This document shows, one piece after another, positions 1-55,722 of a stretch of 55,722 nt of DNA. This stretch comes from Calditrichaceae bacterium. Its GTDB lineage: Bacteria > Calditrichota > Calditrichia > Calditrichales > JBFXGD01. The stretch is taken from the NCBI GenBank assembly GCA_050178385.1, contig JBFXGD010000003.1, positions 1 to 55,722 on the forward strand, in the 5' to 3' direction. A program made the position numbers and the translations under genes. Numbering within the stretch: the stretch's first letter is position 1; the number at the start of each line of letters is the position of its first letter. The notes beneath the pieces were generated by a model. It was not told the DNA's origin and did no database searches. It saw only the letters and a list, made by a program, of their open reading frames with translations.

Positions 1-167
1 ATTTCAAAGATGAAAGTCTGCTTTTGCGTTATCTGACAGAACAAGGTAAAATAATACCACGTCACACATCGGGTACATGTGCCAAGCATCAGAGACAATT
101 AGCGCTGGCAATCAAACGCGCCAGACATTTGGCCTTAATTCCTTTTGTGGCGGATTTTACTCGTTAA
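1..167 (+). CDS. rpsR: 30S ribosomal protein S18, 5'-truncated by window edge
   Basis: Frame from nt 3 reads [48 protein letters not shown], the S18 signature; TAA at 165-167; lies upstream of rplI. Confidence 0.95.
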
Positions 168-195
168 TAATTAGAAAAAATGAAGGTGTTTTGCT

Positions 196-639
196 ATGAA
201 AATCATTCTACGTGAAGATTATAAAGGCGTTGGTAAAGCGGGTGAAATGGTAGTTGTAAAAGACGGTTTTGCCCGTAATTATCTGTTGCCGAAGGGCGTG
301 GCATATATTGCCAATAAAGAAAATGTAAACAGATACGAAAATGAACTCCGTCAATTAAATTTGCTGCAGAGCAAGGCAAAAAAAGCATCCGAAGAACTCG
401 CTCACAAACTGGAAAATGTTTCATGCACCATCACAGTGCAGGTTGGTGAAGAAGATAAAATGTTCGGGTCTGTTACTTCACAAAATATTGCCGATGCTCT
501 TACGACTCAGGGTTATGAAATTGATAAACGCAAGATTTTGCTCGAAGAACCGATCAAATCACTCGGTATCTACTCAGTTCCCATCAAATTGCATAGCGAA
601 GTTGAAGCTACTGTAAAAGTTTGGGTGGTAAAAGAATAA
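196..639 (+). CDS. rplI: 50S ribosomal protein L9
   Basis: VKDGFARNYLLPKG N-terminal motif, KMFGSVT, PIKSLG; 147 aa; follows rpsR. Confidence 0.97.
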   Translation: MKIILREDYKGVGKAGEMVVVKDGFARNYLLPKGVAYIANKENVNRYENELRQLNLLQSKAKKASEELAHKLENVSCTITVQVGEEDKMFGSVTSQNIADALTTQGYEIDKRKILLEEPIKSLGIYSVPIKLHSEVEATVKVWVVKE

Positions 640-645
640 TAAACT

Positions 646-672
646 GGCGGGTTTTATACCCGCCTTTTTTTT
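646..672 (+). terminator. Intrinsic terminator after rplI
   Basis: GGCGGGT / ACCCGCC stem followed by a T-run. Confidence 0.85.
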
Positions 673-711
673 CTCTGTTGCTTTAGTCATTCAATTAACT
701 AATTTTAGATC

Positions 712-3159
712 ATGCCATTTGCAGAAGTTGTTTTTAACTTACCGCTAAATCATTCCTTCACTTACGGGATTCCGGATGAACTTGACCGGTTAACGCCCGG
801 TATGCGTGTCCTTGCTCCTTTTGGAAAGCGCAATATCACCGGGGTTGTAACTGCAGTAACAACTAAATCAGCATACAGTTCGGTGAAGGATATTATTGAC
901 ATCCTGGATGATAAGCCACTTATTTCAGAACGCATGCTCGATCTGCTGAAATGGATTTCCGATTATTATATTTCCAGCCTGGGGCAAACAGTCCAGATGG
1001 CATTGCCGAAAGGAATTGATACGGAAGATAAGGAATACATCGATATTGCAGATGTGAATTTTGAAGAAAAATTATCAGAGCGCCAAAGGGATTTGTATCT
1101 TTTAATCGGTTCCAATCCAGGCCAATCTAAAGATTATTATCGGAAAAAAAATGGACAGGGTTCCTTTTACCATAATTTGCGAATTCTTGAAAAGAAAGGT
1201 CTCATAAAACGCGCCATTGAAAGAAAGCATCAAAGGGTCGGAATATTAACCAGAAAGTTTGTGACAATTCCGGATGATTATGAAAAAATAAAAACAAATT
1301 TTGATGATTTCCTGAAATATACCAGGCGTCGTCCGGAAGTAGATGATTACATGCTGAATAATTCCGGCAAAAATATATTGATGTCTGATTTTCTAAAGAA
1401 AACAGGTATGGCGACCGGAACACTTCAAAAAATGAAGAACCTCGGTATATGTGAAGTTGTTGAGATGCAGGTTGAACGCACACCGGAATTTGAGTATCGG
1501 GAAGGAATCAAGGATATCGTCCTTACCGATGAGCAGGAAAATGCAGTCCGGCAAGCGGCGTTGCAAATGGAAACTGGTCAGTTCGCCACATTTTTACTGC
1601 ACGGAATTACGGGAAGCGGGAAAACACAAGTCTATATTGAGGTGTTAAAAAAAGTTATAGCTGCCGGACAAACCGCAATCATCTTAATACCGGAAATATC
1701 ACTGACACCCCAAACCGTAAGCCGGTTCAAAAATGTTTTTTCGGATCAGATCGCCGTGTTTCATAGTAAAATGTCAGTCGGAGAGCGATTTGACGCGTGG
1801 ATGGCCTGCTATGAAGACCGTGTCAAAATAGTAGTCGGGCCGCGCTCGGCTTTATTTACACCTTTAAAAAATATTGGACTTATTGTAGTCGATGAAGAGC
1901 ACGAAACGAGTTATAAACAGAGTGATATCACGCCGCGCTATCATGCAAGGGATGTGGCGATTTACTGGGCGAGAATGAATCAGGCGATAATAATGCTTGG
2001 GTCCGCGACGCCGAGTATGGAATCTTATTTTAATGTATCAAAAAATAAGTTTAAGCTGCTACAGATCCGGAACCGCGTCGAAAATATACAATTACCCGAA
2101 GTGCATATTGTGGATATGCGTCACAAAAGAGGGGCGCAGGATAGAGAAACCAATCTTTTTTCCAGGGTTCTATTGGACAAAATAGAAGAAAAACTGCAAA
2201 AAAAAGAGCAAATTTTAATTTTACAGAACAAACGAGGATATTCCTCATTTCTGCAGTGTACTGAATGTGGGTTCATCGCGGCTTGTCCAAATTGCGAAGT
2301 AAGCCTCACTTATCATTCCTACACCGAGTCTCTTCAATGCCATTTATGCGGTTATCATCATGCTTCATATACGGATTGTCCTTCCTGTGGTGGAGAGCAG
2401 ATAAAATACAAGGGAATCGGCACCCAAAGAATACAGCAGGAGCTTCAAAAGCTATATCCTGAAGTGAGAATTCTGCGTATGGATCAGGATACGACACGTG
2501 GCAAAAATATGCACGATACCATATTAAAGTCATTTGCCGACGGTGACGCCGATATTTTACTCGGGACGCAGATGATCGCAAAAGGACTCGATTTTGCCAA
2601 TGTCACACTGGTAGGCGTCATATCAGCGGATGTAGGACTTTCTCTGCCTGATTTCAGGGCATCCGAAAGAATTTTCCACCTGCTCACACAGGTTTCAGGC
2701 CGGTCGGGCAGAGGGAAAAAGCCGGGTGAAGTGGTTATTCAAACTTATGTTTACAGTCATTATGCGATTCAGCATGCCCGCAGTCACGATTATTTAGGGT
2801 TTTATATGGAAGAATTAGAGCATCGTAAAAATTTTAAGTATCCTCCATACTATAAGATCATTCAAATCCTTGTTTCAGCCGAAAAAATGAATGAGGCAAT
2901 CGATACAGCCCGGAAAATTGCCGTACGGCTCCGCAGAGATGCCCGCGGAAATTGTGAAGTGATCGGACCGGCTCCGTCGGTCATCCCTAAAGTTAACAAA
3001 CTTTACAGATGGCAGGTCAATATTAAGTTAAATCCACAAACAGATCCATCGGGAAACCGGACAAAAAAAATTTTACAAAAACTGATGACCCCGTTTTATA
3101 ATAACAGACAATCGGGTATTCAGGTGGTCGTTGATGTTGATCCGACCTTGCTCGGCTGA
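712..3159 (+). CDS. priA: Primosomal protein N' (replication restart helicase)
   Basis: Walker A GITGSGKT, DEEH, LGSATPS, four CxxC pairs, GTQMIAKGLDF, QVSGRSGR. Confidence 0.97.
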   Translation: MPFAEVVFNLPLNHSFTYGIPDELDRLTPGMRVLAPFGKRNITGVVTAVTTKSAYSSVKDIIDILDDKPLISERMLDLLKWISDYYISSLGQTVQMALPKGIDTEDKEYIDIADVNFEEKLSERQRDLYLLIGSNPGQSKDYYRKKNGQGSFYHNLRILEKKGLIKRAIERKHQRVGILTRKFVTIPDDYEKIKTNFDDFLKYTRRRPEVDDYMLNNSGKNILMSDFLKKTGMATGTLQKMKNLGICEVVEMQVERTPEFEYREGIKDIVLTDEQENAVRQAALQMETGQFATFLLHGITGSGKTQVYIEVLKKVIAAGQTAIILIPEISLTPQTVSRFKNVFSDQIAVFHSKMSVGERFDAWMACYEDRVKIVVGPRSALFTPLKNIGLIVVDEEHETSYKQSDITPRYHARDVAIYWARMNQAIIMLGSATPSMESYFNVSKNKFKLLQIRNRVENIQLPEVHIVDMRHKRGAQDRETNLFSRVLLDKIEEKLQKKEQILILQNKRGYSSFLQCTECGFIAACPNCEVSLTYHSYTESLQCHLCGYHHASYTDCPSCGGEQIKYKGIGTQRIQQELQKLYPEVRILRMDQDTTRGKNMHDTILKSFADGDADILLGTQMIAKGLDFANVTLVGVISADVGLSLPDFRASERIFHLLTQVSGRSGRGKKPGEVVIQTYVYSHYAIQHARSHDYLGFYMEELEHRKNFKYPPYYKIIQILVSAEKMNEAIDTARKIAVRLRRDARGNCEVIGPAPSVIPKVNKLYRWQVNIKLNPQTDPSGNRTKKILQKLMTPFYNNRQSGIQVVVDVDPTLLG

Positions 3160-3168
3160 ATAAAACAG

Positions 3169-3197
3169 TTGCAATCCAACGATGAAATCTTTAAAAT
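3169..3197 (+). promoter_or_regulatory. Putative sigma70 promoter of the kinase-mgl operon
   Basis: TTGCAA-N17-TAAAAT in the priA/kinase intergenic gap. Confidence 0.55.
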
Positions 3198-3269
3198 AAA
3201 GCTTTAAATTCCTTAAAAAAATAGACATATATCCCATAGATTTTTAGAGTCAGCAATAAAGATAGCAGA

Positions 3270-4517
3270 ATGAGCAAACGTTTTGAGAGTAAAAAAGAAG
3301 CTGCTTCCCGAATAAATAAAATTCTCGCGGAATTGGAAGGTAATCAGCCGAATGGTGAAGTACACGACACTCTCAAAAAAAATTATGATATATTGCTGAA
3401 GCGGTACGGTGATCTGGAAAAGATTTTCCGGTTTCATAAAGGAATCATTCAAAATATATCCAGCGGGATATTCACGATAGATATGAATGGATATCTGACG
3501 TTCCTGAACAGGGCCGCGCTTGATATACTTGAATACAGCAGTGATGAAATTCTCGGTAAAAAGGTTGAAGTTCTTTTTGAAGACGAAAATCAGATTAATC
3601 GCATCATCAGGCAGATTGTGGATGAGAAGGCCTTGTTTGAGAGTAAAGAGGCGGAGCTTGTTTCGGGTAATGGGAAAATGATCCCGATTGGATTTAGCAC
3701 GACGTTGTTAAAACAATCGGATGACCATACCTTTGACGGCATAATCTTCATCTTTCGCGATATTACGTACATTACCACTTTACGTAAACAAATTGAGCGC
3801 ATGGATCGACTGGCGACTCTCGGTGAACTGGCGGCGGGAATTGCTCATGAAATACGAAATCCGCTCGCCGGAATTAAAGCTTCCGCTCAGGTGCTCGAAG
3901 ATAGTTATAATGAAGATGATTTCAGAACACAGCTGGTGACGAGAATTGTAAAGGAAATTGACAGAAGTAATGAATTATTGAAAAGATTTTTTAACTTTGC
4001 AAGGCCAAATAAACCAAAACAGGATTTTCATGATATTGAAAATATCATTGACGGTGTTTATCTTTTAATGGCAAGCAGATTTAAAAAACAAAAAATTCGA
4101 TACAGTACCAATTTTTCTGAAATTAAACACAAAATTTTTGCTGATGAAAGTCAGATTGAACAGGTCATACTGAATTTATTTATCAATGCTGCCGAAGCCA
4201 TGCCAAATGGCGGCGATATTCTGGTAGAAGTCGGTGAAACCGATGGAATCCGGTTAAGTGAAAATCAGCATGGACATTCTGTTGTATATGTCAGGATTAA
4301 AGATTCCGGGCCAGGTATCCCGGTAGAGAAACATGAAAAGATATTTAATCCGTTCTATACGACAAAGGCGGATGGTGTGGGACTCGGTCTGTCGATTTCA
4401 ACAAGATTACTTGAAGAAAATAATGGCAAGATCGAAATCCAATCCCGGCAGGGTGAAGGAGCGGTTTTTAGTATTTATCTGCCGGTAGTGATCAATAATA
4501 AAACAGAACAGGTTTAA
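3270..4517 (+). CDS. Cytoplasmic PAS-domain sensor histidine kinase (NtrB/AtoS-like)
   Basis: PAS (ISSGIFTIDMNG...NRAA...FRDIT), H-box AHEIRNPL, N-box NLFINA, DSGPGI, FYTTK, GVGLGLSI; no hydrophobic TM stretch. Confidence 0.92.
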   Translation: MSKRFESKKEAASRINKILAELEGNQPNGEVHDTLKKNYDILLKRYGDLEKIFRFHKGIIQNISSGIFTIDMNGYLTFLNRAALDILEYSSDEILGKKVEVLFEDENQINRIIRQIVDEKALFESKEAELVSGNGKMIPIGFSTTLLKQSDDHTFDGIIFIFRDITYITTLRKQIERMDRLATLGELAAGIAHEIRNPLAGIKASAQVLEDSYNEDDFRTQLVTRIVKEIDRSNELLKRFFNFARPNKPKQDFHDIENIIDGVYLLMASRFKKQKIRYSTNFSEIKHKIFADESQIEQVILNLFINAAEAMPNGGDILVEVGETDGIRLSENQHGHSVVYVRIKDSGPGIPVEKHEKIFNPFYTTKADGVGLGLSISTRLLEENNGKIEIQSRQGEGAVFSIYLPVVINNKTEQV

Positions 4518-4519
4518 AC

Positions 4520-4885
4520 ATGGCAAAAAGGCTGCTCATTGTTGATGATGAAGAGACTTTAACGTTTAGTCTTTACCAGAGTTTTATACTATCAGACAAA
4601 GACTATGAAGTAATCACCGCCAATTCGGGTGATGAGGCCCTCACCAAAATTAATGAAAATCCGTTCGATCTGATTATAACTGATATTCTAATGCCGGGGA
4701 TGAGCGGAATCGATTTGCTGAAAAGAGTCAAACAGGATTTTCCTAAGACTGAGATTGTGATTATGACGGCTTATGGTTCTAATGACAGACGTGATGAAGT
4801 ATTGAAGCTTGGCGCAAGATTTTACATAGAAAAACCATTTGAAATGAAAGAATTCAAAAAAATCGTACTAGAAATTCTGGGATAA
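4520..4885 (+). CDS. Single-domain response regulator (CheY-like receiver)
   Basis: LIVDDE, ITDILMPG (phospho-Asp), MTAYG, EKPF; 121 aa with no output domain. Confidence 0.93.
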   Translation: MAKRLLIVDDEETLTFSLYQSFILSDKDYEVITANSGDEALTKINENPFDLIITDILMPGMSGIDLLKRVKQDFPKTEIVIMTAYGSNDRRDEVLKLGARFYIEKPFEMKEFKKIVLEILG

Positions 4886-4886
4886 A

Positions 4887-5531
4887 ATGGCATTAGTAGG
4901 AAACTTAAAGGATTTAAAACTTCCGAGTTTAATCCAATTAAATTGCATGGAACGCAACACGGCAAAGTTGACAATTGAGCGTGGCGGTAAGTTTGGCTTT
5001 ATATACTTTGAAAACGGACAGGTCGTTCACGCGGAATTTGAGCCGGAGATAGGTGAAAAAGCAGTTTACAAGCTGTTGACACTGTATGACGGGACTTTTA
5101 AAGTTGAAAGTGATGTACACGCTCCTGTAAAAACGATTAAAACAAGCTGGAACAGTTTATTACTTGAAGGTCTGCATCAGCTTGATAACGCCGACGAAGC
5201 CCCTGAAAATAGTTTCCACCGCTTGTTTGAGAGGCTGCTTACGGTAAAAGGCGTTCAGTCTGTAAAAATGATTGAACGGGATGGAGCACTGATCGCGAAA
5301 AGTGAGGAAGAGTCCGGTCTTGATGATGACGCGCTTTATGCGTTTTCAATGCTGGAAGCCGGAAAAATTGCTGATATCCTGAGCGTGGCCGAACCGGAAT
5401 TCGTGAGTGTTCTTGTAGGTTCCCTGAGATATGTTATTACAGCATATAATCAATTGTTAATCATTATAATTTTAAGCGATAAAACTAAGCTGGATGTCAT
5501 CTTACCACTGATAAAACAGGCAATGGGTTAA
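4887..5531 (+). CDS. DUF4388/PATAN domain fused to a roadblock-like C-terminal domain
   Basis: N-term LVGNLKDLKLPSLIQL...GFIYFENGQVVHA is typical DUF4388; C-term LLTVKGVQSVKMIERDGALIA resembles the start of roadblock/LC7. Confidence 0.8.
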   Translation: MALVGNLKDLKLPSLIQLNCMERNTAKLTIERGGKFGFIYFENGQVVHAEFEPEIGEKAVYKLLTLYDGTFKVESDVHAPVKTIKTSWNSLLLEGLHQLDNADEAPENSFHRLFERLLTVKGVQSVKMIERDGALIAKSEEESGLDDDALYAFSMLEAGKIADILSVAEPEFVSVLVGSLRYVITAYNQLLIIIILSDKTKLDVILPLIKQAMG

Positions 5532-6544
5532 TGAACACAAATGCACTAGTCATAACGGGGGAACCGCAGCATAAGAATCTGGCAACGCAGTATACACATA
5601 TGTGGCTGCTAATCAAGGATCTCAAGGAATCCCGTTTCTCAGGGTATTTAAAACTGGAATTTTGGGGCTATGAAGGTTTTTTGATTTTTGACACGGGTAA
5701 TATTGTTCAGGCATATGAGCAGAAAGGAAAGCAGATCGGTTCCGGGATTCAGGCCTTATTAGGCATCTATAACCGATTTAGGGAAAAAGACGGATCCATA
5801 AGCACTTTTTTAGTCGATTACGAGTTAGTCCCTTTTCTTCTTGCCATGTTTCAGAATAAAATACTTGATGAGAAAAAAAATCTGAATAGTGATAATCTGG
5901 AAAAGTATATCCAGGAATCATCAAAGAAAACCGATTACGGATTTATAAATATCATTTTCGGTGATCAACAGGCGCGCGCATCGATCTATCTGATGAACGG
6001 AGGGGTAGCTGCTTCGGTTTTGAATAATAATGCGGGTAAACAGGTTTTTGAAAAAGGCATGGCCCGTTTATTTAAAAAAATCCTACAGATAGCAGAAACA
6101 ATAGACACCAATATATCACTTGAAAGTTGCGATGCGCTGCGTTCTTATGAAGAAAGTCAAAAATTTTCCGAGTTGCTCGAGTTGCTTGAAGTATCAGAAA
6201 TTATGCTGGAGCTAAAAAATCGCATTGTGAACGCGATTGCTCCATTAGATGAACATGAAAACATGGAAGCTCTTTTCTCCGGGCTTTGGGAAAAAAGCTG
6301 TAAATCAATAGGTGTGGATGCCGTCCATTATGCGCAAAATCAATTCACAGGCCTCGATTCCATCACAAAAATGAAGTTTGGGGCATTGATTACGAATGTT
6401 TTTACTCAACTTAAGCCATTGTTTGACGATAAATCATCAAAGCACTCCTTTATGGATTTACTGATACATGGTTTTGTGGAGGAGTATTCTGAAAAAATTG
6501 ATAAAATACATTTAAGAGAATATTTCAGCACAGAGATTGCCTGA
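5531..6544 (+). CDS. Hypothetical protein with two PATAN/DUF2226-like repeats
   Basis: LKESRFSGYLKL...EGFLIFDTGNIVQA and a degenerate copy KTDYGFINI...ASIYLMNGGVAAS; helical C-terminus. Confidence 0.55.
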   Translation: MNTNALVITGEPQHKNLATQYTHMWLLIKDLKESRFSGYLKLEFWGYEGFLIFDTGNIVQAYEQKGKQIGSGIQALLGIYNRFREKDGSISTFLVDYELVPFLLAMFQNKILDEKKNLNSDNLEKYIQESSKKTDYGFINIIFGDQQARASIYLMNGGVAASVLNNNAGKQVFEKGMARLFKKILQIAETIDTNISLESCDALRSYEESQKFSELLELLEVSEIMLELKNRIVNAIAPLDEHENMEALFSGLWEKSCKSIGVDAVHYAQNQFTGLDSITKMKFGALITNVFTQLKPLFDDKSSKHSFMDLLIHGFVEEYSEKIDKIHLREYFSTEIA

Positions 6545-6589
6545 TAATTCAGGTATGGTTATGATCTGCAGAAATTAAGGAATGATCAG

Positions 6590-7027
6590 ATGGCTGACAG
6601 GTGGCTGCAGGAAATTTTAAATATTGATGGCGTCCGGGGCGTATACATCGCTTCAGGACGGGGAAATGTCATTGAAAAATTAGGGCTCGACGAAAAGGAT
6701 GCAGTTCTTGAAAAGTTAACGGTGCACATTCTTAGGATTCTTTCCGGACACTATTTACGCAATTTGACTATCACTGAAATTGAATTTTACTGGCAAGACC
6801 AGTATATCATATGCAGGCATACAAACAACATGCTGCTGGTAATTCTTTGCAAAACTCCGAAGGTTTTGTCTTTGCTGCGAATTACATTGAATGTGGCATT
6901 GGCAAACCTCCTTGAAGATAAGAAATTGATAAAACTGATAAAGGATCAGACCGCGGATAAAACTTTTCATATTAACAAAGGGGACTTGGATGAAAGCGAA
7001 GTCCGTCTGATAACCAAACTGAAATAA
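6590..7027 (+). CDS. Roadblock/LC7-like protein
   Basis: LQEILNIDGVRGVYIASGRGNVI start and LLVILC...LSLLRITLN end match the roadblock pattern. Confidence 0.65.
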   Translation: MADRWLQEILNIDGVRGVYIASGRGNVIEKLGLDEKDAVLEKLTVHILRILSGHYLRNLTITEIEFYWQDQYIICRHTNNMLLVILCKTPKVLSLLRITLNVALANLLEDKKLIKLIKDQTADKTFHINKGDLDESEVRLITKLK

Positions 7028-7060
7028 AATATTTCAGTACTATTAAAATGGATTTTAAAG

Positions 7061-7552
7061 TTGGATAAAAAAGATTATAAAAACATAATTCCTCATCCGC
7101 ATGTCGTATTCGGACTTACCGGTTCAAAATCTCCGGCCGAAGTTACATTGCGGTCCGCTGAATGGGCGGTAATAACCCAGGTTGACGGAAACAAAAGCGT
7201 CGATGATATCGCGCAGGTTCTTGCGTTGACGGAAGAAGAGGCAATTGGTTTATTTATCGGATTATATGAAAAAGGCCTGATTGAAATACAATCGACTGAA
7301 AAACCACTGACAAAATTAGTAAATCATGAATTCTTTGAAAATCTGGAAAAGGAATTAATGGCGGTTATCGGACCGGTAGCACCGTTTCTGATTGAAGATA
7401 CTCTTCTTGAAATGGGAGAGGACAAAGATAAATTCATGGTGGAGCGTATTCCGGATTTGATCGAAACAATCAGCGATGAAATTAATGATGACGGAAAAAA
7501 AATAAAATTTCAGAGTGTGATGTTAAACTATATCAAAAAAGGACTTGAGTAA
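7061..7552 (+). CDS. Winged-helix-like protein with C-terminal helical 'IGPxA' domain
   Basis: EWAVITQVDGNKSVDDIAQVL...LYEKGLIEI wHTH pattern; LEKELMAVIGPVAPFLIED; TTG start. Confidence 0.6.
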   Translation: MDKKDYKNIIPHPHVVFGLTGSKSPAEVTLRSAEWAVITQVDGNKSVDDIAQVLALTEEEAIGLFIGLYEKGLIEIQSTEKPLTKLVNHEFFENLEKELMAVIGPVAPFLIEDTLLEMGEDKDKFMVERIPDLIETISDEINDDGKKIKFQSVMLNYIKKGLE

Positions 7553-8303
7553 AGTGAAATTTATCAGCTTAAAATGGAAAATAAGTGGTGTTTTGATCAT
7601 CAGTAATTTATTGCTGGGACTGCTTATCGTTTTTATTGTAAATAAAACCGTGAGCGAAAGTCTTGAGAAAGAATTAATTGAACGCGGAAGAACAATCGCT
7701 GTTAACCTGTCAAGCTTTTCCGCGGAACTCATCCTGGCACAAGATGAGATCGGTTTAAAGCAGCTGATCACAGGAGATTTAAATTTTGAAAGTGTCGAAT
7801 ACATATTGATTCATGACAGCGAAGGACGTATCTTAGCAGATACATATAACGGGCAGGTTCCGGATGTATTGAAAGGAAAATCGTTTGAAGGCCGAACGAT
7901 TGACGAAAAGCCCGAGCTAATTCAATTGCAGGACAATGACTTATCGTGTTACGATATAACGGGTCCGGTTCAGGATGGTTATTTGGGTTATATTCGGGTC
8001 GGGATGAAAAAGGCTTATGTGGACGAAACGGTCAGGACGACCAATTTCATTGTGATTTTAACCATATTGAGTATAACATTTATAGGAATTGTAATTGTAA
8101 TATTTCTTGCAAATCAGATAATTAAACCTATTTTATATCTGACAAAAAAAGCTGACGATATCAGCCAGGGAAATCTAGATGAGAAAATCTTTGTTAAAAC
8201 AAATGACGAAATACAAAGCCTGGGTGAGGCGTTAGAAAGATTGCGGGAAAGTGTAAAAATAGCTTTAGATCGACTCAAAAAACGTCAAACCTTGCGCATA
8301 TAA
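7545..8303 (+). CDS. Two-TM membrane sensor with extracytoplasmic domain and HAMP, no output domain
   Basis: Two hydrophobic segments flank a soluble domain; HAMP IIKPILYLTKKADDISQGNLD...DEIQSLGEALERL; protein ends about 18 aa later. Confidence 0.85.
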   Translation: MSKVKFISLKWKISGVLIISNLLLGLLIVFIVNKTVSESLEKELIERGRTIAVNLSSFSAELILAQDEIGLKQLITGDLNFESVEYILIHDSEGRILADTYNGQVPDVLKGKSFEGRTIDEKPELIQLQDNDLSCYDITGPVQDGYLGYIRVGMKKAYVDETVRTTNFIVILTILSITFIGIVIVIFLANQIIKPILYLTKKADDISQGNLDEKIFVKTNDEIQSLGEALERLRESVKIALDRLKKRQTLRI

Positions 8304-8322
8304 ATAAAGTGAGGGAAATTTT

Positions 8323-8835
8323 ATGGTACAAATAAGAAAACTCAAAGATGGAAGCCGGCAAGTCATATTAAACGGTAAACAATATGACGGTATCACAAAG
8401 GTATTATCTGAGCTTGCAAATAAAACAAAAGCATCAGCGATACTATTTGCGGATATGAGCGGTCAGTTGATAAGCCAGCGTGGCAACACGGAGGATATGA
8501 ATACAACCGTGCTTTCCGCCCTTGCTGCAAGTGATTTTGCCGCTACATCCGAAATGGCGAAATTAGTGGGAGAGGAAGCGAAATTTAAACTTCTCTTTCA
8601 TGAAGGTGAGAAAAGAAATGTATATCTTTCCAATGTCGGCGATAACTTTTTCCTGGTTGTCGTATTCGATGTAAGCGTGACATTGGGTTTGATTCGAATT
8701 TATACCAAAAAAGCGATTGAAGATCTCATCTCAATGCTGGAAGATCAGTCCGGAGATGAACCTGAAGATTCAAATATTATCGATTCAGATTTCAGCACCC
8801 TCCTGGGTGACGCTTTGGATGATACTTTTAAATAA
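8323..8835 (+). CDS. mglB: MglB-family roadblock protein (GAP for MglA)
   Basis: ADMSGQLI, LSALAASDFAATSEMAKLVGE, LFHEGE, VTLGLIR; acidic C-terminal helix; directly upstream of mglA. Confidence 0.9.
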   Translation: MVQIRKLKDGSRQVILNGKQYDGITKVLSELANKTKASAILFADMSGQLISQRGNTEDMNTTVLSALAASDFAATSEMAKLVGEEAKFKLLFHEGEKRNVYLSNVGDNFFLVVVFDVSVTLGLIRIYTKKAIEDLISMLEDQSGDEPEDSNIIDSDFSTLLGDALDDTFK

Positions 8836-8870
8836 TAGGTCATAAACGGTTTAAGTCGCGAGGATGGAGA

Positions 8871-9455
8871 ATGTTTATAAATTGGGCTTTACAGGAAATA
8901 AATTTAAAAATCGTCTATTACGGTCCGGGAATGAGTGGAAAAACAACGAATCTTGAGTATATACATACTAAGCTCGATCCGTCGCTTACAGGGGAACTTG
9001 TCTCATTAAAAACAAAAGAAGACCGCACCATATTCTTTGATTTTATGCAGATTGAAGTCGGCCGGATCAAAGGGAAAAAACCAAAATTCAATTTATACAC
9101 CGTTCCGGGACAGGTCTATTACGCTTCGAGCCGTAAAGTAATTTTAAACGGGGTTGATGGAATCGTATTCGTTGCTGACTCACAGCCGCATCGGATGGAA
9201 GCCAATATTGAGACACTGCTGGATCTTGAAAGCAATATAAAGCAGGACGGGCAGACACTTGAGAAATTCCCCTGGGTAATACAATATAATAAGCGTGATT
9301 TGCCCGGTGTGGAGTCGGTTGATGTGTTGCAAAAAAGACTGAACTTCTTCAATGTGCCACATTTTGAAGGTGTAGCGGTAAAAGGTGACGGAGTATTCAA
9401 CACACTGAAATCAGTGATTAATCTGGTTGTACAGAACGTCCAAACGCAGCTCTAA
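8871..9455 (+). CDS. mglA: MglA-family small Ras-like GTPase
   Basis: KIVYYGPGMSGKTTNL (G1), DRTIFFDF, LYTVPGQ (G3), QYNKRDL (G4). Confidence 0.95.
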   Translation: MFINWALQEINLKIVYYGPGMSGKTTNLEYIHTKLDPSLTGELVSLKTKEDRTIFFDFMQIEVGRIKGKKPKFNLYTVPGQVYYASSRKVILNGVDGIVFVADSQPHRMEANIETLLDLESNIKQDGQTLEKFPWVIQYNKRDLPGVESVDVLQKRLNFFNVPHFEGVAVKGDGVFNTLKSVINLVVQNVQTQL

Positions 9456-9495
9456 AAACAGTGCATGAATTGGATTGATATTATGCAAATTTCAT

Positions 9496-9530
9496 AAACC
9501 TTCTCTATTGATAAGAGAAGGTTTTTTTTT
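9496..9530 (+). terminator. Intrinsic terminator after mglA
   Basis: AAACCTTCTCT / AGAGAAGGTTT stem plus T-run. Confidence 0.85.
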
Positions 9531-9572
9531 GTATAATGGGTAATACTTCTATGGAGAAATAAGATAAACGCA

Positions 9573-10868
9573 TTGACCCGCGATCAGAAGAAAAAAGAAA
9601 AAAAAGAAATATTTGCATGGACATTGTACGATTTTGCAAATACATCTTTTAGTGTCATAGTTGTGACGGTTGTTTATGCTGTATATTTCAAACAGTATAT
9701 CGTTTCCGGACAAACCATATCATTCTTTGGCATTGAGCGGAATCCGGGAGATTTATACTGGGGGCTCGGCGGCGCAATTTCGATGTTTATAGTTGCTGTG
9801 ACTTCACCATTGCTTGGGGCTATTGCCGATTTTAACAGCCGGAAAAAGTATTTTTTATTTGTTTACTCCATGTTCTGCATCGCCAGCACCCTTATGTTAT
9901 CCATCCTGGAACCGGGAATGGTTTGGCAGGGATTGTTTTTGTTTGTTGCCGGTAATATCGGTTTTGAAGGGGCGATCGTTTTTTATAACGGATTCTTACC
10001 TCAGATTTCCAGATCTGACAATATCGGCAAAATATCAGGCTACGGATTTGCTTTTGGATATATCGGCTCTTTAATATCTCTGCTCATCGCACTGCCTTAT
10101 GCAAACCGGGCTTTTGTTGCAGATGATTTATCCCTTATGCGGCCGACATTTCTCTGGGCCGGACTTTTTTTCCTCGTTTTTTCCACACCATTTTATTTAT
10201 TGGTCAATGAAAGAAAAAACAAAATAGCGGTTCATGTTGATAGTTATGTAAGGGAAGGCTATAAAAGACTCCGGAAAACGATAAAGATGATTCGGGAATT
10301 TCCTGAGATAGTAAAGTTCCTGGTCGCGTATTTTATTTATATTGACGGAGTTAATACCGTAATTTACTTCGGTGGGATCTTTGCAAAAGATACACTTGGT
10401 TTTTCAATGGTTGAAATTATTACATTTTTTGCGATAATTCAATTTTCTGCGATTTCCGGGGCATATGTTTTTGGTTTTCTTACTGATAAACTTGGTCCGA
10501 AGAAGACTATCAATCTCACATTGCTTATGTGGATGGTGGTCTCCATAGGGGCTTTTTTCTCGTATGATCAACTCTCATTTTATGCGGTTGGATTGATAGC
10601 GGGGATAGCAATGGGGTCGTCACAATCTGCCAGCCGGGCTCTGATGGGGATTCTGATCCCTGAAGGGATGGAAGCGGAATTTTATGGATTTTATGCGTTG
10701 ACTGGAAAATTTTCATCCATTCTGGGGCCTCTTCTTTTTGGCGTTATTTCCACTACTACAGGAAGCCAGAGAATAGCTGTTCTTTCAGTCCTGTTGTTTT
10801 TTGTAACAGGTTTTGCCTTGTTTCAGAGAGTCGATGAAAAAGTTACATATAAAAAAGTTGTAATTTGA
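9573..10868 (+). CDS. MFS transporter (UMF1/Atg22-like)
   Basis: AWTLYDFANTSF, SPLLGAIAD, GKISGYGFAFGYIG, SQSASRAL; about 12 hydrophobic segments. Confidence 0.85.
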   Translation: MTRDQKKKEKKEIFAWTLYDFANTSFSVIVVTVVYAVYFKQYIVSGQTISFFGIERNPGDLYWGLGGAISMFIVAVTSPLLGAIADFNSRKKYFLFVYSMFCIASTLMLSILEPGMVWQGLFLFVAGNIGFEGAIVFYNGFLPQISRSDNIGKISGYGFAFGYIGSLISLLIALPYANRAFVADDLSLMRPTFLWAGLFFLVFSTPFYLLVNERKNKIAVHVDSYVREGYKRLRKTIKMIREFPEIVKFLVAYFIYIDGVNTVIYFGGIFAKDTLGFSMVEIITFFAIIQFSAISGAYVFGFLTDKLGPKKTINLTLLMWMVVSIGAFFSYDQLSFYAVGLIAGIAMGSSQSASRALMGILIPEGMEAEFYGFYALTGKFSSILGPLLFGVISTTTGSQRIAVLSVLLFFVTGFALFQRVDEKVTYKKVVI

Positions 10869-11812
10869 TTAAAAAATGTCGTACGAATATAAGAATTAAC
10901 TTGTTCAAACTGGTGAAAATATTTATATTCGCAGCTCTGTTAATGATGATTTTGGATGTGGACACATTTCAGGCGTCTGAGAACAAGAGACTGGAGTTTG
11001 GACGCTTTCATTTTGTGTATGAAGCGGGTGACAGTGTTCTGGTTCAGATGCTGCTGCAAAAAGTTTCATCCAAAATAACAGGACTTGAAGATTTTTTCGG
11101 TTATAAACCCGGAAGTGTGATCACAATTTGTATCGCATGTTCCGACAAAGCATTTAGAGCAGTGAATGATGATGCTGTTCCTGAATGGGCTCAGGCAGTC
11201 GCGCATATCAGACAGCGCATGATTGTAATGAAACTCGAAGATGCTGAACAGATCAGACGTTCACCGCAAGTACTGATGCATGAATTGGCGCACATGTTCA
11301 TTGCTCAGAGATTGAATGATGAACAAATACCGGTCTGGTTGAATGAAGGAATTGCAGAATATATTAGCCGCGCAGAGTTTGGTCTGGATGAAAAGATCAT
11401 GCTGGCAAACGCGCTGCAAAGTAAAGGTATTCTGCCTCTGAGCGCGCTGGATTCGCTCTTTAATTTTAGAAAACCTAAGGCTAGATTAGCATATGCCGAA
11501 GCTTACTCTGCGGTACAGTATTTTATCTCGCAGTATGGCGAAAAAGGAATTCAGGAACTGCTGCGTAATCTGGGTCTGTACAGTTCCGTGAATGATGCTT
11601 TTATTGCAACGATTGGATATGACCAGATAGATTTTGAAATAATGTGGTATCAGGATAGTTATGATAGATTGCGTTGGTTAGTTATTTTGAACTTTGACAA
11701 TGTATTTTGGGTCATAATAGGAATCCTTTTTGTTCTGGCTATCATAATCGTTAAAATGAAGAACAGAAAAATCATCCGCGGCTGGGATGAAGATGACCAT
11801 AAAATAATTTAA
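10865..11812 (+). CDS. Membrane-anchored clan MA (gluzincin-like) metallopeptidase
   Basis: HELAH zinc motif followed by PVWLNEGIAEY; N-terminal hydrophobic segment and C-terminal TM helix. Confidence 0.75.
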   Translation: MIKKCRTNIRINLFKLVKIFIFAALLMMILDVDTFQASENKRLEFGRFHFVYEAGDSVLVQMLLQKVSSKITGLEDFFGYKPGSVITICIACSDKAFRAVNDDAVPEWAQAVAHIRQRMIVMKLEDAEQIRRSPQVLMHELAHMFIAQRLNDEQIPVWLNEGIAEYISRAEFGLDEKIMLANALQSKGILPLSALDSLFNFRKPKARLAYAEAYSAVQYFISQYGEKGIQELLRNLGLYSSVNDAFIATIGYDQIDFEIMWYQDSYDRLRWLVILNFDNVFWVIIGILFVLAIIIVKMKNRKIIRGWDEDDHKII

Positions 11813-11844
11813 CTAACTTTACCACTTTAATTCGGAGAATTAAA

Positions 11845-12390
11845 TTGTATATTCCAAGCAAAATTTTCTTTACGAAGGGGGTCGGCAAAAGCCGGGAGCA
11901 ATTAACAAGTTTTGAAATGGCCTTGAGAAATGCAGGTCTTGCGCCATTTAACCTGGTCGCTGTTTCTAGTATTTATCCTGCAGGGTGTGAAATTATTGAC
12001 AGGGAAGATGGTTTAAAAGAGATGACCGCCGGACAGATTGTACATGCGGTTTACAGCAGAAATGCAACAAATGAGCCTAACCGTCTGCTTGCCGCTTCTA
12101 TTGGGGTCGCTATCCCAAAAGATGTCACGGCATACGGATATCTAAGTGAGCATCATAGTTTTGGTGAAATTGAAAAGAAAGCCGGTGATTATGCTGAAGA
12201 TCTTGCCGCAGAAATGCTGGCTACGATTCTTGGTGTGGAATTTGATCCGGAAGCAAGCTGGGATGAAAAAAGACAAATCTGGCAAATTTCTGACAAGATC
12301 GTGCAGACATCGAATATTACTCAATGCGCAAATGGTGACGAAAATGGTTGGTGGACCACAGTGTTTACAGCAGCTGTTTTGCTTCCCTAA
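11845..12390 (+). CDS. pdaD: Pyruvoyl-dependent arginine decarboxylase
   Basis: LTSFEMALRNAGLAPFNLVAVSSIYP with Ser-Ser self-cleavage site; YGYLSEHH; upstream of agmatinase. Confidence 0.9.
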   Translation: MYIPSKIFFTKGVGKSREQLTSFEMALRNAGLAPFNLVAVSSIYPAGCEIIDREDGLKEMTAGQIVHAVYSRNATNEPNRLLAASIGVAIPKDVTAYGYLSEHHSFGEIEKKAGDYAEDLAAEMLATILGVEFDPEASWDEKRQIWQISDKIVQTSNITQCANGDENGWWTTVFTAAVLLP

Positions 12391-12448
12391 TAAAATGGTT
12401 CAAAACGTTTTCAGGGAAGAGATGATTTGCATAACTTATTGAATTTAC

Positions 12449-12491
12449 AATCCCGGATCTTTTGGCATTCTGCCTAACCGGGATTTTTTTT
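12449..12491 (+). terminator. Terminator-like hairpin between pdaD and speB
   Basis: AATCCCGG / CCGGGATT outer stem, GGCA-TTC-TGCC inner stem, T-run. Confidence 0.55.
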
Positions 12492-12522
12492 AATTTTAAA
12501 GAAATTAAGGAAAGTGTTTTAG

Positions 12523-13371
12523 ATGAATGATTTTTTGGGTATAGAATCACCATATACCGATTACAATTCGGCCCGCGCAGTGGTGATCCCGGTTCCGTTT
12601 GAACATACGACAAGTTATGGCCAGGGTGCAAAACATGGGCCTCAGGCGATTATTGATGCTTCCGCATACGTTGAATTCTACGACGATGAATATGATTGTG
12701 AAATGTATAAGTCAGGAGTGCACACAACCCCGGCTCTCAATTTTACAAATAACCCGGAATCGGATTTTGATAAGATCACTGAGGAATTCAGGCGTGTGCT
12801 TAACGATGGTAAGTTTCCGGTCGGTCTGGGGGGGGAGCATTCGGTAAGCTACCCCACATATCGCGCGTTTCATGAAAAGTATGATAATATCAGCGTCTTG
12901 CAGTTCGATGCGCACTCGGACCTGAGGGAGTCCTATGAAGGAACACCCTATTCTCATGCCAGTGTTATGCGAAGGATATATGATCTGAACAAAGATATTG
13001 TTCAGGTTGGCATTCGCTCGCAGTGCATCGAAGAAGCGCAATTTATAAAAGAAAACAGAATAAATACTTTTTTTGCCCATTCATTGAGAAAAAACGGTCT
13101 GAGTAATGACATTATTGACCGGTTAAATGAAAATGTATTTATAACAATAGATGTGGATTATTTTGATCCATCTATCATGCCGTCTACAGGAACTCCTGAA
13201 CCCGGCGGATTTTTATGGTACGAAACGGTGGATTTTTTATCACGCGTGTTTAAGAAAAAAAATGTAGTTGGGTTTGATGTAGTTGAACTCAGCCCCAAAA
13301 CAGGCGTCATCCATCCTGATTTTTTCGCGGCAAAATTGATATATAAAATGTTGACCCTAAAATTTCTGTGA
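12523..13371 (+). CDS. speB: Agmatinase
   Basis: GGEHS, FDAHSDLR, TIDVDYFDP, TGTPEPGG ureohydrolase motifs. Confidence 0.92.
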   Translation: MNDFLGIESPYTDYNSARAVVIPVPFEHTTSYGQGAKHGPQAIIDASAYVEFYDDEYDCEMYKSGVHTTPALNFTNNPESDFDKITEEFRRVLNDGKFPVGLGGEHSVSYPTYRAFHEKYDNISVLQFDAHSDLRESYEGTPYSHASVMRRIYDLNKDIVQVGIRSQCIEEAQFIKENRINTFFAHSLRKNGLSNDIIDRLNENVFITIDVDYFDPSIMPSTGTPEPGGFLWYETVDFLSRVFKKKNVVGFDVVELSPKTGVIHPDFFAAKLIYKMLTLKFL

Positions 13372-13386
13372 TAATGTAGTTGACAG

Positions 13387-15537
13387 GTGGTTTTGATGAA
13401 AAAAGTTAAATTTGTACTGGGGATACACAATCATCAACCGATTGGTAATTTTGATTTTGTTTTCGAGGAAGCTTATCAAAAATCGTATCTGCCATTTCTT
13501 CAGGTGCTCCAAAGGCATCCTAAAATTAGAATTTCAATTCATTTTACCGGTATTCTGCTGGATTGGCTGGAAAATCATCATCCCGAATTACTGGGTATGA
13601 TAAAAGAAATGACCCGGGCGGGTCAGCTGGAAGTGATGAGCGGCGGTTATTACGAGCCGATAATATCCGTTATCCCTCCAAAAGATCGTAAGGGCCAAAT
13701 ACAAAAATTAACCAGGCGCGTTAAAGATCTTTTCGGATATGATGCGACGGGTATGTGGATGGCTGAGCGCGTATGGGAGCCAACTCTGCCGACAACTCTT
13801 TCAGAAGCCGGAATCAATTATTCTGTTGTGGATGATACGCATTTTAAATATGCCGGTTTGACAGAAGATGAACTTACCGGTTATTATATCACGGAAGATT
13901 TAGGGAACAAAGTTTTTCTTTTCCCCATTAGTAAACATTTGCGATACACGATCCCGTTTCAGGATCCGCAGGCAACCATCGCTCATTTAAGAGATGTGGC
14001 TACGGAAGACGGTGATAATGTTGTTGTCTTCGCCGACGACGGTGAAAAGTTCGGTGTATGGCCGGAAACGTTCCGTCATGTTTATGAAAATGGCTGGCTG
14101 GAAAAATTTTTTACAGCCGTCGAGCAAAATATGGACTGGATCGAAATGCTGCATTTCGACGAAGTGTTTGATAAAGTTAAGCCGAAAAATAAAATATTCC
14201 TGCCTACAGCCTCATATTCAGAGATGATGCACTGGTCATTATTTCCTAAAACATTTAATGAATTTGAAGCTTTTGAACATGAGCTGAAGGAGAAAAATTT
14301 ATTTGACAGGTACGGTATTTTTGTGCGGGGGGGATTCTGGCGGAATTTTATGACGAAATATCCGGAAGTAAATAATATGCATAAAAAAATGCTCCGGGTT
14401 AGTCAAAAACTATGGTCAGCCGCTGATAAAAATCAGGCGAAACTTTCACCGGCATTCGATCAACTCTGGGCCGGGCAGTGTAACTGCCCTTACTGGCACG
14501 GTGTTTTCGGAGGTTTGTATCTTAGTCATCTTCGTCATGCGATTTATAACAGCCTGATCAACGCGGAAAAAATTCTTGATAAAATTCAGCCGCCTGACTA
14601 TCCGGTTTTAGATGTTTATGATTTCGATCTTGATGGTCAAGATGAGGTTTTGGTTGAAACTCCGGTCCACAACGCTTATTTTAAACCTGCGGCCGGCGCT
14701 GTTATGTTTGAGTACGATTATAAACATGCGGCAAAAAACCTGCTGGACACAATGACGCGCAGAAAAGAAGGCTATCACTATAAATTGAGAGACGCTAAAA
14801 TTGTAGGTGAAAGTCAATCAAAAGGCGCCGAAGGCACGGCCAGTATACATGACCTTGTGCTGGCAAAAGAAGCCGGTCTTGAGAAGTATTTAAATTATGA
14901 CTGGTATGAGCGTAAATCATTTATTGATCATTTTATTAGTTTCGATTCGTCGATTAATGATTTTTTCAGCGCTAAATATGATGAGTTGGGTGACTTTGTA
15001 ATAGAGCCGTATGCACTGAAGAATAAAGTGAAAAACAAAGATTATGTCATACTTGTTTTTGAGAGAAACGGATTCGTTAAATTTAATGATAAACCACTGA
15101 ATCTGATTCTTGAAAAGAAATTGACTATCCAAAATTCCGGCTCGGAGATTATCGCGGAGTACAAAATAAAAAATCCGGGAAAAGAGAAATTATCGCTGAA
15201 TTTTGGCGTTGAATTTAATTTCGGATTACAGGCAGGTCACGCGGATGACCGCTATTACTATTTGGCCGGCGGAAAGCCTGACAATCCTTATCTGGATTCA
15301 ATGGTAGAAATCAGCGACATCGATTTCATCGGTTTGAAGGATGAATATATGAAAATCGATGTTCAGCTAAAATCAGAAAAGAAAGCTAAAATTTGGCGGA
15401 TGCCCGTAGAGACAATCTCTCTCTCGGAAGCCGGATTTGAACGTGTGTATCAAAGTTCATCTGTAGTGTTTTTGTGGAAAGCGGAGTTCTCAGATGAATG
15501 GTCGGTTAAAATCAATCATCGTGTAGAAACAATTTAG
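13387..15537 (+). CDS. GH57 alpha-amylase / 4-alpha-glucanotransferase (start may be ATG 13396)
   Basis: HNHQPIGN, WMAERVW (Glu nucleophile), DDGEKFG (Asp acid/base), YWHGVFGGLY, SEAGFERVYQ. Confidence 0.9.
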   Translation: MVLMKKVKFVLGIHNHQPIGNFDFVFEEAYQKSYLPFLQVLQRHPKIRISIHFTGILLDWLENHHPELLGMIKEMTRAGQLEVMSGGYYEPIISVIPPKDRKGQIQKLTRRVKDLFGYDATGMWMAERVWEPTLPTTLSEAGINYSVVDDTHFKYAGLTEDELTGYYITEDLGNKVFLFPISKHLRYTIPFQDPQATIAHLRDVATEDGDNVVVFADDGEKFGVWPETFRHVYENGWLEKFFTAVEQNMDWIEMLHFDEVFDKVKPKNKIFLPTASYSEMMHWSLFPKTFNEFEAFEHELKEKNLFDRYGIFVRGGFWRNFMTKYPEVNNMHKKMLRVSQKLWSAADKNQAKLSPAFDQLWAGQCNCPYWHGVFGGLYLSHLRHAIYNSLINAEKILDKIQPPDYPVLDVYDFDLDGQDEVLVETPVHNAYFKPAAGAVMFEYDYKHAAKNLLDTMTRRKEGYHYKLRDAKIVGESQSKGAEGTASIHDLVLAKEAGLEKYLNYDWYERKSFIDHFISFDSSINDFFSAKYDELGDFVIEPYALKNKVKNKDYVILVFERNGFVKFNDKPLNLILEKKLTIQNSGSEIIAEYKIKNPGKEKLSLNFGVEFNFGLQAGHADDRYYYLAGGKPDNPYLDSMVEISDIDFIGLKDEYMKIDVQLKSEKKAKIWRMPVETISLSEAGFERVYQSSSVVFLWKAEFSDEWSVKINHRVETI

Positions 15538-15543
15538 AACGAG

Positions 15544-17196
15544 GTGCTCATGCCCCGGAATAAATCGATATTTTCCCTTCTTTTTTTGCTGTTGGTCCTG
15601 CTGACATTTGTTGCCTGGCAGTATGACGGATATTTGTTTGCGGATGGGGATGAAGTTTCCGCAAAGAAGCAGAATGTTCAGAAAATTAATGAAGTGCTGG
15701 GGTATGTCCAAAATTATTATGTAGATGATGTGGATTGGAATAAATCCATGAATGGCGCCATAAAAGGCATGTTGGAAACACTCGATCCGCATTCGGTATA
15801 CTTTACTGCTGAAGAAGCCAGACAGAATGAAGAAAATTTTCAGGGTCGGTATGAGGGTATCGGAATTCATTATGACGTTATTGACGGTTATCTTACCGTG
15901 ATCTCTGTTATCCCGGGTTCTCCTTCAGAAGATGCAGGGTTGATGGCAGGTGACAGAATTATAATGATAGATGATGTAAGCTCTTATGGTATCAATTCAA
16001 CAGAAGTGCCCTCAAAGCTGAAAGGTCCCAAAGGGACACCGGTAAAAGTAACTGTAACCCGTGAGGGATTTGATGAGCCGATTGAATTTACGCTTATCAG
16101 AGATGAAATCCCGATTTTTACTGTCAATACATATTTTATGGCAGACAAAATTACAGGTTATATTTGGCTGAACCGATTTGCGAGTACGACTGCAGATGAA
16201 GTGGAGACAGCGCTAATTAATCTTGAAAAACAGGGTATGAAGCGTCTTCTTTTAGACCTCAGGGGAAATGGCGGGGGATATCTTCGCCAGGCAGTCGAGA
16301 TAGTCGGAAAATTTATCGATGGCCACAATCTTGTTGTGTACACGAAGGGGAAGCTTCCAAAATACGATGAGGAATATTTTAGTGATGATTTTGGAAGATC
16401 TATAAAAAGGGACTATCCACTGGTGATACTGATTGACCATGGCTCGGCAAGCGCGTCAGAAATTGTTGCAGGAGCCATTCAGGATTACGACCGGGGACTC
16501 ATAGTCGGGACAAATAGTTTTGGAAAAGGGCTTGTTCAGAATGAATTTGTGCTAAATGATGACTCTAAACTCAGGTTAACGGTCTCAAAGTACTATACTC
16601 CAAGCGGCAGACTTATCCAAAGACCTTACAAGGATAAAAATATCGGAGAATATTACAATGATCTTAACTACGATGATGACAGGCTTGACTCAACAAAATC
16701 CGTAACCGAGGACAGTGTCAGGGAAAGACCGGTTTATTCGACAAAAGGCGGAAGAAGTGTGTTTGGCGGCGGGGGAATCACCCCTGATACAATCGTCGTT
16801 TATAAAAGTTATTCGAAATCTCTTAAAATGACTCAGAAATTTTTACAAAAACGAATCTTTTTTGAAGTCGCTACACATTTTGCAAATCACAATACCCAAT
16901 GGAAAGACCGGTTTACTGATTTTCTGAATAGTTTTGAAGTGGATCCTGATCTTCTGTTAAGTCTCCGTACAGCGGCTGAAAAGAAAAATATTAAGTTCGC
17001 CAATGATGAATTTGACAGGGATGAAGAATTCCTGAAAAGCCGTCTAAAAGCTGAAATTGCCCGAACTTATTGGGGCATGAGCAGCTATTGGCAGGTTTTT
17101 TCGCAATATGATAATCAATTTCAAATAGCCCTGAATTTATTCCCTGAATCAATAAAATTGGCACAGTTAGGGCACATCCATCAGAATCAAAAATAA
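15544..17196 (+). CDS. S41 C-terminal processing protease (CtpA/Prc family) with PDZ
   Basis: LDPHSVY, GIGI PDZ, DLRGNGGG, SASASEIVAGAIQD, SFGKGLVQ; N-terminal signal/anchor. Confidence 0.93.
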   Translation: MLMPRNKSIFSLLFLLLVLLTFVAWQYDGYLFADGDEVSAKKQNVQKINEVLGYVQNYYVDDVDWNKSMNGAIKGMLETLDPHSVYFTAEEARQNEENFQGRYEGIGIHYDVIDGYLTVISVIPGSPSEDAGLMAGDRIIMIDDVSSYGINSTEVPSKLKGPKGTPVKVTVTREGFDEPIEFTLIRDEIPIFTVNTYFMADKITGYIWLNRFASTTADEVETALINLEKQGMKRLLLDLRGNGGGYLRQAVEIVGKFIDGHNLVVYTKGKLPKYDEEYFSDDFGRSIKRDYPLVILIDHGSASASEIVAGAIQDYDRGLIVGTNSFGKGLVQNEFVLNDDSKLRLTVSKYYTPSGRLIQRPYKDKNIGEYYNDLNYDDDRLDSTKSVTEDSVRERPVYSTKGGRSVFGGGGITPDTIVVYKSYSKSLKMTQKFLQKRIFFEVATHFANHNTQWKDRFTDFLNSFEVDPDLLLSLRTAAEKKNIKFANDEFDRDEEFLKSRLKAEIARTYWGMSSYWQVFSQYDNQFQIALNLFPESIKLAQLGHIHQNQK

Positions 17197-17197
17197 A

Positions 17198-17226
17198 TTG
17201 ACTTTAAAAGTTAAAAATATTATACT
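17198..17226 (+). promoter_or_regulatory. Sigma70 promoter of exbB-exbD-exbD-tonB
   Basis: TTGACT-N17-TATACT. Confidence 0.7.
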
Positions 17227-17297
17227 TGAAAACATTCTATGGTTTGGAAATCGTGGTTAAATAAGTACAACGAAAAATATAATTAGGAGTTATTGGT

Positions 17298-17915
17298 ATG
17301 GTAGAGCTTTTTTTAGCCGGTGGGATATTCATGTGGCCGATCCTTGGTCTGTTGATCATTGGGCTGGCTTATTCATTGGAACGCTTATGGACTTTAACAC
17401 GGGCATCTGTAAATACTAGAAAATTTTTGACCAGGTTACATGCGGCATTACAGGAAGGTGGCATTGAAGGCGCTGCCGCGGAATGTGAAAAAACAACTGG
17501 CCCGGTCGCTTCAATATTACATGCGGGTCTTTCAAGAGCCGATAAAGGATTGTCGCATGTGGAGAAAGCAATCACAAACGCTGGATCTATCGAAATGGCA
17601 TTTCTTGAAAGAGGTATGGTTGTGTTGACAACGGTTATCGTTCTGGCACCGATGTTAGGATTTACCGGAACAGTAGCCGGTATGGTTGGCGCTTTTGACG
17701 CTATTAAGAAAGCTAATGATATTTCTCCTGCTATCGTAGCGGGTGGTATTTCTCAGGCTTTGTTGACCACGCTTTTTGGTTTGGTTGTCGCTATGATCAT
17801 TCAGGTGTTTTACAACTTCTTCACATCCAGAATTGATAAATTGATCATTGATATGGAAGAAAGTTCCGTCGAGCTAATGGATGCATTAATTGAAATGCAA
17901 GATTCCAATAAATAA
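17298..17915 (+). CDS. exbB: MotA/TolQ/ExbB proton channel protein
   Basis: APMLGFTGTVAGMVGAF, AGGISQALLTT; SD AGGAG. Confidence 0.9.
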   Translation: MVELFLAGGIFMWPILGLLIIGLAYSLERLWTLTRASVNTRKFLTRLHAALQEGGIEGAAAECEKTTGPVASILHAGLSRADKGLSHVEKAITNAGSIEMAFLERGMVVLTTVIVLAPMLGFTGTVAGMVGAFDAIKKANDISPAIVAGGISQALLTTLFGLVVAMIIQVFYNFFTSRIDKLIIDMEESSVELMDALIEMQDSNK

Positions 17916-17940
17916 TTACCCTGTTAATTGAGGAAGAAAT

Positions 17941-18348
17941 ATGTTACTCGGTAAAAAACGAGATAAAAACGTTGAAATTCCGTCAGCATCCTTGTCTGAC
18001 ATCGTTTTCCTGTTGTTGATTTTCTTCCTGGTAACAACATCCATTGATACGGAAAAAGGTTTGGATTTGGTACTTCCCGCTCCGGGTGATATCGAAATTA
18101 AAGTTCCAAAGAAGAATCTAACCAATCTGCTTGTGAATGCACAGGGACAAATTTTGTTGGATAACGAGCTCATTGAACTCTCTGATGTCGCGCGGGCGGT
18201 AAAAGAGAAGATTTATGAAAATGAGTTGTTGATCGTTTCTGTGAAAACGGATAAAGAAACAAGATACGAAACTTATATCAAAGTTTTAGATCAACTAAAA
18301 AAGGCGGAAGCAAAACGTATATCACTGGCTGAACCAGAAGAAGATTAA
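17941..18348 (+). CDS. exbD: ExbD/TolR protein
   Basis: SLSDIVFLLLIFFLV TM with conserved Asp. Confidence 0.9.
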   Translation: MLLGKKRDKNVEIPSASLSDIVFLLLIFFLVTTSIDTEKGLDLVLPAPGDIEIKVPKKNLTNLLVNAQGQILLDNELIELSDVARAVKEKIYENELLIVSVKTDKETRYETYIKVLDQLKKAEAKRISLAEPEED

Positions 18349-18366
18349 CACTAGAGGCTGTATATT

Positions 18367-18783
18367 ATGAAATTTTCGAAAAAAAGTAAGATAAATGTTG
18401 CGATCCCGACGGCATCCATGCCGGATATCATCTTCATGCTTTTGATATTTTTTATGGTCGCGACTGTTTTTAAGCAATATTCGGGCTTGAAAGTACAGCT
18501 TCCTGATGCCGTAAAAATTAAGAAAATCGAAGGATCGAAACGCCATGTTGCCACAATTTGGCTGGATAGAGACAGCCAGATAATTTGTGATGACGTAGCA
18601 ATTAAAAAAGTTAATGATTTGCGTAATGTCGTATATCAAAAATTAGTAACTGATCCTCAACTTATCGTCGCGTTGAAAATTGATAAAACGGCCAATATGG
18701 GAATTGTAAATAAAGTGCATCAGGAACTAAGGAAAGCAAGTGCACTTCGAATTAATTATTCAGCAATACCAGGAGTATTTTAA
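18367..18783 (+). CDS. exbD: ExbD/TolR protein (second copy)
   Basis: SMPDIIFMLLIFFMV TM with conserved Asp. Confidence 0.9.
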   Translation: MKFSKKSKINVAIPTASMPDIIFMLLIFFMVATVFKQYSGLKVQLPDAVKIKKIEGSKRHVATIWLDRDSQIICDDVAIKKVNDLRNVVYQKLVTDPQLIVALKIDKTANMGIVNKVHQELRKASALRINYSAIPGVF

Positions 18784-19413
18784 ATGAAGGCATTGAAAAA
18801 AAATCCTGAAGCTGACTTGAGACTAAAATATAGAAAAGCCCTGGAAGCCGCAATTGCAATATCATTGTTAATACTGATATTGGTGTTTTATGCATTTAAG
18901 AAATTCGAAACCGGGATGAGCCTGCCGGAACAACCGGACATCATCATCGAAACGATCGAAATTCCTAAAACCCAGCAGGTACAGAAACCACCACCTCCTT
19001 CAAGACCATCTATACCGGTGGAATCTGAAGATGAAGATTTGCTGGACGATGTAACAATTGCGGAAACAGAGGTAAACTTTGAACGATTTGAAGAATTGCC
19101 TCCTCCTCCTCCACCTGAAGAAGATGAAGTTTACGAATTCTTCGCCGTTTCTGAGAAACCGGTGCTGGTTCACAAAGAGACACCGCAGTTTCCTGATTTG
19201 GCTCGTAAAGCCGGTATTGAGGGAATTGTAGTCATTACCGTAACAATCAGCAAAACAGGTGTTGTTCAGGATGCGAGAGTTTTTAAATCGATACCTATGT
19301 TAGACGAGGCAGCTTTGGAAGCGGCTAAGAAGTGTACCTTCAAACCCGCGAAGCAAAGAGATAAATTTGTAAAAGTTAAAATGAACATACCTTTCCAGTT
19401 CAAACTTAAATAA
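18784..19413 (+). CDS. tonB: Energy transducer TonB
   Basis: N-terminal TM, poly-Pro linker, FPDLARKAGIEG...LDEAALEA...FKPA C-terminal domain. Confidence 0.9.
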   Translation: MKALKKNPEADLRLKYRKALEAAIAISLLILILVFYAFKKFETGMSLPEQPDIIIETIEIPKTQQVQKPPPPSRPSIPVESEDEDLLDDVTIAETEVNFERFEELPPPPPPEEDEVYEFFAVSEKPVLVHKETPQFPDLARKAGIEGIVVITVTISKTGVVQDARVFKSIPMLDEAALEAAKKCTFKPAKQRDKFVKVKMNIPFQFKLK

Positions 19414-19446
19414 AAAAAAGGCAACCATACGGTTGCCTTTTTTTTT
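19412..19446 (+). terminator. Intrinsic (bidirectional-type) terminator after tonB
   Basis: A-run GGCAACC-ATAC-GGTTGCC T-run. Confidence 0.9.
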
Positions 19447-19766
19447 ACTTGAATTTTCCGAAGATATTCCTACATACCGATAAATTCCATATTTCAATCT
19501 TATTATGATTATTGTAAAATTGCCGTGTCATATTTATAAAAATGATATAGTGTCAAGCCAAAATGACCTATTTATAATGTCAAATATGCAATAATAGAAA
19601 CGCAAAATGCAATAAATGGTACATTTTGTAAAGACGTGAATATGTAAAATATCACAAAATGCAAAAAAAATAGATCAACAGCATAATAATTATTGCGGTG
19701 ATTAAATGGTAGGTGTATATTGCACACTTTAGTTATTGAAGCCGTTTTGATCGGGAAAGGAAACTT

Positions 19767-20669
19767 ATGGAGTACTGGTTTATAATTAATCCCCGTTCAG
19801 GTAAGAAAAATAAAGCCGGTGAGATTAAAAATCTTATTAAACAGCATTTTCTTCATCAAAAATCGCATCAATACCGACTGATTTTTACCGAAGGTCCCGG
19901 GCATGGAAGAATCATTGCCAGGGAGGCGGTTAGCGAAGGTATTGACTATGTGGTTTCTGTCGGCGGGGACGGAACCATGAATGAAGTTGCGGGAGGTCTG
20001 GTAAACAGTGAAACGATATTCGGAGTTATACCCACCGGTTCAGGAAATGGTTTTGCAAGATCCCTGGGAATTCCGCTTGATGCCGGAAAGGCTATTTCTT
20101 TTATACTAAATTCTCACCCCAGGAGTGTTGATGTCGGGCGCATAGCAGATGATTATTTCTTTGGTGTGGCCGGTGTTGGTTTTGACGCTCTGATCGGAGC
20201 CAGATTCCAGGAGTTCGGTCATCGCGGTCCTCTTCCGTATTTCTATATCGGTGTGAAGGAATATTTTAAGTATCAGTTTGAAGAATTTAGGATCATCAGT
20301 AAAGAGTACACAAATTCGGTACGCCCCTTATTAATTACAATCGCAAATTCTTCACAATACGGTAATGGGGCGGTCATTGCTCCGGGAGCGGATCTTGAAG
20401 ACGGCTTGCTCGATGTGTGTATTATCGAAAAAATTCCGTTTGTTGAGGGTTTGCTAAAAGTCGGGGCTTTATTTAATAATAAAATTGATTCACTCTCGTC
20501 CTACAATAGATTCATGACCACAGAAGTAAAAATAATACGTTCCGGAAAGAATTGTTTGTACCATGTGGATGGCGAACCTAAAAAGGGCCAGGCTGAACTG
20601 ACCTTTAAAATTTTACCAAAAGCGCTAAATGTATGTTCACAAAAGCAAGAACAAGGAGGGGTAGTATGA
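19767..20669 (+). CDS. Diacylglycerol/lipid kinase family (YegS/DgkB-like)
   Basis: IINPRSG, VGGDGTMNEV, IPTGSGNGFA, YGNG, HVDGE. Confidence 0.9.
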   Translation: MEYWFIINPRSGKKNKAGEIKNLIKQHFLHQKSHQYRLIFTEGPGHGRIIAREAVSEGIDYVVSVGGDGTMNEVAGGLVNSETIFGVIPTGSGNGFARSLGIPLDAGKAISFILNSHPRSVDVGRIADDYFFGVAGVGFDALIGARFQEFGHRGPLPYFYIGVKEYFKYQFEEFRIISKEYTNSVRPLLITIANSSQYGNGAVIAPGADLEDGLLDVCIIEKIPFVEGLLKVGALFNNKIDSLSSYNRFMTTEVKIIRSGKNCLYHVDGEPKKGQAELTFKILPKALNVCSQKQEQGGVV

Positions 20670-21988
20670 CCAGGCAAGAGATTCTTAAATCAGTGAAAGA
20701 AAACGATGTTGCATTTCTCCGGTTACAGTTTACAGATATCATGGGATCTAATAAAAATGTCGAAGTGCCTCGAAGCCAGTTTGAAAAAGCGCTGGATGGC
20801 GAGATTATGTTTGATGGTTCATCGATCGAAGGATTTGCAAGAATTGAGGAATCCGATCAGCTGTTACAACCTGATTTGGATACATTTGTTATACTTCCGT
20901 GGGATAACGGCAAAGGAAAAGTCGCGCGAATGATTTGTGATATTTATTCAACTGATCATGAACCGTTTCCCGGCGATCCGAGGTATATTTTAAAACGCGC
21001 TATCGCGGAAGCCGAGCAGATGGGTTTTACCATGGTTGCAGGGCCGGAACCGGAATTTTTCCTGTTTCAGAAAAATTCAAATGGTATCGCCAGTACTGTA
21101 ACTCATGATTCTGCCGGATATTTTGACCTTGCCCCGATTGATCTTGGTGAAGATGCCAGACGCGATATGATAAATATTCTGATGAAGTTGGGTTTTGAAA
21201 TTGAAGCCGCTCACCATGAGGTCGCCCATGGACAACATGAAATAGATTTCAGGTATGAGGAAGCTTTAAAAACGGCGGATAATATCTCAACCTTTAGATG
21301 GGTAGTTCGACGTGTGGCGTTCGATCATGGATTACATGCCACTTTTATGCCTAAACCAGTTTTTGGAATTAACGGCTCGGGGATGCATGTGCATCAGTCT
21401 TTATTTAAAGGTGATACCAATATATTTTATGATCCGAAAGCAAAATATCAGTTAAGCCAGATCGCCATGCAATATATAGGCGGAATTTTAAAACACGCGC
21501 GTAATTTTTCCGCGATCACAAATCCGACAGTCAACTCCTATAAGCGATTGGTACCCGGGTATGAAGCTCCGGTGAATGTGGCTTGGTCGGAAAAAAACCG
21601 CAGCCCTCTGGTTCGTGTTCCCGCAAAAAGAGGCAAGAGTACAAGGATTGAGTTGCGTATGCCGGATCCTGCATGTAATCCCTATCTTGCACTCGCAGTA
21701 ATGCTAAAATCGGGTATCGACGGGATTAAAAACAATATTATGGCAAAAGAACCTGTGAATAAAAATATCTTTACAATGAGCATCCGCGAAAAACAGCGTT
21801 TACAGATAAAAGAATTACCCGCGAATTTGCTTGAGGCGGTGGAATTGATGGAAAAAGACGCAATCATAAAGGAAGCGCTTGGAGATCATATCTTTAATCA
21901 TTTTGTAGCGGCAAAAAAGGCGGAGTGGCAGGAATACATCACCCAAGTTCATCAATGGGAAGTTGACCGTTATTTGTCATATTATTAA
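20666..21988 (+). CDS. glnA: Glutamine synthetase type I
   Basis: FDGSSIEGF, HHEVAHGQHEIDF, FMPKP..GINGSGMHVHQS, SYKRLVPGYEAP; start moved to ATG 20666 after SD AAGGAGG (ATGA overlap with upstream gene). Confidence 0.96.
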   Translation: MTRQEILKSVKENDVAFLRLQFTDIMGSNKNVEVPRSQFEKALDGEIMFDGSSIEGFARIEESDQLLQPDLDTFVILPWDNGKGKVARMICDIYSTDHEPFPGDPRYILKRAIAEAEQMGFTMVAGPEPEFFLFQKNSNGIASTVTHDSAGYFDLAPIDLGEDARRDMINILMKLGFEIEAAHHEVAHGQHEIDFRYEEALKTADNISTFRWVVRRVAFDHGLHATFMPKPVFGINGSGMHVHQSLFKGDTNIFYDPKAKYQLSQIAMQYIGGILKHARNFSAITNPTVNSYKRLVPGYEAPVNVAWSEKNRSPLVRVPAKRGKSTRIELRMPDPACNPYLALAVMLKSGIDGIKNNIMAKEPVNKNIFTMSIREKQRLQIKELPANLLEAVELMEKDAIIKEALGDHIFNHFVAAKKAEWQEYITQVHQWEVDRYLSYY

Positions 21989-21995
21989 TCTGCTG

Positions 21996-22030
21996 GAAAA
22001 AGCCGGATCGGACACGAATCCGGCTTTTTC
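21996..22030 (+). terminator. Intrinsic terminator after glnA
   Basis: GAAAAAGCCGGAT / ATCCGGCTTTTTC inverted repeat. Confidence 0.8.
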
Positions 22031-22090
22031 ATTTATACGGGTTGATTTTTTGATGAATTGATGGTTAATTTAAATACTAGTTTATGAAAC

Positions 22091-22552
22091 ATGGATGAGG
22101 ATACTATGACAGTTTTTCAAACTTCCCTGAAGGTAAGAAGTTATGAGTGCGATATGTACGGCCACGTAAATAACGCGACTTTTTTGAACTATCTTGAATA
22201 TGGACGAGTTGAACTGCTAGATAAATTGGGATACAGCCTCGATTCTTTAAAGGCTGAGGGATTTTTACTGCCAATTATAAAAATCGAAATTGAATATAAA
22301 CAACAAGTGATATTGGGTGATCATCTGACTATCTCGGTCGAGTGGGAAAGCCGGGGCAGAAGTTCTGCGACATTCAGACAAAATATTTTAAAAGATTCAT
22401 CAAATATGCTGGTGGCAAGCGCGATTGTCACCTGGGTCGCGACGGATTTGACCGGGACACCCATACAAATCCCTCAAGGATTTATCGATCACTATGAAAG
22501 CACTTTTGAAGCGGTTCCTTTAGTCACAAAAAAGATAAGATCATTAAAATAA
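22091..22552 (+). CDS. Acyl-CoA thioesterase (YbgC/FadM hot-dog family)
   Basis: VRSYECDMYGHVNNATFLNYLEYGR. Confidence 0.88.
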   Translation: MDEDTMTVFQTSLKVRSYECDMYGHVNNATFLNYLEYGRVELLDKLGYSLDSLKAEGFLLPIIKIEIEYKQQVILGDHLTISVEWESRGRSSATFRQNILKDSSNMLVASAIVTWVATDLTGTPIQIPQGFIDHYESTFEAVPLVTKKIRSLK

Positions 22553-22564
22553 GCTGGATAAATC

Positions 22565-23737
22565 ATGCCGATAAAACTACAGGATATCGCGTCAAAGATT
22601 GATCAGGAAGAATCGACCTTACTTTCAAAATTTGCAACACAAAATGCACGGGCAATCCGGAACAATCCGGAAAGGGATATTCATTCCCGACCGCCATACG
22701 CGTTGGACAGAGACCGGATTATCTACAGCGGAGCATTCCGGCGCTACACAGGAAAGACACAGGTCATCTATTTTGCATCGATGCTCGATGAACAGCTCAC
22801 AAGCCGCAGTTTACATACATTAAGCGTAGCTCAGATTTCCAAAACTATAGGAAGGTTTCTTTCATTAAACACAGATTTAATAGACGCGATCGCTCTAGGG
22901 CATGATCTGGGGCATCCACCGTTCGGCCACGACGGGGAAAAATTTCTGAGTAAAGTCAGCATAAAACACGGAATTGGTCAGTTCCATCATAATATTCAAA
23001 GTCTGAGAGTTGTGGACAGCATCGCGAAGAAGGGACAGGGTTTGAATTTAACCTTTCAAGCCAGGGATGGGATTCTTTCACACAATGGTGAAGTACATAA
23101 TCAGGGACTGGAACCGAACTTGTCAAAATCAGAAAAAGATTTGACCGATTACATTCTCAAAATGGAACAGGGTGATATAACGGATATGATGCCGGCAACG
23201 CTTGAAGGCTGTGTGGTTCGGCTGACAGATACGATTGCATATATCGGTCAGGATATTGAGGACGCCATCCGTATAGGCCTGATAAAACGCGATGATCTGC
23301 CGGATGATCTGAGATCGGTTTTAGGATCTTATAACGGCCAGATTGTTGAAACGCTTGTCAATGACGTAGTGGTTAACAGCTACGGAAAGAAATATGTGAG
23401 TTTTAGCCCGGGAATTTCAGCGGCTCTTTTTAAGCTTAAAGAATTTAATTATGAGAATATCTACAGACAATCAAAACTCAAAGTGAATCATGAACGCATC
23501 GAACGCGGGTTTGAATTTTTGTTCAACTATTATCTCGATTCATTAAATAAAAATGACCGCGACAGTGAAATTTTTCAACACTTTCTGAACTCAAAATCTG
23601 AAAAATACCTAAATAATCAAACTGTGGAATTAATGGTACGTGATTTTATAGCAGGAATGACGGATCGTTATTTTACACAAATTCTGCAGAAAATCATCAT
23701 TCCGGAAGCGACAGGATTCCAGATTACAAACGGATAA
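22565..23737 (+). CDS. dgt: dNTP triphosphohydrolase (dGTPase-like HD protein)
   Basis: DRDRIIYSGAFRR..GKTQV, HDLGHPPFGHDGE, DIEDA, RDFIAGMTDRY. Confidence 0.88.
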   Translation: MPIKLQDIASKIDQEESTLLSKFATQNARAIRNNPERDIHSRPPYALDRDRIIYSGAFRRYTGKTQVIYFASMLDEQLTSRSLHTLSVAQISKTIGRFLSLNTDLIDAIALGHDLGHPPFGHDGEKFLSKVSIKHGIGQFHHNIQSLRVVDSIAKKGQGLNLTFQARDGILSHNGEVHNQGLEPNLSKSEKDLTDYILKMEQGDITDMMPATLEGCVVRLTDTIAYIGQDIEDAIRIGLIKRDDLPDDLRSVLGSYNGQIVETLVNDVVVNSYGKKYVSFSPGISAALFKLKEFNYENIYRQSKLKVNHERIERGFEFLFNYYLDSLNKNDRDSEIFQHFLNSKSEKYLNNQTVELMVRDFIAGMTDRYFTQILQKIIIPEATGFQITNG

Positions 23738-23826
23738 TTGATTGCTCTGTATCGATCATAGGTTTATATTAACAAACAGCTACAAATTGAAGTCAGTTTA
23801 ACTCCCCAATCGCGAAGGGAACAGAT

Positions 23827-25068
23827 ATGTCTACTGAGAATTTAGCAAAACTTAACCGTCAGATTGATGACCTTGGGACGGAAGCCGTTGAATTAATGAA
23901 AAATATTATTCCTATTAAATCATTGGGACCTTTGAACAATGGCAGTGGGGAGAGCGAAAAAGCAGAATTTATCAAAGATTACTTAAAAGCAATAGGTGTT
24001 GAGGAAATCGAAGAATACCCTGCTCCTGATCCATCCGTTCCGGGGGGATTGCGTCCTAATCTGGTTGCGAGAGTTCCCGGAAAGAACAGAAATCGCACCG
24101 TTTGGATTATGGCGCATTTGGATGTTGTTCCCGAGGGTGATCTGTCAAAATGGGATACAAATCCTTTTGAAGCAGTGATTAAAAACGGAAAAATATATGG
24201 TCGCGGGACTGAAGACAATAACCAGGGGCTTGTCAGTGCTATTATGACAGCAAAAGCCTTTACAGATGAAGGTATTCAGCCTGAAAATAACCTTGCGATT
24301 TTATTGGTTTCAGACGAAGAGACGGGAAGCCGCTTCGGCCTTGAATTTATGATTGAGAATCATTCCGATCTTTTTAAAAAAGAAGATATTTTTATCGTAC
24401 CAGATGCGGGAGAACCCGATTCAAGCATGATAGAAGTCGCGGAAAAATCAATTTTATGGATCAAATTCAAAACACGCGGCAAACAGGTGCATGCCAGTAT
24501 GCCCGAGAAGGGCATCAACGCCTTCAAGGCTGCTTCCAGTCTTGTTGTTGAACTTGATCAGCTACATCAGTTGTTCAGTGCGTCAGATCCGGTGTTTGAC
24601 CCGCCAATCAGTACATTTGAACCGACAAAAAAGGAATCGAATGTGCCAAATATCAATACGATTCCGGGTGATGATGTATTTTATCTGGACTGCCGGATAC
24701 TACCGGAATACTCAATTGAAGATGTGCTGGGCAGGGTAAAAAATATCTGTGAGGGGATCGAGAAAAAATTCAATGTAAATATAGAGATTTCGACCGAACA
24801 AAAAGAGCAGGCCGCTCCAGCGACACCGGTTGACGCCCCGGTGGTTGTCGCCCTGAAAAAAGCGGTCAAGGATGTTTACAGCACGGACGCCAAAGCAATG
24901 GGTATTGGCGGCGGTACTGTTGCCGCAATTTTCAGACGCGCAGGTTTCAATGTGGCGGTTTGGTCCACAATCGATGATCTCGCCCATCAGCCTAATGAAT
25001 ATTGTGTCATTCAAAGTCTTGTCAATGACGCTAAAGTTTTTGCGCATGTATGTATGCAGAATCTTTAG
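23827..25068 (+). CDS. M20 metallopeptidase (DapE/ArgE-like)
   Basis: AHLDVVP, YGRGTEDN, DEETGS, GKQVHAS, AHQPNE. Confidence 0.9.
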   Translation: MSTENLAKLNRQIDDLGTEAVELMKNIIPIKSLGPLNNGSGESEKAEFIKDYLKAIGVEEIEEYPAPDPSVPGGLRPNLVARVPGKNRNRTVWIMAHLDVVPEGDLSKWDTNPFEAVIKNGKIYGRGTEDNNQGLVSAIMTAKAFTDEGIQPENNLAILLVSDEETGSRFGLEFMIENHSDLFKKEDIFIVPDAGEPDSSMIEVAEKSILWIKFKTRGKQVHASMPEKGINAFKAASSLVVELDQLHQLFSASDPVFDPPISTFEPTKKESNVPNINTIPGDDVFYLDCRILPEYSIEDVLGRVKNICEGIEKKFNVNIEISTEQKEQAAPATPVDAPVVVALKKAVKDVYSTDAKAMGIGGGTVAAIFRRAGFNVAVWSTIDDLAHQPNEYCVIQSLVNDAKVFAHVCMQNL

Positions 25069-25099
25069 GATCAGCCTGTTATTCAATCATTTAAATTAC

Positions 25100-25128
25100 T
25101 TGACATGAATTGGGTGATCATCTAAATT
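25100..25128 (+). promoter_or_regulatory. Sigma70 promoter of tRNA-Gly
   Basis: TTGACA-N17-TAAATT, 12 nt upstream of the tRNA. Confidence 0.7.
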
Positions 25129-25140
25129 TAACAAATTATG

Positions 25141-25212
<72 letters not shown>

Positions 25213-25431
25213 CTTATCAATGTGATAAATGTTCTAAAGTCCGATAGATAGGCTTTTTCATATAAAGAAAGTGTTCGGGTTCATGAGACACAATTTAACT
25301 GAAAAAGAGCCAAATATCAGCGTGCCTGGTGACGTTTATCACAGACTCAAGCACACCAATTCTTTTAATTGAACTCATCTTCACCAGAACCGTCTCTAAT
25401 TTTGCACATAAATTAATGTATGGAGGATTTC

Positions 25432-26268
25432 ATGAGAAGGTCTTATTTTTTGTTGGGAATCATAATAACAGTTTTGTTTTCATTTATAGTGCTGAATGCG
25501 CAAATCTATCAGCAGGTTCCCAATGCTGGTACAGTGAATTGGCAGGATCAGATTATTCGGGCAACCGGTATCGGAGCTCCCAATCCTAATGTACCTTTGG
25601 CGGCACAGCGTGCCGGTGCAATCAGGGCGGGGGAAATGGATGCTCTGCGTCAATTGCTGGAAACCGTAAAAGGAATGAATCTAACATCAGAAACGATTGT
25701 GAGAAATGCCATGGTCGAGAGTGATGTGATTACATCGAAAGTCAGCGGTGTAGTGAAAAACTTTAGAAAGGTAGACACAAGATATCTAAGTGATGGAAGT
25801 GTAGAAGTCGATGTTGAAATCCCCATCAGCGGTATTTTACTTGACGCATTGTTGCCTCAACAGCTTGGCGGTGTGAATCCCGGCATGATGTACAATGCCG
25901 CTCAGCCTCAACCAACATATCAAAACGCGGTATATACAGGGTTAATTATCGATGCCCGGGGTTTAGGACTCCGGCCGGCGATGGCGCCGAAAATAGTGGA
26001 TGAAAGCGGTAATGAAGTATATGGTACCGGTTATGTAAGTCGTGATTATGCTGTGCAGATTGGTGTAGTAGGGTATGATAAGGATCTGAATCGGGCGAAA
26101 GCCAATGAACGGGTAACCAATAATCCTGTGATTGTTAAAGGTCTTAAAGTATCCGGATCAAATAAAGCTGATGTTGTGATCAGCAATGCTGATGCCGCGA
26201 ATATAATGGCGGCAGCAAAAAACCTAAATTTTATGGAACAGTGCAAAGTAATGATCATTTTAGATTAA
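25432..26268 (+). CDS. Exported LPP20-like protein
   Basis: Signal peptide; IRATGIGA...AIRAGEMDALRQLLETVKG LPP20-like pattern; C-term YTGLIIDARG domain; start moved to ATG after SD GGAGG. Confidence 0.65.
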   Translation: MRRSYFLLGIIITVLFSFIVLNAQIYQQVPNAGTVNWQDQIIRATGIGAPNPNVPLAAQRAGAIRAGEMDALRQLLETVKGMNLTSETIVRNAMVESDVITSKVSGVVKNFRKVDTRYLSDGSVEVDVEIPISGILLDALLPQQLGGVNPGMMYNAAQPQPTYQNAVYTGLIIDARGLGLRPAMAPKIVDESGNEVYGTGYVSRDYAVQIGVVGYDKDLNRAKANERVTNNPVIVKGLKVSGSNKADVVISNADAANIMAAAKNLNFMEQCKVMIILD

Positions 26269-26281
26269 CAGGAGAAAAAAC

Positions 26282-27448
26282 ATGCGAAATGCTATGATAA
26301 AATTGTTCGTGTTATTTGTTGCTTCTGTTTTTATTTTTCAGGGATGCGCCGCGCCTAAGGAGAGAAAAGCGGAATCTATTCTGGATACTCCGGAATATCA
26401 TTACAATCAAGGTGTGAAATTTTTAAATAATAATGACCTCAGTAGTGCGGAACGTGAATTTAATCTTGCCAAAGGCTTAAAAGCAAATTTTGCTCCGGCT
26501 TATGAGGGGCTTGGAATCGTGAAATTGGAAAAAGGCGATCTCGCGGGCGCTGAGGCTCTGATTAAGGAATCACTCAGCAAAGATGGTGATTGGATACCCG
26601 CAAAAGTAGCAAAAGGACGTCTTTACATCGCTCAGAATAAATTTGAAGATGCGGTGAATGAGTTAAAAGACGCTGTTGATGATGTCAATGGCTCAAAATC
26701 CGTCAAAGATAAGAAGGGTGTAAAAAAAGACGCTTATTACTGGATGGGTGTTGCCTACAAACAATGGGGCAAATATATCGAAGCGCAAACTGCATTCCAG
26801 AAAATTCTTGAAATAGACAATACTGATATGCGGGCAAGCAAGGCAATTAAGGAACTGGCGGAATATCAGGCCGCGGTTGCCGGTCAGTCGCCAGAATTAA
26901 GGAAAATAGCGGCTCAAAAAGAAATTACCCGCGCTGATGTAGCCATTCTGTTTGTCACCGAATTACCAGTCGAAAAAATCTTCAGGCAATCACCATCACA
27001 GCAAAAAATAGGTTTCCAGGCTCCCGGACAGACGATGATGGGGAAACGTGAAACGGCACCCGGCGCCCCTGAATGGGCCGCGACCGATGTGGCGGAAGAT
27101 TTTTGGGCAAAATCTTTTATTGACAAGAGTCTTCAACTGGGAATCATTGATAAGTACCCCGATGGTACATTCCGCCCCAACGAAAAAGTAAATCGTGCTG
27201 AATTTGCCAGATTGATTGAACATTTTCTTAGGAAAGCATGGGATGATCCCAAAATGGAAACACAATTTTTCGGAGAAATGTCTCCATTTGCAGATGTCCT
27301 GAATACTTCACCGGTATTTAACTCCATCATGGTTGTATCAACAAGGGGAATTATGCCGGGTTTAGAAGATGGTACTTTTAAACCTCTCCAGGTTGTATCA
27401 GGTGCGGAGTCGCTTAACATTATTAGAAATTTGAAATCCAAGTTTTAA
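26282..27448 (+). CDS. Lipoprotein with TPR repeats and C-terminal S-layer homology (SLH) domains
   Basis: Lipobox FQGC; TPRs (HYNQGV, AYEGLG, AYYWMGVAY); SLH DV..FWA...GII..YPDGTFRPNEKVNRAEFA and FADV...GTFKP. Confidence 0.85.
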   Translation: MRNAMIKLFVLFVASVFIFQGCAAPKERKAESILDTPEYHYNQGVKFLNNNDLSSAEREFNLAKGLKANFAPAYEGLGIVKLEKGDLAGAEALIKESLSKDGDWIPAKVAKGRLYIAQNKFEDAVNELKDAVDDVNGSKSVKDKKGVKKDAYYWMGVAYKQWGKYIEAQTAFQKILEIDNTDMRASKAIKELAEYQAAVAGQSPELRKIAAQKEITRADVAILFVTELPVEKIFRQSPSQQKIGFQAPGQTMMGKRETAPGAPEWAATDVAEDFWAKSFIDKSLQLGIIDKYPDGTFRPNEKVNRAEFARLIEHFLRKAWDDPKMETQFFGEMSPFADVLNTSPVFNSIMVVSTRGIMPGLEDGTFKPLQVVSGAESLNIIRNLKSKF

Positions 27449-27502
27449 AGTCAGGGGGAGGATTTTCCTCCCCGTTTAAATAAATTGAAATGGATTAGCG
27501 AT

Positions 27503-28729
27503 ATGAAAAAAATTTTTACGATTGTCTTTTTAGTGTTTTCGATTACAAGCCTGGTTTTATCGCAATATCCCGGAAGTTCGGCCGGAGAATCGCCGGATGA
27601 TACCAAAACCGTAGTGGCGACCGGATTCGGAGCAATTCTAAGCGGTGATATGGTCAAAGCGAGGGAAGATGGTGTTAATGACGCTCTGAGAAAAGCGGTT
27701 GAACAGGTTGTTGGTACGATTATTGACGCGAACACGGTCACAGAAAATTTTATGACGCTTGAAGATAATATCTATTCACGGACGACCGGATACGTGCAAA
27801 ATTATGATGTTATTGGGACGAATCAGCGGCCGGATAATTCACTCGAAGTAACAGTACGGGCTGTGGTTAAGGCCGGAAATTTAAAAAATGACCTTCAGGG
27901 GATATTGACGGTTTTAAAAAGTGAAGGAATGCCGCGATTAATGGTAGTCATCGATGAGCAAAATATCGGCCAGTATCACGGCCGGATTGTCTCCGAATTG
28001 AACACAACCGAAACGGCTTTGATGAATGAATTAATGTCCTTTGGATTCCCGTTTGTAGATGCGGCTACAGCAAAGTCGAATGTCGCACAGGATGTATTAA
28101 GCGCCGCAATGACGGGAGATTCTCAGGCCGCCGCCAACATCGCCAAGCGAAGCGGCGCGGAAATTTTAATAATCGGCACAGCGAGAACTACGGTGACACA
28201 ACCCCCGGTTATGCAGTCGTCGGGAATGAAATCCTGCAATGCCAATTTGACCGTACGCGCTGTACGCGCTGATGACGCGGTTGTGATGGCGACAAGCAGT
28301 GCGCGCGGAGTTAACGCGCATATTGATGAGTTAACCGGAAGCACGCTCGCTTTGGAAAAAGCCGCAAAACAGTCAGCGGTCGAATTAAAAAACAAAATTA
28401 TCGAGAAATTTCAGAAGAATCAGTTTGAAACACGTCAAATTCAGCTGCAGATATTGAATATTAGTAACTTTAGTCAGTTAAACACTTTAAAAAACAGTCT
28501 TCCGTATTATGTGCGAGGACTTAAAAAAGTGTATCAGAGAAGCTTTGAATCCGGAACGGCATTGTTTGATATTGAAATAACTCAAAAAGCAGAAACCGTT
28601 GCCGCTGAATTATCAAACAAGACGATTGAGGGACTCAATCTCGAAATCGTATCTGTAACACAAAACAAAGTCACCGCTAAAATAATATCCGGTGATGGCG
28701 GGGTTAATCAGAGTGGAGGCCTTAGATGA
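27503..28729 (+). CDS. Exported protein with FlgT N-terminal-like domain
   Basis: Signal peptide MKKIF...; VVATGFG...AREDGVNDALRKAVEQVVGTII FlgT_N-like pattern, then PRLMVVIDE alpha/beta domain. Confidence 0.65.
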   Translation: MKKIFTIVFLVFSITSLVLSQYPGSSAGESPDDTKTVVATGFGAILSGDMVKAREDGVNDALRKAVEQVVGTIIDANTVTENFMTLEDNIYSRTTGYVQNYDVIGTNQRPDNSLEVTVRAVVKAGNLKNDLQGILTVLKSEGMPRLMVVIDEQNIGQYHGRIVSELNTTETALMNELMSFGFPFVDAATAKSNVAQDVLSAAMTGDSQAAANIAKRSGAEILIIGTARTTVTQPPVMQSSGMKSCNANLTVRAVRADDAVVMATSSARGVNAHIDELTGSTLALEKAAKQSAVELKNKIIEKFQKNQFETRQIQLQILNISNFSQLNTLKNSLPYYVRGLKKVYQRSFESGTALFDIEITQKAETVAAELSNKTIEGLNLEIVSVTQNKVTAKIISGDGGVNQSGGLR

Positions 28730-29640
28730 CAGGTAAAATAAAGCTTTTTGTGGGTTTATTTTCTTTTATCTTCCTTCTATCCTTTGCGAATGCACAGGAC
28801 CTAGCAGGTTTAAAAAAGCGAGTCGCTGTTTTTAATTTTGAAGATAAGGCGCAGTATGGGCATAATATCGGCAGCGGATTGTCGGATATGCTTGTAACAG
28901 CTCTTGTCGAAAGTAAAAAATTTATCGTGATTGAACGGGCGGAGCTGGACCAGATATTGAAGGAGCAGGGGCTTGGCCTGAGTGGAGCAGTTACCGAACA
29001 GTCAGCGGCAAAAGTTGGTCAGCTTCTGGGCGTAGAACTGATGATTACGGGTAGTGTGAGTGAATTTGGTACTAAAGAAAATAAAATCGGAGGCGGACTG
29101 AGTAAGCTGAGCGGTTTTCGATTAGGAGTGGAAAAAAATTCAGCCCGGTCAGTAGTAGATATCAGGCTTGTTAACACCACTACAGGTGAGATAATTACAT
29201 CAAAACAAGCGGTCGGTGAAGAATCAACGACCAGCCTGGATAATGTAGGCGTGGAAGGTATTGATTTTCATAATTCATCCACATGGGATAATACAATTCT
29301 TGGAAAAGCCGCGAGAAAATCTGTTAACGAATGCGTCGAGATAATCACATCGGGGATGCAAACTATCCCGTGGCAGGGGAAAATTATCAAAGCGAATGAT
29401 GACGGAACCGTCTTCATGAAGCCAGGTTCGCAGAGCGGTGTGATGAGCGGTATGGTATTTTGGGTTTTTCGTCCGGGGGAAGATCTGATTGATCCGGATA
29501 CAGGGCTGTCGCTTGGCTCGGAAGAACGAAAAATTGGACAAATTCAGATTGTGAGTGATGTAGCGGGTGGAAAAGCAGCCAAAGCTATAGTTAAAGGCGG
29601 TGGTGGTTTCGATACCGGTGATTTGGTAAGGGTAAAATAG
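28726..29640 (+). CDS. CsgG/HfaB-family protein with FlgT C-terminal-like domain
   Basis: KKRVAVFNFE, LSDMLVTALVES..F.VIER..LD.IL.EQ, GSVSEF, VDIRLVNTTTGEI; C-term GEDLIDPDTG.SLG...GDLVR. Confidence 0.85.
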   Translation: MTGKIKLFVGLFSFIFLLSFANAQDLAGLKKRVAVFNFEDKAQYGHNIGSGLSDMLVTALVESKKFIVIERAELDQILKEQGLGLSGAVTEQSAAKVGQLLGVELMITGSVSEFGTKENKIGGGLSKLSGFRLGVEKNSARSVVDIRLVNTTTGEIITSKQAVGEESTTSLDNVGVEGIDFHNSSTWDNTILGKAARKSVNECVEIITSGMQTIPWQGKIIKANDDGTVFMKPGSQSGVMSGMVFWVFRPGEDLIDPDTGLSLGSEERKIGQIQIVSDVAGGKAAKAIVKGGGGFDTGDLVRVK

Positions 29641-29654
29641 AACCGGGGGCAAGA

Positions 29655-30404
29655 ATGAAATATAAAATATCATTCCTTATTGTTATAGCACTTGGTATGG
29701 CAATAATACTAAGTTCTTATACTTTCCAGAACAAGGAAGGCGTGGCAAAGATCAGTTTCCCGCTCGGCAATGTTCTTGTCCTTAAGGTGGGCGAAAAACA
29801 GATGTCCAAAGCAGTATTTAATATGAATCTGTTTGAAGGGGACAAAGTTAAAACACAACCCCAGTCACGCTGCGAGATTAAATTTAAGGACGGCAGCATC
29901 GTCAGAATCGATGAGCAGAGTATTTACACCATCGAAAAAGCCAGCATTTCGGACAAGGAAAAGAATGTTCAGTCAGAGCTTTCAATAGGAAAGCTTTGGG
30001 CGAACGTAAAGAAGCTCACCAAATCTTCTGACAAATGGAAACTCAGAGGTCCTTCCGCGGTTGTGGCTATAAGAGGTACCATTTACAGAATGGATGCTGA
30101 AGCCGATTCAACGACACTCGTAAAAGTTTACGAAGGCAGCGTGGGTGTTGGTTCTCCTGGATGGCAAATGGGTACCGTCGAACCGCAGAAGAAGCCGGGG
30201 CCGCCTCAGCAGATTAAAGGTCCGGAACAGATACAAGGGCCAAAACAGGTAACTTTGGAAGAGTGGTTTGAGATTATTAAAGCCCAGCAGCAGATAATGG
30301 TAAAACCTGATGGCACCTTCCAGAAATCAGAGTTTGACATTGCGGATGATGCGAAGAACAGTTGGGTTCAGTGGAATCTGGAAAGAGATAAACTAATCGA
30401 ATAA
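29655..30404 (+). CDS. Exported FecR-domain protein
   Basis: GDKVKT..QSRCEIKF.DGSIVRIDEQS, PSAVVAIRGT, VKVYEGSV. Confidence 0.8.
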   Translation: MKYKISFLIVIALGMAIILSSYTFQNKEGVAKISFPLGNVLVLKVGEKQMSKAVFNMNLFEGDKVKTQPQSRCEIKFKDGSIVRIDEQSIYTIEKASISDKEKNVQSELSIGKLWANVKKLTKSSDKWKLRGPSAVVAIRGTIYRMDAEADSTTLVKVYEGSVGVGSPGWQMGTVEPQKKPGPPQQIKGPEQIQGPKQVTLEEWFEIIKAQQQIMVKPDGTFQKSEFDIADDAKNSWVQWNLERDKLIE

Positions 30405-30432
30405 AAAAAGGAGCGTCACGCTCCTTTTTTTT
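30403..30432. terminator. Bidirectional intrinsic terminator between convergent genes
   Basis: A-run GGAGCG-TCA-CGCTCC T-run. Confidence 0.88.
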
Positions 30433-31565
30433 CAGTAGGAACGATCCTTCCAAACAATTTTTTTTGGAATAAAGAAAAGCACTCCAAATATAACCGTGTA
30501 TAAGATATAAAAAATCTCAAAGTGGAGAAAATATCGGTTTAAATATTTAATGTTCAATCTTCTGGTTTGCTGTTTTATCATTAAATAATCAATTCCTAAA
30601 ATAAACCCTATCCCGGCTCCCGCGCTTGCATTCCATTGTGAAAATGAAAATACCAGAATTATAGAGATATGCGCAATTAACGATAACGTCATCAGGAAAT
30701 AACCCCATGGCCGGGCAGATTTTCCGCCGGATATCCATCGCTGCCTTTGCTGATAAAAGTCCTTCATTGTTTTGACCGGGGAACTAAAAATAGTATTGGC
30801 TGCATCCTGAGTATGTATTATTTCCCAGTTTTCTGTTTTCTCAATTGCCTTCATCAACGCGAAATCTTCTGTTATAGAAAATCCCAGTTTTTTAAATCCT
30901 CCGGTCTCGTGATAGGCGGACATTCTAAATCCAAAATTATTTCCTAAAATGGTCACAGGTTTTCCGGCATTGCTTGTGCCCGAGGCAATGGACTGTAAAA
31001 ATAGCCAGTCTAATGCCTGAATTTTAGCGAATAGAGACATAGAATCATCTCTTACGGTCATAAATTCCAGGGGAACAAGGGCTGTTAATCCACCGGCCAT
31101 GCCGGTATTTTGATTGAAATATGAAGCGTAGGTTCTGATCCATGAATTTGGTACGATACAATCGGCGTCGGTAATCAACACAATATCGGATTCAACTTGC
31201 TCCAGTGCCTGAGAAAGAGCATTCATTTTACCATGTAATCCATCTAAATCTTCCTGAATAGATATTGATCGAAAATTTTCATTTCTTTTAACAAACTCTG
31301 CGGTAATCTCAACTGACCTGTCATCTGACCGGTCATCAATTATTATTACCCTGAAAAGATGAACGGGATAATTCTGTTCTTCGAGTGAATGAAGGCATTG
31401 GGCAATGTTTTTTTCTTCATTTCTCATCGCAACCAGAATAGAAATCTCAGGCAGCTTTTTTGGTTCTGTTTTTTGAGGGGATTTTTGACTCATCAGGTAA
31501 TGCGCGGTGAAAAAATAAGCGATCCCTAAAACCAGACTTAACTCGGTTATCAAATTCGCATCCAT
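30432..31565 (-). CDS. Membrane GT2 glycosyltransferase
   Basis: VAMRNEE, DDRSDD, TDADC, TEDF, QRQRW processive-type motifs; C-terminal TMs. Confidence 0.9.
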   Translation of the reverse strand: MDANLITELSLVLGIAYFFTAHYLMSQKSPQKTEPKKLPEISILVAMRNEEKNIAQCLHSLEEQNYPVHLFRVIIIDDRSDDRSVEITAEFVKRNENFRSISIQEDLDGLHGKMNALSQALEQVESDIVLITDADCIVPNSWIRTYASYFNQNTGMAGGLTALVPLEFMTVRDDSMSLFAKIQALDWLFLQSIASGTSNAGKPVTILGNNFGFRMSAYHETGGFKKLGFSITEDFALMKAIEKTENWEIIHTQDAANTIFSSPVKTMKDFYQQRQRWISGGKSARPWGYFLMTLSLIAHISIILVFSFSQWNASAGAGIGFILGIDYLMIKQQTRRLNIKYLNRYFLHFEIFYILYTVIFGVLFFIPKKIVWKDRSY

Positions 31566-31603
31566 AATTATATAGAAATAGTTTGTAATTTTTAAGACAA
31601 GAT

Positions 31604-32770
31604 TCAGGCGCTCTGCGTCGAATCGGTTTGTAACGCGCTTTCCACGCTAGCTTCAGCCCATCTAAATTGTTTAAACTGCCCGGCAATCCCAAAAAAAATG
31701 ACATAAGGGATATGTAACAGCGCGGCAAGGAAAAAAACATCGAGATTGCGCATGTCATTCAATACGCGGGCGGCTTTTTTCATAAACAGAAACTCTGAAA
31801 GTGTTTTTGCCGCATACACAAAAAGAGCAGTTTTAAAAAACAGAGGACTAAAAAAATAGGTTGAGATACCGGTAAATATCATCAGATTGAAAGCGAAAAG
31901 AGAGATTAATCCGAGAGTGACTTTAACCGGATAATCAAATCCTTTGCTGGCATAACGCATCCGCTGATGAAAAAAAGAACTCAGGGTCTCCGGCGGATCA
32001 TTGTAGACATGCGCTGTTTTACCGGGCGCGTACCGGATTCTGTATTTTCCGGCTTCTCTGACACGGGTCAGGAAAAGGTCATCATCTCCTGAGATATAAG
32101 GTTCGAATTCCCCAAATCCACCGATTTCAATATATAGTTTTTTTCGATATGCCATATTTGTTCCAACACAGGTAACGGGATATCCTAAACCGGTGCTAGA
32201 CGCGGCAATTGCGGCATGAGACAGATATTCGATGGCGAGCATTTTTTGAATGGACGAACCGGAGTCTGAAGAAGCATAGGGAGCATAGCCGAGAACCATA
32301 TCAGTATTACCGGTAAAGTAGGAAACCATTGTCTCTGCCCATCGCGAACCGGGCCTGCCATCCGCATCGGTCAGCAGAATAATTTCACCTTTCGCGGATT
32401 TAATCGCGGTATCAATTGCCCTCTTCTTTGGGGCGAATCCTGGAAGGCGGTCTTTTATCGTGATCAATCTGAACCTGGGATCATCTGCGCAGTATTTGAT
32501 TATGATTTCTTCCGTTCTGTCAGTCGATCGGTCATTCACGATAATAAACTCAATCAGGTCTTTTGGATATGACTGCGCGGAAAGATATTTAAGCGCCGCG
32601 GAAAGATTCTTCTCTTCATTTCTGGCAGAGATGATAACACTTACACGCGGTTTTTTATCAGTTCTTTCCTTTATCCCAAGATGGTTCAAACCGTTGCTTA
32701 GAACGGCTAACCCCACAAGATAGATCGAGAGTAATATAAGCAGAATTAGGCCAGGCAAAACAATTCCCAT
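31604..32770 (-). CDS. Membrane GT2 glycosyltransferase (paralog)
   Basis: ISARNEE, NDRSTD, TDADG, SGDDD, QRMRY; N- and C-terminal TMs. Confidence 0.9.
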   Translation of the reverse strand: MGIVLPGLILLILLSIYLVGLAVLSNGLNHLGIKERTDKKPRVSVIISARNEEKNLSAALKYLSAQSYPKDLIEFIIVNDRSTDRTEEIIIKYCADDPRFRLITIKDRLPGFAPKKRAIDTAIKSAKGEIILLTDADGRPGSRWAETMVSYFTGNTDMVLGYAPYASSDSGSSIQKMLAIEYLSHAAIAASSTGLGYPVTCVGTNMAYRKKLYIEIGGFGEFEPYISGDDDLFLTRVREAGKYRIRYAPGKTAHVYNDPPETLSSFFHQRMRYASKGFDYPVKVTLGLISLFAFNLMIFTGISTYFFSPLFFKTALFVYAAKTLSEFLFMKKAARVLNDMRNLDVFFLAALLHIPYVIFFGIAGQFKQFRWAEASVESALQTDSTQSA

Positions 32771-33003
32771 TGCGATTTTACATTTATCCTGATAGTGTGA
32801 CTTTAATTAAAATAATACTACATAAAACTACGGTTAACATAATTTAAACCTGACTAGTTCTATTTCCAAAATTAAAAACACCTTTTAAGCTTTCGGGCTA
32901 AAAGGGATGAATCAGTAAATTAATTAGCACTTTCGATATCAGGTTATTATGATTAAATTAAAACGGGTGTAGTAGGTTATTTGATTACGGGAGGAGACTG
33001 ACT

Positions 33004-33720
33004 ATGGCTGAAAGCAAAATTGGTTGTGCCCGGCCTATAGGATATGTGGTCGGTGCTAAGGGTAAGGATGAGCTAAGAAAAGACCGGGATGAAAATAAGG
33101 AGAATTATATGATCACAGCAAAAGTTGGATCCCTTGCGCCGGATTTTGAGGCGCCGGCGTATTTTCAGGGAAAATTTACAGAGATCAAACTCTCAAATTT
33201 CCTCGGGCGCTGGGTATTACTCTGTTTCTACCCGGGTGATTTTACCTTCGTCTGAGCGACTGAAGTTTCAGCGGTCGCTGAAAAATATGTAGAATTACAA
33301 AAATTGGGAGTGGAAGTTATTTCAGTAAGTGTGGATAGTGTATTTGTGCATAAAACATGGAACGATCAGGAACTCTCAAAGATGATTGGAAGGGATATCC
33401 CGTTTCATATGGCATCGGACGGACCGGGAAATCTCGGGAAAGTTTATGGCGTTTATGATGAAGCTGCCGGAGTCGAGCTCCGGGGACGTTTTATCATTGA
33501 CCCGGACGGAGTCATTCAGGCTATGGAGGTAATGACCCCTCCCGTTGGCCGTGATATCAGGGAAACGATCCGACAGGTCCAGGCTTTTCAGCATGTCAGG
33601 AAAACAAAAGGGGCTGAAGTTTGTCCCGCAGGGTGGCAGCCGGGTAAAAAAACACTTAAACCCGGTCCGGATCTTGTCGGACAGGTTTGGAAACATTGGA
33701 ATCCTAAAAAAGATTTATAG
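33004..33720 (+). CDS. prxU: Selenocysteine-containing peroxiredoxin (AhpC/Prx1 type; UGA 33253-33255 read as Sec), 238 aa
   Basis: ORFs 33004-33255 and 33304-33720 are in the same frame; read-through gives [19 protein letters not shown], placing UGA at the peroxidatic Cys; C-term EVCPAGW. Confidence 0.92.
33266..33283 (+). promoter_or_regulatory. Putative bacterial SECIS hairpin
   Basis: TTTCAGC-GGTC-GCTGAAA; the G-initial loop follows a 17-nt spacer after the UGA. Confidence 0.75.
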
Positions 33721-33902
33721 TTTTGACGGCTTTACTACACCCATTTTTTTAAACATGTTTCTAAATAAAGATGTTAATAGGGAATGATCATTCCTGAAAA
33801 TAATTCAGGATTTCATTCATCTTTCTTTATTATTATCTCTCTGACACCATATCTATGGAAATACCCACCCTAAGAATTGCGTATTAATCAAAAATTATCA
33901 TA

Positions 33903-36053
33903 ATGATGGATGTAAGCAAATTGTTGAATCATTTTTTGCCAATAATGTTATTAGCCTTAGCCTGCGGTCCGGATAAAAATAAATCTGAGGATACTACAAT
34001 GCATGAATATACAAATCACTTAATCAGCGAAACAAGCCCATACCTTTTGCAACACGCGCATAACCCGGTCAACTGGTATCCCTGGGGTGAGGAAGCCCTG
34101 AGACTGGCAAAGGAAAAGGATAAACCGATTTTCCTCAGCATCGGTTACGCGGCATGTCACTGGTGTCATGTGATGGAAAAAGAGTCCTTTGAAGATGAAG
34201 AGACTGCCAAAATAATGAATGAATTATTCATAAATATCAAAGTTGACCGTGAGGAAAGGCCTGATATTGATCAAATTTATATGACATATGTGCAGATGTA
34301 TACCGGCAGCGGCGGCTGGCCGATGAGCGTTTTTTTAACACCCGATCAAAAGCCATTTTACGGAGGTACCTATTTCCCGCCGGAGGACCGGTATGGAAGG
34401 CCGGGATTTAAACGATTGATAAAGTCGGTCGCGGAGTTTTATCACCATGAAAAAGATAAACTTGATAAGAGTTTGCAGCAGGTACATGAAGCATTTAATC
34501 ATTCCATGGAAGAAGTTCAGGGTGATGAACTTCCGGGGCCGGAAGTGTTTGATAAGGCCATAAATGGGCTGAAGCAACACTATGAACCGGATTTTGGCGG
34601 AATTGGCCATGCTCCGAAATTCCCGGCTGTTCAGGTCTTGAATTTGTTTATGAGAAAATACAACAAAGACCATGATAAAGAATATCTTGATATGGTGACC
34701 TTTACGCTGAAGAATATGGCAAATGGCGGAATTTATGATCAGATCGGCGGAGGATTTGCCCGGTATTCGGTTGATGAACGCTGGCTAGTCCCGCATTTCG
34801 AAAAAATGCTTTATGATAACGCGCAATTGGCGCCGCTCTATCTGGATACATATCTGCTCACGGGTGACGATTTTTATAAGAATGTCGCGTTTAATATTCT
34901 CGAGTTCGTTTCTAGAGAATTATATTCAGATGAAGGCGGATTTTACAGCAGTCTGGATGCTGACAGCGAAGGTGAGGAGGGGAAATTCTATGTATGGACA
35001 AAAGATGAAATTCTAAATTTGCTTGAAAATGAGAATGGTGAAATATTCTGTTCTTATTATGGTGTCACTGAAAAAGGTAATTTTGAAGGGACTAATATTC
35101 TGCATGTTTCAGGTGAAATCGATGCTCTGAAAAAAAAATACAGGAAGACCGGGGATGAAATAAAAAATATTATTGCCGACGGGAAAAAAATCCTTTTAAA
35201 TGATCGGGAAAATCGTATCAGACCCGGGCTGGATGATAAAGTCCTAACTTCCTGGAACGGATTGATGCTTTCTGCTTATGCGCGCGCCTATCAGATAGAA
35301 AGAAATGACAAGTATCGTATTATGATTGAAAAAAATATAGATTTCATGAAAAAAGTTCTTTTCAAAAATGGACCTTTGTTTCGGACATATAAAACTGGTA
35401 CGGCGAAATACAGCGGTTATCTGGATGATTATGCCAATCTGATAAAGGGACTTCTCGATTCATATGAAGCGTTATTTGATGATAATTATTTAAAATGGGC
35501 ATTTGAGTTAACCCAATACGTGAATCGGAATTTTCTGGATCCGGAAAACGGAGGGTATTATTACACATCAAATGAGCAGGAAGAACTGTTCAAAAGGCTG
35601 AAGGATGACACCGACCAATCGATTCCTTCAGGGACGGGGATTATGATCTTAAATAATTTGAGGATATTTTCTATCACTGATGATAATACTCTGCTAAAAA
35701 TATGTGAGGATATATTTAAGAAATACGGAGAAGAGTTTTCGGTTAATCCTTACGGCTACGCAAGCTATTTGAACGCGCTCGATTTTTATATTGACAAACC
35801 GAAGGAAATATTAATCGCTAGGCCACAGAATGCGGAAATTAATCCATACCTGGATGCAGTCAATGAATCGTATATACCAAATAAAGTGCTGATGATTATC
35901 ACCCCGGGTGAAACGCGTTCAATGATAACAAATTCACTTTTGCGGGGTAAGGAAGCTGTTAATGGAGAAGTAAGCGCGTATGTTTGTCAAAATTATACCT
36001 GCAGCCTGCCGGTTTTTTCACCGGAAGAGTTAAAAAATCTGATCAATGACTGA
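33903..36053 (+). CDS. YyaL/SPATA20-like protein (DUF255 thioredoxin domain plus (alpha/alpha)6 barrel)
   Basis: [47 protein letters not shown]; possible lipobox LALAC; alternative ATG 33999. Confidence 0.92.
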
Positions 36054-36112
36054 CGGGAAATTATCAATAAAGCTTCCGGTGAGCAGACACGGCCTGATGT
36101 ATAGGGAGAAAC

Positions 36113-36460
36113 CTATTCGGTTTCTCCCTCATTTTTTTGAAAAAAATGATAGAATATCAGCAGGCCTAGTCCCGGGAAAAGAAATATAAGACTCAGTGTG
36201 ACCTGTTCATTCGAATCTTCCGGCATAAAATTTCCGATGAGGATGGCCAATCCGATACCGATTAAAATAATTCCGATTTTTACAAGATTTAGATTGTTTG
36301 AATTCTTCTTGTAATGGCCGAGGAGATGCTTGAGTTCATCTCCTCCGATTCCTTTTTCAATTATACTCATCTTTTCAATATGGCGGTTACGAAAATATTG
36401 ATAGATGACAACAGAAACCGAAATGAAAAAGGTTAAAGGAACTAATATTTCCGCGCGCAT
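36113..36460 (-). CDS. Small membrane protein (DUF6249-like), divergent from ECF sigma
   Basis: Three hydrophobic segments; R..EKMSIIEKG and LVKIGIILIGIGLA pattern; SD GGAGG. Confidence 0.7.
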   Translation of the reverse strand: MRAEILVPLTFFISVSVVIYQYFRNRHIEKMSIIEKGIGGDELKHLLGHYKKNSNNLNLVKIGIILIGIGLAILIGNFMPEDSNEQVTLSLIFLFPGLGLLIFYHFFQKNEGETE

Positions 36461-36490
36461 TGATTTCCTCCTGTTTGGTTTTGTACTATA

Positions 36491-36518
36491 AGACAGGGGG
36501 TTTCACGGAACGGTTTCA
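36491..36518 (-). promoter_or_regulatory. Putative ECF sigma promoter for the DUF6249-like gene
   Basis: Minus strand TGAAACC-N16-TGTCT, same motif and spacing as the + strand copy. Confidence 0.7.
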
Positions 36519-36536
36519 ATTTTTTTAATTTTTTTC

Positions 36537-36564
36537 TGAAACCCTTTTAATTAATAACATGTCT
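36537..36564 (+). promoter_or_regulatory. Putative autoregulatory ECF sigma promoter
   Basis: TGAAACC-N16-TGTCT directly upstream of the sigma gene. Confidence 0.7.
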
Positions 36565-36575
36565 AATTGGATGTG

Positions 36576-37169
36576 ATGACAGAACTTGAGTTAATCGATC
36601 AGCTTAAAACAGGCGATACAAAGGCGCTAAAGTCTCTTATGCAGATGCATCAGGACTATGTGTTTACAATCGCCATGCAAATGGTGCGCAAAAAAGAAGC
36701 CGCCGAGGAGTTAACCCAGGATGTCTTTGTAAAGGCATATTATAATATCCAAACCTATGAAGGACGAGGTAAATTTACGACCTGGCTGTATAAGATTGTG
36801 TATAACACTTGCTTAAATTATCTTCGGAAAAAACAGATCGTTTATACAGCCGGTGATTTAGAAAAACCTGGTATTAATAATGATGAAAATTCAGAGCTAA
36901 TGAGGTTATGGACTACAAAAAGCGCTGAGCAGATAGAACCTGAACTTGAAAACAGTAATTTACAATCAATATTATGGGCGGCAATTGACCGCTTACCTCT
37001 TATTCAGAGTTTGGTGATTTCAATGTATTATCTCAATGAATTTAGTGTTTCCGAAATTGCCGGGATATTAGAAATTCCACACAACACAATAAAAACACAT
37101 CTGTTTCGGGGAAGAAGCCAGATGCGGGAGATTCTTTTAAGTGAATTTACCACAGAGGAGCTCATGTGA
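36576..37169 (+). CDS. ECF sigma-70 factor (start GTG 36573 or ATG 36576)
   Basis: AEELTQDVFVKAY, FTTWLYKIVYNTCLN (region 2); SVSEIAGILEIPHNTIKTHLFRGR (region 4). Confidence 0.93.
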   Translation: MTELELIDQLKTGDTKALKSLMQMHQDYVFTIAMQMVRKKEAAEELTQDVFVKAYYNIQTYEGRGKFTTWLYKIVYNTCLNYLRKKQIVYTAGDLEKPGINNDENSELMRLWTTKSAEQIEPELENSNLQSILWAAIDRLPLIQSLVISMYYLNEFSVSEIAGILEIPHNTIKTHLFRGRSQMREILLSEFTTEELM

Positions 37170-37711
37170 AAAGGCATATTTCAGAGTCTGAGATAGAAAT
37201 ATATCTTTTGGAAGGCACTGGATCATTGAAACATGACAGACTGCTGCATATCGAAGGATGTAAGTCCTGCCGGTTAATGATTGAACAGTCAGTCGAAATC
37301 CATGCCATGCTAAAAAAATTACGCCCCATTCCGGTCGATCAAGGACAGTTTCAGGGTGTTGAAGCAAGAATTTTAGCGACTCCCCGCAAAAGCGTCAAAA
37401 AACGAGATTGGCTTACTTATATTTCTCTTTTACTGCTTGCTGTCATTGCAATTTCCATTGCATTTTCAGGTCAATCACCTATGTTTTTAACAAACCAGGA
37501 ATCAGATTTATATCATTTAAACGACACTATTAGCAAAAATATCGATGGTATCATCAATTTAAAAGACCGGCTTCCCCATATTGTAATTCCCAAATCGATT
37601 AATGATTTTTCCGTCGGCAGTCCACTCTTTATCATTCTTTTTTCAATTGTTGTTTTAGTGTTTTATATGTTTTTGGATAGATATTATTCACAAAAATTTT
37701 TCCGTCAGTGA
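37166..37711 (+). CDS. Zinc-binding (ZAS) anti-sigma factor with two TM segments
   Basis: H...HIEGCKSC (HxxxCxxC); overlaps sigma stop codon. Confidence 0.8.
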   Translation: MKRHISESEIEIYLLEGTGSLKHDRLLHIEGCKSCRLMIEQSVEIHAMLKKLRPIPVDQGQFQGVEARILATPRKSVKKRDWLTYISLLLLAVIAISIAFSGQSPMFLTNQESDLYHLNDTISKNIDGIINLKDRLPHIVIPKSINDFSVGSPLFIILFSIVVLVFYMFLDRYYSQKFFRQ

Positions 37712-37838
37712 AAATTGAACTTCAGACTCGTGGCAATAAATAAGATTTGCCGGACAACAAACGCATTAATTATTTTTCTTTGAACGTTTTTTGATCGCTT
37801 CGTATATTTATTTCCGATACATAGATCACGGAGAAAAA

Positions 37839-38741
37839 ATGTGTAAGATCAGGGCATTCAAAGAAGAATATATCGGCTTAATCCTAAAATTACTCATAGA
37901 AAACCTGACATTTGATTCCTTTTCAGTGCCGCTTCTCAGGGAAAAAATACTGGAAGACCCGGATTATGATCCGGAGCTCGTTCTTACCTGTTGGGAAGGC
38001 GATTCGCTGACAGGTTTCATGCAGGGTTTGATCAGGGAAGCTGATGGTGAAAAAACCGCGTTTCTGAAATTGTTCGCGGTTTCCGCTGCACACCGACATA
38101 AGGGGATTGCCAAAAATCTCTATGAGATACTGGACGAAAAATTTAGGAATTCAGGTGTGAAAAGCGTAAAAATCACGACAATCCCGGACAATTATTATAT
38201 GCCGGGAATTGATTCCCGCTATTCTGATGCGCTGGCTTTTATCAGGAGTCTCGGGTTTAGTATGATTGCGGAATCGATGAATCTGGTCGTAACTCTGCAA
38301 GAACAGAATTTTGATACAACCCCGGATGAGCGTAATTTCAATAAACAGAATTATTATTTTAGCAGAGTCACCTATGAACAACGTGATGAAATTATAAGTT
38401 TTCTGGCAGAAAATTTTAAAGAATGTCTGAAAGAAGGCGAAAGAGTTTACTTTTCCTACCCGGTAAGTATGCATATTGTGCGCGAGGGAAATAAAATCGC
38501 CGGATTCGCTGCTCATAATACCAATAATTTTGGGAGCGGATGGTTTGGGCCTGCCGGAGTGATACCGGAAATTAAGAGCCGCGATTTAGATGTGGTACTC
38601 TTAAAAAGATGTTTACAGGATATGAAAGAGTGGGAGATGAATCAGGCTGTGATTCCCGATGTTACGAAAATATCATTTTATGAAGCGCATGCCATGGCAA
38701 AAGAAGATCGCAAATTCATAAAATTTGAAAAAAAACTTTAA
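37839..38741 (+). CDS. Tandem GNAT N-acetyltransferase
   Basis: FAVSAAHRHKGIA acetyl-CoA motif; second degenerate domain WFGPAGV; start moved to ATG after GGAG. Confidence 0.8.
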   Translation: MCKIRAFKEEYIGLILKLLIENLTFDSFSVPLLREKILEDPDYDPELVLTCWEGDSLTGFMQGLIREADGEKTAFLKLFAVSAAHRHKGIAKNLYEILDEKFRNSGVKSVKITTIPDNYYMPGIDSRYSDALAFIRSLGFSMIAESMNLVVTLQEQNFDTTPDERNFNKQNYYFSRVTYEQRDEIISFLAENFKECLKEGERVYFSYPVSMHIVREGNKIAGFAAHNTNNFGSGWFGPAGVIPEIKSRDLDVVLLKRCLQDMKEWEMNQAVIPDVTKISFYEAHAMAKEDRKFIKFEKKL

Positions 38742-38779
38742 TTTCTGAACTTGATCCTTTTCTGATGGATAATTGTCTG

Positions 38780-38930
38780 AACTATGATTAAACTGATTAA
38801 ATGATTGGGATGAGAAAGAAAGTAAGAAGTAGGAAGTTAAGAAAAAAGATAAAAGAAAAAAGATAAAAGAGTAGAGACGCACCGTGACGCGTCTGAAGTG
38901 GGAAGTAAGAAGTTGAAGAATGGGAAGATG
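38780..38930. repeat. Intergenic repeat mosaic: TGATT repeats, GAAGTNN-type heptamers, tandem 14-mer and GTAG-initiated palindrome
   Basis: GAAAAAAGATAAAA x2 (38841-38868); GTAG-AGACGC-N8-GCGTCT (38871-38894); heptamers on both sides. Confidence 0.7.
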
Positions 38931-39208
38931 TTTGTAATAAGAATATGTATTGAATCAGAGTTATGAGGGTCATTGTCTTTACCATAGTTCACTCAAAATA
39001 AAGTATTTATAATGTATGCGATTTGCCATCAATTGTTATAAAACACCAAAAAGTTGCGAGAAAATAATGCAATCTCTTCTATTTCATCAAAGAAAAGTAG
39101 AAAAAAGAACATAATTTTATTAACTTCTTTTGCTAAATTTGACTGGATTACAACTTTGTTCACTGAATAGGTAAGCTGGATAATTTATTACGGAATGAGA
39201 TTGTTTTT

Positions 39209-40135
39209 ATGGGCCGTAAAATAAAGATTGGCCTGGTATTGGGCGGTGGCGGAGCAAGGGGACTGGCACACATAGGCATTCTAAAAGTCCTTCAGGACCA
39301 TGGAATTCCTGTCGATGTAATTGTAGGAACGAGTATGGGCGCCATCGTTGGTGCCTCATTTGCCCAGACACCGGACGCGAATCACCTGAAAAAGCAGTTC
39401 ACTGAATTCATAAAGAGTGATAAGTTTCGTTCACTTGATGATAATTTTTTTCGTCAGCAGCCGGGATATGAACCGGAAGACATTCTGCATCAGCTAAGCC
39501 GTGAAATTAAGCGCCGGTTGATTATCAATCTCGCGGCTCACCGTGTCAGTCTGATGAAGGCGGAACGCCTGGAGATTGCCTTAGACGCTCTCGTAAAAGA
39601 TGAATTAATAGAAAATACAAAAATACCATTTGCCTGCGCGGCGCTCGATTTGAGGTCTGCAAAAGATATTGTTTTTAAATCAGGCAAAATCAGAAAAGCG
39701 ATACAGGCGAGTTCAGCTATTCCGGGATTCCTTCCACCTGTTGAATATAATGGTTATTTGCTTGTTGACGGATCCGTCAGCGCCAATTTCCCGATTAATG
39801 CGGCGAGAGAATTAGGGGCTGACATAATTATCGCCCTGGATGTATCACTCTCAACTTACGCGGAAAATGGATTTGATAATGTGATTGATATTATCATCAG
39901 GTCAAATATGGCGGCGACACGAAAAATTAATGAGTTGACTCTTGGAGAGGCTGATCTGGTTATCTCGCCCAGAATCGGAAATATAACCTGGAGCGCCTTC
40001 GAACAGATAGATCATCTGATTGCTCAAGGGATAGTTGAAACGGAGAAAAGGTTGCCCGAAATTAATGAATTGATCCTCCGCAAAAAGGGTTTGTGGGCGA
40101 AATCAAAAACCAGATTTAGTCATATTTTAAAATGA
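39209..40135 (+). CDS. Patatin-like phospholipase (RssA/NTE family)
   Basis: GGGGARG, GTSMG, ASSAIPG, LVDGS. Confidence 0.92.
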   Translation: MGRKIKIGLVLGGGGARGLAHIGILKVLQDHGIPVDVIVGTSMGAIVGASFAQTPDANHLKKQFTEFIKSDKFRSLDDNFFRQQPGYEPEDILHQLSREIKRRLIINLAAHRVSLMKAERLEIALDALVKDELIENTKIPFACAALDLRSAKDIVFKSGKIRKAIQASSAIPGFLPPVEYNGYLLVDGSVSANFPINAARELGADIIIALDVSLSTYAENGFDNVIDIIIRSNMAATRKINELTLGEADLVISPRIGNITWSAFEQIDHLIAQGIVETEKRLPEINELILRKKGLWAKSKTRFSHILK

Positions 40136-40291
40136 TATATTTGATCATATGCAATGATGCGTTTCAAAGCAGCACAGATGAAACTTTATGCTATTTATAA
40201 AATTTAATGATTATGATAATTGCAAATTAAGCAAGTTGGATATTAATATAAAGATTTTTGAATTGGACCGGAACTGAGACTCAATGGAGTA

Positions 40292-41464
40292 TTGATGAAA
40301 AGGGCTATTGTAATTATTCTTGACGGTGTGGGGATCGGGGAGCTTCCCGATGCGGGTATTTATGGAGATGAAGGAAGCAACACATTAAGCAATCTTGCTG
40401 ACAATGTTGGCGGATTGCATTTACCGAACCTTGAAAAATTGGGATTAGGAAAAATTTTTTCAATCAAAGGGCTCCGTTCTGATCTGCAGGCTGACGGGAA
40501 TTATGGGAAAATGGCGGAAATTTCTCCCGGAAAAGATTCAACGACAGGACATTGGGAATTAGCGGGGTTGATCCTCGACAAACCGTTTCCGACCTATCCA
40601 AAAGGGTTTCCCGCGGATGTCATTGATGAATTTACGAAATTAACCGGTCTCGAAATACTGGGAAACATTCCCGCATCGGGTACAGAAATTATTAAAGAGC
40701 TCGGGGATGAACATGTAAAGACGGGCAAACCGATTGTCTATACTTCCGCTGATTCTGTTTTCCAGATAGCAGCGCATGATTCGATTATTCCGCTTGAAAA
40801 ATTATATGAGCTGTGTCAAATCGCGAGAGATATGCTAACCGGTGAACATGCGGTGGCGAGAGTAATCGCGCGACCTTTTGATGGTAACAGCGCGGTTGAT
40901 TTCGCGCGCACCAAATACAGAAAAGATTTTTCTCTTGAACCGTTTTCGAAAACTATACACCAAATATTTACGGAGACCGGCATTCCCACTGTTGGAATCG
41001 GCAAGATAAATGATCTTTATGCAAGAGCGGGTATCGCGAAGAGCGTGAATACTAAAACAAATGCTGAGGGAATGACGGCGATATTGAATGAAATGGAAGA
41101 AACAGAATCCGGTTTTATAATGGCGAATTTGGTTGATTTTGATATGCTGTGGGGGCATAGAAATAATCCGCGGGGATTTTATTCTGCTCTGCAGGAATTT
41201 GATTCCTGGCTGCCGGATTTTCAATCCAGGTTAACGGAAAATGACCTGGTTGTTTTTACCGCAGATCATGGTAACGACCCGACGACAACAAGTACGGATC
41301 ATTCAAGGGAATACGTTCCTGTCGTGACATTTGGGCCGGCTTTAAAAAAAGATCAGAATATCGGCGTACGGGAATCATTTGCTGATCTTCAGGCCACTCT
41401 TGCGGAATATTTTAATGTCGGGTCAACGGGATTTGGAAAAAGTTTTCTTGATAAAATAATTTAG
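40292..41464 (+). CDS. deoB: Phosphopentomutase
   Basis: ILDGVGIG, GKDSTTGHWE, YTSADSVFQIAAH, RVIARPF, NLVDFD..WGHR, TADHGNDPT. Confidence 0.96.
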   Translation: MMKRAIVIILDGVGIGELPDAGIYGDEGSNTLSNLADNVGGLHLPNLEKLGLGKIFSIKGLRSDLQADGNYGKMAEISPGKDSTTGHWELAGLILDKPFPTYPKGFPADVIDEFTKLTGLEILGNIPASGTEIIKELGDEHVKTGKPIVYTSADSVFQIAAHDSIIPLEKLYELCQIARDMLTGEHAVARVIARPFDGNSAVDFARTKYRKDFSLEPFSKTIHQIFTETGIPTVGIGKINDLYARAGIAKSVNTKTNAEGMTAILNEMEETESGFIMANLVDFDMLWGHRNNPRGFYSALQEFDSWLPDFQSRLTENDLVVFTADHGNDPTTTSTDHSREYVPVVTFGPALKKDQNIGVRESFADLQATLAEYFNVGSTGFGKSFLDKII

Positions 41465-41478
41465 AGACAGGGGATAGC

Positions 41479-41751
41479 GTGATACTTGGAAAAGTTGTCG
41501 GAACAATCTGGGCTACCCGGAAAGACGAGAAGCTGGTGGGATTAAAATTGTTAATTGTCCGCCACGTGGAACTGGATTATTCTTTAAAGAGCACCTATGT
41601 GGTTGCCGCAGACAGTGTTGGCGCCGGAGTTGGAGAGATAGTACTCATCACTACCGGAAGTTCCGCCCGTCAGTCTGCCTTAACTGAAGGAAAACCCGTT
41701 GATGCGGTGGTTTCCGGCATCATTGATAAACTGGATTTAACAGAACATTAA
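41479..41751 (+). CDS. EutN/CcmL family microcompartment vertex protein (BMC-P)
   Basis: MILGKVVGTIWATRKD..L.G.KLLIV, VAADSVGAGVGE, GSSAR, PVDA. Confidence 0.93.
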   Translation: MILGKVVGTIWATRKDEKLVGLKLLIVRHVELDYSLKSTYVVAADSVGAGVGEIVLITTGSSARQSALTEGKPVDAVVSGIIDKLDLTEH

Positions 41752-41753
41752 TT

Positions 41754-42020
41754 ATGGAATTAGCACGGATCATTGGTACAATCTGGGCCACTCAGAAAGA
41801 TAAAAATCTTGAAGGGCTGAAGTTGCAAATAATTCAGCCGATAGATATTTATAGGCAGGATGCCGGAAGCCCGATAGTCGCGGTTGATACTGTCGGGGCC
41901 GGAGTGGGGGAAACCGTTTATTTCGTCACAGCCTACGAAGCGGTAATTCCGTTAAGTAAAAAACCGGCATTAGCGGATGCCTCTATCGTTGGAATTGTTG
42001 ATAAGATCGAATTAAAATGA
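41754..42020 (+). CDS. EutN/CcmL family microcompartment vertex protein (BMC-P), second type
   Basis: ARIIGTIWATQKD..LEG.KL, VAVDTVGAGVGE, AYEA in place of GSSA, DASIVGIVD. Confidence 0.92.
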   Translation: MELARIIGTIWATQKDKNLEGLKLQIIQPIDIYRQDAGSPIVAVDTVGAGVGETVYFVTAYEAVIPLSKKPALADASIVGIVDKIELK

Positions 42021-42337
42021 TAACTTTATGGGAAAATTTGAAAAAAGGTTTGATTGAAGGGTTTCAATCAGCGAGTGATCTGACAGTAGAGTATACCCGA
42101 ATCGGAAGAGTAAAGATAGATATACTCGGAATCCGGAAAGAGATCGAAGAGAAATTGGTTGAATTAGGGGGAAGACTCTATCATAAAGTTGTTGAAGAAA
42201 ATAACCGGAACGCCGGCCCTGATGATGAGATGAACAAACTCATTGAGGAGATAAAAGTGCTGGAAGGTGATCTAAAAAAGTACCAGGATCAACTAAAAAG
42301 CATCAAAAAACCGAATGCAGGTAAGCAGAGTGATTGA
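42017..42337 (+). CDS. Hypothetical alpha-helical/coiled-coil protein
   Basis: 106 aa, ATGA-coupled to the BMC-P gene; amphipathic helices. Confidence 0.65.
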   Translation: MITLWENLKKGLIEGFQSASDLTVEYTRIGRVKIDILGIRKEIEEKLVELGGRLYHKVVEENNRNAGPDDEMNKLIEEIKVLEGDLKKYQDQLKSIKKPNAGKQSD

Positions 42338-42472
42338 AATAATGCCAGAATAAATTACGTTTGCAATATCTGCGTAAATTAATTAGTATTAGTCTAATGT
42401 ATAAGTTTATAATAATTAATAAAATATATCAGAATTATATAAAAACGAATTTAAAATATTGGAGTAATTTAG

Positions 42473-43318
42473 GTGAGCGACTTTTTCATAAGTAAGAATC
42501 AATCTCTGGAAAACTATTTAAGAGAGATCGGTGGAGTTCAATTGCTTACACCCGAAGAAGAAATTGATCTCGCACAGAGAATTAAGCAAAACGATCAACG
42601 CGCATTGAAGAGATTAGTAAGCGCAAACCTACGATTTGTGGTAAGCGTCGCTAAGTCCTACCAAAATTACGGTCTTTCACTGGAAGATTTAATCAATGAA
42701 GGTAATTTAGGGTTGATGAAGGCCGCTTACCGTTTTGATGAAACAAGAGGATTCAAATTTATTTCATATGCGGTATGGTGGATCAAGCAATCCATACTTC
42801 AGGCGATTGCAGAGCAATCGCGTCTGGTGCGTCTACCTTTAAACCGGGTCGGTACACTTACGAAAATCGGCAAGGTTTACAGTATGTTGGAGCAGGAATA
42901 CGAAAGAGAACCGACCCCTGAAGAAATTGCCACTGTTCTGGAAGTTGACAGTGGGGATATCACAGATACAATAAAGATGGCAACACGCTCGGTATCAATG
43001 GATTCACCATTACAGAAAAACAGTGACAGCAGACTGATTGATATTATTCAAAATCAGCAGGATCCGGAACCCGATTCAGAAGTTATGGGCGAATCATTGA
43101 AAGAAGAGGTTAATTATATTCTTTCGACGCTTAGCGCGCGCGAAGCTAAAATATTAAAACTGTATTTTGGCCTTGATGGTGAAAAACCACACACACTGGA
43201 AGAAATCGGTGTAAAATTTAAATTGACACGTGAAAGAGTTCGACAGATTAAGGAAAAAGCTCTCAGAAGGCTTAGACATAGCTCCCGAAGCAAGGTTTTA
43301 AGATACTATTTGGGTTAA
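42473..43318 (+). CDS. RpoD/SigA-family sigma-70 factor lacking region 1.1
   Basis: YLREIG...[56 protein letters not shown]. Confidence 0.93.
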
Positions 43319-43345
43319 TTTGCGATAAAAATAACAAGTTTTAGT

Positions 43346-43376
43346 AAACTCCGCTTGATTGCGGAGTTTTTTTTTT
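43346..43376 (+). terminator. Intrinsic terminator after sigma factor
   Basis: AAACTCCGC / GCGGAGTTT stem plus T-run. Confidence 0.88.
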
Positions 43377-43467
43377 ATATTTTTAACTTTAAAGCATGGT
43401 TACTTGGTCGATAGTAATTAATATAGTTAAACTATTGATATAATATTCTCCTAGGGGCAATAGGTGT

Positions 43468-44418
43468 ATGAGAGATGAATCGCGTCTGATTTTTGTATCG
43501 CGAGATCAAGGTAAAGTAAAAGAAATTAAAATATCTCGTCTCAAGCTTACAGTTTACATTTCCATCTTTTTGGTCACTTTTGTTGTAGCCGGAAAATTTG
43601 GATTGGACTTTTTGATTGATTTTAGTCATAACTCCAGAATCAACCGGTTAGAGCGTACTAATGCGGTACTGCAAGCGCGTTTAGGAGAGATGAAAAATAA
43701 AATTAGTAAAATCAATGGTACGATGGATCTGATTGTCAGAAATGATGATGAGCTTAGAACCGTTATTGGGCTTAATGAAATTAATGCCGATATCAGAAAC
43801 GTTGGTATAGGTGGTTCAAATTTTGATTATGATTTCAGCGATGAAATCTCCGGTTTTGATGAAAATGTTGAATTAAGTACACAATTTGCGGAATTAGCCA
43901 AACTGGAAAGAGGTGTTCAGCTTGAACTGGACAGTTATAGAGAATTAATGAGTACTTTCCATGATAAGCAGGATTCACTCAAATATATGCCTTCATTAAA
44001 GCCGGTTTTACATTCGGTTGTTTCAAGTAAATTTGGAATGCGTTTTCACCCGATTAATCGGGTGTACCGTCATCACGACGGACTCGATTTCTCTGCCCCT
44101 AAGGGTACACCGGTTTATGCTACTGCCGATGGCGTTATACGATTCGCGGGTATGAACGGCGGGTACGGGAATATGGTAATGATTGATCATCATTACGGAT
44201 TCGAAACTGGTTACGGACATTTGGGTAAAATAGTTGTACGGTCGGGGCAAAAGGTAAAACGGGGAGATAAGATTGGCGAAGTGGGCAATACCGGACTTTC
44301 AACCGCACCGCATCTACATTATGAAGTGAGACATAACGGAAAACATCTTAATCCGATGACGTATTATTTTGATGATATGATTATGAATGAAAGAGTTGTT
44401 AAAAAAGAGTTAAATTAA
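43468..44418 (+). CDS. M23 family murein endopeptidase
   Basis: TM plus coiled coil; HDGLDF, YGHL, GNTGLSTAPHLHYEV. Confidence 0.92.
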   Translation: MRDESRLIFVSRDQGKVKEIKISRLKLTVYISIFLVTFVVAGKFGLDFLIDFSHNSRINRLERTNAVLQARLGEMKNKISKINGTMDLIVRNDDELRTVIGLNEINADIRNVGIGGSNFDYDFSDEISGFDENVELSTQFAELAKLERGVQLELDSYRELMSTFHDKQDSLKYMPSLKPVLHSVVSSKFGMRFHPINRVYRHHDGLDFSAPKGTPVYATADGVIRFAGMNGGYGNMVMIDHHYGFETGYGHLGKIVVRSGQKVKRGDKIGEVGNTGLSTAPHLHYEVRHNGKHLNPMTYYFDDMIMNERVVKKELN

Positions 44419-44425
44419 TCTTAAT

Positions 44426-44451
44426 AAAACCGCCTTTCGGGCGGTTTTTTT
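44426..44451 (+). terminator. Intrinsic terminator after M23 gene
   Basis: AAAACCGCC / GGCGGTTTT stem plus T-run. Confidence 0.85.
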
Positions 44452-44463
44452 GTTTTAAGGACC

Positions 44464-44682
44464 ATGTCCATGAAAGAAATAAATTTAAAAGTTAAAGGCA
44501 TGACTTGTCATCATTGTGTAAAAAAGGTTTCAGAAGCGCTTAGAGGTGTCAACGGCATCATAAGCGCGGATGTTGATCTGGATGATGGAATTGCATATCT
44601 TGAGACTGATGAACAGGTATTTGATATTGAATTCGCAAAAAAGGCTGTTTTATCAGCCGGATACTACATTGAAGATATTTAG
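44464..44682 (+). CDS. Heavy-metal-associated (CopZ-like) chaperone
   Basis: VKGMTCHHCV, AGY at C-terminus; 72 aa. Confidence 0.88.
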   Translation: MSMKEINLKVKGMTCHHCVKKVSEALRGVNGIISADVDLDDGIAYLETDEQVFDIEFAKKAVLSAGYYIEDI

Positions 44683-44980
44683 GCAATAATCCGCTTTTGT
44701 TTAATTTGAAATTTTTTGAAATGTGAAAACTTTCCTCCCAAAATGTTGATATAATATCGAAATCTATGGTCATAAAATTATTTCTTTATGAGAATAAAGT
44801 TAATTTTTGGATTATATTGAATAATACCTGGTCAATGATGTTTTAAGGTTAAAATGAGTAAATTATTCCGGCAATTTCATTTATATCAGTCAATGGATAT
44901 ATTTTGATAATAAAAATTGCAATTTTACATATGGAAGAAACAATTTATCATTCAAATAAATTTACAGATTCAGCAGGCCG

Positions 44981-46045
44981 ATGGCGGTATGGTCTTCTAA
45001 ATTGAAGACCGGGAGAATTGTTTACAATGTACCGGAGATATTTATGTTGAATTTTCTTTTTCTGTCAATTTCTATTGTTTGTATTCTTTTTACATCAGCC
45101 TTTTCTCAGGTAAACAAATCGGACAGCAGCGATATCGTGTTATATTTTACAGGTGATGTTTCTCTTGTAAATCATTTTGAGCAGCATGTTGCCAACAGGT
45201 TTGATTATCCTTTCAGTAATTTGTCTGCTATGCGTGATGCGGATATTTTTATGATTAATCTTGAGAGTCCGTTTACGGTTAGAGGCAATCCGGTTGAAAA
45301 GCAGTTTACATTCCGCGCCTCGCCTAAATATGCCGGAATGTTAAAAGAATCCGGGGTTGATATTGTTACATTGGCAAATAATCATATGTACGATTACGGA
45401 GAAACGGGTATTTTTGATACAATTGGATTATTGGATTCGGTCGGGATAAAACATGTTGGCGCAGGCAGAAATCTCATAGATGCGAGACAGCCGGTTATCT
45501 TTGACATCCACGGCTTGAAACTGGCCTATCTGGCCTATTACGGTACCGGGCCGCATAGTGACTCACATCCAGCCACAGAAGCAGACGCGGGCACTGCCAT
45601 GCGCAATCTGGCTTACATTAAAGAAGATATACAAAAGATCAGGGATCAGGTGGATTATATTGTCATTAATTTTCACTGGGGTGTGGAAAAGGCTAATTAC
45701 CCCGAAGAAAGCGAAAAATATTATGCCAGAAAATCCATCGACTACGGTGCGGATCTTATTGTCGGTCACCATCCGCATGTACTTCAGGGTGTCGAACTTT
45801 ACAAAGGAAAAGTGATTGCCTATTCTCTCGGGAATTTTATTTTCGGCGGCAACGGTCGTACATTTGAAACTTCGGCAGTGCTAAAAATTTTAATAAATCC
45901 GGCAAACAAAGGAATATACAAGGCGATGATTATCCCTATAGGAATCAGTTTCTGGCAACCATACTTTCTGGGAAATGAAGCATCAAAAGAGGTTATCAAT
46001 CAAATTAAAGAATATTCATCTGTTTTTAATCAATCAATATTTTAA
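44981..46045 (+). CDS. CapA/PGA_cap family metallophosphatase-fold protein (start may be ATG 45044)
   Basis: GDV, NLESP, TLANNHMYDYG, HWG, GHHPHVLQG, YSLGNFIF. Confidence 0.9.
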   Translation: MAVWSSKLKTGRIVYNVPEIFMLNFLFLSISIVCILFTSAFSQVNKSDSSDIVLYFTGDVSLVNHFEQHVANRFDYPFSNLSAMRDADIFMINLESPFTVRGNPVEKQFTFRASPKYAGMLKESGVDIVTLANNHMYDYGETGIFDTIGLLDSVGIKHVGAGRNLIDARQPVIFDIHGLKLAYLAYYGTGPHSDSHPATEADAGTAMRNLAYIKEDIQKIRDQVDYIVINFHWGVEKANYPEESEKYYARKSIDYGADLIVGHHPHVLQGVELYKGKVIAYSLGNFIFGGNGRTFETSAVLKILINPANKGIYKAMIIPIGISFWQPYFLGNEASKEVINQIKEYSSVFNQSIF

Positions 46046-46053
46046 AAAAAAGT

Positions 46054-47637
46054 ATGCCAATATTGTCCGAAAAACCAATAATGTACAAGCAAATATTGCT
46101 TTGTATTCTGATCATCTTCTATTGCGTTGGATCAATTCATGCGCAGGAATCAGATGATGAAAGAATAATCCTTTTCACGGGGGATGAAAATGTAAACCGG
46201 ACTGAGCTTATTTCGCTTTTGAAGAGCAAATTTAAAAGTGAATTCCGGGAAGATGTTTTGACTGAGGACTGTAGAAAAATAGAAGAATACTATCAGGATG
46301 AGGGCTACCTCGAAGCAATATGTGAATATGAATTAATAACTACCGGTGACAGGGGGCTTTTGAGAGTTGTCTTCATTATTGATAAAGGTGAATTATTCAG
46401 ATTTGGCAATATTACGGTCGCGGGTAATAAGCATGTAAAAAAAGAATTCATTCTTGGCCGGTTAAAATTTAAAAGCGGTAGTCCATTTACAAAAAAAGCT
46501 ATTCTTGGCAGTCATGTTGCGCTCATGAAAAACGGTCTGTTTGATGATGTCGAGGTTTTAACTGACCGATATGATCAGGAACAGCAAATTATATCCGTGA
46601 AAGTATCGGTGAATGAAAGAAAGAAATTCTACACTGACCTGGGAACAGGAATTGATACAGAGGATGGTTGGCGTAATTTTATCGGTTGGGGAAATCGAAA
46701 TTTTGACGGTTACGGAAAACAGCTTAATTTTAATGTTCTTCATGCCCTTGATTATTCTGGCGGCCTCTATTTTAAAAAAGGAGAAATTACGGGGAAATAT
46801 ATAGATCCGGCTCTTTATTCTTATAAGCTCAGATTTGACTGGTCGATTTCTTACCTGACCGACAGGCCGAAAGGAGTAAATTTTGGATATGAGAGATACA
46901 GGTCTATTATTGGGTTCCACCATTTTTTAAATGAGCAAAGTCAAATTTCATATAATATAGTATTTGAAAAGAACAATCTGTTCATGGTTGAATTCGATGA
47001 AAATGACAAAACCTTCAGAGACTATCTTGGAAGAGATGAGAACAGAGGATTTGACATAATCTATACATTTGACAGTCGTAATAATTATATCGACCCATAC
47101 GAAGGTCAGAATATTGAAATTCGATTTAAAAATGCCTTTACGGTATTCGGCGGGGATAATACTTATGGGCAGGTGGATTTAAAACAAAGTTGTTATTTTT
47201 TAATAGGCAGTCAATTTGTTCTGGCTAATAGAATCGCTCTGAGCGGACAGTTCTTGTACGGAAATCAGGAGGAGCTTCCATCCTACATGAGATTGTACCT
47301 TGGGGGCTCCACAAGTCTCAGGGGGTACCCGGAAAGCTCTGTAGGGCCGGAGAACGATGACGGTTCGGCGCAGGGTGGGTATTATTCAATCCTTGATAAT
47401 ATTGAATTGCGATATTATCTGAGTTATAATACAAATATTGTGCTATTTATGGATGCCGGAAATTTGTGGCTTGATGAAGAAATGTTTAAATTAGATGCTT
47501 TGAAATATACAGCGGGATTAGGCTTAAGAGTTCATACCCGATTTGGCTTGTTCCGTTTGGATTATGGAGTAAAAATAACCGATTTTGATCAAAACGACCC
47601 GGGGAGATTTCATTTTGGTTTTGGTCAGGCCTTTTAG
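46054..47637 (+). CDS. Omp85 family (BamA/TamA-like) outer-membrane protein with about 2 POTRA domains (start may be ATG 46081)
   Basis: YYQDEGY and FGNITVAGN POTRA patterns; LGGSTSLRGY, FMDAGNLW, terminal FHFGFGQAF. Confidence 0.88.
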   Translation: MPILSEKPIMYKQILLCILIIFYCVGSIHAQESDDERIILFTGDENVNRTELISLLKSKFKSEFREDVLTEDCRKIEEYYQDEGYLEAICEYELITTGDRGLLRVVFIIDKGELFRFGNITVAGNKHVKKEFILGRLKFKSGSPFTKKAILGSHVALMKNGLFDDVEVLTDRYDQEQQIISVKVSVNERKKFYTDLGTGIDTEDGWRNFIGWGNRNFDGYGKQLNFNVLHALDYSGGLYFKKGEITGKYIDPALYSYKLRFDWSISYLTDRPKGVNFGYERYRSIIGFHHFLNEQSQISYNIVFEKNNLFMVEFDENDKTFRDYLGRDENRGFDIIYTFDSRNNYIDPYEGQNIEIRFKNAFTVFGGDNTYGQVDLKQSCYFLIGSQFVLANRIALSGQFLYGNQEELPSYMRLYLGGSTSLRGYPESSVGPENDDGSAQGGYYSILDNIELRYYLSYNTNIVLFMDAGNLWLDEEMFKLDALKYTAGLGLRVHTRFGLFRLDYGVKITDFDQNDPGRFHFGFGQAF

Positions 47638-48019
47638 AATAATATGCGTGCTGGTTTTCTTTCTAAGCATCTCGCTTGAAGGTAATGCACAGGATACATC
47701 AGTAAAAAAATCGAGAGGGATCCTGAGCGGTGTACAGGTTGATTCGCTGCTTCAGAAATATCATCTTGACGGAGTCCGCATATTTGTGTCAAAGCTTGGC
47801 GTTCTTTCTTTAAAGGAAAAGAATGTATCTCTAAAAAGAAAAGATCTTGATGACAGGCTTTATATGAATTTTCAACGGTCTCTGTCCATGAATAGAGATG
47901 ATTATAATCTCAGTATGGAGTACCGCATCAAAAAAGGTTTGTTTTTAAAAGGTGAAAGCGCTAAAATTTTTAAAGGGACAAAAAACAGTTTAAATTTAGT
48001 ATATAAAATTGAGTATTAG
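47585..48019 (+). CDS. Small exported protein resembling the C-terminal beta-strands of TamB (start uncertain)
   Basis: Hydrophobic signal-like stretch; DRLYMNFQRSL, LSMEYRIKKGLFLKGES, NLVYKIEY amphipathic strands with terminal aromatic. Confidence 0.55.
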   Translation: MIKTTRGDFILVLVRPFRIICVLVFFLSISLEGNAQDTSVKKSRGILSGVQVDSLLQKYHLDGVRIFVSKLGVLSLKEKNVSLKRKDLDDRLYMNFQRSLSMNRDDYNLSMEYRIKKGLFLKGESAKIFKGTKNSLNLVYKIEY

Positions 48020-48027
48020 GAGGCAAT

Positions 48028-48314
48028 GTGTCGGTATCGTTACAGGAAGTTGAAAAGATTGCTCATCTTGCAAGATTGACTCTGACAGAAGATGAAAAAC
48101 AAAAGTTTACCGGACAAATAAATCAGATTTTATCCTATGTGGAAAAATTGGATGAATTGGACACTGAAAATGTTGAACCGCTCTCACACAGCCTGGATAT
48201 TACAAATGTATTTCGTAATGATGAATTAGGAAAATCACTCTCACAGGAAAAAGCTCTGGAAAACGCGCCAGGCAAAACAGATAAGTTCTTTAGGGTTCCG
48301 AAAGTGGTGAATAA

Positions 48315-48318
<4 letters not shown>
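48028..48318 (+). CDS. gatC: Asp/Glu-tRNA amidotransferase subunit C
   Basis: VEKIAHLARL, ILSYVEKLDELDT..VEP, NAP....FFRVPKV. Confidence 0.93.
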
Positions 48319-50691
<2,373 letters not shown>

Positions 50692-50754
50692 CAATCATGA
50701 TTTGTTAAATCTGATCCTGAATATTTTTTACCATCTTATTCCTGAGATATTAAA

Positions 50755-51723
50755 ATGACGTCTGTAAAAACACTGCCTCAATGTATTATTCTTTTTAAGA
50801 CAGAAAGTAAATATTATGAGGAATTAAAAAACAAACTTCTGGAATGGGGTATAGAAGTTCTTGAAGCGGACATCTACGCCAGAATCCGAAACAATCCACG
50901 GGTTACTGAAGCTAGTGTCGCTGTGGCTATAATCGGAGACGAGGATAAAAAGGGTATCGACTTTTTGAAATCCATCATGCGCGCCAATCATCTTGTGCAA
51001 AGATTTATGATGAGTTGTTCGGACGACGCGGATATATATCATCAGGCAATCAATAAAGCTCATATCGATTATTTTTTAAAACTGCCGTATCATGAATATG
51101 AAATAGCAACATATTTGAGAAAAGCATACAGAAGATATCAGGAGCTAAGCATTACGAATGACAAAATAGATGCATTGAAAAAATTTACCGAAAACCTGAT
51201 TGACGATAATAATAAATACCGCATGGAAGCGGGCACGGATTCATTGACAGATCTGATGAATCGCCGATCCTGTGATATGATTATAAAAAAACTATGGCAA
51301 AGATATACGGAGCGCGGAATCGGATTTTCAATGGCTCTTTTGGATATCGATCATTTTAAAATGGTGAATGATACCTATGGTCACCAATCAGGTGATGATG
51401 TTTTGATAAAATTCGCGGAGATTCTGAGAAAAAATCAAAGACATGGCACTGATTATGCTTTCAGATATGGTGGAGAAGAGTTTATGCTTATTTCTTCAAA
51501 TGCCGATATTAGCGAAATGAGTAATTATGTGGACCGTATTCTTGATGAAGTGCGATCGACGATTATTCCCTCGAATGGATTTGAAATATCGGTGACTTTC
51601 AGTGCGGGTGTTGTGGAGACCGGCGACTATGAGTGTCTCGATGAAATGGTTGATCAGGTAGATGAAGCGCTGTATAAAGCAAAAAATTCCGGTCGAAACC
51701 GGATTGTTGTAATTAATCATTGA
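50755..51723 (+). CDS. Diguanylate cyclase with degenerate receiver-like N-terminus
   Basis: TDSLTDLMNRR, DIDHFKMVNDTYGH..GD, RYGGEEF, ALYKAK.SGRN. Confidence 0.9.
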   Translation: MTSVKTLPQCIILFKTESKYYEELKNKLLEWGIEVLEADIYARIRNNPRVTEASVAVAIIGDEDKKGIDFLKSIMRANHLVQRFMMSCSDDADIYHQAINKAHIDYFLKLPYHEYEIATYLRKAYRRYQELSITNDKIDALKKFTENLIDDNNKYRMEAGTDSLTDLMNRRSCDMIIKKLWQRYTERGIGFSMALLDIDHFKMVNDTYGHQSGDDVLIKFAEILRKNQRHGTDYAFRYGGEEFMLISSNADISEMSNYVDRILDEVRSTIIPSNGFEISVTFSAGVVETGDYECLDEMVDQVDEALYKAKNSGRNRIVVINH

Positions 51724-52637
51724 GACCCGCTATGTCAGAATTTTTTTCAATTGATGAACCGGAATACCTTCTAAAAGAAGCGGAGGAGTTGTTTCTCAAC
51801 TTTGAGTATGATGACGCCTTTTCAAAATGGAGGCTCTATTTAAACGAAGGTGAAGATGAAGAGCTGCTGAAGTTTGTCAATGAAATTATATTCAGCTGGG
51901 AAGAAGAATCGTTTTTAGATATTCACGATTTATCAGGATTGTTTGAAATCTGGTCAAGGCAAAGGGGAAGATACCGGTCCGAACGTATTAGTAAATTGAC
52001 TTTCGCGCTGTTAGAAAGACTGCTTACGAAAATTTATCAGAAACGTTTTCAGGAACACGCAAAAAAAGAATACACCATCACATCGGGAATTTTTGAATAT
52101 CTCTCAAATGATCCTGATTCGGCTATTCCGCGTCTCACCCGCGCCGTAACCGATAATAGTGAAGATACGCTGGCAAAAAGTTATCTGGGTCTGGCCTATT
52201 ACGCAAAAAATGATCATCGTTCAGCCATGATTTATCTTTCGCAAAATCTTTTTTTAGACGCGGGGAATTTAGCCGCCGATGATTTTTTTGAACCGCAAAT
52301 TAAACTTATTTACCAGGATTTATTTAGTATTCGAAAAAACAAAAAGATCAGTGCCTGGCTGACCGTTTTTGAATCATGGTTTAAAGATCTTCTCATATTC
52401 AGAGATGAGCCTCACTTTTTTATCCTGATGCAGCAAAAAGAACGAAATGAGCGCATTTTGCAGGTCAAATATTATCCGCATGAACGATACCGGCATTTTA
52501 TACGATGTCTGTTTGTCGCTGAATATGGCCGATTGTTCAGACGGAAAGAAACCGATCTGGTTCTTGAGCAGGAACATTATATGGAAAAACTTGACCGCCA
52601 GTTGTTCGCGCGGTACCGACAGAAACGCAAAAGCTGA
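51720..52637 (+). CDS. Hypothetical alpha-helical protein with a TPR-like segment
   Basis: 305 aa ORF; AKSYLGLAYYAKND TPR-like motif. Confidence 0.6.
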   Translation: MRPAMSEFFSIDEPEYLLKEAEELFLNFEYDDAFSKWRLYLNEGEDEELLKFVNEIIFSWEEESFLDIHDLSGLFEIWSRQRGRYRSERISKLTFALLERLLTKIYQKRFQEHAKKEYTITSGIFEYLSNDPDSAIPRLTRAVTDNSEDTLAKSYLGLAYYAKNDHRSAMIYLSQNLFLDAGNLAADDFFEPQIKLIYQDLFSIRKNKKISAWLTVFESWFKDLLIFRDEPHFFILMQQKERNERILQVKYYPHERYRHFIRCLFVAEYGRLFRRKETDLVLEQEHYMEKLDRQLFARYRQKRKS

Positions 52638-52820
52638 TTCAATAACCGGAATCCCCTCCCGAAGGTTTCAGATAATATCAGATTTATAGATACTAAAATT
52701 TATTTTTGCCTATTCGTGAGTTATATTAGAGAATAGCGTTTGATATTTGTGCGCTGTGAATACAGATAAGCCGTTCAGATACAATTCTACGATTAAGCTT
52801 GATTTAAAGAAGGAGTTATT

Positions 52821-53486
52821 TTGATAAAGAAAGGTGTACTTTTTGATTTTGACGGTGTTGTAGTGAAAAGCATGGAACAGCATTTTACGGCATGGCAGAA
52901 AGCTTTTTCTGACAAGGGGATTCATTTATCTCCGGAGGAATTCTTTGTTCTGGAGGGACAGGGGATTGAAACAATAGCGGGTATTCTTGGGAAAAAACAT
53001 GGTATGGATGATGATGCGCTTTCTGAAATTATGGAACAGAAAGTAAATTATTATAATCAAATTATGACGATTGAATTTTACGATAATTTTATTGATATGA
53101 TCAAAAAACTGAAATCATTGAAGGTTCCGACGGGTATTGTTACAGGAGGATCGAGAAGCCGGGTAGGAAAAATAGTGGAAGACTATCTTGACGACTATTT
53201 TGATATTCTGGTCTCTGTCGATGATGTTGATCATGGAAAACCCTATCCAGATCCGTTTTTGAAGGGCGCGGAATTACTAAATTTAAGCCCGGAAGAGTGC
53301 ATTGTAGTTGAAAACGCGCCATTAGGTATCCGCGGAGCAGTAAGTGCGAAGATGACGGTGATTGCGGTAAAAACAACTTTAAATGAAACCCATCTTAAAG
53401 AAGCGCATCATATCGCGGAAAATTTTTTAGAAGTAGGAGATCTGATCCATTCATATCTCAATAATGGGCCGGTCCGAAGTTTTTGA
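52821..53486 (+). CDS. HAD-superfamily phosphatase (beta-PGM/YqaB-like)
   Basis: FDFDGV, VTGG, GKPYPDP, VVENAPLG. Confidence 0.9.
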   Translation: MIKKGVLFDFDGVVVKSMEQHFTAWQKAFSDKGIHLSPEEFFVLEGQGIETIAGILGKKHGMDDDALSEIMEQKVNYYNQIMTIEFYDNFIDMIKKLKSLKVPTGIVTGGSRSRVGKIVEDYLDDYFDILVSVDDVDHGKPYPDPFLKGAELLNLSPEECIVVENAPLGIRGAVSAKMTVIAVKTTLNETHLKEAHHIAENFLEVGDLIHSYLNNGPVRSF

Positions 53487-53575
53487 TCTCCGTAAAAAAT
53501 TTTATTATATTCCACCTTCAAATTTAACAATTTGAGTAAACAGGAATAATGACAAAAAGGAAGTAAAATTTAGAA

Positions 53576-53941
53576 ATGTATCGTCTATCAATTCAAACAA
53601 ATATATCCGCAGCTCATTTTATTCGTAATTACGAAGGACCATGCGCGCGGCTTCACGGGCACAACTGGAAATTAAAAGTTGATGTCACGGCGACTGTTCT
53701 TGACGAGATCGGTATGGCTATCGATTTTAAAGATCTCAAAGAGATCACCTGGAAAATAGCGGGACGCTATGACCATCAAAATTTTAATGAGATCGCTCCC
53801 TTTGACAAGATAAATCCCACAGCTGAAAACGTGGCAAAATACTTTTTTGAAGAAATTGATCGATTGCTTCCCGAAGGAATTCGTATGGCAAAGATCAGTC
53901 TGTGGGAGACGGAGAAATACCTCGTTGAATACAGTGAATAA
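53576..53941 (+). CDS. queD: 6-carboxytetrahydropterin synthase
   Basis: SAAH, CARLHGHNW, NPTAEN, WET. Confidence 0.93.
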   Translation: MYRLSIQTNISAAHFIRNYEGPCARLHGHNWKLKVDVTATVLDEIGMAIDFKDLKEITWKIAGRYDHQNFNEIAPFDKINPTAENVAKYFFEEIDRLLPEGIRMAKISLWETEKYLVEYSE

Positions 53942-54602
53942 AAACAGTACCGAAGGCGCGATAACCCTGAAATTAAATGAAATATTTTACAGCATTCAGG
54001 GTGAATCGACGTTTACCGGATTGCCGTGTGTTTTTGTTCGTTTGACTTATTGTAATCTCCGCTGCAGCTATTGTGATACCGAATACGCGTTCTATGAAGG
54101 TAAGAATTATACCTTTCCCGAAATACTTTCAGAAATCCGAAAATTTGACTGCAATCTTGTGGAAATTACCGGAGGCGAGCCGTTAATCCAGGAAAATGTT
54201 CTTCCTTTTATGAAGATTCTTTGTGATGAGGGGTTTGAAGTGCTGTTAGAAACTGCGGGACATCTGGATATCAGCCCTGTTGATCCGAGAGTGAAACGAA
54301 TTATGGATATCAAATGTCCATCCAGCGGGGAATCGGAGAAAAATCGATGGGAAAATATCAGCAGTCTGACAAACAATGATCAGGTGAAATTTGTCATCGG
54401 CGACAAGAAAGATTATGACTGGGCAAAGGAAATCATTTCTAAATTTGAGATAACAAATAAATGCACAGTTTTAATGTCACCTGTTTTTGGTGAAATCGAA
54501 TTAAATGATATGGCTGAATGGATCCTCGCCGACCGGCTTGATATCCGGTTTCAACTGCAAATTCACAAATATATCTGGAGCCCTGATAAAAGGGGTGTCT
54601 GA
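53934..54602 (+). CDS. queE: 7-carboxy-7-deazaguanine synthase (radical SAM); start uncertain, GTG 53934 assumed
   Basis: EIFYSIQGE, CNLRCSYCDT, ITGGEP, QIHKYIW. Confidence 0.92.
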   Translation: MNKNSTEGAITLKLNEIFYSIQGESTFTGLPCVFVRLTYCNLRCSYCDTEYAFYEGKNYTFPEILSEIRKFDCNLVEITGGEPLIQENVLPFMKILCDEGFEVLLETAGHLDISPVDPRVKRIMDIKCPSSGESEKNRWENISSLTNNDQVKFVIGDKKDYDWAKEIISKFEITNKCTVLMSPVFGEIELNDMAEWILADRLDIRFQLQIHKYIWSPDKRGV

Positions 54603-54647
54603 TAAATTATTCATCATTAATTGACCTGAAATAAAAAGGAGATAAAA

Positions 54648-55007
54648 TTGGCAGAGATAGAAGTATTTGAAAATCAATTCCCAAACAGAGATTATTATAT
54701 CACTCATGTGAACGAAGAGTTTACTTCTGTTTGTCCCAAAACAGGATTGCCGGATTTCGGGACAATTACCATTGAATATATTCCGGATAAAATATGCATC
54801 GAACTCAAATCTTTAAAATATTATTTTCTCGATTTTAGAGACAAGGGAATATTTTACGAGTCTGTTATCAATGAAATTCTGGATGAGATGGTCAAAGCCT
54901 GTAAACCCCGTTTTATGAAAGTGACCGGTGAATTTACAACACGCGGAGGAATTTATTCGACAGTTGTGGCTGTGCATGATACCGAACAGCAGGACAACAA
55001 TCGATGA
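54648..55007 (+). CDS. queF: PreQ0 reductase (short, unimodular type)
   Basis: [26 protein letters not shown]. Confidence 0.93.
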
Positions 55008-55687
55008 AACGCGGGAAGGCAGTTGTTCTGGTCTCCGGAGGACTCGATAGTTGCGTGACAGCCGCCATTGCAAATTTGAATTATGAACTGGCATTCCTGC
55101 ATCTGAATTACGGGCAGCGGACAGAAAAACGCGAACTAAAAGCCTTTAATGAAATAGCGGATTTTTTTGGAGCGGAGAAACGGCTTCTGGTTGACGCGGC
55201 ATTTTTTAATCAAATCGGCGGGTCAAGCCTGACTGACATGAACATGGAAGTTGGTGAAGCCAATATTGAATCAAATGAAATTCCTTCTACTTACGTTCCC
55301 TTCCGCAACGCGAATATACTGTCCATTGCCACGAGCTATGCCGAAGTAATTGGGGCATCGAAAATTTTCATCGGCGCGGTGGAAGAAGATTCATCGGGCT
55401 ATCCCGATTGCCGGGTTAATTTTTTTCAGGCGTTCAATCAGGTTATCCGGCTCGGTACAAAACCGGATACGCATATTGAGATAATGACTCCGATCATCGA
55501 CCTGAAAAAATGGGAAATTGTGAAAAAGGGGCTTGAACTAAAAGCCCCTCTTGATAAAACCTGGTCATGTTATAAGAGTGAAGATAAAGCCTGTGGTGTT
55601 TGTGACAGTTGCGCGTTAAGATTACGCGGATTCCGTCTTGCCGGGTCTGAAGACCCCATACCATACCATCAGCGTCCCGTTTATTAG
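55004..55687 (+). CDS. queC: 7-cyano-7-deazaguanine synthase
   Basis: SGGLDS, YGQR, TYVPFRN, YPDCR, TWSCY, CGVCDSC. Confidence 0.96.
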
Positions 55688-55722
55688 CAGTAAAGAATTT
55701 TTTCGGCCACTCGTGTTCATCC

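Follow-up and report, generated by a model that had tools for sequence, protein, structure and literature searches.

The small GTPase MglA and its partner MglB form a switch: with GTP bound, MglA marks a pole, and MglB speeds up the hydrolysis of that GTP. In Myxococcus the switch is fed by a chemosensory relay whose genes lie elsewhere, and we know of no membrane receptor that acts directly on a Group 1 MglA. Among HAMP proteins Af1503 serves as the model, although to our knowledge no output has been assigned to it since its family was described. Group 1 MglA proteins have an arginine finger of their own beside the G2 threonine, and the GTPases of conservons belong to Group 2, which has the motif GTPGQ and no arginine finger (PMC4316618). 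The af1503 and af1502 genes are translationally coupled and an LGPx(x)A motif is shared (PMC4834066). An affinity of about 90 nM for an output-less HAMP receptor, along with a cryo-EM structure at 3.47 Å, is on record for helical bundles that carry IGPLAR/IGPIAR (bioRxiv 10.64898/2026.05.25.727664), in a report that mentions no STAC, Af1503, DUF8082, MglA or GTPase. Our literature search, which covered article texts, found no paper on the operon architecture described here.

We analysed a stretch of 55,722 nucleotides (the window) of contig JBFXGD010000003.1 from a Calditrichaceae bacterium. An earlier note, made from the sequence alone, had described a self-contained, conservon-like nine-gene system, and nine co-oriented open reading frames (g1–g9) indeed occupy 3169..9530, where it had placed them:

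3169..3197, forward strand: candidate sigma-70 promoter, unsupported (9/12 consensus matches)
3270..4517, forward strand: g1, soluble PAS histidine kinase, 415 aa (Pfam PAS, HisKA and HATPase_c; no transmembrane segment)
4520..4885, forward strand: g2, stand-alone receiver, phosphorylatable, 121 aa (Response_reg, E 6e-28)
4887..5531, forward strand: g3, PATAN (DUF4388) plus roadblock, 214 aa (DUF4388, E 6e-23)
5531..6544, forward strand: g4, optional PATAN-like protein, 337 aa (model with two alpha/beta repeats and a helical tail)
6590..7027, forward strand: g5, divergent roadblock with a conserved C-terminal helix, 145 aa (Robl_LC7, E 0.018)
7061..7552, forward strand: g6, winged helix plus predicted STAC/DUF8082 four-helix domain with a GPxxA motif, 163 aa (model pLDDT 90.7)
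7545..8303, forward strand: g7, TM–sCache-like–TM–HAMP receptor without output domain, 249–252 aa (two transmembrane segments, Pfam HAMP, Af1503-type tail)
8323..8835, forward strand: g8, MglB, predicted GAP of MglA, 170 aa (Pfam Roadblock; PDB MglB, E 1e-23, residues 11–169)
8871..9455, forward strand: g9, Group 1 MglA small GTPase by sequence, 194 aa (Pfam small GTPase; PDB MglA, E 2e-68)
9496..9530, forward strand: intrinsic terminator

The intergenic gaps from g1 to g9 are 2, 1, –1, 45, 33, –8, 19 and 35 nt, the largest (45 nt) agreeing with the note's limit of 50 nt; an alternative GTG start of g7 at 7554 would change the g6–g7 gap from –8 to +1. The 3′ end of the operon is a solid terminator, as the note had proposed, with an 11-bp stem and a U-run at 9496–9524 (folding z –5.2). 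Terminator-like sites lie 3′ of mglA in 44/75 relatives and 3′ of internal genes in 0–5 of 64–77. The promoter drawn at 3169–3197 had to be given up as evidence, since 34 promoter-like sites of the same quality were counted where shuffled sequences gave 23.7 ± 4.7. Between priA and g1 the window has no terminator, and only 1/33 relatives has one there, which leaves the start of transcription provisional.

MglA was found in 84/86 genomes of the Calditrichota, a phylum with Caldithrix abyssi as a cultured member. We compared related loci ranked by how similar their MglA is, taking the best 80 of 117. Among them, all 55 long loci keep the order g2–g3–(g4)–g5–g6–g7–mglB–mglA, and g2, g3, g5, g6 and g7 accompany mglAB in 55/55, as expected from the note's operon, a count that partly reflects plain inheritance because these loci are close kin picked through MglA. 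The claim of a self-contained nine-gene system is weakened at two genes, g4 being present in 17/55 long loci and g1 in 48/55. The gene priA is a neighbour of the block in 28/55 long loci, and in 4/4 genomes compared from a second lineage the g1 orthologue lies directly behind priA and apart from the operon; g1 is a peripheral member that is also tied to priA. One locus (L081) keeps g7 and is missing g3, g5 and g6. Kinship of the loci, together with a priA–g1 adjacency that is also ancient and faster divergence upstream (median identity in relatives of 29–60%, against 86% for mglA and 81% for MglB), would be compatible with mglBA being the only functional system here and the genes before it an inherited block with unrelated roles. 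However, the order has stayed intact in spite of breaks at two distinct points towards the 5′ end of the block and of g4 loss in some loci, and genes overlap and the parts recur in domain fusions with one another, so that we hold this reading to be very improbable. Among plasmids, we found one mglBA pair (Deinococcus ficus), beside which the operon's upstream genes could not be recognised by annotation; viral contigs gave four weak partial matches only, a metagenome scan with the roadblock–STAC fusion P0221 gave two loci, neither with MglA, and cluster look-ups for 10 distant matches gave almost no names. The plasmid search also returned a single HAMP protein standing alone, with transporter-binding genes nearby.

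Judged by its sequence, g9 is a Myxococcus-type (Group 1) MglA. Residues R52, T77 and Q81 are invariant in 81/81 sequences, R52–T53 representing the arginine finger beside the G2 threonine, and the G3 motif TVPGQ is present in 81/81 and the G4 motif NKxD in 80/81, the remaining sequence being gapped. MglB (g8) adjoins MglA, in line with the Group 1 feature of a coupled MglB within four genes, and has a C-terminal extension as in Myxococcus MglB; it scores 81.6 bits against the NCBIfam MglB family, under the family cut-off of 200. The R52 and TVPGQ signatures speak against the label "conservon-like", as do the missing features of CvnA: g1 is soluble and separable, with no transmembrane segment, HAMP or C-terminal LPxR, and g7 has HAMP as its sole cytosolic part and no kinase domain. 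Profile searches (Pfam, PDB) otherwise bear out the PAS kinase, receiver, DUF4388–roadblock protein, roadblock protein, HAMP sensor, MglB and MglA of the earlier note.

Two features that the note had missed likely give the mechanism. It had called g7 a HAMP sensor and g6 a wHTH protein, and the HAMP and two transmembrane segments of g7 and the N-terminal winged helix of g6 stand; what was overlooked is the Af1503-type output-less tail of g7 and the C-terminal STAC/DUF8082 domain of g6. The best PDB matches of g7 are Af1503 (E 5e-14), with the post-HAMP helix included. Its tail motif is found in 40/41 sequences, and the chain ends 3–9 residues after the motif. Genome G000 has 10 HAMP matches, among which g7 alone stops at the tail, and g6 is the only docking-domain match there. 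The best match for the C-terminal domain of g6 (g6-C, residues 88–157) is Af1502 (5a1q; Z 7.5, rmsd 2.6, 68/68), a Z score of a size that, according to the tool, helical bundles often reach; each STAC score is modest alone, with Foldseek giving a TM of 0.76 by target (E 0.65) and the g6-C profile ranking Af1502 (E 0.07) below dynein light chain (E 0.025). The domain falls in DUF8082 clusters, and the GPxxA motif is present in 62/64 members, lying between helices 1 and 2 in the model, as in LGPx(x)A domains. By these structure and profile comparisons, g6-C is likely a STAC/DUF8082 domain with a predicted HAMP-docking role. DUF742 was matched by 1/43 g6 members (E 0.017). The g6–g7 gap is at most 5 nt in 55/73 loci. 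Given the Af1503-type end of g7, the GPxxA four-helix domain of g6 and the precedent for HAMP binding, g7 likely recruits g6.

The docking domain also occurs in other combinations. Its best 150 matches include 84 fusions with wHTH, 23 with PATAN and 5 with g5-type roadblock domains, and g6 of the second lineage is a PATAN–wHTH–STAC protein in 10/11 loci, the eleventh being cut by the contig end. The g6-C profile also retrieves Ser/Thr kinases with tandem GPxA modules, one of which adjoins an output-less receptor in locus L127, where MglA is absent. This receptor and docking domain without MglA would suit a locus made of two units, in which a transporter is the target of the g7–g6 pair, in line with the proposal for Af1503/Af1502, and mglBA is only an old neighbour. 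Two sources point the same way, describing Af1503-like receptors as enriched near transport genes (PMC4834066) and STAC as packing against the SLC5 transporter in CbrA (bioRxiv 10.64898/2026.03.10.710862), and an MFS gene lies 3′ of mglA in 41/71 loci. That gene, however, sits behind the terminator and is missing in 30/71, a terminator-like site between g7 and mglB was found in 0/77 loci, and fusions connect the docking domain with PATAN and roadblock domains; we judge a two-unit locus to be quite unlikely.

The N-terminal winged helix of g6 (g6-N) is closest to the Npr2/NPRL2 wHTH (Z 9.7) and to enzyme-attached wHTH domains. It also matches many transcription regulators at lower scores (Z 6–6.7), which would fit a conservon-like regulator of expression whose winged helix binds DNA once released from the receptor under GTPase control. 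Conservons control transcription (PMC13343842), and an operon kept without pili or flagella (see below) fits a non-motility output. Still, the DNA-binding regulators rank below the Npr2/NPRL2 and enzyme-attached domains, MglA belongs to Group 1 rather than Group 2, and the same wHTH lies inside the PATAN–wHTH–STAC fusions, which leaves gene regulation by g6 improbable.

The remaining upstream genes encode candidate partners. Residues D55, T83 and K105 of the receiver g2 are present in 66/66 sequences. The C-terminus of g3 and g5 are matched by hhalign at 92.5%, roadblock chains top the PDB lists of both proteins, and the g5 profile matches PDB roadblock chains with a best E of 1e-4; an NCBIfam search of g3–g6 matched nothing. 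The note's "double PATAN" reading of g4 holds in part: DUF4388 is matched by 18/20 members, the two repeats are seen in the model and the nearest Atlas cluster is DUF2226/PatA_N, but the window's own copy is below the cut-off and its halves barely align (hhalign 2.6%), a half against the PATAN profile being weak too. A fold search with g4 gave no clear match (best Z 6.8), and a STAC-like C-terminus of g4 was rejected by hhalign.

These PATAN proteins could tie the operon to type IV pili. In Synechocystis, PilB and PilC are binding partners of PATAN domains (10.1101/2021.06.11.447907), so g3 and g4 might be MglA effectors binding PilB/PilC in a dedicated polarity module, with all inputs serving twitching. 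Genome G000 has a complete pilus operon with PilT, PilT is above cut-off in 57/71 Calditrichota genomes, and the docking domain is fused to kinase–PilM proteins in 2/42 scanned matches. Against such dedication, four genomes (G040, G042, G044 and G047; 91–93% complete) in which no pilus ATPase, secretin or FlhA was found keep the operon, with MglA identity of 89–91%, and type IV pili therefore cannot be the sole client. Two of the four have a shortened g6 (L017) or a split g7 (L024). In the second lineage, moreover, the pilus ATPase is missing in 8/18 MglA-positive genomes and present in both MglA-negative ones. We consider a pilus-only module unlikely.

As to other motors, the flagellum was rejected as a client (FlhA-family match absent in G000 and G038, present in 51/71 of the phylum), as was Bacteroidota-type gliding (GldM above cut-off in 0/17 genomes); a GltJ-type GYF_2 was found in 1/17 genomes. 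Genome G000 encodes a Chp-like CheA hybrid and a TPR–TPR–TolQ–ExbD–ExbD–GltG-like cluster. The GltG-like gene is near-universal, occurring also in G043, G055, G091 and G092, where MglA was not found. By itself, the Agl–Glt core is considered insufficient for gliding (PMC3169522). The genes of the operon, near-universal in the phylum and kept through pilus and flagellum loss, point to a new MglA output.

Taking these observations together, we lean slightly towards a conserved Myxococcus-type MglA/MglB operon in which g7 would bind the STAC domain of g6 and the signal would pass via PATAN and roadblock proteins to the GTPase to set polarity. Ligand binding to g7 would change the g7–g6 complex, in which, by the solved precedent, the g7 HAMP dimer may bind two GPxxA helices from two g6 molecules. 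The fusions suggest that g6 is linked to PATAN (g3, g4) and roadblock (g3-C, g5) partners, which may position or tune MglB, whose action on MglA would follow that of the family. Phosphate on g2 could be a second input, from g1 or from a Chp-like chemosensory kinase, and the clients would be polar or envelope motors, namely type IV pili where present and an Agl–Glt-like TolQ/ExbD/GltG complex more widely. We infer the link from g6/g5 to MglB/MglA and the steps on partners, g2 input and clients from gene order and fusions. An enzyme-less receptor and a docking adaptor beside MglA/MglB suggest that external signals probably act on the GTPase by way of protein contacts; the note had both membrane and phosphorelay inputs controlling the GTPase, and the former is plausible while the latter, via g2, is conjectural.

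A bolder version, which we regard as doubtful, would be an enzyme-free receptor-to-GTPase pathway in which an Af1503-type receptor recruits a wHTH–STAC adaptor and roadblock heterodimers, echoing Rag–Ragulator–GATOR1 because g6-N best matches the NPRL2 winged helix. It would steer an unrecognised Agl–Glt-type surface motor of Calditrichota, also in lineages without pili or flagella, and STAC, DUF8082 and the CHH-kinase module would make up a single HAMP-docking family by which output-less receptors are connected to kinases or GTPase switches. The operon joins these three separately named domains and ties the questions of MglA input and Af1503 output to one small soluble interface, that of the g7 HAMP-tail and g6-C.

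Our comparison with known systems reveals that MglA and MglB are clear homologues of those of Myxococcus xanthus and Thermus thermophilus, with the Group 1 catalytic motifs common to both. Nearby PATAN genes and a second roadblock have already been noted in Group 1 mglA neighbourhoods. Such neighbourhoods are described as variable (PMC4316618), whereas the Calditrichota order is fixed across the phylum and adds a membrane receptor, a STAC adaptor, a receiver and three roadblock domains. With Archaeoglobus fulgidus Af1503/Af1502 (PMC4834066), the operon shares an output-less TM–sensor–TM–HAMP receptor with a post-HAMP helix, coupled translationally to a GPx(x)A four-helix domain. Unlike Af1502, the bacterial STAC shares its chain with a winged helix (and with PATAN in the second lineage) and is encoded 5′ of the receptor gene; the context is a small GTPase, not a transporter, and similarity to Af1503 is confined to HAMP and tail. 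The CHH receptor-kinase of Pseudomonas azotoformans has the same output-less Cache–TM–HAMP receptor and IGPxA four-helix partner, with HAMP–module binding shown in that complex (bioRxiv 10.64898/2026.05.25.727664); g7–g6 docking is a prediction. By comparison, the c-type haem motif CxxCH of the Cache domain is absent from g7 and from the relatives' alignment rows shown, each g6 chain has one module rather than a tandem, and the partner is a non-catalytic adaptor, no Ser/Thr kinase with tandem GPxA modules being found in the operon. Actinobacterial conservons (cvnABCD) likewise combine a sensor, a roadblock, a small helical protein and a GTPase in one conserved operon. They differ in GTPase group and catalytic mechanism and have a membrane histidine kinase and a DUF742 protein (presumably CvnC), neither of which is part of the Calditrichota operon, while the latter has a receiver and PATAN proteins.

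Nine open reading frames occupy positions 3270–9455 of the window on the + strand, with intergenic gaps from g1 to g9 of 2, 1, –1, 45, 33, –8, 19 and 35 nt, bearing out the nine co-oriented genes with gaps below 50 nt (here –8 to 45 nt) of the earlier note. The operon is flanked by priA, 110 nt 5', and an MFS gene, 117 nt 3'. Pfam assigned the genes as follows:

g1: PAS-HisKA-HATPase
g2: receiver alone
g3: DUF4388
g4: DUF4388, match below threshold
g5: roadblock, weak match
g6: no useful match
g7: HAMP; sCache matches weak
g8: roadblock
g9: small-GTPase families

The terminator proposed 3' of mglA is real: an 11-bp stem followed by a U-run folds with z –5.2 (versus 200 shuffles), and a terminator-like site recurs there in 44/75 relatives, as compared with only 0–5 of 64–77 after internal genes. 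The candidate promoter does not stand out, as 34 consensus matches including this site were found versus 23.7 ± 4.7 expected. Since no terminator-like site follows priA in the window or in 32/33 relatives, transcription may start further 5'. Beyond the terminator, positions 9573–10868 encode an ATG22-like MFS transporter, found 3' of mglA in 41/71 loci. A weak match to an AgmX/PglI/TonB-like C-terminal domain (E 4e-4, below cut-off) lies at 19198–19404, with comparable spacing from mglA in genomes G006, G040 and G044.

Of 117 MglA relatives in the genome collection, the 80 best share 81–98% identity, their records mostly labelled Calditrichota and in a minority 'Bacteroidota bacterium'. In the 55 of these 80 loci with at least 6 kb 5' of mglA, g2, g3, g5, g6, g7, g8 and g9 are present in order in 55/55, g1 in 48/55, g4 in 17/55, and priA stands in front in 28/55. 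The remaining 25 loci end at contig edges and are consistent over their extent, except for one reduced operon (L081:36–3676) containing g2, g4, g7, g8 (mglB) and g9 (mglA), with g3, g5 and g6 missing. MglA is matched in 84/86 Calditrichota genomes and in 18/20 genomes of the second lineage, a small group apart (18 genomes in the phylum search). Because the loci are kin, these counts indicate inheritance under constraint rather than independent assembly. The second-lineage g1 orthologue (48–49% identity) lies behind priA, far from the operon, in 4/4 genomes fetched, which makes g1 peripheral and the receiver g2 core. The order priA then g1 PAS kinase is conserved across both Calditrichota and the second lineage, including genomes in which g1 no longer belongs to the MglA operon:

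window 712–4517: priA–g1 pair
L102:5050–8931: priA–g1 pair
L103:7466–11327: priA–g1 pair
L104:7155–11112: priA–g1 pair
L105:4283–8140: priA–g1 pair

Among Myxococcus proteins, g9 matches MglA (E 2e-68) and g8 matches MglB (E 1e-23, C-terminal extension included), and R52, T77 and Q81 of MglA show no variation in 81 sequences. In the available text of Wuichet and Sogaard-Andersen (PMC4316618), this arginine and TVPGQ define Group 1 MglA, whereas conservon GTPases belong to Group 2, with GTPGQ; the system is therefore not a conservon, contrary to the 'conservon-like' label given to it. The same text describes Group 1 neighbourhoods as highly variable, with occasional PATAN genes and at times a second MglB gene, so that the association with PATAN proteins and additional roadblocks is already known in broad terms. 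Both g5 and the C-terminal part of g3 are roadblocks, which with g8 brings the operon to three roadblock domains; tuning of small GTPases by roadblock partners is described as a recurrent theme in the part of PMC9481161 available.

Two features passed over in the earlier note lie in g7 and g6. A g7 profile built from 41 sequences finds its best PDB matches in Archaeoglobus Af1503 (E 5e-14), with an almost identical post-HAMP helix and no alignment of the sensor domains in the profile match. The tail motif occurs in 40/41 sequences, and the chain stops 3–9 residues beyond it. The predicted g6 model (pLDDT 90.7) has two domains, an N-terminal winged helix whose best structural match is Npr2/NPRL2 of the SEA/GATOR1 complex (Z 9.7), and a C-terminal domain (residues 88–157) that superimposes on Af1502 with Z 7.5 and rmsd 2.6 over 68/68 residues. 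Af1502 is the STAC protein whose gene adjoins that of Af1503. Foldseek again returned the Af1502 chain for this domain (TM 0.76 by target, E 0.65), and the sequence profile pairs g6 IGPVA with Af1502 IGPIA at E 0.07, ranking second to dynein light chain (0.025). GPxxA is present in 62/64 g6 sequences, and g6 and g7 are spaced by 5 nt or less in 55/73 loci. These scores, singly modest, agree jointly with the motif and gene coupling on a STAC-type domain. In the accessible portion of PMC4834066, Af1503-like receptors are described as having no effector, as sharing translational coupling with STAC genes that carry an LGPx(x)A motif, and as being over-represented close to transporters. The Atlas cluster name for g6 is DUF8082, with members in Thermodesulfobacteriota and Chloroflexota.

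A precedent for docking comes from the CHH system. According to the available text of a 2026 preprint (10.64898/2026.05.25.727664), its Cache-TM-HAMP receptor, which has no output domain, binds a pair of four-helix bundles belonging to a Ser/Thr kinase with an affinity of ~90 nM, and helices starting with IGPLAR and IGPIAR touch both HAMP subunits in a 3.47 Å map; that text does not mention STAC, Af1503, DUF8082, MglA or GTPase. By this precedent, the GPxxA domain of g6 would dock on the g7 HAMP. The g6-C profile reached 1407 cluster representatives at E ≤0.001, and the 42 longer matches scanned include Ser/Thr kinases, kinase-PilM fusions, tyrosine kinases and histidine kinases, several bearing tandem GPxA modules. 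Tandem docking domains occur on Wzc-type tyrosine kinases (P0126, P0160, P0176), kinase-PilM fusions (P0222, P0267) and HisKA_3 kinases (P0214, P0253). At L127:5882–8272, a Ser/Thr kinase that ends in a GPxA docking domain lies tail to tail with a CxxCH output-less HAMP receptor, the same kinase and haem-motif receptor pairing as in the CHH system, with a similar receptor tail, on an unrelated contig. In genome G000, the docking domain is matched in g6 only, and g7 alone of ten HAMP matches stops at the tail; each being the sole candidate of its kind, we infer a one-to-one pair.

Among the best 150 g6-C matches, 84 carry a g6-type winged helix, 23 PATAN and 5 a g5-type roadblock, and second-lineage g6 is itself PATAN-wHTH-STAC. 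These fusions with the docking domain tie together g3/g4, g5 and g6; the adaptor would in turn contact MglB/MglA. We narrowly favour a model in which the receptor, lacking an output domain, recruits the STAC adaptor and gives input to an MglA polarity switch that serves more than one client. The earlier interpretation survives in part, without the conservon and with g1 at its periphery.

As for clients, G000 has a Type IV pilus operon (L092:4734–16359) encoding PilB with a C-terminal receiver, PilC, pilins, PilO, secretin and PilT, and no FlhA match (genome 94% complete). In Synechocystis, according to the available part of 10.1101/2021.06.11.447907, both PilB and PilC are binding partners of PATAN domains. 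G000 has eight DUF4388 matches; its further PATAN proteins are two receiver-PATAN proteins and a tandem pair:

L093:13738–14469: further PATAN protein
L094:5197–6288: further PATAN protein
L095:75–2620: further PATAN protein

G000 also has a Chp-like cluster that includes a CheA hybrid of 1563 aa, in the order ParA, receiver, CheW, MCP, giant multi-Hpt CheA hybrid and beta-helix/TonB_C protein; the cluster is also found in G040, which is pilus-less and flagellum-less, and CheW is present in 17/17 genomes tested:

L100:909–4980: chemosensory cluster
L101:4161–10396: chemosensory cluster
L111:5316–16617: chemosensory cluster

Pilus ATPase, secretin and FlhA gave no match in G040, G042, G044 and G047 (91–93% complete), where the operon is kept. 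Their loci (L016, L017, L024, L026) belong to one Calditrichota family, which keeps the chemosensory genes too. In two of the four, one operon gene is truncated or broken in two, perhaps through sequencing error or decay. In the second lineage, the pilus ATPase is missing in 8/18 MglA-positive genomes and present in both MglA-negative ones.

A cluster of TPR, giant TPR, TolQ, two ExbD and GltG-like genes is present in G000, and over the stretches scanned it also occurs in G044 and G086, which lack pili; at L121:86–10299 of G000, L124 and L125 it includes a small ORF after the giant TPR and lies immediately 5' of aspS. The GltG-like protein scores above the AgmX/PglI-domain cut-off and below the GltG equivalog cut-off, and is matched in 68/71 Calditrichota and 19/20 second-lineage genomes, including genomes where MglA was not found. 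The cluster is similar to the core Agl-Glt machinery described by Luciano et al. (PMC3169522), judged insufficient for gliding in the available text of that study. We regard the cluster only as a candidate client, as any core gene would co-occur likewise.

Our literature searches returned no paper on this architecture, the original STAC description lying outside their reach. Each half was already known: Group 1 MglA/MglB beside PATAN genes on the one hand, and HAMP receptors that lack an output domain and pair with GPxA proteins on the other. What is new is that the two halves are united, and that STAC, DUF8082 and the kinase module are equated.

Follow-up and report, generated by a model that had tools for sequence, protein, structure and literature searches.

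The closest described relatives of the proteins considered here belong to several cell-envelope systems. The first comprises the H-ring of Vibrio (FlgT, FlgP and FlgO; PDB 3w1e, 8z5n, 9yds) and the FlgP basal disk of Campylobacter (9hmf). Known FlgT and FlgP rings form around the flagellar LP-ring, and one report on the FlgP-type hairpin family states that ring oligomerisation correlates with a hairpin insert (PMC12222027). The second is Treponema TP0624 (PDB 5JIR), in which a tandem of two domains (D1 and D2) is fused to an OmpA-like domain (D3). This protein is monomeric in solution and in the crystal, showed no binding of diaminopimelate, and is described as having an unknown function; an envelope-stabilising role is suggested for it, and about 50 homologues consisting only of D1 and D2 are counted. 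The accessible text of that description gives neither a gene neighbourhood nor a link between D1 and FlgP (PMC5104382). The third consists of the OmpM and SlpA tethers of diderm Terrabacteria, where an SLH domain on a membrane-attached porin barrel would join membrane to wall. Co-occurrence of SLH domains with CsaB is practically absent in Gracilicutes (bioRxiv 10.1101/2021.05.31.446380). No published description of the five-gene cassette reported here was found in a search that largely covered non-subscription journals, and among the papers listed there on the cell envelope and S-layer homology, none mentions Calditrichota.

Gene order and flanking features

The cassette is located in the genome of a Calditrichaceae bacterium (GCA_050178385.1, 94% complete) on contig JBFXGD010000003.1. 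Positions 1-55,722 of this contig, the whole stretch of DNA that was analysed, are referred to as the window (55,722 nucleotides). The features are as follows.

25100-25128, + strand: promoter-like site, upstream and not part of the conserved cassette
25141-25213, + strand: tRNA-Gly(CCC), upstream and not part of the conserved cassette
25432-26268, + strand: G1, 278 aa, predicted SPI-type export; SHS2/FlgP-like domain 1 and TP0624-type domain 2
25672-25749, + strand: FlgP-type beta-hairpin insert in G1, 26 residues, gap-free alignment to FlgP
26282-27448, + strand: G2, 388-aa lipoprotein (Cys22); about four TPR repeats followed by an SLH domain that starts near residue 215
27503-28729, + strand: G3, 408 aa; SHS2/FlgT-N domain with hairpin insert, middle domain of CsgG/FlgT-M/PelC fold, ferredoxin-like C-terminal domain
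27713-27790, + strand: FlgP-type beta-hairpin insert in G3, 26 residues, gap-free alignment to FlgP; model strands 52-60 and 63-72
28726-29640, + strand: G4, 304 aa, no lipobox; CsgG-like domain, two Gly-rich amphipathic hairpins, FlgT-C/TsaP-like C-terminal domain
29655-30404, + strand: G5, 249 aa, exported; FecR domain and a conserved extension at the C-terminus
30403-30432, between G5 and a convergent glycosyltransferase gene: probable bidirectional intrinsic terminator, hairpin of -15.8 kcal/mol, z -4.1

The coordinates place the five genes 13, 54, -4 and 14 bp apart. All five proteins begin with a hydrophobic signal-like segment, as read from the sequence, and G2 alone has a lipobox. A lipobox-like pattern appears in 23/25 orthologues of G2, compared to 0/25 for G1, 1/27 for G3, 1/25 for G4 and 0/26 for G5. 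The terminator hairpin is preceded by an A-tract and followed by a U8 tract, and none of 200 shuffled sequences is as stable; it does not appear in the output of a consensus terminator scan. Since the glycosyltransferase gene opposite is convergent, the terminator is probably bidirectional. The original observation of five co-oriented genes with export signals, ending at one terminator, is confirmed by these features. Its statement that the window holds no curli or flagellar genes is likewise borne out by a Pfam scan of 41 + 9 window ORFs, and FlgI, FliG_C, the curlin repeat and CsgF have no match in the whole (94% complete) genome. A mobile element beside the tRNA gene is not supported, as closely related genomes share the upstream genes and the cassette occurs throughout the class. 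A tblastn search of plasmids with G1 gave no match, and the locus has no listed RNA holder.

Domain composition of the five proteins

The proposed kinship of the cassette proteins with FlgT and FlgP is real, as judged by profile, Foldseek and fold comparisons. In the domain check by profile searches, CsgG, SLH, TPR and FecR score above the cut-off, and the FlgP and FlgT likenesses come from profiles and Foldseek. An SHS2 domain with a hairpin insert is common to G1, G3 and the flagellar FlgP assemblies, domains of FlgT-M/CsgG fold occur in G3 and G4, and a FlgT-C-like domain occurs in G4. The differences from the H-ring are also clear. FlgP and FlgO are lipoproteins whereas G1, G3 and G4 are not, and the cassette has additional TP0624-D2, TPR-SLH and FecR parts. 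The FlgT domains were predicted to be divided over two proteins. The division stands, but its composition differs from that prediction: G3 carries N, M and a different, ferredoxin-like C-terminal domain, and the FlgT-C-like domain resides on G4 behind an M/CsgG-like domain, so that N, M and C are not found in one chain.

G1 scores 16.6 bits against Pfam LPP20, which is under the cut-off. Its profile (A1) matches 5JIR over positions 32-276 (E 2.8e-10), as well as the FlgP of C. jejuni (9hmf, E 8.4e-10) and of Vibrio; the profiles of both G1 and G3 match FlgP by sequence and not Lpp20. TP0624 is the closest solved relative, and its D1-D2 tandem aligns to G1 over the whole length of the latter. 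It was also the sole match (5jir) in a single Foldseek run, the only use made of a poor AlphaFold model of G1 (pLDDT 54, built from 21 sequences). The hairpin insert is 26 residues long in 140/142 G1 sequences, and a 278-aa form of G1 is on record (P0121). In the profile alignment G1 stops at D2, lacking the OmpA-like D3 of TP0624; the gene for the SLH lipoprotein comes next instead. A weak search of the six longer G1 homologues found gave no OmpA domain.

G2 matches TPR and SLH in Pfam (SLH 75.7 bits, two repeats), and no other SLH protein was found in the genome. Its lipobox Cys22 is invariant in 36/36 homologues. The arginine of the TRAE-like motifs is kept in 35/36 homologues in the first motif and 33/36 in the second; the third motif has glycine in 36/36. 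Like OmpM and SlpA, G2 places an SLH domain on a membrane-attached protein. However, it has a lipid anchor and TPR repeats rather than a porin barrel, no barrel gene being fused to it or present in the cassette, and the CsaB-family gene is mostly missing. In a survey of pyruvyltransferases that covered the CsaB family (PF04230), there is no match in this genome, and matches were found in 6/86 Calditrichota and 6/35 G1 carriers outside the phylum. A PS_pyruv_trans match is present in 3/47 carriers, leaving 44/47 without a CsaB-family partner, and in 1/14 outside G2 carriers. G2 would be anchored in the outer rather than the inner membrane, and its SLH domain would probably bind the wall, mostly without CsaB. 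The Calditrichota lineage is one that we take to lie among the Gracilicutes. The published division into SLH/OmpM and Pal/OmpA tethers would not hold for such an outer-membrane lineage if it has an SLH tether without CsaB.

G3 has no Pfam match above the cut-off, and FlgT_N is matched by 25/68 of its homologues. The AlphaFold model (pLDDT 87.9) gives FlgT as the best Foldseek match (8z5n, E 4e-10; 3w1e, E 3e-9), and the VIA Z scores of the middle domain are tied between CsgG (11.8), FlgT-M (11.5) and PelC (11.4). The insert is again of fixed length, with 26 residues in 147/148 sequences. With 2,085 clusters at 50% identity (E up to 1e-30), the G3 family is a large one; a look-up of 10 representatives assigned taxon names to 2 clusters. 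A distant likeness to Leptospira LipL46 runs along the full length of G3 (residues 37-369, E 4e-19), but the NCBIfam score (NF033164) is 68.6 bits against a cut-off of 400, and G3 has no lipobox. Through the cassette, two spirochete proteins can be linked to a defined set of genes: TP0624 and, with a weaker connection, LipL46.

G4 matches Pfam CsgG with 126.9 bits, and its profile matches both CsgG (E 2e-10) and the C-terminal region of TsaP (E 1.5e-7). One homologue (L085) scores 26.7 bits against FlgT_C, where the cut-off is 27. There is also a weak LpoB match in the Pfam scan. G4 gives no Pfam match to FlgO. The domain fused to G3 in P0334 matches FlgO and CsgG. The core fold and hairpin 1 (33 residues compared to 32) resemble those of CsgG (4uv3). 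Hairpin 2 is shorter (34 residues compared to 40), with 8 hydrophobic and 2 aromatic residues where CsgG has 15 and 5. A 9-residue gap falls opposite one CsgG loop, which we take to be the constriction loop, and G4 further differs from CsgG in its extra C-terminal domain, its lack of a lipobox and of curli genes, and its dispensability. Both hairpins carry conserved alternating hydrophobic residues and are longer than those in the G3 M domain. They may make shallow contact with the membrane.

The FecR domain of G5 (58.9 bits) follows the signal-like segment. No ECF sigma factor or TonB-dependent receptor lies beside G5 in the window or is conserved across the 27 loci, and no cytoplasmic N-terminal domain precedes FecR; assignment to the FecR anti-sigma signalling type was rejected on these grounds. 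The likeness to LipL45/Lsa33 is weak and far under the cut-off. Look-alikes of G5 in the Atlas include LysM-FecR fusions.

Distribution of the cassette

All five genes occur in a single order at 23 of 27 Calditrichota loci, and the flanking genes vary. The presence of G3 and G4 orthologues is concordant in 79 of 86 genomes; the G3 orthologue is absent from 39 of the 86. G4 is missing from 6/47 carriers, including all three G3-bearing genomes of genus g21, which has lost the gene. Outside the phylum, a relative of G1 was found in 48 of 215 genomes. Among 37 such loci, at least one partner is within 6 kb in 22, all four are present in three, and 15 have none nearby; G4 is beside G1 in eight. The genes thus co-occur elsewhere, as had been expected. 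Members of the cassette are also found as natural fusions, namely G1 with a CsgG-like domain (P0242, P0244), a CsgG/FlgO-like domain with G3 (P0334), and G1 domain 1 with G3 (P0336). No enzyme, motor, substrate or ATPase gene is conserved beside the cassette at the Calditrichota loci or at the part of the outside loci that was scanned.

FlgI is missing from 25/47 carriers (14/29 of those that are well assembled) and is present in 15/35 outside carriers, so that tracking with flagella was rejected. This, with the lack of a curlin or CsgF match in this genome, agrees with the earlier view that the cassette does not strictly follow flagella or curli. Secretins occur in 40/47 carriers, but also in 74/86 genomes overall regardless of the cassette, and four well-assembled Calditrichota genomes carry the cassette while both FlgI and secretin are absent. 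Tracking with secretins was therefore rejected as well. Omp85 is present in 35/35 outside G1 carriers, a count that covers carriers alone.

Possible functions of the cassette

The explanation that best fits these observations, with a probability of about 0.45, is a stand-alone and probably ring-shaped scaffold in the periplasm, by which the outer membrane is braced against the wall. The FlgP-type hairpins would let G1 and G3 polymerise into a ring or disc. G2, as the lipoprotein, would keep the scaffold attached to the membrane, and its SLH domain would probably grip the wall; G4 and G5 would join as optional subunits. Physical assembly, ring shape and a mechanical role are what we infer from five genes that are kept together with or without flagella, from the kinship with ring proteins and from the likely wall clamp. 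The fixed length of the insert in G1 and G3 argues for this reading, given the correlation noted above between such inserts and ring oligomerisation. So does the fold shared by G3 M and G4 with CsgG, FlgT-M and PelC; rings of FlgT and FlgP have been described, and PelC forms a dodecamer. The related gene set includes three wall-binding modules: SLH in G2, OmpA-like in TP0624 and LysM in the look-alikes of G5. The conserved order, partner co-occurrence, fusions, Omp85 distribution and the four genomes without FlgI and secretin also favour a scaffold. Several observations count against it, however. TP0624 is monomeric and did not bind diaminopimelate, the known FlgT and FlgP rings form on an LP-ring and no template of this kind is known here, and the lipid anchor of FlgP, FlgO and CsgG is missing from G1, G3 and G4. 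The folds of the cassette are also found in TolB, LpoB and LptE, which are not known to form rings. Partnerless G1 loci outside the phylum and the scarcity of CsaB-family matches count against it as well. Such a brace would not be essential, because the genome encodes four OmpA-domain proteins and many Calditrichota have no G3 orthologue.

A broader version of the scaffold is doubtful. In this version the cassette would be a widespread free-standing ring machine between outer membrane and wall, its SLH ligand would be something other than a pyruvylated polymer, and it would represent the non-flagellar stock of FlgT/FlgP/FlgO rings later recruited to high-torque motors. If true, it would give the first mechanistic context for TP0624 and possibly LipL46. 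How these motors came by their extra periplasmic rings could then be tested, given an assembly of the same parts that is not flagellar.

Alternatively, the proteins might surround some other outer-membrane machine as an accessory collar, comparable to FlgT on the LP-ring and TsaP on PilQ. Such a machine, encoded at another site, could be a beta-barrel or the secretin of a pilus. The TsaP match of the G4 C-terminal domain, the many carriers with secretins and the fold neighbour PelBC, in which the PelC ring is paired with its barrel, are consistent with this arrangement. Two FadL-family barrels lie directly upstream at one locus (L059), and a putative barrel gene follows the TPR-CsgG-FlgT_C paralogue (C94) of this genome. 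However, secretins occur with or without the cassette, four well-assembled carriers have neither secretin nor FlgI, and no barrel gene is conserved next to the Calditrichota cassette. A collar is unlikely.

Less likely still are small periplasmic adaptors that form no ring and tether or regulate wall remodelling, in the manner of LpoB or of the TPR, LpoB-like and Lpp20 sets of Helicobacter and Campylobacter. The monomeric state of TP0624 and the weak LpoB match of G4 would fit such adaptors, as would amidase genes near two scanned outside loci (L076, L086) and a SpoIID-family gene near one. The TPR lipoproteins HP0018 and Cj0089 are reported to be connected with envelope maintenance and with a homologue of LpoB (PMC11394524), and H. 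pylori Lpp20 shows weak self-interaction, its deletion giving no motility or barrier phenotype (PMC11756786). The fixed insert length and the match of G1 and G3 to FlgP rather than Lpp20 speak against adaptors, as does the lack of a conserved wall enzyme next to the cassette in Calditrichota.

It is improbable that G4 is a membrane-spanning, CsgG-like pore exporting some substrate with the other proteins as periplasmic support. The CsgG score, the length of hairpin 1 and the alternating hydrophobic residues of both hairpins speak for a pore. The secretion role that had been suggested is nevertheless weakened, because G4 has neither lipobox nor constriction loop, hairpin 2 falls short of its CsgG counterpart in length and hydrophobicity, the gene is lost in g21 and is seldom beside outside G1 loci, curlin and CsgF are unmatched in the genome, and no substrate or ATPase gene is conserved nearby.

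Equally improbable is a role in signalling across the envelope, with the cassette as the periplasmic part of a relay and G5 reporting the state of the envelope to a CHASE2 cyclase: such a cyclase lies between G1 and G3 at one locus (L091), but CHASE2 is present with or without the cassette, its co-occurrence is uninformative because it is near-universal in Calditrichota (84/86), it was seen at 1 of 40 G1 loci (the scan of neighbours covered some of these loci), and in this genome a separate FecR paralogue lies two genes from the CHASE2 gene on C27.

Distribution of the five-gene cassette

The cassette (window 25432–30404, + strand) encodes five predicted exported proteins, in this order:
G1: SHS2/FlgP-like domain and a second domain of the type found in Treponema TP0624
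G2: lipoprotein with TPR and SLH domains
G3: FlgT N and M folds and a predicted ferredoxin-like C-terminal domain
G4: CsgG-like domain and FlgT-C/TsaP-like tail
G5: FecR-domain protein

All five closely spaced reading frames were found as originally noted, and the probable shared terminator corresponds to a strong hairpin with a U-tract 3' of G5, which a simple terminator scan overlooks. The absence of curli and flagellar genes, first claimed for the window, extends to the genome (94% complete), where FlgI, FliG_C, curlin repeats and CsgF have no match. This genome contains one secretin, four OmpA-domain proteins and two CHASE2 proteins, and G2 is its sole SLH match. The closest relatives that bear a name belong to Calditrichota.

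Matches to G3 occur in 49 of 86 Calditrichota genomes. Two weak matches, both landing on the N-terminal domain of G1, were left out, giving 47 carriers (E 2e-52 or better). Co-occurrence elsewhere had been named as a check, and the full G1–G5 order is present in 23 of 27 loci inspected (7 plus 20 picked for spread from the carriers; two represent the same contig). One further locus meets a contig edge directly after G4, and three, all belonging or probably belonging to genus g21, lack G4, with G3 adjoining G5. Of the 47 carriers, 41 have an orthologue of G4 at E 1e-40 or better, as does 1 of the 39 non-carriers. These are raw counts, given without statistics because the genomes are kin. The 26 genomes of family f3 contain no strong G3 match. 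Genes neighbouring the cassette differ from family to family, and no recurring ATPase, motor or substrate gene was found beside it, either in the Calditrichota ORF clusters or among 96 neighbours selected from 298 for scanning. In two loci (L041 and L042, from genomes G039 and G042) G1 and G2 appear fragmented, through decay or assembly error; the G1 match of G039 contains stop codons. Divergent short cassettes, G1-G2-G5 or G1-G2 without G3 or G4, occupy the matching chromosomal position at loci L064 (G030) and L077 (G002).

Outside the phylum, G1 matches in 48 of 215 sampled genomes. The best 35 of these 48 provided 37 loci, with three Calditrichota loci fetched alongside. Partners on the same strand and at most 6 kb from G1 are G2 (14 loci), G3 (17), a G4-like gene (8) and G5 (10); all four are present at 3/37 and none at 15/37, and gene order is rearranged at some. 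The SLH domain is kept in all 16 G2 neighbours scanned. Relatives carry the labels KSB1, Nitrospirota, Synergistaceae, Latescibacterota, Myxococcota, Thermodesulfobacteriota, Fibrobacterota and Fidelibacterota. Omp85 is found in 35/35 and FlgI in 15/35 of these genomes, counts that cover G1 carriers alone.

Natural fusions also link cassette members. Two of six longer G1 homologues contain a CsgG/LpoB-like domain, in one case between the domains corresponding to D1 and D2 of TP0624. Among 13 long G3 homologues examined, an N-terminal CsgG/FlgO-like domain occurs in one, and an N-terminal G1-type domain 1 in one. This evidence is supportive rather than proof, because generic CsgG-like domains are promiscuous fusion partners. 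Other G1 homologues bear C-terminal Hint domains (P0241) or a long, repeat-rich N-terminal extension of coiled-coil-like appearance (P0245 and P0246, one labelled Synergistaceae).

Independence from flagella and secretins

Co-occurrence with flagella, likewise named as a check, revealed no tracking: across 86 genomes the cassette occurs alone in 25 and with FlgI in 22, FlgI alone in 28, and neither in 11 (14, 15, 20 and 4 in the 53 well-assembled genomes). For secretins, 40 genomes have both, 7 the cassette alone, 34 the secretin alone and 5 neither. Four cassette carriers (G040, G042, G044 and G047) lack both FlgI and secretin. CHASE2 is near-universal across the Calditrichota genomes. The cassette is a genuine, conserved and functionally linked unit that belongs to neither the flagellar nor the curli systems; no description of it was found in the literature searched. 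A collar for another machine, the foremost alternative, is unlikely, given the TsaP match in the G4 tail on one side and these four genomes on the other.

Domain architecture and proposed role

The most likely role, proposed tentatively (probability about 0.45), is that of a free-standing H-ring or basal-disk-type brace, which would be tied to the wall. The best solved relative of the G1 profile is TP0624, over its full length, followed by Campylobacter and Vibrio FlgP over domain 1. TP0624 is described as D1–D2 plus a divergent OmpA-like D3, monomeric, not binding diaminopimelate and without established function (PMC5104382). G1 and G3 have a common N-terminal domain (hhalign 98.4%), and in both a FlgP-type beta-hairpin insert runs from the SHS2 helix to the following strand. 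It is 26 residues long in 140/142 G1 and 147/148 G3 sequences, and aligns with FlgP without gaps. According to PMC12222027, the insert makes up the continuous sheet of FlgP rings, and its presence correlates with ring formation. With a monomeric relative on one side and this insert on the other, non-ring adaptors are quite unlikely.

The predicted structure of G3 is confident (pLDDT 87.9), with FlgT its best Foldseek match. For the middle domain, CsgG, FlgT-M and PelC are tied (Z 11.4–11.8, rmsd 2.7–3.4, 131–147 aligned), and TolB, LptE and LpoB rank lower. The C-terminal domain, judged from its predicted secondary-structure order, is ferredoxin-like, and some homologues repeat it in up to several copies. 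G4 is homologous to the middle domain of G3 (96.9%), with longer hairpins. Compared with E. coli CsgG, hairpin 1 is of comparable length, whereas hairpin 2 has lost six residues and contains roughly half as many hydrophobic ones. Nine residues are missing at the constriction loop, and a lipobox is lacking. The Vibrio H-ring contains the lipoproteins FlgO and FlgP, paired via beta-sheets, and the motor is attached to the membrane without a pore (10.64898/2025.12.02.691832); FlgT binds the LP-ring (10.64898/2025.12.04.692373). Therefore G4 would make shallow membrane contact or pair through its hairpins with no less likelihood than it would form a channel. A pore, despite the CsgG-like domain, is very unlikely.

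The lipobox cysteine of G2 is invariant, and its SLH domain retains the arginine in two of the three motifs. A CsaB-family match is found in 3/47 cassette carriers versus 3/39 non-carriers, and in 1/14 outside G2 carriers. One study reports that SLH/CsaB co-occurrence is practically absent from Gracilicutes and that Negativicute SLH binds polyamine-modified peptidoglycan (bioRxiv 10.1101/2021.05.31.446380). Since CsaB is scarce in carriers and such an alternative ligand exists, the ligand of the G2 SLH domain may differ from the pyruvylated polymer of CsaB systems; the domain may conceivably bind protein instead of the wall. G5, a FecR-domain protein, is accompanied by neither a sigma factor nor a receptor, and LysM fusions occur among its look-alikes; signalling is as improbable as a pore.

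Related loci and other genes of the window

Genes related to the cassette occur in other settings:
G000:C94:1829-4126 (this genome): TPR-CsgG-FlgT_C-like paralogue of G4, directly 5' of a barrel-like gene
L059:4485-8753: similar gene and two FadL-family barrels, then a G1-G3-G4-G5 cassette
G000:C27:15558-21971 (this genome): CHASE2 protein accompanied by a 794-aa neighbour and by a FecR paralogue of its own
L091:5839-11115: CHASE2 cyclase between G1 and G3

Within the window, 12 kb upstream of the cassette, a pyruvoyl-dependent arginine decarboxylase and agmatinase (11845-13371) would provide a route to putrescine, of speculative interest since some SLH domains bind polyamine-modified peptidoglycan. 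A TolQ/ExbB-like gene, two presumably ExbD-like genes and a TonB C-terminal gene (17298-19413) lie near the cassette solely in close relatives. The stretch 3270-9455 contains a histidine kinase, response regulator, MglB and, by sequence reading, an MglA-like GTPase, with several unannotated genes between, possibly a polarity module in a non-flagellated genome. Finally, a peroxiredoxin is split into two ORFs (33004-33720). The first ends at the expected place of the catalytic Cys, while NCBIfam PrxU is matched by the second, starting at position 98; selenocysteine read-through is likely.
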